Assembly (NCBI GenBank): GCA_002633005.1
Contig: NMRA01000102.1
Location: 449,511 to 513,510, forward strand
Length of the DNA: 64,000 nucleotides
From: Phoronis australis
Lineage: Eukaryota > Animalia > Phoronida
Reading direction: 5' to 3'
Numbering within the stretch: position 1 is the stretch's first letter; each line of letters starts with the position of its first letter. Positions 1 to 64,000 of this stretch are shown here, in pieces. The notes under the pieces are model-generated. The model was given only the letters and a program-made list of their open reading frames with translations, did no database searches and was not told the origin of the DNA. Position numbers and translations under genes: made by a program.

Positions 1-156
1 TTGTTATTCCATACAATTTGATTTTTCAAACCAATATTCTTATGTAAGTAGTCTGTTATTTGCTCCCAGGACCATAACATATCAGAGAACAATAGGTTGA
101 AGTTTTCTATTAAGCAAATTTTTATGAGCACAACCTCGTCCACAATTTCTATAAAC

Positions 157-238
157 TTATTTAGGGAATATCTACCATGCCTTATTTAGAGAATATCTAC
201 CATTCCTTATTTAGGGAATATCTACCGTTCCTTATTTT
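157..238. repeat. 25-bp tandem repeat, about 3 copies
   Basis: Unit cttatttagggaatatctaccat(g/t)c. Confidence 0.8.
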
Positions 239-831
239 TTCCTTATAAAAAGCGTTTACTCCATTTAATTAACAAGGACTTACACAAAATGTTGACATCT
301 GACACAGCTAAGCTCCTTCTTTCCCTGCTATTTACAGCAATCTCTCTTCTAACTCTTGGGGGTTTATTTTGCCATATGAAACCCTGGATAATATCATTTA
401 TCTCCCTTTGTTTGTTAGGAGGCATACCTAATGTATTCGTAACATAAATTATTTTGGATATAGCAAAAGTTTTGATCACCTCAATTCTTCCAAGTAAGGA
501 AATATTGCAGCATTTCCATATATCTAATGTTTTTTTGAAAATTTTTAATTTTGTCATCATAATTATGGGCATTGTTTCTTCCCTTAGTGTGCCCAAAATA
601 TGTGCCCAAACATTTGATTGTCTTTCCAGACCATTTAAAGTTATACATAATTTCATTGCATTCTTATGCTTGCCAAGATGGACGCCTTGACACTTATTTG
701 GATTTAACTTTAATCCAGAGACTTCCCCAAAACTTTGAAGGAAGTCTAGTAAATTAAAATCCGATGTCTTGTCTTGAAGAAATGTTGTATTGTCAGCATA
801 CTGCAATACCTTAAATTCATATCCTTCAATA

Positions 832-1318
832 CAGGCCTTTATCTAGGATTTTGAAAATAGGGTGTCCAAAATGGGGTTCCCTATATTCCAGGGCATCCAT
901 GATTCCGACGCGTAACCCCCCCACCCCCAGCAATACCCCCAAACAGATTTTTTTGCAAAAAATGCATAGATCAAGGTTTTTACATCTAAGTTTATAAAAC
1001 AGCCTTCTATGGTGGGCATTTTTACTTAACAAAACTGTAGACCAAGACTTTTACAATGCTGTCAACCAAGTGTGAGCATAGCAACATTGTATATACTTTG
1101 TATATACATTGTATATTTCTTCCTGCTTTGAAAAAACAGCCCCCACTGTGAGCCTTCAGAGACTTCCTAGTATTCATTACAATGTGTGAGTCCAAACTTG
1201 AAAGGTTCCTATTGACAGTGGGCGTCCAAATGATACATTGGGCATCCTTGCCAGGGCGTCCAGATTAGTGCTAGGGCGTCCATTTGGACGCCCAGGACGT
1301 ACGCTGCATAAAGGCCTG
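832..1318. mobile_element. hAT-type MITE, 487 bp
   Basis: TIRs CAGGCCTTTAT...ATAAAGGCCTG. Perfect 8-bp TSD cttcaata at 824-831 and 1319-1326. Partial second copy at 41591-41881. Confidence 0.88.
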
Positions 1319-2414
1319 CTTCAATATTAATACTTGTAATTAAATTATTGTTTCTAATATAATTCGCCATTACTTCGACACATAAAATAAATGACCTGAT
1401 GATGAGTCTCCTTGTCTGACTCCTCTTTTAAGTTTAGCAGTCAGTGGACAGGCCATTGTTAATCACACATTAAGTGGGGTTGTTATAGAGAATGTTCTCC
1501 CATTTTTTAAAATTGGGGCCAAAATTAAAGGCATGCAAAACCTTATGTATAAATTTCCATTCAATTGTGTCATACACTTTTTTGAAGTCCAAAAATAGGA
1601 TGTGGCCTTGAACTTTATTAAAGTTTTGTATATGCATTCTTCTATTATTCTTATATTGTAACCAATAAATCTCCCTTTAACAGCACTTTGATTAATACAT
1701 GTATGTATCAACTGATGCATACAAGTATACAAATGACGTCAGAACTTTGGTTAACAACTGTTTGTAATCTATGTTTAAAAATGTTATTGGTCTTCGGAAA
1801 TCTAATGACGGTAATTCTGAGTTATCTTTAGACTTAGGTATAAGAGTTATAATTCCTCTATTTTGTGAGGGAGACAAACTTTCTGCTTCAAGGCTGTATT
1901 CAAAACACTCAAAAAGAGGACCTTTAGTTTCTTCCCAAAAACATTTATAAAATTCATAACTCAAACCATCTATTCCTGGCGATTTGTTTTTTCTTAGTAT
2001 TTTTTAAAGCTTCATAAAATTCAGCTTAGGTAAAATCCTTATCCAGAAATTCAGCATCATCGACTGATAGAGTGTCGGGCAATTCAAACATAGTGAGAAT
2101 ATTTAAATTTGTTTTGCTGTATAACTTGGAGAAATAATCAAACATATATTTCCTTCCTTATTAAGCCCTGACCTCTAATTTATTGTCCATTATTATCAAT
2201 TATTAATACATTTCTTCTTGTAGTTTCTTTTTTCCAAGTTACCAAAATATTTGTTGGTACCTTCTCCATTTTCTATCCATTGAGCTCTACTTCTGATCAT
2301 CTCTTCTTTTACTTTTTGGGTCTACAATAACTGTATTTGTAATTAACGACAAGCCCGAAATCATAATTTGTTCTCAGATTAAAGCAAATGAAAGCATTGC
2401 AGTGACAGTAATTT

Positions 2415-2632
2415 GTTTTGTCTTCATCCATAGAAATAATAGTTACTCACTTAGCTGGCAAATAAAGAGAATCACATGTTTTGTCTTCATGGTGTTGTGG
2501 GACCATAGAAATGATAGTTACTCACTTAGCTGGCAAATAAAGAGAATCACACGTTTTGTCTTCATGGTGTTTTGGGACCATAGAAATGATAGTTACTCAC
2601 TTAGCTTGCAAATAAAGAGAATCACATGTTTC
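2415..2632. repeat. ~75-bp tandem repeat, about 3 copies
   Basis: catagaaatgatagttactcacttagctggcaaataaagagaatcacatgttttgtcttcatgg recurs three times. Confidence 0.85.
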
Positions 2633-2999
2633 GCTTATGATGAATGGCAATGCTGTTTTACATGAAGACTTGCAAATTTATCTGAGTGGCCAAACCCACA
2701 AAATGTCAGTGTATTTGTGATAATGAACTCATTGCGTTAAAAGACATTTTTCCTTGATTAATATGAAACAAGCCCTCAATACTTTAATGCTACTATTTGA
2801 GGCATTGTCAAAGAGGGATGGTAACCATGGGGAGTGGGGTGACGGGATACTAGAATATTCCCTTCAACCAAAAAATTCTCCTTTGAGAAGGCATAGAAAC
2901 GTTTATCCAGCCAGGGCCTTGTTAGAGGGCATTGTTGTTGTCTGTGGCTTTGTGTTGCCGGTAATGTTCCAGTATGAAGGTCATCAATTGTTATTTCAG

Positions 3000-5972
3000 G
3001 CAACTCCCGCAGCCTCAGTTTAGATGCCTATGATCAATATGACAACCTGGAGAAGACCAGTCAGTTTAGATTCACACCTCCTACGCACACTATGCTGGCG
3101 TTTAGGCAGGCTCTGTTGGAATTTGAAGAAGAAGGTGGAGTCAAAGGTCGAGCACAAAGGTATGATTGACTTTTGTTGTGAAGCGCATGTTTTCTTGTGA
3201 TGGGTGATGTCTGGCAAGAAATTTCTGAATGGCTAGATTGACAGTTTGACAGCAAGAAATTAACTGCTAACATTATGCAAGAAATGGCATGCATTGTCAG
3301 TAAAGATTTTGTTTGGAAACTGTTTGAAGTTGTGAAACCAAGTAATAGTTTTAGGAGACTTTCAAGTAGGAACGTGGGTGCTGATCATTTGGGACTAGAT
3401 ACTAGTGACCTCTAGAGCATGAGAGTGTTTAAAATATATCCCATGCCATCACATACCTTCTAAAAACTAAGGTCTTTTCACGATGTTAAACACATTCCCC
3501 TATCCACCTGCTACAAAAAAGAATCACCTCCCAGTACAACTAGGTGGCTATAACAGTTATCAGGCCATGTGATAAGCCACTATTGCTTCCTGAAATTCCC
3601 CAGTTGTAAATAAACTGGATTGGCTGTCATTGCATGTGTGTCACTATACCTTGCAGGTATCAGTCTTATCGTCATGTGCTATGTGTCACTATACCTTGCA
3701 GGTATCACTCTAATCGTCATGTGCTATTTTTCACTATACCTTGCAGGTATCAGTCTAACTGTCATGTGCTATGTGTTACTATACCTTGCAGGTATCAATC
3801 TAATCGTCATGTGCTACGTGAAGGAATGAATAAGATGGGATTCAAAGAGTTCCTGGATAACACCCATCACGGCTACATCATTACATCCTACCACTTCCCA
3901 AGTGACCCCAACTTTGACTTCAAGGAGTTTTACTCTCGCTTGAGTGATTTAGGTAGAATTTTTGAAATTTTGGGTTGGTGCACTTAATGTCTCATTTGTT
4001 TGGAACTGTAATGATTGACATTAACATTCAGTAACATCATGGCTAAGTTTACCTGACATCGTCTGTGAAAATAGTTTTCAATTGTATATTTATTTGTGGG
4101 AGCATATTGCCATCTCGTCTGTCTCTCCAGGCATCTAGGCGTCCGGTGTCCGGCATCTGCAGCAATGCTGTATCTCCTAAACCCCTCACAGGATCTTGAT
4201 GAGATTTGGCAGATGTGTTTCTATGAAAATGACGAATTTTGGATGGATTTGACTTCTGGTGTGCCCTCTTGTGGTACTTTTTTATGTTTACCTCTGTATC
4301 TTCAAAGGTCCTCTACAGGTTTTCATAAAACTTGGCACATAGGTATCTATTAATGAGATGACGCTCTCCTCCCATTTTTGGATGAATTTGAGGTATTTTG
4401 TGCCACTTAGCGGCCATTCATACTGTTTTTGGCGTCATCCCTTCTATCAATCTCTAAGGATGATAATGTGAAAATTGGCATGTAAAGCTTCTTACTATAA
4501 GGAAGACAGTTGATGATTTTCCGATGACTTTGATTACTGTGGCGCCTCCTAGTGGCAGTTTTGTTTTTTTTTGCGCCCATACCTGTATCTCCTAAGTCCT
4601 CTGCAGGATCTTTATTAAATTTAGCACGTGTATTTATTTGAAGTTTACAATGAACACTGTGCCCCCTAGTGGCAATTTCATTTTTTCTGTTTTTCCTCTG
4701 TTTCTCTGAGGTTTCTTGACAAATTTTCATGAAATGTTGTAAATAGCTTTTTACAGAAACAATTACATTTTCCAGTTTTCAGAAGGATTCAACGTATTTT
4801 GCACCATCTAGTGGCTATTTTTACTGTTTTCTAGTCTGTTTTTGGCGTCTGCCCTCTGTCAACCAAACCACTCTTAGGATGATTGTGAAAATTGGCTTAT
4901 ATGTTCTTAGTGTGAAGAAGACACTTGATGGTGATTTTCCGAGTTCAATTACTGTGGCGCCTCCTAGTGGCAGTTTTATTTTTTTTTGAGCCCTTAGCTG
5001 TATCTTCTAAGCCCTCTGCAGGATCTTTATTAAATTTAGCAAGAGTATTTATATGAAGTTGACAATGGAAGACGACAACTTTCAGACAGATCCGACAAAC
5101 GCTCTGCCCCCTAGTGGCAATTTCATTTTTCCATTTTTCTCTGTTTCTTTAAAGTTTGTTGACTGATTTTCATGACATGTGGTTAATAGCTTTCTGTTAA
5201 AAAACGGTGACATCTTCCCGGTTTTTGATGGATTCGAAGTATTTTGCACCGTCTAGTGGCCATTTTTATGATACAAATAAACACCCCTAGAAGCACACCA
5301 TTTGCAGTGCATTTGTGGACGCATTATAATGCTTCGTGTTGCTCTTGTTATGAGGTTTGGTTAATAACTTTCTATTAAAGAAACAATGACATGTTGCTGT
5401 TTTTGTATGGAATCAACATATTTTGTGCCATCTAGTGGCCATTTTAAGGATACAAATAAAAATCCCTAGAAGCACACTGCATTCGTGAGTGCAATTCTGT
5501 GCTCTGCATTGCTCTTACGACTTGTTTATTATCAAATTGTGTGGATTCATTTTTGTTGAACATATTTGAATACATTTTGCCTCTACAATTAAGCATGTAA
5601 AACAGAATTTTAACTAAAACATGAAAAATGCCAACAGTTCTAGACCTAATAAATTCTTTTTGTATTGCAATTATCTTTTCATGCTCTGCAAGGTAGTGCA
5701 AATTAAAGACCTTTTTTCATCTTATCTAATATCCTTTCTGTTTTTAAAAAGGAAGCTTGGGCCACAAGTTATATTATTTGGGCGTATGTCAAACATAAAT
5801 TTTTAATTACCCCATTGCAGATCAAGTCATCTACCCAGGAAAGGTCCTCAACGCAGACTGCTTCAGAATTGGCAACATTGGACAGCTGACACAGACAGAC
5901 ATGCAGCACCTGTTGAGATGTATTGAAAAAGTGTGTCATGACATGGACGTTAAGCTACCTGTGCAGTACTGA
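3000..5972 (+). CDS. phnW: 2-aminoethylphosphonate-pyruvate transaminase (PhnW/AEP transaminase, class V PLP enzyme); last three coding exons, 5' part upstream of the window
   Basis: Exons: 3000-3159 ([54 protein letters not shown]), 3792-3952 ([46 protein letters not shown]) and 5821-5972 ([25 protein letters not shown]). Junctions are GT-AG and phase-consistent. SLSLD, FTPPTH, IYPGK and FRIGNIG are characteristic PhnW motifs. Confidence 0.9.
3634..3816 (+). repeat. 45-bp tandem repeat x4 spanning the phnW splice acceptor
   Basis: Unit gtgtcactataccttgcag|gtatcantctaatcgtcatgtgctat. Possible exon starts at 3657, 3702, 3747 and 3792. Confidence 0.92.
4080..5516 (+). mobile_element. Helentron-associated non-autonomous element (HINE/DINE-1-like), copy 1, with a duplicated 3' end
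   Basis: Decayed 5' palindrome, GTCC-like microsatellite and ~150-bp monomers carrying gcgcc(c/t)cctagtggc. 3' terminus gtggacgcatt..gctcttgtt at 5349, with a second 3' end to ~5516. Confidence 0.75.
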
Positions 5973-6654
5973 GTGACACATGTCTATAGGGGCACTTCAC
6001 TTGTCAATCATTAGTCATCTCATAGTATTCCTTAAACTTGGGTTCGTATCACTGGAATTCTTGAAATATAAAGTGGCCTTGGCCCATTTTGTGGAATCTC
6101 CTTATTAAGTCTTAAAAGACTTGTATAACATCATCTTGAAAACTATTCTCTTGGTAAATTTTTGAGCATTTCCACCAAAAATGTAGTTAAGATCAAAAAC
6201 GGTAGATCCCAATTGTTTCTGTGCCAATTTAAAGAATTTTTACTCATATCAAAAATCTCTTTATTGTTGTTTAAAAAACATTCTTTTTATGTTAATTGCC
6301 TTTGACTCAGATCAATAGTTTCGTAGCATGTTAGTGCTGCGAGTGATATGTGTTCAACAAAGTTCCCTAAGAACGAAAACTTATTTTACCATAAATGATG
6401 CATAGGCATAAGGTTGATGAGTTTCTGATTTGTAATTTGTGGAAAACAAAATTCTGGTGCGTATGTGTGTAACTGCTGCAACATGATGAACCTCAAGGTA
6501 ATAGTAGCTCCGTTCTGTGCAAAACAACTAGTTTTCATAGTTGGTGAAAAGTGTGTTAGATGTGCCAGCACTTGTCAAAATTGCTTACAAATCAAATCAT
6601 AGACTGGGTTTTATTGTTCTCACTCTCTTGGCACTGTCAGAAAAGACTTGTCAT

Positions 6655-6860
6655 TGGTGCCTAGTGATGATGTTTAGGTGATGAACCAATCAAACTGGTG
6701 CCTAGTGATGATGTTTAGGTGATGAACCAATCAAACTGGTGCCTAGTGATGATGTTTAGGTGATGAACCAATCAAACTGGTGCCTAGTGATGATGTTTAG
6801 GTGATGAACCAATCAAACTGGTGCCTAGTGGTGATGTTTAGGTGATGAACCAATCAAACT
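6655..6860. repeat. 41-bp minisatellite x5, downstream of the phnW stop
   Basis: Near-perfect copies of tggtgcctagtgatgatgtttaggtgatgaaccaatcaaac. Confidence 0.95.
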
Positions 6861-8062
6861 CATGCCAGCTCATGAACCAATCAAATCTATTCTAGTTAAG
6901 CTGAGTCAGTATTTGTTCTTGTAAATCGACTCATCCAGACAGTTGATACCAAATTATTTCAATCGCTCGATTGCCAGAGTAAAATATGTTACAGTGTTTG
7001 TATGTGGTTGTGTAGTTGGTTAGTACTTGAAGGGGTGACTAGATGTATCTCAAAGAGGGACCAGTGGGTGCAATGGTTTACAATCAGTGAGAGGGTAGTG
7101 GGTTGTTGGCTGGATCAACAGGGGATAAAGTATAGTCACAAACTGATCAGGCTCAGTTTTGTGTAAATGTTCTATGCTGAGCATTTTCTGTTTCATCGTG
7201 ATTTGCATTATGTAAGATACTTGTCTGTTCTAAGGTAAAATTCATATGAGCAAACACTCCGGTATCTTGCCAAATAATGATAGTTTTGGTCAGTGCAAGT
7301 CAGAGTATTATATTTTTCTACATTTGTCTGTAAAATTGTATTTTTCTTGGTTAAATGATTTTTTATACAATGCTTTATACTTTTGAATTCTAATACTGAA
7401 ATTCTGTTAATGGTGTGAACTATTTTGCAGTATTATTTTACAAAACTATAAAGTAGTATTCAGATTCAAACTTTCAAAAATGATCTTTGTATATTTTCCA
7501 ATCATGTCATGCCCTGTTTTAAATGCTACGGATGGAAACTTCTCTTGCAATCATTTTGTACATCTTCTGAACTCAACAAACTGTTAAACAGTGTGGTTAA
7601 ACTTGGGGTGGCCAGCAGAGCCACAGTGATCAACTCTTGTTTACACAACTGCTATGAATTGCAGATTACTAGAATCTGAAGTCTAATCAGCACACTAAGT
7701 GTCAGTGCCTATTAAGCTTAGAATGCCAAACCAGTTACACATAGTTACAAAATGAACACAGATTGTTCAATTGACCTACCTCAAGGAATCTGGTTCAGAA
7801 AGTATACAAAATTATTGATTACTTTGACTTAAATAATCTCTTCATAAGATATGAAATTAGTTATGACCTTGAGCCGAGTCTGACAGAGGACTCTGGTAAT
7901 CTCCATGCTTTGTCCACTTTGAGTAGTCGTCAGAGGACTTTAGGTAATCTCTATGCTTTGTTCACCAGGGGGACTCCATGTAGTTATTTAATCATGGCTT
8001 TTTGTATTTGGATTAAGTTTGCAATTTGATATGCGGAGGATTACATGGTAAATTTGGTAGTA

Positions 8063-8149
8063 GTCACTTACAAGGGTCCCACAACCAGTATTCTCCACTA
8101 AATAATGCGCCTGAAACTGGTTATCAAATTCTGGGACCCTACTAGTGAT
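8063..8149. mobile_element. Small palindromic MITE-like element; second copy at 31543-31638
   Basis: gtcacttacaagggtccc..aaccagt / actggtt..gggaccct..agtga. The left end matches the copy at 31543. Confidence 0.5.
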
Positions 8150-8539
8150 TATTGCTGATTAGGTGGTACCTGGAATAGATTGATCTGAAAGCTTTGAAGT
8201 TGTAGGTATTTTGTAATAAACATGAAATTTCCAAAACCAGTGGTGTATCATATGAAATTGGGAAAGTTTGTGGGTGACGATTTTGAACTAAAACTTCCTT
8301 GAAGCCACATGCTTGAACGTCACTGTTTGGGTTGTGGGGTGAAACCCTGTGTTTTGGTTCTTGAATGCAGTTCCAAATATACATGATAATACCATGGACC
8401 AAATGAAGTTGACCGATTTGCTTCTGCAGGAAGAGTCACCCCTACTACATATATAACGTACGCGATGATAACTGTGGGTTATTACATCGAGAAACGTGAT
8501 ATGCAAGTAGATATTGGTCATACATATCGTGTGAACTAT

Positions 8540-9321
8540 TTTTATGTGCCACATATTTATATGTAGATGCATTATGCCGTCATCTCTGTCCGTCCGTCCG
8601 GGCGGCGTCCGTCCGGGCGGCGTCCGTCCGGCGTCGGCTGCTCTATCTCCAAAACCCTTTGACATACGTTCATGAAATTTGATGTTTTAACAACGGACGA
8701 CGACTTTTAGACAGATCCGACTACCAGTGTGCCCCTTAGTGGCAATTTTAGTTTTTTACGTTTAACTCAACAGATTTTCATAAAATTTTAAATATAGGCA
8801 TCTATTGGTGTGAAGACGCTATCTTCCTGTTTTTGGATGGAATCGAAGTATTTTGCACCACCTAGTGGCCTTTTTTGCTGTTTTCAAATCTTGTTTTGGT
8901 GTCCATCCCTGTATCAACCAAATCATTTGAAAATTGGCATATATGTTCTCAGTGTGAAGTTGACCTTTGATGATGGTGCCTGACTACTGTGGCGCTTCCT
9001 AGTGGTAGTTTTGCGCCCATAGCTGTATCTCCTGAACCCACTGCAGGATCTTTATATTAAATTTAGTAAGTGTATTTATATGAAGATAACAACAGACGAC
9101 GACTTTCAGACGCATCCAACGGAGGCTGTGCCCACTAGTGGCAATTTCATTTCATTTTGTTTCCTTTGTTTCTCTGAAGTTCCTTGACAGATTTCTACGA
9201 AATATGGCATGTTTCTGTTTTGGATGGATTGTACTTTTTTACGCCATCTAGTGGCCAACCTAAAAGCACACCATTTGCAATGCATTCAGGGCGTATTTCA
9301 ACGCTCTGCGTTGGTCTTGTT
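8540..9321 (+). mobile_element. HINE/DINE-like element, copy 2
   Basis: 5' ttttatgtgccacatatttatatgtag palindrome, (ccgt)n/gggcggcgtccgtcc microsatellite and monomers. 3' gggcgtatttcaacgctctgcgttggtcttgtt. Confidence 0.8.
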
Positions 9322-10043
9322 AAATCACTTTTTTTCACCTTAATTTCCATCAAGTTTGTTAAAATCAAAATTTTAGGTGGTGTTTGACGGATATGTTTAT
9401 GATTTAAAAACGTGGAATTTGACATGTGACACTCAGTGTTAAGACTAAATTATTTTGAATACAACATGTACTGAATAGAAAAATATTTTTATCCCTGCCT
9501 CGAGTTCAAACTAACAGTATTGCAATTGGCAACTTGCACTAATCCAAACAACCAGTGAATATGACATTTTTAAATAGAAATGCTGTGTTTATTGAGCAGC
9601 TACAGGTACTCACAATTCACACCTTTAAACTCTTAAGAAGTAAGTGATGTACAAATGGAATGTTTTATTTTATGACAACTTTCGTACATACAGGATCAAA
9701 CACACCAAGTTTTATAACAGTATTTTTGACTTAAATGAAATATAATTAGGAAATACATTGTAAATTCCTCACTTTCGGTTCTATTACTGTGTGACCAAAT
9801 ACAAATGTGCTATACGCTGAACTTTGACCTAACACGACCTAAACATTCAGTTTCAATTTGTGGAAAAAAAACCTCAGTGCAGATCGACAAGATTCAAAAT
9901 TTTGACAGTACTATGAATTTTGGCTATAATCCTAAAATTTTCTACTAATTATAAAACAGATACATGGCTTGAGACCACGTTTAATTATAAATTTCAATAA
10001 AAATAAATATACTGCATTTAAAGCATCTCGCACCGTAAGTCCT

Positions 10044-13000
10044 TCACATAAAATGTTCGGCAAGACGAACATCAGATTTCAATTTGGAGTCCAACTCTAC
10101 GTACTTGTGGGGAGCCATTTCTTTATGCCTATAACAAACAAAACGAAGAAAGGCATTATCCAAATGTAAAATTAATAGATTAACTTCATTTCATAACATG
10201 TAAATTAAAACATACCATGTAAATCCAGAGGTCCATGTGTGTTGATGTACTCTTTAATATAATTGACAGAACCGCTACTTTTAGGAGTGTGTGCATAGAA
10301 CAATAAATAGTCAGCAGTGAAGCTGCGGCAATCTATACCCAACCTGTCTTTTATAGAGCTGGCTCTGCTCTGCTCATTACAGGGAACTATCTGATGTTGC
10401 CAGACCTGGCATGAGCCTGTTGATCACATTTCATAAATGACCATCACTACCTTCATGTTTAATAAACAGGGAATAGAAAACGATGCTTTGTAATGTCAAC
10501 CTTTCGAGGTCAGCAGAATGGCAAAAATAATGAGGGGACACAGGCATGCTCAGTATTGTTGCACTTTGCCGCCCTTGGTAATTGCCACTGTTGCCTTCCT
10601 GTATTTGTCCCTGCTTACAAGGTCCGTCCAAAGTACTTCAGATATCTCTCTGTCTTGGCACAGTTCAATAATACAATAATTATTCATGTTCCTACCTATT
10701 GAGCCTCAGTTCCAGTATATGTATCTTGAACATGGCTTCTGCACAATAGTTCAGATATTCTTCTTCATCATCCTTTTGCATGGACATCTGGTTCTGTTGA
10801 TACCATTGTTGCTTCTTCTGAAGCTCTTGAGTCTCCTGTAATATAACAAAAATGATAGCTGGGCTCTTGTGCATGGAGGTGGAACATACATGTCTAAAGT
10901 GTCTATAAGCCAACCTTGCACCACAAAATTAACTTAGATCACCATAATATGAAACTTGTTTCAAATTATTCTTTGGTTAAAATAGCCTGGTGTTAATTTG
11001 ATGGCTTGGAAAAAACTGACAGTTCGTTATCACTTGAGACCAGGTTCAACATGTTGACAATTATGTGTCAATTTGCTCAGCACAAACTCAAGCAAAAAGG
11101 AATTGTCAGTTCTTTGCAAGATTAAAAATCATTTTTCAACTGAGCAAGGAATAAGTTTGGAGCAGTTTTAAGTGATCTAAATAAAAAGTTATAATTCTTT
11201 GACAACATCTGGTGCCAGATAAACCTAAAAACAACTGCGGCAAAAGAACTTGTCTACAGAGGTGCTGTCGCTTACAATGGGCTTGGGACTGCTGTCACAA
11301 ACGCGCCCAATATCCACGTTTTCAAACAGAAACACTGCGACTGTGCACAGATCCAGAACAATATGCCTCAGCTCATCATTATTCTTATTTTATCTTATTA
11401 ATTCATCTAATTGAATATATTAACTAATTTTTATACTATTTGTTTCTATTTATTGATCTATCCAAGCTAATTGTACACAGCTCTATGTATTTTACTTCAT
11501 GTAATTATTTCTGACTAGGCCCACTTGAAAATCAGCTATATTCACTGAGTGGTCACCCAGTCTTTTAAATAAATAAATAAATACAGCCACTTTAATTTAT
11601 GCACAACATTGCTATAAACTTCAAAATATTTGTTGTTTAAATGTTACATTTTTACGTTTTTATTAAAGGCATGTGTTGCCATGCTCCCATAAAACAGAGA
11701 CTTATGGTCCTCCCAAGATATTCTCAAGCAGTTAAATTACTAAATGGAACCAAAGCCACAAAACAGTGATCAGAATACACTTAAGTTTACTGAACACTCT
11801 TTCCAACTTAAGGTTATATGAGACCTTGTCACCAAGTGTGACCATTTACACAAATATCTTCTGAAAGGGACGTTCTCAATGAGAAAAGTAATTTACAGAA
11901 ATCTGCAGAAGCATGGAATCGAATCCACAGCAGTAGCAGCTGTACGCCCTATCACTGAGCAAAATCCCTGAACAGCAGTCAGAATATTTTAGGTGTAATA
12001 AATGGTAAATACAAATGTCTTCAACAGATTTTGTTTAAAATCTCTGGTTAAAGCTATTAACTTTAAAGGTCTATCTCCTTCAACAACTCTCACATAATTG
12101 TGTTGTTCGATGGAAAAATGATAACATTCAAAAGAAAATAAAGAAATTAATAAAATGATATACATATTCTAGATAAAATCTCAAAAATGCTATTTTAAAA
12201 GTTTCCAAAATTATTATTCTTGTTTTATGCAACCTTTGAAGTGTCATGAAAATCTACAAACACCTGTTTTTTGATAATGCTTCACGCAAAAGTGCAACAC
12301 TTGTAGTACTTAGTGCATAATGCACAATATCACTGGAATATGACCACCTATTTCTGAGATATAATGAGTAATATCATTGGAATATGACCATCTATTTCTG
12401 AGACATAATGTACAATATCAATGGAAATTGACCATCTATTTCTGAGATACCATGTTTCAAAATTACCAAAATTTGTACAGTTAGTAATTCTTCTGAAGTG
12501 TCACATAACTTCAAGAATACAGATCATATGTTTCATTTTTTACACTCAATTGTAATTGAAATATTTCAAAAATCTTAACATTCAAAAGCACTTCTTAAGC
12601 CTATTTTCATAACAATCACACATTATAAACAATCAGTCGTTTCACAATGAGCCTACCTTCTCAAAGCGTGCCTGTATCAGGTTGGCCTTGTCAATCAACC
12701 TCTGTTTGAGGTCATGTAGACACTCTTCTTTCAGTTTGTATGCCTGTTGTCGGTTGATCTTCTCAGGGTCGCCCATCTGTGCCAAGAATGGCGCTAGGTA
12801 GTCCAGCTCCATCTCTTGTCGACGCATCTTCTCTTCTTGCAATTGGCGCTCCTGGGCATGATCAAATGGGAGTTAAGAATACTGTATCAGTTTAATGACG
12901 AAAATATTCACAATTGTCCAATTGACAGCTTGTTGACTGCAATCTAAAATAATGATACACTCGCACCTCTAACTGCCCCTCCAAAGCTCCATTTTAACTT

Positions 13001-16000
13001 TCAATTTCCTCTCCAAGAAAACACGGTGGGACAAATGTGAGGTAAGAAAAGTTACGATGCCATGCTCCTCCTTTTATTTTACTAGTTTTGCCATAATAAG
13101 TAATAATAAGTAATAACTGTTCTAGCACAAACTGTACAGGAGGAGGGAGAAGCCATTTTTCACCCGCCATCCACATGTTTTGTTATATTTTCATAACTCA
13201 TACTCATATTATTTCATCACAGTTCTGTGGGGTGAGGCTGTACATCAGTATAGAGTTGTGTGGGGTGAGGCTGTACATCAGTATAGAGTTGTGTGGGGTG
13301 AGGCTGTACATCAGTATAGAGTTGTGTGGGGTGACAATTTCCTCATGTTGATTAACTGGAGACGTGCACTTCTACAGATGGGACCTTTGTTTCACTAGCG
13401 CCATCTAATGAATTTGAGTTTCTCATTCCATCACAGCTTTGAGATACTTGATCCTATCAAAATTCCTGCAGTTTAATCTAAATTCTCTGGTACAAGTATG
13501 ATGAGAAACATAAGCTCACACTGTAAGACCTTACCAGTTCCTTCCTGTGCTTTTTGGCTTTCTCATTCCTCTCAGTATCGTACACAGAGATCTCAAGGTC
13601 TGACACAGCCTCTTCATTGGCTCTGTCTGTCAACATTTCACGCACCTAGTATAAAAAGGAAACAGCCACTGCCTTAAATTTACCAAGTTCTGTCGTCAAG
13701 GTAAAGAAAACATCTGAGCCACTTTCATAACTTATAACAAAAATGTGTTTGTGCCTCATGTTAACACCTCATTTGCATATACCTAACATTCAGTATTCGT
13801 TTTAGAAGAAAACCATTGAAACAGTTTACTGAGGTTTACATATTATCATTATTTGAAAATAAAAACATGCAAAGATGGATGTATATCAAAAGCAGGCCAG
13901 AGTTGCATGCAAGGCCAGCGTAGACCCACACTTTGTATGCAAGGCCAGTGTAGACCCACACTTTGTATGCAAGGCCAGCGTAGACCCACACTTCGTTTGC
14001 TACACATTACTAAGGGTGATCTTTAACACAATTTCAGTGCATGAACTATAGGTACTTTACCTCCTCCTCTGACTCACGGACTCGCTGTTTAGTTTGATCC
14101 TCAGCATTGATCAGCTCAATCAATATCTCATACAATTCTACATTCTTTTTCGAGGGTAAATTAGGGTCAATCTGTAAAGAAGAACAACAAACATCATGTT
14201 TAACTACATGTGTGACTTATGGATTCATGGCTGATGTGTGACTTATGTATTCATGGCTGATGTTATTAGCACAGATTGATGCACAGAGTAAGTATTTTCA
14301 GGAGGCCACATACTAAAGACTTATCCCACATTTCTTTGTCAACTCTATTTTATTTCCTATGCAATAACCATGTCATGTGACTGGGTTACTGTACAGACAT
14401 GTAATATGGTTATTGCAATACTGCATGGCAGCATCAAAACATATGTGGCATAACTAATTTTACATTAATGCCTGTGATCTATCATTAAACTAAACATCAT
14501 ATATACAATTTATTATCTGAAATTGTGATGGGCTATCTGTCCACACAATACCATTTATCATATGTGTCAATCAGACTAGGAAGATCCTGACTGCCAAACC
14601 TTAAAAAAATCATTACCTGTTTATTAATAAAATTTCTAGAACACACTTTAGCTGTTTTTACAATTATAATGGCAAGTTAGTGTTCCACATTTTGCATGAT
14701 TATTTTACACGAAGTTCACTAATTGCCTTAGTTTGCAGATAGAATAGATATTCAGTTTAGTTCATTCAAGTATATTATACTTAAGGCGAATGACCAACTA
14801 AATGCCACTCGCAGGTGAGGCAAATAATTATATGAATCTGAAAGAACAGCATGACCTATCTTATATTATTACATGACCACTGACACTTCTGCCCTCTCAC
14901 TGACTCAAACACAGTATAACTTCCATGATGAGGTGACGTTGACCGGTTAGCAGTAGAATATCATTTTTCATTCCTCCCGTACAAAGTCATATATTGCTCT
15001 TCATGATCTTACCAATTATGAGTTGTAGAAAACACAAACCCCTGTCCGCATAAACAAAACTACAACAGTATATCAAAGCAGGAAGAAACACATATTTCTT
15101 AAAAGAGATGAAGTATTCAGAGAAAAAAAGTATCAGTGGTCATATAACAAAACAAAATAATACAGATAGTTCAAGCACATCAAGTCACATGGACCTCGGC
15201 AGAGCAATGATGCTCTCCCTTGATAAAGATGGCCCGATATCACCCCTGGCATCAGTCCATATTTTTGTATGACGCCAACTCATACCTGGAATGTTGTGTG
15301 CATATCTGCCGTCATCTGCAGTACAGCCCCCTTCTCATCAGCGTTGTGTGGCTTGATATACTCTCGAGTAGATGCTGATATCCTGCTATCTTCCGTGTGA
15401 TACGTCAGAATGATCTTCTCATCAGAGATCCAGAAAATTCTCTCTGAAACGTCCTCATTGGCTAGTTTGTTCTTGTTGCGATGGAATCTTTCAGTTATTT
15501 TCTGAAGAAAATTTACACACTGATTTTTAGATCTAGAGCTTGAACGTCCATACAAAGGTACAACAATAACAATATTGTGTAGTCTACAGGACCTATAGTC
15601 AAATGTTCAAAGGTTATGTTGGACCTTATCAACTTGTTGATATATTTAGCCAAATATCTATAAAATTCTAGATTTTAACTGACAGTAAAAGCATATATTT
15701 TCTGAAAGTAAAAAGCAAACAGAATTTCATTTTTGACTTTATACCAATGTGATATTATATGGATCATGTGACCATGTCTTTTCAGTAAAATTTATCAAAA
15801 AGGGACGTCCTCAGCAAAATAACAGTATGAATAACATGAACAAATTTTGTTCCAAAGTTTGGCCATTTGTGTGTTATGATGTTCCAAAGTTTGGCTACTT
15901 AACGGTCGTAAATAACCTTAAAACAACTTCCAATTTTTCTGTAATGAATGGAAATACTTTTAAAGTTGTTTTTACCATAGGCTAATCAAATTATTGGACA

Positions 16001-19000
16001 ATTAAACCATAAGTAGTTCAAATAATAAAATTATTTGCCCTGCATTGTCCCAACATGTAGTTTGACATTCTGTGAGACTAAGAAGATTTAACAGACTATC
16101 TCATCTTTAAATCAAAAGATCTCTAAACTATTGAGGACACTTTCAGTTTTTGTAAGAGTTATTGAGAACTAATTAACTTTTGAAAATGAAGTACAAATTG
16201 CACACACCTAGTTTTTAAAGCACAAAATGCGCAAAACGTCTTAAACATGCTGAAACTAATTAAAGAGCTTTAAGGAGATTACAAAAAAACATACTAAAAT
16301 TGGTCGCTGAGAAGTTCCACCCTCAGCCGGACCAAAGCGCTTGGGCCTTTTGCCATAAATGACATTTCTGTAGTAGAGAAAGTCTTCTCTATTTTTGAAG
16401 TGTTCCGTCATCTCTACAGGTGTCTCTTCTCTCTTCACAAGACCATCAACTCGAGCCTCATCATAGAAAACCATTGTACGATCATTCTCAGGTCCAGGAG
16501 CACTTGCTCTGTACACATGTTCTACAAAGCCATTTTTGACATTAATGAGACACGTAGTTTTAAAATTCAAAGTTCTAGTAGCTACAATGCCTATTACTTG
16601 CTTACAAGACTTTAATTGAGCAATGCAGTACAAAGTGGAATGAACAAGAGCAACGTGGAGCATTGAAATGCATCCACAAATGCATCACAAATGGTATGCT
16701 TTTAGGTGTGCTTATTTGTATCATAAAAAATTGCCACTAGATGGTGCAGAACACATAACATCCATCTAAAATCGGGAACATGTCATCAATTTTTTTAATA
16801 CAAAGCTATTTAATAAATTTCATAAGTATCTGTCAAGGAACTTAAGAGAAACAAAGGAAAACGGAAAAAATGAAATTGCCAATAAGGGGCACAGCGTTTG
16901 TAGAATCCGTCTGAAAGTCGTAGTCATCTGTAAGTTGTTAACTTCATATAATGCTAAATATTCTGCAGTGGGTTTAAGATATACAGCTATGGGTGAAAAA
17001 CAAAACAAAACAAAACACAAAGTACCTCAAATCCATCCGAAAATGGAAGGATAGTGTCATCTCACCAATAGATACCTATAGTCCAAATTTTATGAAAATC
17101 TGTTGAGGTCCTTCAAGATACAGAATAAATGTAAAAAACTAAAATTGCCACTAGGGGGCATACTGGTTGTCAGATCTGTCCGAAAGTCATCATCGTTTGT
17201 TGTCAACCTGATATAAAAACATTTGCTAAATTTAGTAAAGATCCTGCAGGGGGTTTAGGAGATACAGCCATGGGCGCAAAAGAAAACAAAACTGCTACTA
17301 CAAGGTGCCACAGTAGTCAAAGTCATTAGAAAATCCTCGTCAATTGTCTTCTTCAAAGTAAAACATGCATGCAAATTTTCACAATCATCCTTAGAGCAGT
17401 TTGGTTGAGAGGGGACAGTAAAAACTGGCCACTAGGTGATGCAAAATACCTCGAACCCATCCAAAAACGGCAGGATAGCATCATCTCCCTAGTAGATGCC
17501 TGTATGCCAAATTTATGAAAATTTGTTGAGGTAAAAAACACACCACCAGTCGGATCTGTCCAAAAGTTCGCACATGCCGTCCTGTCCACAAAAGGAACAC
17601 AAAGTCATGTGCAAAATTTCATGAACAAATGTGAGGGGTTCTGGAGATAGAGCAGCAGACGCCGCACACCATACGGACGGACGGACGGACATGGATGACG
17701 GCATAATGCGTGCACATATAAATATGCAGGTGCATAAAAATGAAAAAAGAAAATTTGACAAATAATAATAAATGCAACTAAAAAAGACAAATTCACAAAT
17801 AACTAACAACAAGTTGTAACGAAGTGAAATAAACTTTTCATAAAAATTACTTTTTAAGCACAGAATTAATTTTAACATTTAAATGAATCCAAGGCAATAG
17901 GGAATCTGAACATGAAAAAAGTCAGGTGAAGCTGTTTGAAATCACATTACTTTTTTAGAATAGATTGTTTTTTTCTTGTTCTGTTGTTTTTAGGTGGTCA
18001 ACTTGTAGCAGCACCGGTGTTTGTTTAACCACCTCATATCTGCATAATTTATATCGTTCGCATAATATCTTTGATTCTTCTTCTTCATTCCTACCTTTGA
18101 GACATCTGTAGCGTCCTGGGTGGAACAACTCTGACTTCCAGCCTGTTTGATGATTATGTACTCTGGTGTGTAACTTGTCAACTCTATGTCGGAAGTACTC
18201 CTTCACCATAACCAAGTCATACACTATAAAAGAAGAAAATGAATTGGCACTTTTTTTATTTAGCGATCTATCTACAAATTCCTGCAAATTATCTAGCCAG
18301 TGGCACAGTGAGAATGTAGTATTTTTTCAAAGCCTGGAATGATTTATGGGTGCAGTCATTATCATTCAATATTGTTTAATATTAGATAACATAATTTACT
18401 GAATACCACACACCAAGTTGAGAGGCATGTACTTGTAATGAGATGCATGACTTTATGGCATTTCAACTGTAAATCACACTAAAAAGAAAGCACCTTCCAA
18501 ATTCAAAACTTTGGTGAACACATATATCCAATGCACAATAGTTGTAAACTGAATAAAGGTAACAGCTGATTAGAGTCTGAGTTTTGCATGAAACAGGCAA
18601 TGATAACTTACATTCATAGTCATTGAACTGGGACAGTCGTGACACGAGGCCATCCTGAGTCAAGTAGTGGGCAAACTTCTCAAGTTTGGCTTTCTTGTAA
18701 TACATGGTCTTCTTGCCAAGAGGACATCTCAATTCATATTCTAAAATAAAAATATACAGTTTGTAGTACGACACATCACACAGAGGCAGATTCATGTGTT
18801 AACACAACACTGACAGACTCCTGTGTTAACACAATACTGACAGACTCCTGTGTTAAATACAATACTGAGAGACTCCTGTGTTAAATATAATACTGACAGA
18901 CTCCTGTGTTAAATACAATACTGACAGACTCCTGTGTTAAATACAATACTGAGAGACTCCTGTGTTAACACAATACTGACAGACTCATGTGTTAATACAA

Positions 19001-22000
19001 TACTGACAGACTCCTGTGTTAATACAATACTGACAGACTCCTGTGTTAAATACAATACTGACAGACTCCTGTGTTAAATACAATACTGACAGACTCCTGT
19101 GTTAAATACAATACTGAGAGACTCCTGTGTTAACACAATACTGACAGACTCGTCAACACTGACAGAAAAATGTGTTAAAACACTACAATGTTCACTCTAC
19201 ACTTCCAAATGTTGGGGTCACAGGACTATATAACATTCCAAAATTTTTGGGTTCTATTTCAGAATCAGATACTTAGGGTCTGTTACAACTTATCAAACCT
19301 GTGTGCAAAGAAAGGCACTCATAAACTTAATACGTGTCTTTTTACAAGTCAAATGACATAACAATGAGGCAGCCTGAGGCAAATACAGCAACAACAGTAA
19401 CTACATTCATCCTCACACACATTGCACTTTAAAGGGGAATTACTGGAGAACATACGCGTGTCTTAGCAGTAATTGTCATTTGTAATACGCTTCAGAGATT
19501 TAATGATGAGGCACCTCTGTTATTCTAATAACAGGGAGTACCTTTAGGTGAAACTCGGATGTGGTCAATCCATGGTGGGGGCATATCCAGGTGCCTCTCT
19601 ACTTCCTCTTGCTCCTAAAAAATAAGGTCATTTTGTTTAATCGCACTCAGCAAAAAAATCTCACTGTTAAGTCTCCATATTCAACACGAGGCAAGTTTTT
19701 GCAATAAGATGATTTATAAAAGATAACACTAACATCATCTGGTCTTCATCTCATACATTAACTTATCCATTAAGCTTTCCAATCAAGATTTGATTTTTTA
19801 CTGACAAGTAAGTTGCAATTAGAGTAGCTCAACCTTGTTGAGGCACAATGAGCACAATGAATAGAAAGTGTCTTACTTCCTCATCCAGGTCATCAAGGTC
19901 GTCCTCAATATCAGGCATCTGAAGAAGAGGCTTGTCATTGCTAGGAAACATAAACTCCCACTGACCACAGTCACCCAAGTCATATTTCAGTAACTGAAAA
20001 TATAACATAACATAATTGTGAAATTATTATTCATTTATACATATTCAGAGATCATTTTAGGAAATGTTGGTATAAGTGAATTGACACACACCACCTCACG
20101 TTTATGGGCCATGTTTTTTGTCCTTTTTTGCTTCCCCTTTAAATGAGTCTGTTGGCTGTAGTGTGCCAATGAATTTACTTTTGTGCCTAATAAAGCCACA
20201 GGACGCGCTCTTAAAATTATTCCTGATATTACTTTAACATTTTCTCAAATATCATGTAAGATTATCAACATCTAATCATGATTATAATTGATGACTATAA
20301 AACGTGCATCATAAACTTTAAAGTTCCTGGACTGGAAATAGGTGAAAAAGATGGCAAAATTCAGATTAAACCAAAGGTTTCATATTTCATACATAAAACG
20401 AATAACAAACTTTGATTTATGATTTGGACCCACAAATAGGAATAGAAATACACAGTCACAACACATTGTCAAAAATTTCTTGAGTATAAGATATTTTTAC
20501 TATTCAAGAAACCCCGGGGGCATTTTATTTCTTAAAACTTTTACAAAAGTATGTGTTGGGATTAATGGGTGTGCGCCAACAACGGTTGTACCCAATGTAT
20601 GCTCCTCAGGAGTACATAAGGATTAAGATTAACCAGGTCCACAACACAAAGAGCTTACAGCAATTTGATGTGTTTTGAAAAATCTGAAGTAACTATTATC
20701 ATTTTTAAATTTGAGATTTTAATCTGATTTTGCCGGATCCAAAACGTAAAAATGACATTATACAAATCAAGCAGATATGCTTTACCTTAACTCCCTTAGA
20801 GCAATCCTGCATATTAACCCAGTAATTCTGATGATTCCAAAGAGACTCAATACCCAAGTAGTTGTCACTGTGACAGGAGTGTGACAGGCCAGTGAAGGGC
20901 TCGATGAAAAACGTGTCTGGCACTTCTCTCTTCCCGGCCAGGACCATGACCCAGGCATGAATACGCAGCCCAAAGAGGGGGTCGGTTGGTGGCTTCTCCA
21001 TCTCCTGCAACCGTAAAATGTCGTTATTATAGACCCAGTGCATTCTAGGTACTAGTTCATGTAGGTAAGACACATTCTGTTACAATCTACAAAACTTCAT
21101 CCACACCAACATCACTATCATCACTACCACTACATTCCCTCCCGTTTTGGCCTCGTGTAGCTCCAACACGCACACATCCTTTCCTACTTCTTTTATTAAA
21201 ATCAACATTTTTTATAGCTGCTTTTGGCCTCGTGTTAAATTTTATCATTTCCCCTTACAATCAAATGGTCACCACCATCGCCATCATTATCCATACTATT
21301 ATCATTATATTTATGACAATAACAATTAGCATTATCACTATTACCACTATTGTCACTATACTCACCGCTATCTTAGCCTCATGTTCCAACCTCTGTTTCT
21401 CATCCTCAGCAGCTTCAGCAGCAGCTTTTCTTCGCTCCATTTTAAGAATGAATTTACTGCGCAGATCCTTGGGAGGCTTCACTGTGTATTTCTTGATTTC
21501 CCTCTTCTGGGCCTCCTGGCGAGTAACTTCTTTCTTCCTCAGCAGAGGGCAGACCTCACGTGTTTCATCCATTAGGCACGTCTCCTTGGTTGCGTAGCCG
21601 CTGACGACATATGCGTCATAGCCAGCGCCAATTAGCAGTGAGCACAATAAGGTGCTATACTCGAAGCAGTTGCCCTTCTGTTGCTTCAAAACTGTGGGGC
21701 TAGATAGCATTGCTTTAGGCTGTAAATGTGAGAATAAGCCTCAAAATGAAAATGTCGATGCAAGCACAAATAGAATTAGTTTTAAGGCTCAAAGCGAGAT
21801 CAGACAGTATGAAAAGGAAGTGATTGAAATCAAATGAATCTTGCTCTTAAACGCCCTGCTAATTAACAATGTTTGAACAAAAAACGGTGGTGAAATCCAA
21901 AGCTTTATTGGTATTTTCAAAAAACACATTCATTTAAGCCAATTACATGCGTGTTACTGTTCTGTTTGATCATAGTCAAGTACACGGTAACCACACCATT

Positions 22001-24185
22001 GCAAGATGATCATAATCAAGTACACGGTAACCACACCATTGCAAGATGATCATAATCAAGTACACGGTAACCACACCATTGCAAGACCATCATAATCAAG
22101 TACACGGTAACCACACCATTGCAAGACGATCATAATCATTACCAAATCACAGGGTGGATCAAGTGGCTGAAAGTTGAGATAATCAGCCACAAACTCTGCA
22201 GCGCCGTCCCAATCATAGAGTCCAATGAACGGTAGCTCAGTTGGTCGGATGGAGGTGCACACAAATTTCTGTAAAGAAAGGTTTTTAAATTCAGATATCA
22301 AGCAGGTCTATTGTTAAAATTTCTGTTTAACTGTGACAAAAATGAAAATTGAAATAGGCTTTTTACTCTTACAAAATTTACCTCATAATATTCCAAACAA
22401 TGATAACATTCTATTTCCCAACAAAAGCATCAGAATCATCAGTGAGTCAAGAAAAAATTTTCAGAGTTTTCTGGGGTTCGCCAACCTGAAAATGGCACAT
22501 GTAAGCATTACCTGCTAATTGGGTTTAAATTTACAGAAAGTTTTTAACTTGCTAACTTGTAAAATTAAAAGAAAGTGATAATCTGCTCTATTACACAAAG
22601 AAGATGTCTCCTTATGCAATAGAAAAAGACAAATAATCCATAACAGTATCTTACATCAACACCAAATTCATTGAGTGGATTCAAGAATAATGGCTTCCTG
22701 TCTCTATACAGATGGACGTACTGACGACGAAAGTTTTCAGCATACTGTAGCACTAATTTCTCTTTCGCTGAATTTTCCTGGTATGTTTCAGGATAGTCAT
22801 CTGGGTTGAACTTTGGAACAGGCATCCTGAAAACAACATTAAAAGTTTCACAACAAAAGGAACTTTAGATTATCTATTTATGATCACACACTGGCAATGT
22901 TTCAAGCCAAAATAGTATTTTCTCAATTTTGAAGACTGGAATATTTTGTCATTCGTCATATGGTTATGTTTACAATCCGACTCCATTAACTTACATACTT
23001 GATATTAATATTTTCTGAATCCTGATGATCATAGTGATTCCAAAAATGTATTACTCGTGCCGATTATGCTCTTCTTATTCATGCATTCACTGTTTTTATG
23101 AGGTGTTCATTTGCAGCAGCCGATCTCGAGTGACAGCCATTATAAAACTGCAACATCTCTCGGCAGGAATGATAACTACAATGATCACGCATGTGACAGA
23201 AAACCCCAAAATTGGCTACTATATTGAAGATACCCCATGGTACATTAGGGAAACTCTGAGTAAAAAACAGTAATAATCATTCATAAAGGATTGGTAAGCT
23301 TCTTCAGAAAAAACACGAGAGTGCGTGTTCTCACAGACAAATGTCGTCCTCGAAAACATTTGACATCTCGTGGACATGATTTCGGTTCGTCTTATGGCGA
23401 AAGTGTGTTGTCTCAGAGACAAAAACTGTTTCAAAGAAGTGTAATTAGGTAATAAGATAACCAATATCATTGGCAGGCTAAAATACGCGAACTCAGAAAC
23501 ACATTCTGCATCGAACCAACTTCACTCTAACCGTTAGTTATCAATCCTGCCGAAAGGTGTCACATTTTTGAAAATGGCTGCCTCAATAAATCCGCGTTAC
23601 AAATGAACGCCTTGGAAAAACTCGGAAATTGTGAATATAAGAAGCGACCAATCAGTACAAGTAATATATTTTTGGAATCACCGTGACTAGAGGATTCAGA
23701 AAATAGTAGTATGAAGTACATATGTTAATAGAGACGGATTGTAAACAATAACCCATAACATTTCTCAAATATCAGACATAGTGTTTCGTATCAACGTTGT
23801 CTGAATTTAAGACTTGGCAGTTCAAGAAGTCGTTGAGGTGAATGATCACCTGTGGCGTGGGGCATCATCCTACATAAAACTTGGCACAAGCTACCATCTT
23901 GGTCAAAATAATTAATTTTCAATGTAACACTACGTCACTTGTAATACATGACATCAGAGATTCTTGCATCTATGGAATGCACGCCTGGTATATAACAACG
24001 TACTCGGCTGTTGTGGGAGCGGACACAGTTATTTTTGCCAATTCTTTAGCAAGATCCTCGGCCTCATCGGTCAGCTTTTCTGGTTCTCCTTCCTCAGCAA
24101 GTGTCTGTATTGTGCCATCTTCTCCTATATCTGTTTCAGAAAGTTCCGTTGGAATGTTAGCAGGAGGATCCTCATCGTCAGCCAT
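10044..24185 (-). CDS. DRC7: Dynein regulatory complex subunit 7 (CCDC135/lost boys), complete, 16 coding exons, about 861 aa
   Basis: Exons in transcript order: 24004-24185, 22655-22826, 22143-22268, 21366-21719, 20786-21004, 19877-19993, 19542-19614, 18612-18740, 18095-18223, 16295-16521, 15286-15501, 14061-14171, 13535-13645, 12657-12851, 10696-10835, 10044-10128. All junctions are GT-AG and phase-consistent (2586 nt). Diagnostic DRC7 peptides include KFVCTSIRPTELP, GNCFEYSTLLCSLLIGAGYDAYVVSGYA, RIHAWVMVLAGKREV, LDYLAPFL, LIDKANLIQARFEKE and HKEMAPHKY. Confidence 0.95.
11190..11583 (+). mobile_element. 5'-truncated L2/CR1-type LINE 3' end
   Basis: Frameshifted ORF2 C-terminus LVPDKPKNNCGKRT..YRGAVAYNGL..NIHVFKQK, followed by a 3' stem-loop-like segment and a (TAAA)n tail at 11566-11583. 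Confidence 0.65.
12315..12450. repeat. ~45-bp degenerate tandem repeat x3
   Basis: cataatg..caatatca.tggaatatgacca.ctatttctgagat recurs three times. Confidence 0.75.
13222..13334. repeat. 33-bp tandem repeat, about 3.3 copies
   Basis: Unit gttgtgtggggtgaggctgtacatcagtataga. Confidence 0.9.
13905..13994. repeat. 30-bp tandem repeat x3
   Basis: Unit atgcaaggccagcgtagacccacactttgt. Confidence 0.9.
16643..17738 (-). mobile_element. HINE/DINE-like element, copy 3 (reverse orientation)
   Basis: Reverse-complemented 3' end aacaagagcaacgtggagcattgaaatgcatccac, monomers with ccactag(a/g)(t/g)gg(c/t)(g/a), (ggac)n microsatellite and 5' palindrome gcacatataaatatgc. Confidence 0.8.
18795..19165. repeat. 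25/26-bp minisatellite, about 14 copies
   Basis: Unit actgacagactcctgtgttaa(a)tacaat. Confidence 0.95.
21965..22138. repeat. 39-bp tandem repeat, about 4.5 copies, abutting the DRC7 exon 3 donor
   Basis: Unit gatcataatcaagtacacggtaaccacaccattgcaagat. Confidence 0.92.
22961..23754. mobile_element. MITE with ~35-bp imperfect TIRs (PIF/Harbinger/ISL2EU-like)
   Basis: Left end tggttatgtttacaatccgactccattaac; right end gttaatagagacggattgtaaacaataaccc. Flanked by ata on both sides. Confidence 0.7.
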
Positions 24186-24712
24186 GACTAAAAGCGAGAG
24201 TTCAGAATATAAATTACGCTGCAGTGTGATTGAAACCGAAATGTTTTCAATGGAAACCTGTCGTGACTTAGGACTTCTTTTTTAAACTGTTGTTCATGCG
24301 CATACTTGACTACGATAAGAAATAGTTTCTAACAAAACAACTATAATTAAAAAACTTTTGCAAAGTTCTTAGCAAAAAATAACTTTAAGTCTCCGAACAC
24401 GGTGTATTATTGCTCTCACCACACTGAATTTAATGAGAAGTTTGAGTATTGCGGTTTTGTGAACGAATACCGTAAAATGTAAATCGGTCTTAGTAGCGGA
24501 ACTGACTCTGCACATGCTCTGATGATGTGCAAGTGAAGTTGAAATATTATAACATTGAAACATTTTCTTGTATTTGTGTTATATTCGTCCACATGCCATC
24601 TTTTATTGTCAACATAATTTACGACTGTATGAAAATTTAAGAGTTTGTGTGAATATTTTGTAAATATTTGTATTACTTTGGCACACAGAGTTTACACGTG
24701 AAATTGAACGAA
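24186..24712. promoter_or_regulatory. Bidirectional promoter and 5' UTR region between DRC7 and TTC27
   Basis: Divergent ATGs at 24185 (-) and 24713 (+) are 527 bp apart. An acceptor (ctcgcttttag) just upstream of the DRC7 ATG implies a non-coding first exon in this interval. Confidence 0.7.
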
Positions 24713-27700
24713 ATGAAATTTTTGGATGCGGAACTTGCATTACTGAGAGGGAATGTTTGTGTAAACGAATCTTCAAAGAATGAAGGTAAATTCAAGTTAC
24801 TGACTCTACATACGACCAGGTAGCCTTGGTGCAAAGCTGTATACTAAATAAATAGCTTTGCGCCGATGTGGCTAACACAATTATGAATAGTTAATACAGC
24901 CAATATAGTAGGGAGGACAACGTTTTTTAAATTTTTTTTACAATACCCATGTGTCATACATTTTTGAAAAGCCCTTGGTGTGAGAAATGAAATGGTGCAA
25001 AAATCAGAAAAATTGGATGAGCGGTTAACGAGAAAATGGCCGTTGAAGGGCGACGATTATGCGTAAAATATCTGCCTTTTTACATAACATGCTATGAACA
25101 TTCCCACTAAATAAAATTGGTTCTAACCCCAGTGGTTAAGGTAAACGGCACTTTGGAAAATTGAACTAGACCGTATTTATCCACCTTGGCTGAGTCGCAC
25201 TCGGCTCACGATCAAAGGGATGCTGCCAGGCTGCTCTAGTCATCGAGTCACGAGCGAGGATAATTGGCTTCGCTCATGCGGATATGATCAGCAGCTGACT
25301 ACAATCTAGCTAGCAGACTGTACTTTTTATGGTGAGAGTTTTACGTAGTTTTTACTGTAATATTTGAAAAGAGGAGCGAAAACAAATATGAGTACAACTT
25401 TGAATTTTTCAAATCGGCCCAGGATAAGAGATTTTGCAACACAGCAACACTCACGATTACTTTCATTCGGCGCGCACTAATACAAAAATATAGGACCCAA
25501 GTTATTTAGATTTTGGAACACATGCATTGCAATATTCAAAATNNNNNNNNNNNNNNNNNNNNNNNNNNNNNNNNNNNNNNNNNNNNNNNNNNNNNNNNNN
25601 NNNNNNNNNNNNNNNNNNNNNNNNNNNNNNNNNNNNNNNNNNNNNNNNNNNNNNNNNNNNNNNNNNNNNNNNNNNNNNNNNNNNNNNNNNNNNNNNNNNN
25701 NNNNNNNNNNNNNNNNNNNNNNNNNNNNNNNNNNNNNNNNNNNNNNNNNNNNNNNNNNNNNNNNNNNNNNNNNNNNNNNNNNNNNNNNNNNNNNNNNNNN
25801 NNNNNNNNNNNNNNNNNNNNNNNNNNNNNNNNNNNNNNNNNNNNNNNNNNNNNNNNNNNNNNNNNNNNNNNNNNNNNNNNNNNNNNNNNNNNNNNNNNNN
25901 NNNNNNNNNNNNNNNNNNNNNNNNNNNTGGAAAAACATCAATCTCCCGACCGACCAAAATTAGGCCTTCCGGACGATCGAAAACTCGCCATGAAAACTTG
26001 GCCTTGACTTTGAGAAAACAACTTGAGGAGATGCGCACGCATCTAAACTACATCCTGTCCAAATTTCATGTTTGTATTTGAGAGTATAGTGCTCTTTTGG
26101 ATAGGAGGAACAAGAGGTACTTTTTCGAAAGTTGATCGCATGGCGGAAAGTCGAGCGCTAAAAAAAGCTTACAAAAATGATTTATCAGCGATAATTTGAG
26201 ACAAAAAGATTACAAACTTACAAATAAAGACTAAGGTAACGATTTATAACACAAAATTGTCTTACAGTTAACTTTGAAGTCTGAAATCGGGAAATTTACC
26301 GACGTGGGTTTTACACGGAGGCAGATATGGAGCACCGTGACCTTCTTTTTGATTGTCCTCCCTAAATATAGCCTTACAGGCGTCCTCTTCTGATCGTCCC
26401 CAATACATACACCGGTGACCTAAAGTCGTGAATATAAGCATAATAAGCAGTGGATTGTCATACTACCCAATGTCCGTTTGCAACTGCTCATGTGATGTCA
26501 TGGACATATATCAGCCTTCACAAATATACGTGTTTTGACAATCTTAATCCTTGTTTGTATCCGTAAGCAGTGTTTTAAAACAGTCGCTGATATCGATGGC
26601 CATTTTGAATGAGGCCCTAAAGTCGTGAACGTTTCGTTTAGACGGAAATGCACGAAGTATGACCACACAAGTCAACTACAGTGCTTACAGTTACTCTAGA
26701 TGACATAAAAATGCATTGCATTGTTTATTAATTCAGTTTCAATTGAAATAAACTGTTACATGTTTTGCACCCAACTTGATGTGCACAGACGTTTTCAATG
26801 AGGTTGTTCACGTAAACTGTTAAGAACCCAGCATCATTTATCGCTCTGTATTTTATTGTTTTGGCCTTACAAAACTTGATCGACCCTGGGACACTTTGAT
26901 ACATTGTTGAAGCTACCCCTGGAGCGTGTGTTTGAGTAAATCTGAACGATAAATATTTTCGAAAATACATCCCAAAAATGCACAAAAAAGTGAATTAGTG
27001 AAATATGCTGTTTCTAAGATACATTTGAAAAAAGAAGCCACTCACTCACTGTTTGTTATCATATTGTGAATACGAACACGTCCGGGTATTCATTTGACGT
27101 TCGTAAGCAGACGAACGCTGGAAACTTCAACGCCAGATGTCGCAGGACCGCGCAGAAGAGGAAATAAGATCGTTCATGACTTTAGGGCACTCACGACTTT
27201 AGGACCTCTGACGGCACTATATGTATATATACTACAAGGCACAGGTCAGGCGTCCTCAGCTTCTGATCGCGTCCCCAATACACTACATATAATAATACAA
27301 GGTATGATACTCAGGACTAGAAATTCCACGGGTGCGCCGTCCATATCAAACACATAACTCAATAAATTTACACAAAACGGGTTCAACAAACCATGAGAAA
27401 TTGTTCTTTCTTATAATGCCATTCACGGTGTCCTGCTCCAGCGAGTTCGCAAGAAATTCGCTGTCAAAGCACAAAAAATGTTCCCAAAAAGCCCAAACAC
27501 ACTTTGCACTTTGTCGGTTCAAGGTCAAAGGCGCTACGGAAATTACCGATGAATTACAGATGGACGGCGTTATCGACATCGTGACTTTACGTGACAAACC
27601 GGCAATTTCCGTATTGGGGACGATCAGCTGAGGATGCCTGTGCTACAAGGTATGACACTCGGGACTAGAAATTCCATGGGTGCTTCACTTCAGCCCTCCA

Positions 27701-30700
27701 TATCAAACACAAAACTCAAACACAAAACGGGTTCAACAAACCATGACTGAGCAATTGTTCTTGGCATTTACGGTGTCCTGCTCTAGCGAGTGCGCAACAA
27801 ATTCGCAGTCAAAGCAAAATAATCTTCCCAAAAAGCCGATGTGTACTGTCTATTTTGTCCCACGGAAATTGCCAATTGTCACGGAAAGTTACAACATCAA
27901 TAACTCTACTCTTAGCCAGACCATTTCGTAACCTTCCGTGATGAACCACCAGTTGCCGTCCAGCCGTAACTCGTCGGATAATTCCGTACTGTACTTGACC
28001 TTGAACCGACTCGCATTGGACAAAATAGACAGTACGCATTGGCTTTTTGGGAACATTTTTGTGCTTTGATTGCGAATTTGTTGCGAAGTTGCTGGAGCGG
28101 GACACCGTAAGTGATGCCCGTGGTTTGTTGAACCCCTGTTTTGTGTAAATTTATTGAGTTGTGTGTTTGATATAGACAACTGAAGTGAAGCACCCGTGGA
28201 ATTTCTGGTCGGGAGTGTCATACCTTGTAGTATATATGGGGACGATCAGAAGCTGAGGACACCTACGCACCCTTCGTTGAGCTTCCCTCACGAGGTGGCA
28301 TTTTGAGGAAGTTGCACGAAATCATGCCTGTTGACAAAAAAAAAGAGTCCACGGGAGACAAATCTTAAAATTACATAGGTTATCTTCCCATGCTACTTTT
28401 TGCAAGTGTCATGCGCAAGGTCAGGCGCTTCACTCTGTCTTACGCTTGTCGTTGCCTTATTCTGGTTTCGTCACATTGAAATACTTGGTGGTTATCGCGC
28501 ACGGTGAAAAAGTTAAGGGCGATCAAAAAAGTGGAAGTAGAATTCTTCACCAAAGTCAACTTAATTCCCATAGACATGTTTCATATGGATTAGACAGTGA
28601 CCACCGTCTTCAGGTGACTAGAGACGGTGTAGCTCCTACGAGCTTCATACGCTGGAAGCTTTTCTATGAGTTATGCCTCACACTGACTAAAACTAAGTCG
28701 CATTGTCATAAAAACCTTTTGCGCATGGAGGGACATCTTAGGAGGCCGTCGATGTATTTAATTCTTTCCAACTCAACGAAATACTCCCGTTATCAAACTT
28801 TTTATCGAGCAGTCCCTCATTCAGTTCTCGAAATTGGAAACTCAGCATTTTCAACACTGCGCGCGGCAGGTGGGATGACGTCATAAGCTAGGTTTGCGCT
28901 AGCCGCTCGCCAGCTCGCCATTGGTGAATTCTGAGCAGCACTGGCGAATGCTTTCGCAACTTGACATTAAAAATTAATTTCGGGAAACCAACTGACGTGT
29001 CTGCTCGAATTAAGTAGCGCCGCAAATAACATTCTTACTTTGATTTCGATTCCTAAAAATAGCAAGCGACTGTCCCATTTCACGTCCGTCACTACCCCTG
29101 AAATCACTCTTTTACCACAATGACAATGTCAAGACTATTTTGGCAGTGGCCGAAAGAAAGCAAGGTAAAGCAAATGTCAATTTGTTACTTAATGAATTTT
29201 GTATTCACTACTCTGCACAATTTAGCTTTATTTTTGCAAGCCACAAGTTATATTTACGTTTTTGGACCTCAGTCAATATATTGCTCATCAAAATACCCAT
29301 GTGGCCACGTACCCCTGCCGTAACCCGGGTATTGGGGGAATCCCTGCCCATTTTTTTCTGTTCAATGTCATTTAAATGTCATGTGACTGGCATACCCCTG
29401 CCATAACCCAGGTTTAGGGGGGAAGCCCTGCCCATTTTTTTTAGGTCAACATGCTGCCCCCGTGGCTGGCGTACCCCTGCCATAACCCGGGTATAGGGGG
29501 GAAGCCTGCCCAATGTTTTTGGGTCAACATCATGCCGCTGTGGCAGGCGTACCCCTGCCATAACCCTGGTGTAGGGGGAAAGCCCTGCCCAATGTTTTTA
29601 GGTCAACATCATGCCCATGTGGCTGGCGTACCCCTGCCGTAGCCTGGAGACAGGGAGAAAGTATTTGGCTAAGAATTTTTGAAAATAGCTAATGTTTTCA
29701 GGTGCAGTAGTCATTTTGGCTAATAACTTTAAAAGTCTAGTACCAGCCTAGTCGTCGTTGAAGATGGTTCCATTAAATCTTTCCAATACCAATCAATGCC
29801 AAATAATTTGGTCACTTGAAGGGGCTGCGGAAGGAAGTCTTAAGCAAAAATTATGAGAAATCAGCAGCATTCTCTGAGAAAAAGTCTGGTTTATGAGCAA
29901 AAAGATATGTGTTTGTATGACATGATTTGTGGTATGGATTGTGAGACAAGAACTGTGTTACGAAGAAAAGCACACTGTCCGTGAGAGCAGTTTTGTGAGT
30001 CTGTTTTGAAATTGGAGAAGGTTTGAAATATTTAAAAACAAATATTTGTGCTAATGTAGTGAAGCCACACCACTGATTTGTAATGAATCTGAACTCTTTA
30101 CAAATTTCTGGTTTTAATCTTCTTAATGTGAGGAAACTCCTTGTTTATGTTTCAATATTTTATTTCAGATTCCAGGCAGTTACACAACCTTGTAAGCCTC
30201 ATTAACAAGGGTGACCTTGAATGCGTCATAACACATCCTGTTGCCAGGAGACTGTGTCCCATGGTGACATCGATGTCAGAGTTAGATGAGCTACAGACCA
30301 GAATATCTAGTGTCGTTAAAGAATTTGTTACATGTGATGACAAGGATCTTTGTAGTGTCAGACAGTGTCTAGTGTTGTGTGTGGCAGTGGCGCACATACA
30401 ATACTTTGTTCAACACAACTGGTTGGGTCCTGTCACGAAATTTGATTGGTCGTCACTGATACTGTCACAGTCTGCCAAGACAGAAGAATACGTAAGGCTG
30501 GTTGTGGCGCATTCTTGGATGAATTCCATATATTTTGCAATACTGATAATGAATTGCAAGACACTGTTGATATTTTAAGTAATGTGGTGAACGAATTACG
30601 ATATTATTAGATTTTAGAAGTAAGTTGCAGTTACTTTTTGAAAAAGATTGACTTATTTTAGAAAACTTTTTGTGATTTCTTGTTATCATTACTTTTTGTT

Positions 30701-33700
30701 TGCCTCTTAGCAAATCTAGAAATAATGAGAATATGAACTAACAAAACTGATTGAAGAAGCCTAGCAAATATCTCATATTATAAACAGGACATTATAGAGA
30801 GTGATCACTTTAAAAGTGAAGTGTAATTGTTATGTCAGTTTTAGGAAATGATTTGTTATTATTTCAGGTGAAATTGTTACAAGATGATCTCATAGATCGT
30901 CTGTCGGTGGACGGTGAAGTCTGTTATAACCTACTAAGACAGCCAGTATGTCTGCTGTTGGCAAGGTACCTTCTGGTTGGTTGTCAGGAATGGTTACAAG
31001 ATGTGCCAGTAAGTGAGTTTTCACTGGACGTGACATTTGGAGTCTCTTTAAGTTGTACTTAAATTGACATCATCCGATTTCTTGGACCATACACAATGTT
31101 ACATGAATCTTGAAAACATTTAATGTCATTCGTAGTATGAAAGCTGCAGGGTTCATGTACTTTTTTTAATGCCAGTCGAGTGAGTTGCGTAAGCCATGCA
31201 CAAACATTGTTGTTCACTTGTTTTGTTCATTTTCTATGTAGTTAAAACGTAGCCTTTGTCTATTACAATCCTCACATGGCAAACGGCAGATTGGACGTCT
31301 GAACCACTGTAACTTTTGCACACTCATCACAGACACCTGATGTGCCTTCTTATCTTCCAACCGTCAAATCAGAAGCCTATATTCCAATGGCATGATTTGT
31401 GGTTAGACTTTGTCCACCCATAGTGATCATAGGACTGGTAACACTCTTTGCTAACGTCTGATCTGCCTGATGTCCAAATATCTTATCTGCCTTTTATGTA
31501 TAAATTCCACATCTGACTTTGGTATTAGCTCTTCCGGCAATAGTCACTTACAAGGGTTCCGGATTTTGAGAACCAGTTTGATGCCTGTTTTTGGGTGGAG
31601 AAAACTGGTTCTCGAAGTGCAGGACCCAGTAAGTGACATACCATTCTTCCCGTGATACCCATGCAGTTTCACACTGTGTGATACTTACGGTAACAATTAT
31701 AAAAGAAACTTGTTTCACAAGCTGTTTGTGCTGCTCTTGTAGTGTTTAAGCGTGAAGTGAATCGCTTTTGTGGGTTCTGTCAAATATTTTTTTGTGGTGT
31801 TGACAATACTGATAATTATATTTTAAAACTTGTGATTTTATCCGCCCTTATTTATATGTGGGTGCACATTGCCATCATCTCTGTCTCGGCATCCAGCGTT
31901 TCCAGCTGTATCCTAAACCCCGAACAGGACCTTGATGAGATTTGGCAGATGTTTTCCTATGAAGCTGACGACGGATGACGACGAATTTTGGACCTAGTGA
32001 CAGTTTTAATTTTTTACCGTTGCCTCTGTATCTTTGGAGTTCTTGGGTGGATTTTTATGAAATTTAGTAAATAGGTTTCTATTAAGGAGATGACACTTTT
32101 CCATTTTTGGATGGCTCTTGACGATTCTGTGCCACTTAATGGCCATTTTTGAAATTTTTGAGTCAGTTTTTTTGGCGTCTGCCTTTATAACTGCCAAACC
32201 GTTTAAAAAGTCATGAAAATTGGCAAATGTGTTCCTAATGAGGAGACCACAGCTGACATTTATTTTCGGATGGGTTTGACTACTCTGGCGCCCCCTAGTG
32301 GGGATTTTGTTTATTTTTTTCCGCGTCTGTATCTCCTTAACCCTTTGCAAGTTCTTTCATTGTGGAATTAGGCAGATGTGTTTCTATGGAATTGACAACA
32401 GATGATGACGAGTTTCAGCCCGATCCGACTATTGGTGTGCCCTCTAGTGGCAATTTTATTTTTTTAGGTTTTCCTGTGTTTCGTAGTTCATTGATGGATT
32501 TTCATAAAACTTGGCAAATAGGTTTCTATTAAAGTGATGGCATTGCTTTTTCCATTTTTGGACAGATTTTACGTATTGTGCCCCTCCTTGTGGTGATTTT
32601 TAACAGTTTTGAGTCCATNTTTTGTTTCTGTGGTGCTTTAAGCAACTGGTGTATAGGATGTGCTTGTATTATGAAGATTACTCACATTTTGCCCCTAGCC
32701 TATTGAGGAGACAATGACCATGCCTTTCCATTTTGCAAAGTATGCCCTCTACTGGCCACTTTATGTGGTACCAATAAACAACCCTAGAAGGATACCGTAT
32801 GCGGTGCAATTGTGGGCGCATTTCAACGCTCCGCGTTGCTCTTGTTTAGGTTTTCCTGTGTTTCGTAGTTCATTGATGGATTTTCATAAAACTTGGCAAA
32901 TAGGTTTCTATTAAAGTGATGGCATTGCTTTTTCCATTTTTGGACAGATTTTACGTATTGTGCCCCTCCTTGTGGTGATTTTTAACAGTTTTGAGTCCAT
33001 TTTTGGTGTCCACCTCTCTATCCACCAAACTGCTTTGAGGATCATTGTGAAAATTTACAGATTTGTTTCAGGTGCAAGGCCGCATCTGATGCTGATGTTT
33101 GGATGGGTTCCACTACTTTGGCGCCCCCTAGTGGCATTTTTTTCCATCTGTGGATGTATCTCATTAATTGTTATTTAGGATCTTTGTGAAATTTGGCAGA
33201 CGTTTTCGTATGGAGGTGACAATATTTTATGACGCATTTCAGACCCATTCGACTACCACTGTGCCCCCTAGTGGTAGTTTTAGTTGTTAACATTTGCCTC
33301 TGTATTTTCCAAGTTAATTGATGTATTTTCCTGAAATTTGGCAAATAAGTTACTATTGAGATGACGAGCCTTCCATTTTTGTATGGATTTGATGTATTTT
33401 TGCATCACTTAGTAGCTATTTTTATTTTTAGAGAACCTTTTTTGTTCCTCATAAGAAGACGTTGATTTGTGGATGGATTTGACAACTGTGATCCATCCTG
33501 CTGGCGATGTTTGTATTTTTTGCTTCCTCGGTTGTATGTACTTACTATCTTGAAGGATCTTTGTGAAATTTTGCCAGAATAAGTTTTAATATTATAACTG
33601 AATACGGCTACTAAGTCTTTTGGACGGTTCTGACTACTGCTGTATCCCACCCTAGTAGCAATTTTAGTTTTTACGTTTGGATCTGTATCTTCAGAATCCT

Positions 33701-36700
33701 TTGACAGTTTTTATTAAAATGTGATAAGTTAAGCAAGTTTCTGTTATGTTGGTGATAGCATCAATCCACTTTGGGATGGATTTGACGTTTTCTGCACTAC
33801 CCAGTGTTCATTTTTGACACTTATAAACACCCCTAGAAGCACACTGCTTGCGTTGCTGTCGTGGGTGCATTTCAACGATCTTCATTGCTCTTGTCATTTT
33901 TATAGTCAGCTGACCTTTGGCGTCTCCACTGTTTATGGCTGCACCAACGAACACTTGACAACCGAGTCTTCAGCCTAAAGACTGCCATTGTGGAACTTAT
34001 GGACAGGGGTAGGGCTCACATGATGTCCTGTGCTGTTTGTTGCTCACATTGTTTTCATCGCCAAAAGGTTTATTTGTTTTACTCAGTGGTTTATCTTTTT
34101 TTGTCATTACTCTTTTGCATCCAAACGGCTCGATTCCTAGCATAATGTCAGCTTACCAAATGCACCCTGGCTAAATGCCAAATCAGCAAACCTCATTGGC
34201 AAGACCCAAAAATGAAATAAATGAGATAGCTGAATTGATGACCAATTTTCTTGTCTCGCTCACTCTCCTAATGAGGCACATGAACCCAATTGGGCCTTTC
34301 TGATTTTTTTAGATCGATTCTGACTTCCATCTGTTTATTCCTTGCAGTATCATGAGTGCGCTCAGTTTTAGCGTGGCGACTTTGTATTATATCCTGTCTG
34401 ATATTAAAACACAACCATTAGGCACTGGTAATGACATGACATTTAAAGGACACATTGCAGCTAATTATACTAATTACACTTTTGATGGAATTGGCCAAAA
34501 TAATTAAAAAAATTTAAAACTTTTGAGATGTCTTGTTTTAGGAGTATATGTTATAGTTTGTGTGATTTTGACTTCTTTCTATTTCAGTATCCCAACAACA
34601 ATGGCTGAAAGCTGATGAATACAAGTAAGGTCATTTACAGTGAAATTACTTAAGACTTCAAGCAAACATAAACTCACCTTCTGTCACAAAACTTAAGTTT
34701 TAGTTTAGAACACTTACTGTAATAAAATTGGTTTGAATAATATTCCTTAGTCTAATTGGACATGATTTCGTGAATTGGAAGAACTGACCACAGTTGGCCT
34801 TTGGTTGAGACCAGGTTCTACAAGTTGGCTTGTCACAGTTGGCCATTTTATGTGCCGAGCAGGTTTTAAGCAGTTATAATGAATCGTCAGTTTTATAAGG
34901 TCAGCAGTCAGTCTCATCTGAGTTAGCACCAGGTTGAGAATAGTGCACCTGCACCTGTTTCAGGACCCAGCGCCATTCAAAGATTCGCCTCAATATTATA
35001 GATGCGTTCTGCTCACCATCTTGTAGAGAACCTTATTTATAACTTTCAGAGATTTTCATTTCAATAAAAATAAAATTCTGTTTTTTCCATTTTATAAATT
35101 AGCAAATTCCATTTTACAAAAGTGATGGAATTGCATTACTTTTACTGTGTCAATTATGCCGCAGCTCCATTTCACTGATGACTCGTTACGCGTCATGTTT
35201 ATTGTTTCTTAAAACTGGAAAAACAATGGCACCATCTTCAAAATGAATAAGCTACTACGTGAACATGTCTACTGAAAAATGATTGTCGATCAATTTTTGG
35301 CCAGAATCATGGAATTTTAATGGATGTTATTCTAAATAATATTAGGTATTCAAAATCAAAAATGTGAATATTATGGTATCTTTTACTGAAATATGTGAAT
35401 TCAGTTCAAAGCCTGTAATTCCTTGTAAAAAGCAAATTCCATGAATGCATTCTGTTTTCTATTATCACTGAAAATCAGGGTCTCTGTTCATGATGCCTAT
35501 ATATTCTTTTGCAGCGACCTCGCCATTCAGTATCACTTGGAGGCGGTTTACTTGAGTATTTATTATTACCGCTACAAGCATGGGCAGGAACACCTAGATG
35601 AGGCTGTCAAACTGTCTAGACTATCAGCCGACTTGACAGGTGAGTTGTTTGGATGCTAAGGCCAGTGGTGACAGTAATCGGGTTGTCAATGAAGATGATA
35701 TAATATGAATATATTATAATATGGATATGAATATTATTGTAATATGGATATGAATATATTATAATATGGATATATTATACATGTTGCAATTTTTGAGTCA
35801 CTTAATCATTATCTGCAAATGTTTTTGAACTTTTTTGTAGGACACATCTGTGTATTTAACTACAAAATTATAGATGTCAACTCGTTAAAAAAGTATACAT
35901 TTTCTAAAAGAAGAAAATCAAATTTGATATTTGCATGTCTTCAGTAAAATTTAAGAAAGTTATATTCATAGCAAAACAATTGGTAACAATAACATGAACT
36001 AATTTCGTTTAGCGTAAATGTTCACTATGAAATCTCAAAAACCTTGTTGCAGCTTTCTAACTTATCTTCGTTCTTTTTTGATAACCCCTCCTGCAAAGGT
36101 GGAACATTTTAACAACAATTGTTTTTATAAGAATAGGGATATACTTAGCCACTTGCCCAGTCACCAATGTGAGTAAAAATGGTGCTGGGTGAGTAGAAGT
36201 TTGTTTGCCGGTCACCCAGGTGAGCGCAAAGGCAATCTACTGTTTCCCAGGTGAAAATGAATAAATTTTCTCCTCCTTGTGCTATTTTTATCATCAATTT
36301 AAGGTTAAGTTTGGTCCGTGTGTTGATGCTCCGGCAGTAGAAGAAACATCGGTGCACTGCGTTCTTACTGAGTCAGTAGATGTTAACCGTTATGCGATTC
36401 GTCTAGATAAAAGGTCACAGTGAGTGGGACGTGTGGTGGGTCCTGCACAAAGATGGACTAATCCGAAATGAAGGAAAAGGGGGGGAAGGCGTTAGACCAG
36501 TGCATGTACTCACAGCAAGTGAAATACCACATTTCTTGGAATTGACTTCTTATTGTACAGTGTAATTTTAGCCAAGATTATTTTATAAATAATAACACTG
36601 AAAATACATAAAAATTAAAGAAGTTGTGCTTGTTATTGTTATTAGCTGATCAAAATAAAATATCGCGATTTTTAGCTAGACTGATAATACATGTGTAGAG

Positions 36701-39700
36701 TCTATTTGGTGCGACCATGAGATTTCCAGGGGCAAAGGCTTTTCCCGTATTTTGGTCCAGCCATGTGATGTTGCAGTACAGTACAGCACAATGTTACTGG
36801 GTGTGGCCACTGACAAGACAATGAGTATTATTCCCACCCCTTGAAACCTGTTCTAGTCCACACACAAGGCAGAATCATGATACGCACGTTGACTTGTGCA
36901 CGACTGGTGCATGACTGGTGCACGACTGGTGCACGACTGGTGCACAGGCTATTGTCTTGGGTGTTTTATTTTCATTTGCCAAGTGTAACAATATGGAGTT
37001 TTTTAGAATCTAAATTAGAGGGAGTCAGCCCTCCTTTTTAGCATACTGCGGCGCATTAAAAGAAAATATGAGGAAAACAGGAGAAGGCGAGATTTTGAAT
37101 CGAATTGGCAGAAAGAGCGGACCTGGCTTCAAGACACAGAAGATGACGTGAAACTAGTATCAACATGTCGAGCTAAAGACCGGAGGGGGGTGCATGCAAA
37201 ATCTAGGAGTCGACCGCCACCTTGCCCAATACAGCCGTTTAAATGAAAAACAATCTAATAAACATCATTTTCTTGGGCCATTCTCTGCCTTTTGTAACCA
37301 AGAAAAGTGTTGTTTTGAAAACAGTATGCTCGTGACACGCGCCATTTCCTAAAATTAAATGAAGTGAAACCAATTGTGATAATTTGTTGTGACATGAATG
37401 CAACCTAGTGAAAGAATGACAGTTGATTGCAGAATCAGCGAACAAAGAAACTGGCCAATGGTTGACGCTATATTTCATGGCGTCGAAAGTCGACGCAAAG
37501 ATAGTGCCGCAATTTTAGCTGCAAAATAATGGTAGACTTCCAATTATTCCAACAACAGTAAATAATTTAGTGTACTCAAGAAAGAGAGTAGCTTTTAATG
37601 AAATTAATTTTGTGTGAGATTTTATCTGGTCAGTCTTTTACCCACGTCGGCGCATAGCAAGGCCACGTCTTGTGTTGTTGGGAATTTATCGACGCCCAAA
37701 GTTTCTTGGTAGGAATTCTGCATTTTCTAAAAACGATACTAGCCCTAATAGATAGTGACATCAACTCATGAAATGATCATTTTTATTGATGTTAACAGCA
37801 AGTTTGTGGTGACCGTCGCAAAACGGCCGGGGGACTGAACTTTGGGCTGGGCGAGTAGATTTTCAGGCTCACTTGCCCAGCTGGCGAGCGGGGTTTTGAA
37901 AGCTGGGTATATTCCTGCGTAGTATGTGAAAGTTTCGTATGAATCCAATTTACCATTTCTGAGATATGATGTTCCCAAATTAGCCAAAGCTTCACATTTT
38001 TCTTAGGTCCTACATAATCTTAAAATTTTCTTTTTATTTCAATATACATGTTATATCTTCTTAGTGCTGAGGGCTCTCATATTTTTTGTTGAGTTTAGAA
38101 CTGACCTTAGTGAGAACTTGGTGTTGTCATGGGAAATTTAAGGGAAGTCCTACTTGGAGTCTTGAGAATTGAGCTTGTGAATAAGAGTACTGAAGCATCA
38201 TAAGTTACGATGTACTCTTTTACAAATTTTTATATTATTGGCTGTTAAAACTTTTCTACCATAAAAATATGTTTGGATCAAGTGGCTTTGGAAATACGAC
38301 CTGATTAAATTCTTCACTGGCTTTTGTGTACTTCGGAGTAATAGTAATGATTTAATGACATTGTGTGTTCTCAGGTGCCATGGGAAAGCGCACAAAATTC
38401 CAGCAGAACGACATCGCCCAGTTGGTCGTGCGTGTGCAGAGAACTGATGACGTCCGTGCCAATGACCCGACTCCTGATCTGACACCTGTTGATGTAGCCT
38501 TGGATGATGAAACGGTGTTGAACCAGATGAAATTGACAGAACCTGTGGAGACGGAAGAGAAGCCTACAATGGTGGAACAGTCTGTGCTGTTGGCTATGTG
38601 GTAATTGGCTTGAGTGGTGACCTAGATTATAACAGTCTGTGCTGTTGGCTATGTGGTAGTTGGCTTGACTGGTGACCTAGATTATAACAGTCTGTGCTGT
38701 TGGCTATGTGGTTGTTGGCTTGACTGGTGACCTAGATTATAGCAGTCTGTCAAAAATTCTCTTTGCACAAAATTTGACTTAAGCTGTACATTTTAAATAA
38801 GTAAAAATTATAATAGTCCTCATACTCATCATATATATGATATCAACATGCTGGTTTATGATAACATTACAAAGTAGATTGTTAACAGTAGTCACACAAA
38901 ACACCATTTTCTCGTCATGATTTGTCCAGTTACAACAGAAATGGTAGGTAATGACTGGTCAGTGTAGCATAATGACTGGTGAGTGTGACGTAATGACTGG
39001 TAATACTGGTCAGTGTGACATAATGACTGATAATGACTGGTCAGTGTGATATAATGACTGGTAATGACTGCTCAGTATGGCATAATGACTGGTAGTGACC
39101 AGTCAGTGTGCCATAGTGACTGGTCAGTGTGGCATAATCTTATTCATTGAATAGTATTAATCTGGGAATGTTCGCCCTTTGTGATGAATGTGTTAACTTT
39201 GTAATCAGTTGTCACTCCAAAGATGTTTGTCTTCTTACCCATTTTACTATTTTACTTTAATGAGGAGCGTACTTTTAAATCTCTCTAAAACAGATATTCA
39301 TGTTTGTTTGCTGATTTTGTTCTTTTGATGTTACAGTATGTATAACAAACGGAACAGTCCCGATGATGAAATCACAGGTTGGCAGACTGCAGCTTACTTG
39401 ACTGTGAGTCTAATTAGCAATTTGGTTTTGTTTTTGTGTGGTTGAGTTTTTTTCATTGGTTTTAGCTATTACCACACAGGAATATAAATGTCAAAGGATA
39501 CCCGTGTACAGTGACAAAACTGTATGTATAGTTTGTGTTTAAAAGGCGTAGTTTTTTGTTTAAATGACAAGGTTGCCATCCTGAGTGTCACTTACCTTAT
39601 GAAGAGAAACTTATTCTGTGACTAAAACTTTGAGTAAGCAATCTATCTCAAAATTCTCTTATTTTGTATTTATTTTTTTTTATTTATTTAACCTGGAAAC

Positions 39701-42700
39701 ACATTCAATTACAAGTAAAAATCAGCCTCTTTTAAGGCCCTGCCAAACATACTTCCATACACAGCATGGTAAGCAGCAGAAACTAAGAGCATTAAAACTA
39801 TAATGAATAAGGATAAAATTGTTTAAAGGGAGACAACATAAAACATTATTGCATGAATTAAATTGTTTAAAGGGAGACAACATAAAACATTATTGCATGA
39901 ATTAAATTGTTTAAAGGGAGACAACATAAAGCATTATTGCATGAATTAAATTCAATTTCTTCCAGTACATCATCGCCCACTCCACAAACTGGTCAGTCAA
40001 GTCGACAGCCCTGTACTCCAGGTGCCTGGAGGAACAGGGCAGCTTCCGTCGCCAGATGCGCTGTATGTCACAATTAGAAGAGCTCGTTCATCAGTTCAGC
40101 AGGCTGTCCCCTAGTGTTAGTCAGCGTCTACATATCTTCCACAGTGTCGACATGTTGCCTACTTGGTTGGTTGAGGTAACATACCATCACAATATGTGGC
40201 TTAAGACTTAATTTTATGACGTCATTTTGTACTTTTGCAAGATGGCTATGTTCAAGTTTATATTTAAAACAAATTTGTTTGTAACATAGTCATGAGTAGA
40301 TTGTTTACATTTCTTTTTTGTTTTTTTCTTGGCTTTTGGGACTGATCCCAGTAATGTTTTTCTAATGAAGTTTTGTCAACAAATAGCCTTAGAATTTCTG
40401 TTGAACACTCGTCCAGAATTAACATGCTATCAAAATGGCATCCTGACCCATACTGTGGGAACTATTTGTCTTGTCATGGCTTTCATGAAAATCAGCCAAA
40501 GTCACATTCTGATGGTTTAAAAACATTCTTTATCTTCTAGAGAGCATTTGGTCAACTGCTCTACAAGCTGGGTTCCCACAATGCAGCACTGGATGTGTTT
40601 GAACGACTCCATCTCTGGGAAGACGTGATACGGTGCTATGGTGCTCTGGGAAGGACTGAGAAGGTAATCGGATGGTGCTGTAATCGTGGCCATGAAAATT
40701 TAGTTAAGCATAGTTGAATTAATGAAATTATATAATTAAAAACCAGTTCTAATCAACTGAAATTGAGAAGCAATACAGATTTTCAAGAGATTGCGGCTAT
40801 GTAATTATGTTATTATTAACTAAAAACTTAAGCTTGTGAATTCCGTGAGTGTTCAGTGTAAGTGTGCGTACATGCATGGCAAGTTATTTAGAGTGTGTGA
40901 AAGAAAACCATGGCGTAATGTTTTTGCAGATTATATTGAAATGTATATGGATCCAGAGTCTACAGTCTAGGAATGTGTAATAAGCATACTTTGGACTATC
41001 CATTCAAAGTGCAACTCTTTCCACAATTTATCCTCTTGGAATTTAGCTTTTGAAGTATTCAGGTAGTTCAAATAGTTCTTTTTACCCATTCTTTAGGCAG
41101 AGCAGTTAATTCGAGAGCAACTGGCCGTGCGACCAACCCCCATACTCTACTGTTACCTTGGTGATGTAACCAGGGACATTGACAACTATCAGAAGGCTTG
41201 GGACCTGTCCAAGGGTCATAGTGCCAGGGCTATGAGATCTCTGGGGTATCACTATCTGAAGAAGGAACAGGTGAGAAATGGTGGGGTCTGGTCAGTACAG
41301 CCTGTCACGGGGTTAACGGGTGGTATTATTACTTGAATGGGCATATTCGTGTGGCACAATATTGTATTAAAACAATGACATTTATTTCATTTTTGATTGT
41401 TTTAAAAAAAGATGAAAATCATGAAGTTACTGCTCTGAGACATCAGTTTGGAGTTGCACTAAGGTATGAACCGTACATATACATATAGTAAGGCGTTATG
41501 GAGCTAAGACCACTGGGAGCATAGCCAGCAGTGGAAGAAACTTTGACCATCAAACAAGTGCTAATGCTTGACAGGTGTTGTGGATATTCAATGCTAACAA
41601 CCAAGTGTGAGCATAGCAACATTGTTTTTACTTTTACATTGTATATACACTGTATATTTCTTCCTGCTTTGAAAAAAGAGCCCCCACTGTGAGCCTTCAG
41701 AGGCTTCCTGGTAATCATTATAATGTGTGTGTTCAAACTTGAAAGATTCCTATTGACAGTGGGTGTCCAAATAATACATTGTCTGTCCTTGCCAGGTTGT
41801 CCATATTAGTGCTAGGGTATCCATTTAGCGTCCAAATGGACGCCCTAGCACTAATATGGACGTATGCTGCATAAAGGCCTGGTTGGAACTCTGCAGTTAA
41901 TGTGAGATGAAAAAAGATCAATGTCTGGATTTCCAAAAAACAGAACAAATTTTGTTACAATTGACCCGAGACTCTTCAACTAAACAGTTCAAAACTGGCA
42001 AATGAGTAGCAGACAATCTCAGATTTTGTTGGATATACCAGAGCCAAATGTCACAAGTTAGATTGAAAAGATCTAGTTTCCGGCTGCCTAACTTATTAAA
42101 ACAGGTCACAGCAGTAGTATTGTCCATCCTCAGTTGAACATGGACGTAACTGTTATCAGAGCAGAAAGACTTCAATACCAAGAAACAGCCTAAAGTATGA
42201 TGCTTGCGCTCCATATCGGACCAATGTCCTCCAGTAGGAGTGGAATGATTACAAACACCACCCTATCCAAACTTGCTGGGATCTGAATCGATTGGAGGCT
42301 CCTCTCTAACCAGAGGGCTACTTAAGGAGCCAATATTGTGAATTCACTATTTCAAGTCTATACTGACAAAAGTCAGGTGAAGACTTAACAGAGTCAAAAT
42401 CCTCCTTAGCCAAACGTAACGCATCATTCTTAGCAATTTCTCACCATTAATAAAGTAACGAGAACAATGGTCGCAGCTCGGCAAACAGTCGCCAAGTTGC
42501 CAATAAGCTGAGAAAAAAATCAAATAGATACCGGCTCAGCAGATAACAAATTCAGGCAAAGGGATTTAATCTTTTTCCTCTCACGAAAAGGCGACTCAGT
42601 AGTCATAGAATCTGAGGTTAGAATATAACCAAGAAATTCAATAGTCATAGAATCTGAGGTTAGAATGGAACCAAGAAATTCAATAGACTTCGATGGCATT

Positions 42701-45700
42701 AAGCTAGTCTTCTTGGCATGCACTGTGAAATCTAAAGAATCAAGTAACTCCACTGCAACCTTGCTATTAGACCCCAAGCTTCATCAAAGGTATCTCCAAT
42801 GGTAATGAAATCATCTATGTAACCACGACAACAGAGTGACTAGATTGCCATGAACTAGCCAAAACAGTTGTCAAAACTAGGGGATGAATTCAAACCCTGA
42901 GGCAAAGCTGCGAAGTGGTATAAGGAACTATGTGTAGAGATTTTCTAGTAAAACTAGACACAGCAATGGAAAAGTAGACATCCTTTAAATCAATGGATGA
43001 AAACCACGAGCTTTCTTAATAAGGGGAATAAAATCGCTAAACGTGTAAATGTTAAAATGACACTTCCGGACATGCCGGACATGATCATTCTATTGTCTCG
43101 GATTATTGATCATGGGAAATGACCCATCTTTCTTAAGAGCCAGGAAAACATTAGAGCACGATTCAGCAGTGCCTTAGGCTTCAAACTAGGCAATGATATC
43201 ACCAAGAACAGGATGTCATTTTAACATCATAACTGATGGCTTTAGACCTAACATATTGAATGAGATAGCAGTTGAGCTCAAAAACATATTCACGAATAGT
43301 GGACAAAATCCAAGAATCAGAAGTCAGTTCTGACCAATGTGAAAAGGCAGTAGCAGTTGTACCTGCATGAAAATTATGAGGTGAATTTTCAAAAAAATTC
43401 ACAAGATGTTTGAGTTGTTGTTTACAAAGAGAATCATTAACGCGCTCATATAAAACTGTCATCTCGGCTACAGAAGCATTCACTTCCTTTTAATCCTGCT
43501 TGTCGGACAACTTTGACGGAGGCCGCCACTTGCCTAAAGAAGACCTATGATGATGTTACTGATAACCTCTGCCGTAGTGACTGGACTTCTAAGGATATGA
43601 GCATAACAATGACAAACTGGTCTATTTCTTTAATGTGTTTGTTGATGTCTCCCCAAACAGAAATTCCTTTCCAATGAGCAAATTAGTCTTGCACAGTTTG
43701 TTATATGATGGTGGCTTCCTTGCAAATCTGGCACGACTTATTAAAAGTGGATGACAAAACCCTGAATGTATTGATCAGCTTTGACTAGAGCAATTCTTGT
43801 GATGCACTGCCAGAGTGAGAGGCATTAAAAAGCTTAATGATTGGCACAGTACCCTTCAAAAGAAGGGTAAATTCTGCTGCAAACTGTTGTCAAGTTTCTT
43901 AGTGCAATTTTTCAACTTGTCCTGTATCGCTGGGTTTTCGCGAGTAACAGCCATAGAATCACAGCTCTGTGGAAAGAGACATTTCTCCATAGACTTACAC
44001 AAACGTTCCTCATTGGGTCTAATTCTTACTCCACTGTTGACAATAGTAGCTATCGAATCCAAAACAGGTGGGCCAGGAACAGTGGGGGGGGGGGCCATTC
44101 GACAAATGTTTTTCGTGAGCATCCTGATACACCGATGCCAAAAAGGCGGCAACAGCTTCGCCAAACTGCAGTTGGTCAATAGGGTCATCTTTGACCTCGC
44201 TCTCCTCTGCCTCATTGCCCTCGTATTCCTCGGGGATAGAAAAAAGGGCCTGCTGCTATTCAGTGGCGAAAATCAGTTCAGCGATTTGCAACAGAACACA
44301 GTCGCTCCCTGAGTTCTCCTTAGCCTCCGGCGCGACAACTCTAACACCATCCGACTACTTGGTCAGTCTCACCACTGTTTCTATGGCTATATCCAACTGC
44401 GAGTTGGTTGAATGACCAGGAACGTTCTAGGACAACAACGTCATAATGATAAACATGTTCTTCCCTACTGAAAAGTAGATCAACTAGCATGCTGCATCTC
44501 AGACAGATTGAAAAACATGACGTCTCACTGACGAGGTCAAGTCATACTGACTGACGAGAGTTAGGACGTCATCTCATGTAGTCCCGAGGTATTCTTGAGC
44601 CAAGTGAAATTGCTAATTATTTTTGGAAACTGAATTGCTTGAATCTTCTGTTTCATTAAACATTTATTTACACATAGGTCCAGTAAGTTAAAACTACAGC
44701 AAATAAAGTGTTTCATGATAGGAGAGCATCATTTAGTCGTGTGTTGTTACTTATGATAACGTGATGTCTGCTGTCTTATGTCTGCTTTTAGTATGAAGAG
44801 TGTGTTGCGTGCTTTGAAAAGACACTTCATGTAAACCGACTTCAACGTGACGCCTGGTTCAGTTACGGCTGTGCATCTATGTTGCTTCAGAAGTTACCAC
44901 AGGCAGCCAATGCCTTCCGCTGCTGTCTTGAAGTTGACTTTGATGTAAGTAGGTTCTACTTCTGTCAAGATGTTGGGGACTGTTCCTTCCAAAAGTTCAA
45001 CAGTCATATGTGGAGTGTTTCATAGGCTCCTCAAGGAAGTGAACATTGATGCTTTGCTAGACCTGTTCACTTTCTCAAATGCAACAGGTTTTATTAGTAC
45101 TTTGATCGAACATTAAAATTCATTAGCAAATATGTTTAGTAAGATATGGTTGGATGAATCGCATTTGTTTTTGGCCAAAATATGAGTACGAACTTTAAAA
45201 TCAGGGCATATGTAAATAACGACATTGATAGATGTTTCGGTTTATTGTCCCTAAACCAAAATGTCCGTCAATAAGTCGTTATTTACATATGCACTGATTT
45301 TAGTTCGGATAACATGAGTATTGATTGGTGTAGTTAGTGTTTTCACGCCAATGTTTTGTGACATCATAAAAGTATATACAAGCACCAAATCCTGATCTTT
45401 TCAATTTTAAACCAATGTTGACCAATGAAAATGGTGATAACGAAGAAAGGCATTCTTCGTGAAAAGCTCATGACATGTCTTCTTGTTGGTTTTCAGTGTA
45501 AAAAGCACCCAAATACTCTGCTACAGAGTTGGTTTCAACTTGTTTACTGCTTTATGTTAGGGTTTTAGAAGTTAGCTTTGTTTGCCTTTAGTTAAGAGTG
45601 AACTCTACATTGGCCAGCTAAGATCAGCACATTTTTGCCACAGAAGCAACATGCCTGTTAGCGCATTGAGGAATGGGTTGGTTCCTTGCTCCAACACTAG

Positions 45701-48700
45701 GTGGAAATGCTACTTCATGATTCTGAGGATGTTTTGAGCCTTTAAATTTATTTTATTTGAATCAGTTGACTGTATTTTAAGACTGATAGTATTTACACGC
45801 GATGAGTGCAAATTAACAGTAATTGCATTTACTATCGTTTACTTTTAAATAAATACGTCAAGATAATACTGAATCAGGACAGGAAAGTTTAATAGCCCTT
45901 TCAGATTACTAACCAGTTGAGTTGTTTGGAAATTCTCAATCAAGAGTGTTACGTTTGTTACAGAATGCACAAGCTTGGAATAACTTGGGTTCCATCTATG
46001 TTAAAATGAATGAAAAGTAAGTGAGTAATGTAGTTAGAATATAAATTATTCTAATTTTGCTTTGTGGAATCTGTATAATCATACATTCCAATGACATTCA
46101 TCAAGATTACTTTAATTGATCAACATTCATATTAAGATTATGATTTTGTCTGGACTGTTACTTTATTTTAAAACCAGGAATAGGTAACCAACATTTCATC
46201 TCTGCTTGATGAAGGTATTATTTGTCTGCGGCCTATTTTTATCAAAGGTGGTATGCCCAGTTTTAACTTCAATTTAACCTGCACACACACTGAATGGAGT
46301 AAAAAAATGATCAACTTTACAATCAGTTGTGACACTGCAATCTTGTAACATCCCATTCTCAGTTACTGATGGTTTTAGCTATGATTTAGTGTTCAACCTT
46401 GATAGAACTGCCCCCTGTGGTTTATGTGTGATCAAATGTTAGAGCAGTCTCAGTAGTAATTCTGGTAACTTTGCTTGTTTAGGGTCAAAGCCCTGAAAGT
46501 TTACAAAGAGGCTGTAAAATATGACTATGAAAACTGGAGAATTTGGCATAACCATATGACAGTAAGTTGCATTGTGGGAGTTTTTGTTTATTGAATTTGC
46601 AGTTGGCGTGATAGTTTTATATTTTCAAATGATGTCACAATGACCTAACTTCCATGTAACGCACAATGCGCCACTGGACTCCATAAAAAATTGTGAGAAT
46701 TAAATGTTTATATTGTGGCTTATTTATAATGATATTGTCTCAGACTTGTGGACCAGGTGTTCTCTTTCATGTAATTTTTTATTGCACCATTGCAGTTATT
46801 TTTCGAGCGAATTTTTTTTTTAGTTTACCATTGAAGCACTGACTGTAATATTTATAAGCTAGTTTTCCATTGAAGCGTTGACTAATATTTATTAGCCCTG
46901 GCATATAGTCAGCCCTGGCATGTAGTCAGCCATATAGTCAGTCCTGGCATATGGTCAGCCCTGACACATCGTCAGTCCTGGCACACAGTCAGCCCTGGCA
47001 TACAGTCAGCCCTGGCATACAGTCAGCCCTGGCATACAGTCAGCCCTGGCATACAGTCAGCCCTGGCATACAGTCAGCCCTGGCATNNNNNNNNNNNNNN
47101 NNNNNNNNNNNNNNNNNNNNNNNNNNNNNNNNNNNNNNNNNNNNNNNNNNNNNNNNNNNNNNNNNNNNNNNNNNNNNNNNNNNNNNNNNNNNNNNNNNNN
47201 NNNNNNNNNNNNNNNNNNNNNNNNNNNNNNNNNNNNNNNNNNNNNNNNNNNNNNNNNNNNNNNNNNNNNNNNNNNNNNNNNNNNNNNNNNNNNNNNNNNN
47301 NNNNNNNNNNNNNNNNNNNNNNNNNNNNNNNNNNNNNNNNNNNNNNNNNNNNNNNNNNNNNNNNNNNNNNNNNNNNNNNNNNNNNNNNNNNNNNNNNNNN
47401 NNNNNNNNNNNNNNNNNNNNNNNNNNNNNNNNNNNNNNNNNNNNNNNNNNNNNNNNNNNNNNNNNNNNNNNNNNNNNNNNNNNNNNNNNNNNNNNNNNNN
47501 NNNNNNNNNNNNNNNNNNNNNNNNNNNNNNNNNNNNNNNNNNNNNNNNNNNNNNNNNNNNNNNNNNNNNNNNNNNNNNNNNNNNNNNNNNNNNNNNNNNN
47601 NNNNNNNNNNNNNNNNNNNNNNNNNNNNNNNNNNNNNNNNNNNNNNNNNNNNNNNNNNNNNNNNNNNNNNNNNNNNNNNNNNNNNNNNNNNNNNNNNNNN
47701 NNNNNNNNNNNNNNNNNNNNNNNNNNNNNNNNNNNNNNNNNNNNNNNNNNNNNNNNNNNNNNNTGTATTTTCATAGGTCTTCAGGTGTATACTTTGTGTT
47801 ACTTCGTGACTATGAAGGAAAAGTTCCAAGTAGAAATTTGTTTCTGGCATTCTAATGCTGTGCTAATCTCGTATGTTGGTAAATTTGTTTTTAATTGTAT
47901 GTTTCTGTGGTGCTTTAAGCAACTGGTGTATAGGATGTGCTTGTGTTATGAAGATTACTCACATTTTGCCCCTAGCCTATTGAGGAGACAGTGTTCACGC
48001 CTTTCCATTTTGCTAAGTACAACATACTACATATATGCCCTCTACTGGCCACTTTATGGTACCAATAAACAACCCTAGAAGGATACCGTTTGCGGTGCAA
48101 TTGTGGGCGCATTTCAACGCTCTGCGTTGCTCTTGTTACTGTTTTCGAGTCTTTTTTTTGGCGTCTGCCCCTCTATCAACCAAATCGTTCTAAGAATGAT
48201 TGTGGAAATTAGCATGTATGTTCTTACTATGATGAGGACAGACAAAGACGATTTTCCGACGACTTTGACAACTGTGGTGCCTCCTAATGACAGTTTTTTT
48301 GCGCATATGACTGTATCTCCTTAACACTATGCAGAATTGTTATTAAAGTTAGCAATTGTATTTATATGAATTTGACAATGGACGACGACGACTTTCGGAC
48401 GGATCTTACTACCAGTGTGCTCCTTGTGGCAATTTTAATTGTTTACGTTTACCTCTACATCTTCAAAGTTCCTCAACAGGTTTTCATAAAATTTGGAATA
48501 TAGGCATCTGTTGGAGAAATGACACTATCCTCCTGTTTTCACATGGTATCGTGGTATTTTGCCATTTTGCGCCACCTGATGGCCATTTTTGCTGTTTTGG
48601 AGTCCGCCCCTTTATCAAATAAATCATTCTAAGGATGATTGTGAAAATTGGCATACATGTTCTTAGTGTAAAGAGGATGGTTGACGGTGGTATTCCATTG

Positions 48701-51700
48701 ACTTTGCAGTTGTTTTTTTTTGCACTCATAGTTGTATCTCCTAAACCTACTGCAGGATCCTTGTTAAATTTAGCAAGTGTATTTATATGAAATTGATAAT
48801 GGACGAGGACGACTTTCAGATGAATCTGGCGAACGCTGTACCCTGTAGTGGCAATTTCGTTTTTTCTGTATTCCTTTGCTTCTCTGAATTTTTCGACAGA
48901 TTTTTATGAAATTTGGAGAATAGCTTTCTATTAAGGATTCAATGGCATGCTCCCGTTTTTGGATGGATTTGATGTATTTTGCACCTGTCCATCTAACGCC
49001 CATTTTTATGATACAAATATATACCCGCAGAAGCACACCGTTAGTGATGCATTCGTGGGCGCATTTCAATGCTCTGCGTTGCTCTTGTTAGCATTTGTTC
49101 TGAAGGAATTTTGGGTGGCAAAAAGAGTCCCCAGGGGGTCTTTTGCAAACTTGTATTTGCTTCCACAGAATCCTGGTTCAGTTATTGGTGTGTTGCAAGA
49201 TGAAGACATCACTTTGTCGTCAATTTGGTTATTGCAGTACAAGTCTAACAAATGATTGTCTTGGAAATATTTTGATGTTCCTGGTTATTGCAGTACAAGT
49301 CTAACAAATGATTGTCAATATTTTGATGGTCCTGGTTATTGCAGTACAAGTCTAACAAATGATTGTCAATATTTTGATGGTCCTGGTTATTGCAGTACAA
49401 GTCTAACAAATGATTGTCAATATTTTGATGGTCCTGTTTGAGACCAAATATTGACACTTGTCCCAGACATGCAGAATGATTTTGACAGAGCCCCCTGTGG
49501 GCTTTTTAGAGTCTGGTTCCTGAAAGAGCCCCAGTTTAGGGTTTTGATATTAATACAGGCTCAAGTCGCCAGTAAAAACCATAGAAACGTGTTATCGTGG
49601 TTTTGAAAATGTACTGAATATACCCCTTTGTGCCTCCATTTGGTGATGGCTGTTTATGGAAATTTCTAATTCAAACCATTGCGGAGGTACTTACAAAAAT
49701 TCAAATAGCATTAATTTTGTTAGAACTGTTATCAGCGAGTAACAATAACTGCAGTGTTGTTAGTGATAATGATCTGAAAGTCTCAGTTTCCTATGTAGTT
49801 ATATTAATGAGTATTTTAACATGTAGTTTAATGACTGTTGTTTTAACATAACAGTGTTCTGCAATCAGCAACTTCATAGTTTCACTTCAGTTCATTTAAA
49901 TCCTGTTAGGTGACCAGTGAGTCAGAAGTATGGCAGTGTTATGCTGAGCTGGTCTCTGGCCAACCAGAGCTAACACAAGAAGACAAGGAAAAGGTGATTG
50001 ATGTGGAAAGGAAATTATACATTGTATTGTGTTACTAGGTTTTAATTTCAAGGCATTCTTAAATGTTAGGTGCAACTGATGTCATTAACTGCATAAGGAG
50101 TGTAAAAACATGAAGTCATGGTTTCCATTTTTATGAATTTTTTTGTTATACGCCCACATATTTATATGTGGACGCATTATGCGGTCATCTCCGTCTGTCC
50201 GGCATCCGTCCAGCATCCGCTGCTCTATCTCCGAAACCCTTTGACATACATTCATGAAATTTGGCACATATGTTCCTTTCATCGATGGGACGGCATTTAC
50301 GAACTTTCGGACGGATCCGACCAATGGTGTGCCCCTAGTGGCAAATTTAGTTTTTTACGCTTACCTCTATATCTTCAAAGTTCCTAAACGTATTTTCATA
50401 AAATTTGGCATATAGGCAACCATTAGTGAGATGACGCTATACTTTGGTTTTGGGATGGATTCGATGAAGTTTGCGCCACATAGTGGCCATTTTTGCTGTT
50501 TTCGAGTCTGTTTTTTAGTGTCCACCTTCTATCAACCAAACTGCTCTAAGGATGATTGTGAAAATTGGCATGTATGCTCTTACTATGAAGAGGACGGCTG
50601 ACGATGATTTTCCGATGATTTTGTCTACAGTGGCACCTCCTAGTGGTAGTTTTGTTTTTTGTGCCCGTGGCTGTATCTCCTGAACCGTTTGCAGGATCTT
50701 TGCTAAATTTGGCAAATGTATTTATATTATGTTCACAACGAATGACAACAACTTTCGGACGGATCTGACTACCAGTGTGCCCCTAGTGGCAATTTTAGTT
50801 TTTTATGTTTACCTCTGTATCTTCAAAGGTCCTCAACAGATTTTCAAAAAATTTGGAATATAGGCATCTATTGGTGAGATGATGCTATCCTCCCATTTGC
50901 GGATGGAATCACGGTACTTTGCACCACCTAGTGGCCATTTTTGCTGTTTTCGAGTCTGTTTTTTGGCGTCCACCGGTCAATCAACCAAACCATTCTAACG
51001 ATGATTTTGAAAATTGGCTTGTATGTTCTCAGTGTGAAGAGGGCAGTTGACTATAACGAATTCGACTACTGTGGCACCTCCTAGTGATAGTTTTGTTTTG
51101 TTTTGCGCCCATAGCTGCATCTCCTTAACACACTGCATGATCTTTATTAAATTTAGTAATTGTATTTTTATGAAGCTAACAACAGACGACGTCTTTTAGG
51201 CAGATCCAATGAATGCTGTGCCCCATAGTGGCAATTTTTTTTTTCTGTTTTCCTTCGTTTCTCTAAAGTTTCTTGATTGATATTTATGAAATTTGGTAAA
51301 TAACTTTCTACGATGGCATTTTCCCGTTTTTAGATGGATTTTATGTTTTTGCGCCTTCTAGTGGCTATTTTTATGATACAAATAAACAACCCTAGTAGCA
51401 CACTGTTAGCGGTGCATTCGTGGGTGCATTTCAACGCTCCACGTTGCTCTTGTTTAATTAGGAATATAATATTAGCTCAAAAAGAGAAATATGTCATTTT
51501 GTAATTTCATGAAAAGCATCTGAATTGATTCATACATAACGCAGTACCATGCAGTTATCTTGGAGGTCTGCAAAGTGTCGACAACCAAGGTTTGCTATAG
51601 ATTTACCCGTGTTCTTTTTTCACCCAGGCTGCTCAGTTGTTACAGAAGGCTCAGCGCTGTGTCACTCAACAACTAAACTGGCAGAAGGAAGTCGAGAAGT

Positions 51701-54281
51701 GCCGTAGTGTTTCTGAGATGACACTCAAGGTGGTCAACAGTAAGTGGGTGTCAATTCCTGTTTCTCAGACTGATGGCTGCTTGTAACAATTTGTCTGGTA
51801 AAGCATACTTTGCAAAAATTTGATTGAGATCATGGGTCTGTTTCATAAAAGTGACTTAAAATCTAAGAAATTTGGTCTTGCGTTATTTCTAAGAAGCAAC
51901 TAAAACTCACTCTAGAAAAGAGTTATTAGAAATATCTGAGAATAAACCCATAACTGTTACTTACCAAGAATATTAGTACAAGTTATTTCCAGGCATAAAT
52001 GACTAAAGCTTTATTTGATATATGTGAAGTGAGTGCACAAGACTAAATTTCTGTCTTAAGTCACTTTTAGTTAAACAGACCCCAGGGCTTGTGATGGACA
52101 AACAGACCCCAGGGCCTGTGATGGACAAACAGACCCCAGGACCCATGATGGACAAACAGACCCCTGGGCCTGTGATGGACAAACTTTACACCAGACAACT
52201 CAAATGTTGACCAAAAACGAGGCTTGCTTCAAGTAGAACTTCAAATTTTGTGCATCGAGATTGATTTTCGATTTGAATCTCTACCAAATGAATTGGTGAG
52301 CCATACCCTGAAGTCTGTGTAGGGTCTTCAATTTCATGTGCTGCAGTTTTTACATATACCATAAACTCGTGGGTCATTGCCCATGGTGGTGTAATCGCCC
52401 ATCCCTGACTTTAAGTTTAAGTACCCACTGCTTGAGTAAATAGAAATCAGAACAGTTACGCTCTATTACAGCATACGGGACTATGCAGTCATTGTAACTT
52501 TTACATTGGGGCTTCGGAAAGCACCCGATAGAAGCCTTCTTACGACGTCCTAGTGGTCACCGATGTAGATTTGTCTAGGTGACAAGTTTTCGAATGGCCT
52601 CGTCTGAATTAATTTTTTTGTATCAAGACTCCATTTCCGATGCTTAGTTGAGTTCAGTAGACCAAGTTTTTAGTGTTTGGCAAGAACAGGAGTAAAACTT
52701 CGAGACACGCCATGTATTTTCAGACGGAGCACGTGATTTTGCTAGTTCCCTCCTGGGTTGACCGAGATTTGATTTGACCAATTAATCAAACCCCCCTCTC
52801 ATAATATTGCAACCATACAGCATGTGTGATTATCTCCTGGGTCAACCCATATTTGAATTGAGCAATTAATATTCACTCCCCCCTCTTGTCATATAATTGC
52901 AAACGGTTTGTGTCGGCCGGGAACGAATTGTCTTTGTTTTTAAACCAGCGCCAGATAAACTAAACAGTGAATCAAAAGTTTATTGGGTTTAATACGCAGA
53001 CGACATTAACAACGATGAGACGGGGCCATTAGAGTTCCAACCAAAAACAGTTGTCCAAACAACACTAACAATACAATGGCATGTAGTCCCATTCACTGAT
53101 CTGAAACAGTACTTGATGATACGGTAAGTGGACTGCCATTTGAGCTGCATAAAGCTCCATGGTATGACATTCTGCAACGTGCGAAACAATATATTTGAAA
53201 ACATCCGAGTTTTTAACGTCTCTTGAAATCGCCCTTTCAAAGTTTCTGTTTGAGCCGTGAGAAACTTTGTAGTTGTTGGACTCTGCTGATAAACCAAACT
53301 CACAAGCTCCATGGTCGAATGAACTCCCTGTTGCTTGCCCAGTTCGTTGAAACTTGGACGTAAGCGCTCATCTCTTACGTAATCGCCCATCCTCGACTTT
53401 TCGCCAATTGTTCTTTTTAAGCGCCCACTGCTTGGGTAATCGCCCACACCACTGCTTAAGTTTTCCCCAATTTAAGCGCCCAAGACATTAACCCGCAAGT
53501 TTACGGTAATTGAAGCTTGAGTGTGTTTCTTACTAGATAATTCTTTTCTTTCTGTAGGTTACCAGAGATGTTGTGAAGGTCTTGAAGACAAGGAACATGT
53601 CAAGAAGTTGCTGTCATCTGCTAGACTCCTGGTCAAAGGAGTGCTGTCTAACATAAAGGTAGTGTAGTTATGTTGTCTGCTAGACTCCTAGTCAACGGAG
53701 TGCTGTCTAACATAAAGGTATTGTAGTTTTGTTGATGTTGACCATTGTATATGGAAGCAATTGATGACTGAACTGACTAATGCTAACCTGGTAGTATCTT
53801 TCAATGAGCCATTTCGCTTCCTTTTGCTTAATTGGTGAAGTTGACCATAAAACAGTTTGAAATGTTAGAATTAGAAGGGGGCCATCTGAAGTTTACCTGA
53901 GACAAAGGTTTGCACTGTTATGTAATTTTACCTGTTTAATTTGTCCAAGTTAAATGGATATGAAATCAATGTTCTGAGCGTTAATTGCATAGAGTAGGTA
54001 CCCTTCAGAGTCATGTGACCTAGTAATTACACATCTGTAAAGACTGCTACCCCTACCAGGGCTCGAATACCCGACCTTATACAGTCCATGTGGACACTAT
54101 TGCACTGAGCCATCGGGACGACCTGTTGAACACAGAAATGCAACCAGGCTAATTGTTAATTTTTTGTTTGCAGCAAGCCCAGATTGACCCTGTTACACTT
54201 GAAATGAACAGTGAAGTGGCTGAAAGTGCAGAGAAGTTAGAGAAATCTTTACAAACTGTGATGGGACTACTTGACCAGTAG
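24713..54281 (+). CDS. TTC27: Tetratricopeptide repeat protein 27 (Emw1 family); internal exon(s) probably in the gap at 47087-47763
   Basis: Exons: 24713-24785 (MKFLDAELALLRG), 30169-30491 (YFVQHNWLGP), 30868-31008 (LSVDGE), 33906-34008, 34588-34624, 35515-35639, 38375-38600 (GAMGKRTKFQQ), 39337-39403, 39966-40175, 40541-40663 (ALDVFERLHLWEDVIRCY), 41097-41270 (LYCYLGDV..SARAMRSLG), 44792-44944, 45964-46016 (AWNNL), 46483-46561 (YENWRIWHN), 49910-49993, 51628-51739, 53558-53658, 54174-54281. Junctions are GT-AG and phase-consistent. Confidence 0.92.
24909..26364. mobile_element. Non-autonomous TIR DNA transposon (hAT-like TAGGG termini, 7-bp TSD), spanning an N gap
   Basis: TIRs tagggaggacaa / ttgtcctcccta. 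Direct repeat aatatag at 24902-24908 and 26365-26371. Confidence 0.72.
25543..25927. other. Assembly gap (N run)
   Basis: 385 N. Confidence 1.
26378..28265. mobile_element. Nest of foldback MITEs with two or three distinct terminus types
   Basis: Type A: caggcgtcctc..ctgatcgtccccaatac at 26378 and 27247, inverted at ~27610-27640 and ~28235-28265. Type B: cctaaagtcgtgaa at ~26419 and ~26617, inverted at 27173-27205. Type C: long inverted arms tacaaggtatgacactc (27644) ... gagtgtcataccttgta (28229), with a third arm at 27296-27600. Confidence 0.7.
29300..29645. repeat. ~79-bp GC-rich tandem repeat, about 4 copies, inside a probable hAT-like remnant (28889-29750)
   Basis: Unit ggcgtacccctgccataacccgggtatagggggaagccctgcccaatgtttttaggtcaacatcatgccc.tgtggct. 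Candidate ends taggtttgcgctag / ctagtaccagccta lack a clear TSD. Confidence 0.8.
31543..31638. mobile_element. Small palindromic MITE-like element
   Basis: gtcacttac..gggttcc..gagaaccagttt / aaactggttctcg..ggacccagtaagtgac. Confidence 0.55.
31837..33894 (+). mobile_element. HINE/DINE-like element, copy 4, with a nested second 3' end (32620-32847)
   Basis: 5' ttatccgcccttatttatatgtgggtgcac and monomers with ggcgccccctagtgg. Internal terminus gggcgcatttcaacgctccgcgttgctcttgtt at ~32846; final terminus gggtgcatttcaacgatcttcattgctcttgt at ~33894. Confidence 0.78.
36134..37917. mobile_element. Decayed hAT-like non-autonomous element with nested inserts
   Basis: Imperfect TIRs tagggatatacttagc / gctgggtatattcctg and subterminal cacttgcccag / ctgggcgagt motifs at both ends. 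No clear TSD. Internal 11-bp repeat gtgcacgactg at 36895-36945. Confidence 0.45.
38576..38750 (+). repeat. 55-bp tandem repeat x3 spanning a TTC27 splice donor
   Basis: Unit aacagtctgtgctgttggctatgtg|gt(a/t)(a/g)ttggcttga.tggtgacctagattat. Confidence 0.92.
38945..39138. repeat. Degenerate minisatellite (taatgactgg / tcagtgtg units)
   Basis: taatgactggtcagtgtg.ca recurs. Confidence 0.8.
39665..39800 (-). mobile_element. L2-type LINE/SINE 3' tail remnant
   Basis: Reverse complement reads cagggccttaaaagaggctg..gtgtttccaggttaaataaataaaaaaaataaa. Confidence 0.4.
39812..39950. repeat. 44-bp tandem repeat x3, just upstream of a TTC27 acceptor
   Basis: Unit taaattgtttaaagggagacaacataaaacattattgcatgaat. 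Confidence 0.92.
41591..41881. mobile_element. Partial copy of the hAT MITE at 832-1318
   Basis: Aligns to ~1057-1318 (caaccaagtgtgagcatagcaacattg..gagccttcaga..gctgcataaaggcctg). Confidence 0.85.
41882..44622 (-). mobile_element. Decayed DIRS-type retrotransposon (gag, RT, RNase H, methyltransferase-like remnant), antisense in a TTC27 intron
   Basis: Gag-like ORF at 43856-44215 (..FPQSCDSMAVTRENPAI). RT motifs SIDLKDVYFSI, FAALPQGL and YIDDF at 42800-43010, then SIEFLG. DIRS-type RNase H VQLRMDNTTAVTCFNKLGSR..IWLW..LSATHLP..N. FGNPDIDLFSSHIN at 41890-41940. Many stops and frameshifts; no clear tyrosine recombinase. Confidence 0.82.
45188..45307. repeat. ~120-bp hairpin (miniature inverted-repeat element)
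   Basis: cgaact..aaaatcagggcatatgtaaataacgac ... gtcgttatttacatatgcactgattttagttcg, with an 18-bp perfect stem core. Confidence 0.7.
46895..47086. repeat. 17-bp minisatellite running into the gap
   Basis: Unit cagccctggcatacagt. Confidence 0.92.
47087..47763. other. Assembly gap (N run)
   Basis: 677 N. Confidence 1.
47764..49089 (+). mobile_element. HINE/DINE-like elements, copy 5: nested 3' end at ~48137 plus the host copy ending at ~49089
   Basis: Two 3' termini gggcgcatttcaa(c/t)gctctgcgttgctcttgtt. 47900-48137 closely matches 32620-32847. Confidence 0.75.
49226..49436. repeat. 54-bp tandem repeat, about 4 copies
   Basis: Unit tggttattgcagtacaagtctaacaaatgattgtcaatattttgatggtcc. Confidence 0.92.
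50147..51454 (+). mobile_element. HINE/DINE-like element, copy 6 (best preserved)
   Basis: TT-atacgccc subterminal repeat, palindrome ccacatatttatatgtgg, ccgtc/gtcc microsatellite and eight ~150-bp monomers. 3' gggtgcat, hairpin caacg-ctcca-cgttg and ctcttgtt end in a T-rich target. Confidence 0.85.
51834..52083. mobile_element. PIF/Harbinger-like MITE, about 250 bp
   Basis: TIRs gggtctgtttcataaaagtgacttaa / ttaagtcacttttagttaaacagacccc. Confidence 0.7.
52073..52185. repeat. 27-bp tandem repeat x4 seeded at the MITE right junction
   Basis: Unit aaacagaccccagggc(c/t)tgtgatggac. Confidence 0.88.
52359..53506. mobile_element. pogo/Tigger-like (Tc1/mariner superfamily) non-autonomous element
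   Basis: TA|ccataaactcgtgggtca ... ttaacccgcaagtttacgg|TA, with subterminal taatcgccca / aagcgccca motifs. Confidence 0.7.
53617..53730 (+). repeat. 60-bp duplication spanning a TTC27 splice donor
   Basis: tctgctagactcct(g/a)gtcaa(a/c)ggagtgctgtctaacataaag|gta(g/t)tgtagtt occurs twice. Confidence 0.88.
53990..54120 (-). mobile_element. tRNA-derived SINE remnant
   Basis: Reverse complement tcccgaTGGCTCAGTGCaatag..ggtATTCGAGCCctgg is A-box/B-box-like. A similar remnant lies at ~11910-11960 (-). Confidence 0.5.
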
Positions 54282-54854
54282 TACTTCCAGGTGATCACAC
54301 TGAAGTAATGCTTGGTTTAGGTCGACGTTGAATGATATAGAACTCTTTGGTGTACGGAGAGCACAAAGTGACTTCTGCTTGATTTATCTTTAAACTCTTG
54401 GAACAGATGCCCTAGCAGGGAATTTCTTTCATCTAAGGTACCGTGTGACGCTGGCTTTCGAACTAGCCATTTTTAACATCCCATGGTTCAACAGTGGTAA
54501 CCTGACAGAATGACGCAAGGAAAAACCTCCTACAAACTCATATTCATGAAAATGTTGAACCTGCAATGTACTTTCCCAGTGCAAAAAAAAAAGAATGGTG
54601 TCTTGCAGGTATCCGTTCTAGCAACAAGAAAATGTATGGATAGGCCCTGATGTATTATTGTACTTGCAGTATTGTTGAGCTATGGAAAACCTTTCCATAA
54701 ATCTTACTGGTTAACATATTTCTGGTGAGGCTTTCCCAACTTGGGTCACAAAACCTGTAGTAACTCCCAACATTTCTCTGCATCGAAATGGCCGAAAGTC
54801 ATAAAATGATGAGGTTGGTACAAAGACTAGATGAAATAATTTGCATGTAACTAG

Positions 54855-54893
54855 AATAAAATATTTATTTTCTAAAACTGGACTGTGTTTATT
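54855..54893. terminator. Candidate convergent polyadenylation signals for TTC27 (+) and DNAAF2 (-)
   Basis: AATAAA at 54855-54860 (+), followed by a GT/T-rich tract. TTTATT at 54864-54869 and 54888-54893 reads AATAAA on the minus strand. Confidence 0.5.
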
Positions 54894-55820
54894 TCATGTT
54901 GCACACATTTTGTGCAAAATGTAGCTGCCTGGAATACAAATCTCAGAAATGTTATATACCTCAGGTACCATTAACTAACACAACTCTCAAAACTATCAAA
55001 ATAATTCACTTCATACTCTCACTCGTAATTTCTCACTGTCAGGGTTACCATACTTGTCTGTTAGAGTGCTCATGTCTCAATAATACTGGCACTCTTCAAG
55101 TGAATGACTGCTGCAAGGTACAAGGTCTTTGCAGTTCACAGCAGACCATATGATGGGTATTTGCCACACATTTTGGGTATGTGCTTTTATTTGGACTATG
55201 CATATATTTAAGTGTCATTTTTATCAGTGCAGTCAAATGAATGAATGCAGCAAATTTCAGAGCTCTGTCCTTTTTAAACTAATGGCTCAAAACCAGCATT
55301 CGTGCCACTAACATTGAAACTTTCATTCATTACGCCAGTCATTACATGGTTATTCCAGTACTTTCTTAAAGTAAAATTCAGTTAGTAACTCTCACAAACA
55401 AAAAACAAATATAAAAAAATAACTTCACTATAAAATTAAGCAAACCTGTAGATAAAGTGATGTAACATTTTTCCAGTGCATTAAAATCTCAATTTTTGGC
55501 ATTCAAGCAGTTTCAGTTTCTTTTAAGAAATGAAAATTGCTGAACACCATTATCAAGAACTGATTTGAAAACGAACGCAATCTATTATTTTGGCACACAG
55601 ATGTATAATCAATGATGATACGCCTATGGTAATGACACTATTTAGTGTATTCTGCATTTTGTTATACCCTTTTCATCAACTTCAAACTAAAAAGTATTGC
55701 AATTGCAAACACCAGCAATGAATTCCAATAACACAAAGAGTACTATTGTTCCTATAGTATGCTAAAACTATCACAGCTGTACACTTAAATCTCTCCTAAT
55801 TAACTCAAAACTTCCCACCT

Positions 55821-58800
55821 CTAATCCAGGTCAAACATGACTGTGTTGTCAAACTCAAATGCACACTGAGTTTTATGATTCATCTGATCCAGCTGCACCG
55901 GTTTGTCCTCCCAACTCAAAGATGGCGCTACACCATTCGGTTCTGTCAGCTCTTCAATCAACGAATTATTGGCACCATTTTCTATTGGTGCTTCCTCATC
56001 ATCCGAGTTCAACTCGGATTCACGAATGCTGGCTATTTTGGCAATAGCTGCATTCGTTTCTTCCCTAATTTTTTGACCACGGGGTGAAGTCCTCGGAGAA
56101 CTTGAAATAATGTTGTCGTATTTCTGCCCACTCTCTCCATTCACAATACAGGATGAATTGGAAATTGTGTCTTGACTTTCCTGATCCTCTGCTTCAGTGG
56201 ATTGCATGCTGGAGTCTATATCCGAACTACCAACGATGCCGTTGACTTGGGCACCTGAGTTATCTGTAACAAAAAATCATTGTTAATGTGGTAATTGCTG
56301 TGCTTGGCGCAGGAAGAACTTGGATCAATGTTCATGATAAGGAGAATTGACGACATCAGTGGTTCTTGTACCAGGTGCTGTGAAACTGGCTGAGTTTCAA
56401 TGTTTAAAAACCATTGAGGCATGATGTTGGTTACTAAAGACTCATTGTGAACAGGTCTTTCATTTCATTGAAATAAAAGTCCTGTTTTTCACTTTTCAAT
56501 GACGTAATCATTTTTGGCAATGCAGCAAGTGCACACAGAGTCTCAGTGGTGACTTTTGCATTTACACCATGCATAATATGCCAAGTTGCCTGTACTTTAG
56601 AGCAGTGTTCTTGGAAATTTACAAAAGTTTCACTTTGACAACAACAATTGGATTGAAACGGACAGTTGAGCATAAACAGAGCAAAGCCAGTGAGTTTTTT
56701 TTCCATAAATTATATGTCCTCTATCAGTGTTCTGCTTCAGTACTTAGAAGATTGTGCTGAAGTCACACACCTAACAGTAATACACTTCCAGAACACAACA
56801 AAAATAATGAGACAAAATAACGCAAATTTCCCTGTCATGACTGCCAAGCACAAGCAGAATTCCTCATAACAGTAGCTGGAATGACCAGTTTGCAGGTTCT
56901 CTTCAAGTGATGCATTGCTTTTCCACGCAATTTCACCACTAAGGACACTAATAACGACCTGGAGGCCAACACAAACTGTGCAATGAATTACAAAGGCACC
57001 TGATTACTTTAGTCGTATGTAGTACTGACAACATGTATTACAATACACGCCACATGTTTAACACAGGAACACCATAATCTTACCAGCTTCACCATGTATA
57101 TCCACAGCCTCCTGTGCACTCTCTTCTCTATCCTCCACCTTATTCGTGTTATTACCGCCAGCCAGCAGAGATGCCAGTTTACCCGTCCTGGCGCCGTGCA
57201 CCTCATCACCACTACTACACTCTGACCCAGTGCTGCTATGGCGACGACGTCGCTCCTGACGACTATGCTCCTTTTGTTCTCGTTTCTTCTGACGCCGTCG
57301 CTTGTTTTTCAATGTATTCTTCATGGTTGACACGGACGCGTTGCTCTTGTACGTGACGGTGTCTGTGTGGCTGCTGAAGGACACCGACCGACGCAGCTTG
57401 GGAAATTCGCCGTTTTCGTCGGACTCGGAGATAGTACAGTCACTCCCTCCTGTGCCAATAATCATCATTATAATTTTGGAATAAAATAGTCACCATGGAT
57501 CGCTGCATATTTTTAGCAACACAAAATATCATTAAGCATAAGGATGCCTGTTGCTTTTTAGCCTATTCCGTAGGCTAGACAAGATCAGGCTGATTGTTAG
57601 TTTTGTAAACATTTTGTAAAGCACATGTAGCTGGCTGCTTTACAGAAATAGATGTAAAATTATCAAGAATTTCCCAAACGAAATTGAAACACCGTATTCG
57701 CCCTAATAAGCGCCCAGGGGGCTTAGAAAAAATTTGTTTTGGGGGGCGCTTATAGCCTACATCAGTTGAAACCCAGTCTTCGAAATGGGCAAAATTGGAA
57801 GCTAGGAATCATGAAATTTATACTCTGTGGTGTACTTTAACCTATAACAGACTTCCCACAAAATTGTGGTGCATTGCTATCAAATTTCGTTGTTAAATTA
57901 CAATATTTTTTCAGAAAATTGTGCAGAAATCCCAAGGCAAAAACTCACCGACTGATGCGTCGCTGCCTTACAATTGCCAATATGGCAACTTGGAATTCTT
58001 GAATAAAAATACAGTTTGGACTCTACAAATTACCTAAAATCCTTCTCAAGTTTTCCAAATAGTGTGCCTAAGATTTTAAGTTCCTGTCAAGTCGGGATGA
58101 ACTGCAGATTAAGTCTGAATCTGCACTAGAGCCCAAGACAAGAAAAATCTGGACGAAGACGCGTTGCTTTGAAGTTCGTCTGCGTGTGTGTGCCAAATGA
58201 GTGAGCGCATGCATGTAATCAGAGTTCATTTGCCAGAGTAGCAGGCCTACATGAATGTAGCGCGCGCTTCCTGGCCACGTGCTTTTAACACTGGTCAAGT
58301 TTTTTTATTAGTCTTCGATTCACCGTTTTCACAAGTACAAAGAAATCTGGATTCCTGTTGAAGGAGATCTGTATGGGAAAGAGACAATACAATCCTGACG
58401 ACAAGTACGACGTCTGAAAGGCCTAACCATACTGGAACACGTTCTCATAAGATCAGCAAAACGTTTGCATTCTTTTTGAAGCACTGTGGAAACTTGAAAT
58501 GTATAGTCATGGCTAAATACCAATATAGCAGCGAGGCTTGTGATCTAGAAATTCCGCGCACAATGATTTTTTCAGGACTGTCGGATATTATTGATAAATT
58601 GAAGACATTAGTGTAGAAGTTTAGAACTGTAGGTAAGGTATTTTTCATATGTATACACGTTCATGGGCTAGGCACTTACTTAAGTGAAGTCTGAAAACAC
58701 GTGGGGGGGCGCTTATAGGGGCATGGGCGCTTATTAGGGCGAATACGGTACATAACACTGCTATTTTGTATGTACTTCACAGCAAAACATTTCAATGTCA

Positions 58801-61800
58801 TAAAGTAGTGTTCCACATCATTAAGCTTCTTCACATGAAAACAGGAGGTTAACCACCTGCCATGTTGTGAAAGATGTCCTGTCTCAGTGTCTAAGTGATT
58901 ACATAAGTTCACTGCATAAAAAACATACCCTGGCCATTACTGCTGTAGCTGAGTGAATTCTCTGCATTTAGAGAGTGACCGAGGTCATCGCTTGACTCCG
59001 AAATTGTCCGACTCTTCTGTTTAAGGATACTTTGTAGCTTTGGTGGAGTCTTATTATGAATAACTTCCACAGAAGTGTCGGAGAGTTCATCTGACTCTTC
59101 TTCAGCTTCAGCTGTCTCAAGTGGTTTGGCAGGCTGTGAAAATTTTATAATACACCCTGTTGTGAATAACAGCAAATGTAATTGGGAAAAATATGATTTC
59201 TCTCGTAAAGACGACTACAGAGTGGTTATCTTGCGACATAAATTCAAATTACAAGATACCATCTCCACTTTTCTAACTTTTAGGTAAATTCTCCTTTGTT
59301 CATGGTAGAAGGCAACTCACGACCATGAATTAAGCTTGCAACTTGTCGTCATGAAATGGAATTCTGGCAAAAGCTATTAATCTTCCATCCTCATTTAAGG
59401 ATATAATCACACCTTAATCAGAGGTCATTAATGACTATAATGTAGGTGAAAATGTCTTATTAAACCTCAACATTGTGCGTCATCAATGAGGGAGGAATTA
59501 TAGCAACTTAGGATTTTCACTTGTTGAAAATATAAAATGGTGCTGTTTCAGTCATTACTTTAAAAATATTAATTGTATTGTACCAGTACACACCTAATGG
59601 AAGTTAGCGTGCTCAAAGGAGTGAAGATTAGTGCGTGGCAGAAATTATGTACCATAATTTCCCACTACAATGCCGAAAACTTTGCAACTGATATGAAAAT
59701 AAAGTCAAATGCTCAAATCAGAAAGTGTGAACAAGAGTCTCTTCTTGAACAGTGATGGACATACAATGAATCTATCAGTGATGGACATACAATGAATCTA
59801 ACAGTGATGGACATACAATGAATCTATCAGTGATGGACATACAATGAATCTAACAGTGATGGACATACAATGAATCTAACAGTGATGGACATACAATGAA
59901 TCTAACAGTGATGGACATACAATGAATCTATCACTGCAGAAATCTATTAATTGTCCAAAAATGGTCATAACAGGGCTGGGCTGTGTTTACTTACACAGTC
60001 CAACTGGAACAGTTATATGTCTAAGAGCAGGCTTCACAAAGAAGGGCTTTCACTGAGCTTGCTGTCAGTTTCACATGTTTTAATGTATTTGAACGACACC
60101 TGTGATTTACAACCATCTGCAAAATTCTAAGCCACATGCAAACTAGTTACCCCCTCCCAAGCCCAAAATGGTAAGCAAACAACATGTCTTCACTCTGAAT
60201 GGTAACTAACATGTCACTCTCTCACCTGTATGCTGACTGTCACACCTTCCTCATCAAACTTAGTCACCTCAACATGGGGAGCTGCCTTGCTCTGGCTGGG
60301 TTCTGCCTGACCCTCCACAGCTGCCTTGAGGTCTTCCATTATGTTGGCCTGGGTCATGAACTCCTTTTCCTGAAACAAGTACAAAGTATTTAATGCACAC
60401 ACCACACAACTAGCAAACTGGATAATTTTATAAAAATGGTGCTTAATATTGCTATTTTCCACAAAAATAAGATTTTGACTTATAATTTTCAATGGCAAAA
60501 TAACTGACTGAGAGTAAAGGAAACCTCTCAAGAATTATTTTGTGACAACTATACTGCACAAACCTTAGCTAATGAATATACTAAAATTATACTAAAATTT
60601 CCTTAATATTTATTTTTGTAAAGAATTTCAGGAAGTATGTTTGTGCTAGTAAATGTCAGTATGGAACGCCTCCCTATATCATTGTGCTAGCAAATGTCAA
60701 TACAACAGACTGTGTATCAATTTCAATTTCTAGAACTAAAACTCGGGCATTGAAATTTTGCAACCCTCTTTACAAGTACTCATATGTAAAACTTGGCTTG
60801 TGGCCATTGTTTAACTTCACTGCATCTGTTCATGACTCCAAACCAGCTAGGTCTTTATGTTCAACATATAGCTATGACCTTTATTATACCCACTCTAGCT
60901 CGGATTCATTGAATAATTGGTTTTAGCTAAGTGCTGTTGTCTGCAAGGCCACTGAACTAGACAATGGTATAAAGATAAGATTTACAAGCAATTTGACTCA
61001 AGGTTGAGCCTAATTCATAGTTCATCAATTTTAGAATTTTATTCAGAAGTGCCTCTAAAATACATGTTCACTTTTACCTCTATGACGACACCCAAGTACT
61101 GGAGCTCATTAAAAAATTTCTTTTAGTTATGCTCTCCTAATATTAACAACAATCTGCAATCCATCATATACCAAGTACAATTAGTCCTACACCAGACTTA
61201 AAGAGAATTACCTTCCAACTGGTACTCAACCACTGTTCAAATTTCAGTAGAGAAGAAATAAGTCTTGGCAAAGCAGTGAGATAACCAACAACCTCTATAA
61301 ATACAGTGAACAGCCATTTTGTCACAGTATGCAACATTGCTTGAATTGCTTCTCCAATGCAGCATCAGAAAACTATTGAATCTCACAAGTCTGCAACACT
61401 CGCTCATTGCATGTTGACATCATTTCCCCCAGACACACCGATATTGCACATACCTGTCAATATGGAAGTTGCTCTTGGCAACCAGGTGAACAAGTTAATG
61501 ACAAGACGTGCCTGGGGATTGGGCTGATGGATGGTGTCTTTGGCTTTCATAAACAAATTAGTTTTTCCGAAAAGTATCCTTTTAACAATAATTCATTTGA
61601 TTTCTGTCAGCAACAGTGCATTGGTGGTCACAAGAAATTAAAACCTCAGTCACAGGCAGGAGTAAAAAATACATAAAAAATACATGAAGATTCATTGTGA
61701 CAACAAGTATGCCCATTTATGTTAATATTGCTGGCATCATCGGTTTCAACAAGTGGGTCAAATTTCAAATGAAATTTTGAATTCTTCTCGATCACTGCTT

Positions 61801-64000
61801 AAAAATGCTGCAGTTTGCCAAACTTGTTCAAAGGAATACCTAGAATCTATTTTTATGAAATTACTCAATAAATATCATAGCTCACCACTTTCATGTTGTT
61901 CCTACTGCTATTTCCTGAATGTACAAACTGGGAATTTTCTGATGTAACATCACAGGGAAACCAATCCCTCAGCATGTGGCATTTTGTTATTGGAATAGAA
62001 GTGCTGTTTTTAACTAGGTCAAGTGCACTGCCTGACACACATTCTAACCAACTGGTCACCATATGTGTTTGTCAATCACTGTGCTAGGTCAGTCTGTGTC
62101 AAGTAAAATCAATATTGTTTTTACAACAACAACATAAAACAGAAACTTATCAGTGTTAAAGGTAATGTAAACAATTACCCTTAACTGTTTGAGTGAATAG
62201 TCATTCTTCTAATTAATTAATATGAATTATAACAATTATAGGGTGAGTCAAATTAACTCATTAAGCTGCTCAAGATAACTCAGTGAATTATGGCAATGTC
62301 TACAACACTAAACCCCAGAACACAACAGGAGGTCGTTACACTCTTTCAAAACTAGGCACCCAAAATACATAAAATCAGACATGGCAGGTGTGTAACGGCC
62401 AGTGTGTAACGTATGGCAAATTCTTCACTGACTTCACCTAAATGCTAAAATTGTCAGTGTTAATTCCATTCCTATTACTTTGCTCCGAATTTAGCAAATG
62501 TTTACTTTTAATATTAAAAAAAAAAACAGTACAAACCAAGCTGAACATAATTTTTTTTAGTCTAAAGTTATTCGTGTGGACAAAATAAAATTTCACTATG
62601 TAGTCCGCCACCGTGCTAAATAAGTGAAGAAAAATAGTGTTAAAAATTTGATCTGGGGGTTGTTATCACAAGCAAACTGCATAGATGGAGATGACAACCA
62701 TTTAATCTAGGGGTTGTTACCACAAGCAAACTGCATAGATGCAGACAACCAGGATGGACATGTTTGCACAAGATTACCATTAGAACAACGATAATGACAC
62801 TGCATTGTATGTTACTCACAAACACCGAACTTTTTATGGGTTAACAACAGAATGTGTCAAGCTTTGGCTGTCCTGGGCAGTACCAAACCTTTGGCTGTCC
62901 TGGGCAGTACCAAACCTTTGGCTGTCCTGGGCAGTACCACGCCTTTGGTTGTCCTGGGCAGTACCAAGCCTTTGGCTGTCATGGGCAGTATAGGTCTCTA
63001 CTAGTAATCAACATACACATCTACTTAGCACTAATTGCTGGCTTTTGAAATAGCCCCACTATACTGAAATACCCTATCCCACCAGACAGCGATTATGTCT
63101 TTGGTCGACCTGCGCCACCTACACATTCTACGTAATGCGGACAAGAGGTTTTAACCCACCAACATAAACAGATGCAGTGAGGTGTACCAATGGCTTACAC
63201 AAAAAGGTTAATCTCTTGATATATCAATGGATGAAGGATATCATGTTCCACAGATTTCCGACTGCAAAATCAAAGCAGCAGGAGACATTCAATTGATGTG
63301 AAAATGCTTGAGAAATAAATTACTGAACTAAACCTAATTAAACAAGGGAGGGGTTAATGAACCACAATGTTAATAAACCAATATGTTAATGAACCACTAT
63401 GTTAATAAACCAATATGTATTACATGAATTTCTGTGCCCCAAATCTGAGTTGGGATCAAGTAGAAGTTGCTTTCACGGTCTCATTACTCAAGAGAGCACC
63501 AATGTGAAAAGTCAGCTATCATATTGCATATAAATCTCAATATTCCACAGTACAGGATTATGGCAATTCATCATTTATTTACGGCACATGATCAAAAAGT
63601 GAAATTATATTTTGTCAAATTTCTCCACAAAATAAATATGGAAAAATATAGTCTATTGCTAGCACGGTTAGTGTAGATGCCATTAAATAACATTCCGTAA
63701 AGTTTCCATAATTAGTAGCAAAATAATTAGCATTGGAAAAATGGAAAATGACCAGTTTTGACATTTTATGCAAAATAAATCGAGAATTAGCACACTTTAA
63801 ATACACAGGATGGTCAGTTTTTATATAGGCCACAATTTACATTCTTTACAACATAATAAAATGAGTTCCTCTTACCTCCAGGTCATGTTCGTCCAAACCA
63901 GCGAGGAATTTATGCCAAGTGGCCTTTTCTGACTTGGGGAGAATGACGACAACATTTTGACTAGACACATCAACACTGCATCCATCTTGAGCCAAAGTGC
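55821..64000 (-). CDS. DNAAF2: Protein kintoun / dynein axonemal assembly factor 2, 3' exons; gene continues beyond the window
   Basis: Exons: 63876->64000 (DGCSVDVSSQNVVVILPKSEKATWHKFLAGLDEHDLE), 60226-60369 (EKEFMTQANI), 58929-59133 (QSILKQKSRTISESSDD), 57084-57449 (RRSVSFS..KNKRRRQKKR..RRHSS), 55821-56263. The C-terminus HKTQCAFEFDNTVMFDLD* matches the conserved kintoun tail. Phases are consistent. Confidence 0.88.
57692..58748. mobile_element. pogo/Tigger-like non-autonomous DNA transposon, about 1.06 kb
   Basis: Perfect 24-bp TIRs ccgtattcgccctaataagcgccc / gggcgcttattagggcgaatacgg. TA on the right flank and CA (mutated TA) on the left. Confidence 0.88.
59750..59933. repeat. 26-bp minisatellite x7
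   Basis: Unit cagtgatggacatacaatgaatcta(t/a). Confidence 0.95.
62862..62990. repeat. 27-bp minisatellite, about 5 copies
   Basis: Unit ctttggctgtcctgggcagtaccaaac. Confidence 0.93.

What the first reader, a model, noticed from the sequence alone, without database searches (positions are those of the whole stretch)
50147..51454. Helentron-like element family disperses phased, co-oriented arrays of CTCF-consensus motifs
Seen: each ~150-bp internal monomer keeps one motif whose reverse complement fits the CTCF core CCASYAGRKGGCRS. Examples are gcgccccctagtgg (32289 and 33122; reads CCACTAGGGGGCGC), gtgccccctagtggc (4659, 33262), gcaccatctagtggc (4801), acgccatctagtggcca (9241), gcaccacctagtggcc (8856, 50921) and ccactagatggtgc (16734). 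In this copy motifs fall at about 50330, 50472, 50633, 50777, 50921, 51074, 51218 and 51351, all in one orientation. By eye the motif is the best-conserved part of otherwise diverged monomers, with roughly 40-50 instances across six copies in the window. Established: CTCF and its motif are conserved across bilaterians, and TE-mediated spread of CTCF sites is known from rodent B2 SINEs. Inference: a rolling-circle element may act as a mobile, roughly nucleosome-spaced CTCF/insulator array in this invertebrate, or exploit CTCF binding itself.
Basis: partly seen in the sequence, partly recalled or inferred. Interest (0 to 1): 0.8.

Follow-up and report, generated by a model that had tools for sequence, protein, structure and literature searches.

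The report
Mollusc rolling-circle transposon carrying CTCF arrays
A very abundant jumping element, likely from a mollusc, carries a row of same-direction motifs predicted to bind the genome-organising protein CTCF and tends to lie in the same direction as the genes it sits in; the motifs likely serve the element itself, and binding or insulation is untested.

Summary
50147-51454 is a non-autonomous Helentron (HINE): subterminal inverted repeats, 5' hairpin, GTCC-type microsatellite, ~143-bp monomers, 3' palindrome, T-rich flanks. Six copies lie in the window and roughly 10^4 in the genome; host genes hit molluscs best. Copies hold 25 CTCF-matrix matches at p<=1e-6, all on the element's antisense strand (shuffles: 0.04). 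The four monomer types are 50-73% alike outside the motif but 71-93% inside it, and their fixed differences fall on positions CTCF tolerates (p=0.003-0.007). Corrections: two of the eight motifs in this copy are broken by a 1-bp deletion; an AAATTTGGCA box is about as conserved; single copies decay; 143 bp is shorter than a nucleosome core, so 'nucleosome-spaced' fails. New: 5 of 5 intronic copies lie in host-gene direction and family RNA is 29-116:1 sense. Best reading: a CTCF docking box kept in the active element lineage for the element's own benefit, not a host insulator system. Binding and a host CTCF gene are untested. New variant of known kinds.

The parts
50147..51454 (+). Whole non-autonomous Helentron (HINE) copy, in an intron of a TTC27-like gene
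   Evidence: Read depth jumps at 50146 and falls after 51454; loose ends there have mixed T-rich flanks; TTC27 exons by tblastn
50148..50177 (+). 5' subterminal inverted repeat (50148-50157) and its internal inverted partner (50168-50177), forming a hairpin
   Evidence: fold z=-3.45, 0 of 200 shuffles as good; only z=-0.92 in the decayed copy at 8541
50191..50219 (+). Degenerate GTCC/GTCY microsatellite
   Evidence: Sequence
50220..51380 (+). Eight ~143-bp monomers: A-B-C, A-B-C, A, terminal B-like; 448-bp higher-order repeat at 77% identity
50326..50344 (-). CTCF-like motif, type A, broken by a 1-bp deletion (8.9 bits)
50471..50489 (-). CTCF-like motif, type B (17.7 bits)
50631..50649 (-). 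CTCF-like motif, type C (18.4 bits)
50774..50792 (-). CTCF-like motif, type A, broken by the same 1-bp deletion (6.5 bits)
   Evidence: many other copies carry the extra C (table 4)
50919..50937 (-). CTCF-like motif, type B (22.0 bits)
51072..51090 (-). CTCF-like motif, type C, decayed (13.2 bits)
51216..51234 (-). CTCF-like motif, type A (16.1 bits)
51349..51367 (-). CTCF-like motif, terminal monomer (20.0 bits)
51420..51429 (+). 3' subterminal inverted repeat (8 of 10 match to the 5' one here; 10 of 10 between family majority letters)
51432..51446 (+). 3' palindrome, followed by the CTCTTGTT end
   Evidence: the hairpin is in the minimum-energy fold of the copy ending 32846 (z=-1.64), not of this copy (z=-1.08)
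4092..5523 (+). Sister copy with a duplicated last monomer and second 3' end, in the last intron of a 2-aminoethylphosphonate transaminase gene (+)
8541..9322 (+). Sister copy between the 3' ends of two convergent genes
16643..17738 (-). Sister copy in a DRC7 intron (gene on -)
31836..33895 (+). More diverged copy with a nested short subfamily member ending at 32846 and an assembly N at 32619; TTC27-like intron
47890..49090 (+). Short subfamily member (ends 48137) followed by a 5'-truncated copy; TTC27-like intron

Best explanation
This is a high-copy non-autonomous Helentron (HINE) whose ~143-bp internal monomers each carry a same-strand motif predicted to bind CTCF, and the motif was likely kept by selection on the active element lineage as a host-protein docking site rather than by the host as an insulator. 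Shown: the anatomy, the motif, its strand, its conservation between monomer types, the decay of single copies, the agreement of copy direction with host-gene direction. Inferred: a partner Helentron Rep/helicase moves the element by rolling-circle copying; CTCF bound at intact arrays would keep a donor copy nucleosome-poor and less silenced and so easier to mobilise; after insertion most copies erode, CpG sites fastest, leaving thousands of partial CTCF sites in introns as a by-product.
For: Types are 50-73% alike outside the 14-bp core and 71-93% inside; 10 of 14 core columns are invariant against 40 of 125 elsewhere. The 5 fixed differences sit at tolerated positions (exact p=0.003; p=0.007 for the 3 that are not CpG-type); a short second subfamily adds another tolerated change (p=0.001 with it). 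In genome-wide reads and contigs of the type A motif, non-majority letters average 0.8-2.5% in the core, 2.6-5.8% at non-CpG flank positions and 15-23% at CpG flank positions; no variant is listed at the four most informative columns (5, 9, 10, 13) while columns 8, 11, 12 vary largely to tolerated letters. 33 of 37 gap-free motifs keep the 3' terminal C that 10.64898/2026.10.19.759930 (passages) links to invertebrate CTCF. CTCF orthologues are reported in molluscs (PMC10658182 passage). Hairpin and Helitron-end readings of the box fail.
Against: No binding data and no CTCF gene from this animal were available (no genome held). The matrix is vertebrate and recalled. A second box is nearly as invariant between types (9 of 14 columns), so part of the constraint has another cause. 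In the window, change per column does not track CTCF information content (Spearman -0.24, p=0.41) and informative column 10 is changed in 9 of 37 motifs; column 14 varies 5-8% genome-wide. Type B shows no excess conservation (0.82 vs 0.82). The read test covers one motif type, only 40 of 55 variant rows were shown, unlisted positions were set to zero, and recruitment to a 75-bp reference favours intact centres. The benefit to the element is inferred only.
Confidence: 0.45

Rival explanations
1. The box is bound by another protein (the Helentron's own Rep/helicase or another host zinc-finger protein) or has a structural role, and its likeness to CTCF is partly incidental.
For: A second, unrelated box is almost as conserved; oyster HINE monomers also keep two conserved boxes of unknown role (PMC7492417 passage); similar boxes occur in unrelated tandem repeats of unnamed metagenome contigs and in 4 bacterial contigs, though the search pattern forced that.
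Against: Variation follows CTCF's tolerated letters; 0 of 20,000 permuted matrices fit as well; the quasi-palindrome is a perfect 5-bp stem in only 1 of 37 motifs and the 6-12 pair holds in 12 of 37; no shared hairpin precedes the CTAG in the four types.
Confidence: 0.22
2. One genomic CTCF site was captured into the founding monomer and carried along passively; rolling-circle amplification and array homogenisation spread it with no selection on the motif.
For: All monomers descend from one unit, so same-strand orientation and regular spacing need no function; HINE arrays always keep one orientation (PMC7492417 passage); both type A motifs of the focal copy share one deletion, and single copies decay.
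Against: Neutral carriage does not explain 71-93% identity in the core against 50-73% outside, nor 7 invariant G/C columns in 14 bp against 9 in the other 125 columns, in a family whose CpG sites decay fast.
Confidence: 0.15
3. The host has co-opted the copies as a mobile array of insulators or chromatin organisers.
For: Core is better kept than flanks among inserted copies (0.864 vs 0.810, matched permutation p=5e-5, columns not independent); changes are slightly milder than a matched null (p=0.03); TAD borders with CTCF motifs are reported in a squid (PMC13652810 passage); TE-borne CTCF sites are bound in zebrafish (PMC7182764 passages).
Against: Spacing is below a nucleosome core; about 10^4 arrays, many intronic, with steady decay (16 of 45 monomers below p=1e-5); invertebrate CTCFs did not build extrusion domains; the excess conservation can come from subfamily masters rather than from selection after insertion.
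Confidence: 0.15

Closest known systems
Cg_HINE elements of the Pacific oyster, with Pearl, DTC84, MgE (PMC7492417; abstract, parts 1-2 of 7 and passages read)
   Same: 5' subTIR, IR and GTCY-type microsatellite; central 140-180-bp monomers in fixed orientation; 3' subTIR and palindrome; T-rich insertion sites; conserved boxes between diverged monomers
   Different: Here three monomer types form a 448-bp higher-order unit and the conserved box is a strong CTCF match; the passages read name no binding factor; oyster consensus sequences are in a figure not held, so they could not be scanned
DINE-1 and HINE families (PMC4067079; passages read)
   Same: Same terminal architecture, no coding capacity, variable T ends
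   Different: No autonomous partner or empty site could be tested here; CTCF boxes are not described in the passages read
Zebrafish non-autonomous DNA transposons enriched at CTCF ChIP peaks, e.g. TDR13B (PMC7182764; passages and two supplement passages); mammalian B2 SINE spread (Schmidt 2012, seen only as cited there)
   Same: A mobile element disperses CTCF motifs
   Different: Those are vertebrate cut-and-paste or retro elements with binding shown; this is a rolling-circle element of a spiralian with 5-9 motifs in tandem per copy and no binding data
Helitron minisatellite PATC barriers of C. elegans (bioRxiv 10.64898/2026.08.08.743475; passages)
   Same: Rolling-circle element with internal tandem repeats in introns, proposed chromatin barrier
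   Different: PATCs act through 10-bp periodic bending in an animal without CTCF, not through a protein-binding motif
ISX Helitron of Drosophila miranda spreading MSL binding sites (recalled, no call)
   Same: Rolling-circle element spreading a chromatin-protein binding site
   Different: Single site, shown in vivo, host-selected

Membership tests
HINE / non-autonomous Helentron | Subterminal inverted repeats near both ends | tested here: met
   10-bp pair, 1-2 bases from the 5' end and 25 bases from the 3' end; slightly shorter than the 11-15 bp in the papers read
HINE / non-autonomous Helentron | Inverted partner next to the 5' subTIR | tested here: met
   Hairpin z=-3.45; seen in 4 of 5 5' ends
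HINE / non-autonomous Helentron | Microsatellite after the 5' module and central tandem repeats | tested here: met
HINE / non-autonomous Helentron | 3' palindrome close to the end | tested here: met
   Present by sequence in the 3' ends; short, folding z only -1.1 to -1.6
HINE / non-autonomous Helentron | T-rich (TT) target, no target-site duplication | tested here: inconclusive
   Flanks are T-rich in the window and in reads and no duplication is visible, but no empty site was found
HINE / non-autonomous Helentron | No coding capacity; shares ends with an autonomous Rep/helicase/endonuclease element | not testable with these tools
   Longest stop-free frames inside the copy are under 95 codons; no genome held to look for a partner
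Functional CTCF site | Match to the core motif | tested here: met
   Type consensuses 20.5-26.2 of 31.2 bits with a recalled matrix
Functional CTCF site | Constraint that follows CTCF specificity | tested here: inconclusive
   Met between types and in reads; not met per column among window copies
Functional CTCF site | CTCF gene in the host and occupancy in vivo | not testable with these tools
   No genome, no ChIP run listed
Insulator / nucleosome-phased CTCF array | Spacing that admits a nucleosome between bound sites | tested here: not met
   Median 143 bp against a 147-bp core
Insulator / nucleosome-phased CTCF array | Insulation or loop anchoring in contact maps | not testable with these tools
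   No Hi-C data

The most novel reading that the evidence does not exclude
A rolling-circle element has loaded a spiralian genome with about 10^4 CTCF-bound arrays (tens of thousands of sites), inserted almost always in the direction of host transcription, so that nearly all motifs point against the polymerase; the element uses CTCF for its own spread and has thereby become the main source of polarised CTCF binding inside genes.
Probability: 0.25. Interest if true: 0.8.

Novelty: new variant of a known kind. Interest (0 to 1): 0.52.

Why it matters
What CTCF does outside vertebrates is open, and spiralians are barely studied (PMC10658182 passage). One repeat family with thousands of natural intact and broken motif arrays is a ready-made test set for CTCF binding, methylation and insulation in a mollusc. 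It may also give a function to the unexplained conserved boxes of HINE monomers. The strong co-direction with host genes, if it holds genome-wide, would point to transcription-coupled insertion or strand-specific purging of a rolling-circle element. The parts alone (HINEs with tandem monomers; transposons spreading CTCF motifs) are known.

Tried and rejected
No genome is held, so no copy census, partner search or CTCF gene search. Collection scans: a box-plus-motif pattern gave 0 hits in metagenome contigs; a two-motif pattern gave 38 metagenome, 0 viral and 4 genome hits; none of the 42 loci aligns to the element; 8 were read by eye and are unrelated repeats. Rfam: 0 matches. No RNA holder listed by index; RNA runs came by species label. 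One protein search on the first TTC27-like exon found nothing; a second exon named the gene. Single-strand hairpin reading of the motif and relic Helitron 3' end (hairpin plus CTAG) rejected. T-rich sense strands as the cause of co-direction: too weak (skew 0.02-0.05; TTTTT:AAAAA 60:56 and 91:59). Poly(A) signals on the antisense strand: no consistent excess over six copies. Exonisation through splice-like T-tracts: no GT-AG joint among the 15 joints shown of 1,346, so untested rather than excluded. Literature: searches showed no title or abstract on CTCF motifs in HINE or Helentron repeats ('CTCF'+'Helentron': 2 papers, 1 listed, not read); search 57 and passages of PMC9341512 and PMC4224331 gave no sense-direction bias for rolling-circle elements. 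The library is open-access only; bioRxiv supplements, zebrafish Table S3 names and the oyster consensus figure were not seen. Earlier scan findings: none like this sequence.

Full report
Setting. The window is animal DNA with introns. A DRC7 exon and a TTC27 exon hit molluscan proteins best, at 66-79% and 57-61% identity with no close match, so the host is likely a mollusc; the species was not sought. Genes: a 2-aminoethylphosphonate transaminase on + (about 2700-5970), DRC7 on - (10050 to beyond 22800), TTC27 on + (30150-53660). No whole genome is held.

The element. 50147-51454 is one of six related copies, 66-77% alike in pairs apart from a younger shared short subfamily at 88%. Reads fix its ends: depth rises at 50146 and falls after 51454, and reads run on into mixed T-rich flanks at both places. 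Summed contig depth over the element is 7,000-20,000 times that of the flanks; the tool warns this is no copy number, so I take it only as an order of 10^4; 24,283 and 29,610 contigs were laid in the two DNA runs. The 5' end has a 10-bp subterminal repeat and its inverted partner (hairpin z=-3.45), then a GTCC-type microsatellite; the 3' end has the matching subterminal repeat, a short palindrome and a TT end. This is the HINE / DINE-1 plan described in PMC4067079 (passages) and for oyster Cg_HINEs in PMC7492417. The copy at 4092 has a repeated last monomer with a second 3' end, and contigs show the same 142-base return elsewhere, as expected when rolling-circle copying overruns its stop (inference). 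Empty sites and an autonomous partner could not be tested.

The array. The interior is built of monomer types A, B, C in a 448-bp higher-order unit plus a terminal B-like type. With a recalled vertebrate CTCF matrix, copies hold 25 hits at p<=1e-6, all antisense to the element, against 0.04 in shuffles and none in the rest of the window. Type consensuses score 20.5-26.2 of 31.2 bits, and none of 20,000 column-permuted matrices does as well. Of 45 monomers, 37 have a gap-free motif and 29 reach p<=1e-5. In the focal copy two type A motifs share a 1-bp deletion and are weak. Same orientation and even spacing follow from tandem descent and are not evidence of function.

Is the motif constrained? 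Between types, yes: identity is 50-73% outside the core and 71-93% inside, with 10 of 14 core columns invariant against 40 of 125. The fixed differences are ones CTCF tolerates (p=0.003, or 0.007 without CpG-type changes; post hoc tests on few events). Genome-wide reads over one type A motif show 0.8-2.5% non-majority letters in the core, 2.6-5.8% at non-CpG flank positions and 15-23% at CpG positions; variants are listed at 6 of 14 core and 17 of 20 flank positions, and within the G-run columns 11, 12 and 14 vary while 10 and 13 do not (40 of 55 rows shown, recruitment bias possible). Among window copies the excess is modest: 0.864 against 0.810 overall, clear in type A, absent in type B, and an AAATTTGGCA box does as well in B and C. 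Per-column change does not follow CTCF information content (p=0.41) and column 10 is changed in 9 of 37 motifs. So constraint is strongest in the master lineages and weak after insertion. Heavy CpG decay implies germline methylation of many copies (inference), in line with gene-body methylation in molluscs (PMC10658182 passage). The box is a near-palindrome around CTAG, but it is a perfect stem in 1 of 37 motifs and no shared hairpin precedes the CTAG, so hairpin and relic-terminus readings fail.

Spacing. The median interval is 143 bp, less than the 147 bp of a nucleosome core. If every site were bound the array would be a nucleosome-poor stretch of about 1.1 kb, not a phased array; binding of every second or third site (about 290 or 448 bp) could admit nucleosomes (inference, untested).

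Direction. All 5 intronic copies lie in the direction of their host gene, one of them on the minus strand (1 in 32 by chance); the sixth is between genes. In three stranded RNA runs family reads follow the element's own 5'-to-3' direction by 32:1 and 29:1 and 40:1 and 116:1 at the type A motif, with many reads entering from different flanks and no start peak at the 5' end, which suggests read-through of co-directional copies. RNA is weighted by expression, so this is not a copy count. Intron strand skew is too small to explain it. It is unexplained; it means most transcribed motifs point against the polymerase.

Mechanism. Most likely the active element lineage kept a CTCF docking box in every monomer because bound CTCF helped donor copies stay open and mobilisable; inserted copies then erode (0.45). 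Rivals: another protein or structure (0.22), passive carriage of one captured site (0.15), host-selected insulators (0.15). I put the chance that CTCF binds intact copies in vivo, whatever the reason, at about 0.6 (judgement). Against the insulator reading, invertebrate CTCF orthologues bound DNA but formed no extrusion domains in bioRxiv 10.64898/2026.10.19.759930 (abstract, passages), though CTCF motifs are reported at squid domain borders (PMC13652810 passages).

Novelty. HINEs with tandem monomers are known in molluscs, and transposons that spread CTCF sites are known in zebrafish and mammals (PMC7182764). My searches showed no paper on CTCF arrays inside a Helentron-type element, within an open-access library. 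No related element turned up in the contig collections. Earlier scan notes record several CTCF-bearing transposons in other genomes (unchecked AI notes), so the theme is common. Verdict: real, a new variant of known kinds, interest 0.52.

Noticed in passing
window, all copies; Copies lie in host-gene direction (5 of 5 intronic) and family RNA is 29-116:1 in the element's sense direction; cause unexplained.
   Followed up: partly
window 32620-32846 and 47890-48137: A short second subfamily (88% alike between the two) shares the 3' end, has a different body and one CTCF-like motif; it sits in or beside older copies and is common in RNA reads (loose end at 51370).
   Followed up: partly
window 32473-32620 and 32847-33000: Near-identical stretch on both sides of the nested insert and an assembly N at 32619; may be an assembly artefact or a local duplication.
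   Followed up: no
window 2700-5970 +: Intron-containing 2-aminoethylphosphonate-pyruvate transaminase (PhnW-like) gene, a phosphonate-metabolism enzyme.
   Followed up: partly
window 10050-24300 - and 30150-53660 +: DRC7 and TTC27 genes diverge head to head; exons at 55800-60500 on - look like a further gene (DNAAF2/kintoun-like by recall, no call).
   Followed up: partly
window 243-2330 -; 41900-44300 -; 52990-53470 -: Fragments that look like a non-LTR retroelement and DIRS-like reverse transcriptase/RNase H pieces (by eye, labels recalled).
   Followed up: no
whole window: About 30 short minisatellites of 11-79 bp in introns.
   Followed up: no
L036:696-875, L015/L026, L018, L034: Unrelated A+T-rich tandem repeats in unnamed metagenome contigs carry the same kind of box; L036 matches the terminal-monomer box and its T-tail. 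Selected by the search pattern, hosts unknown.
   Followed up: partly
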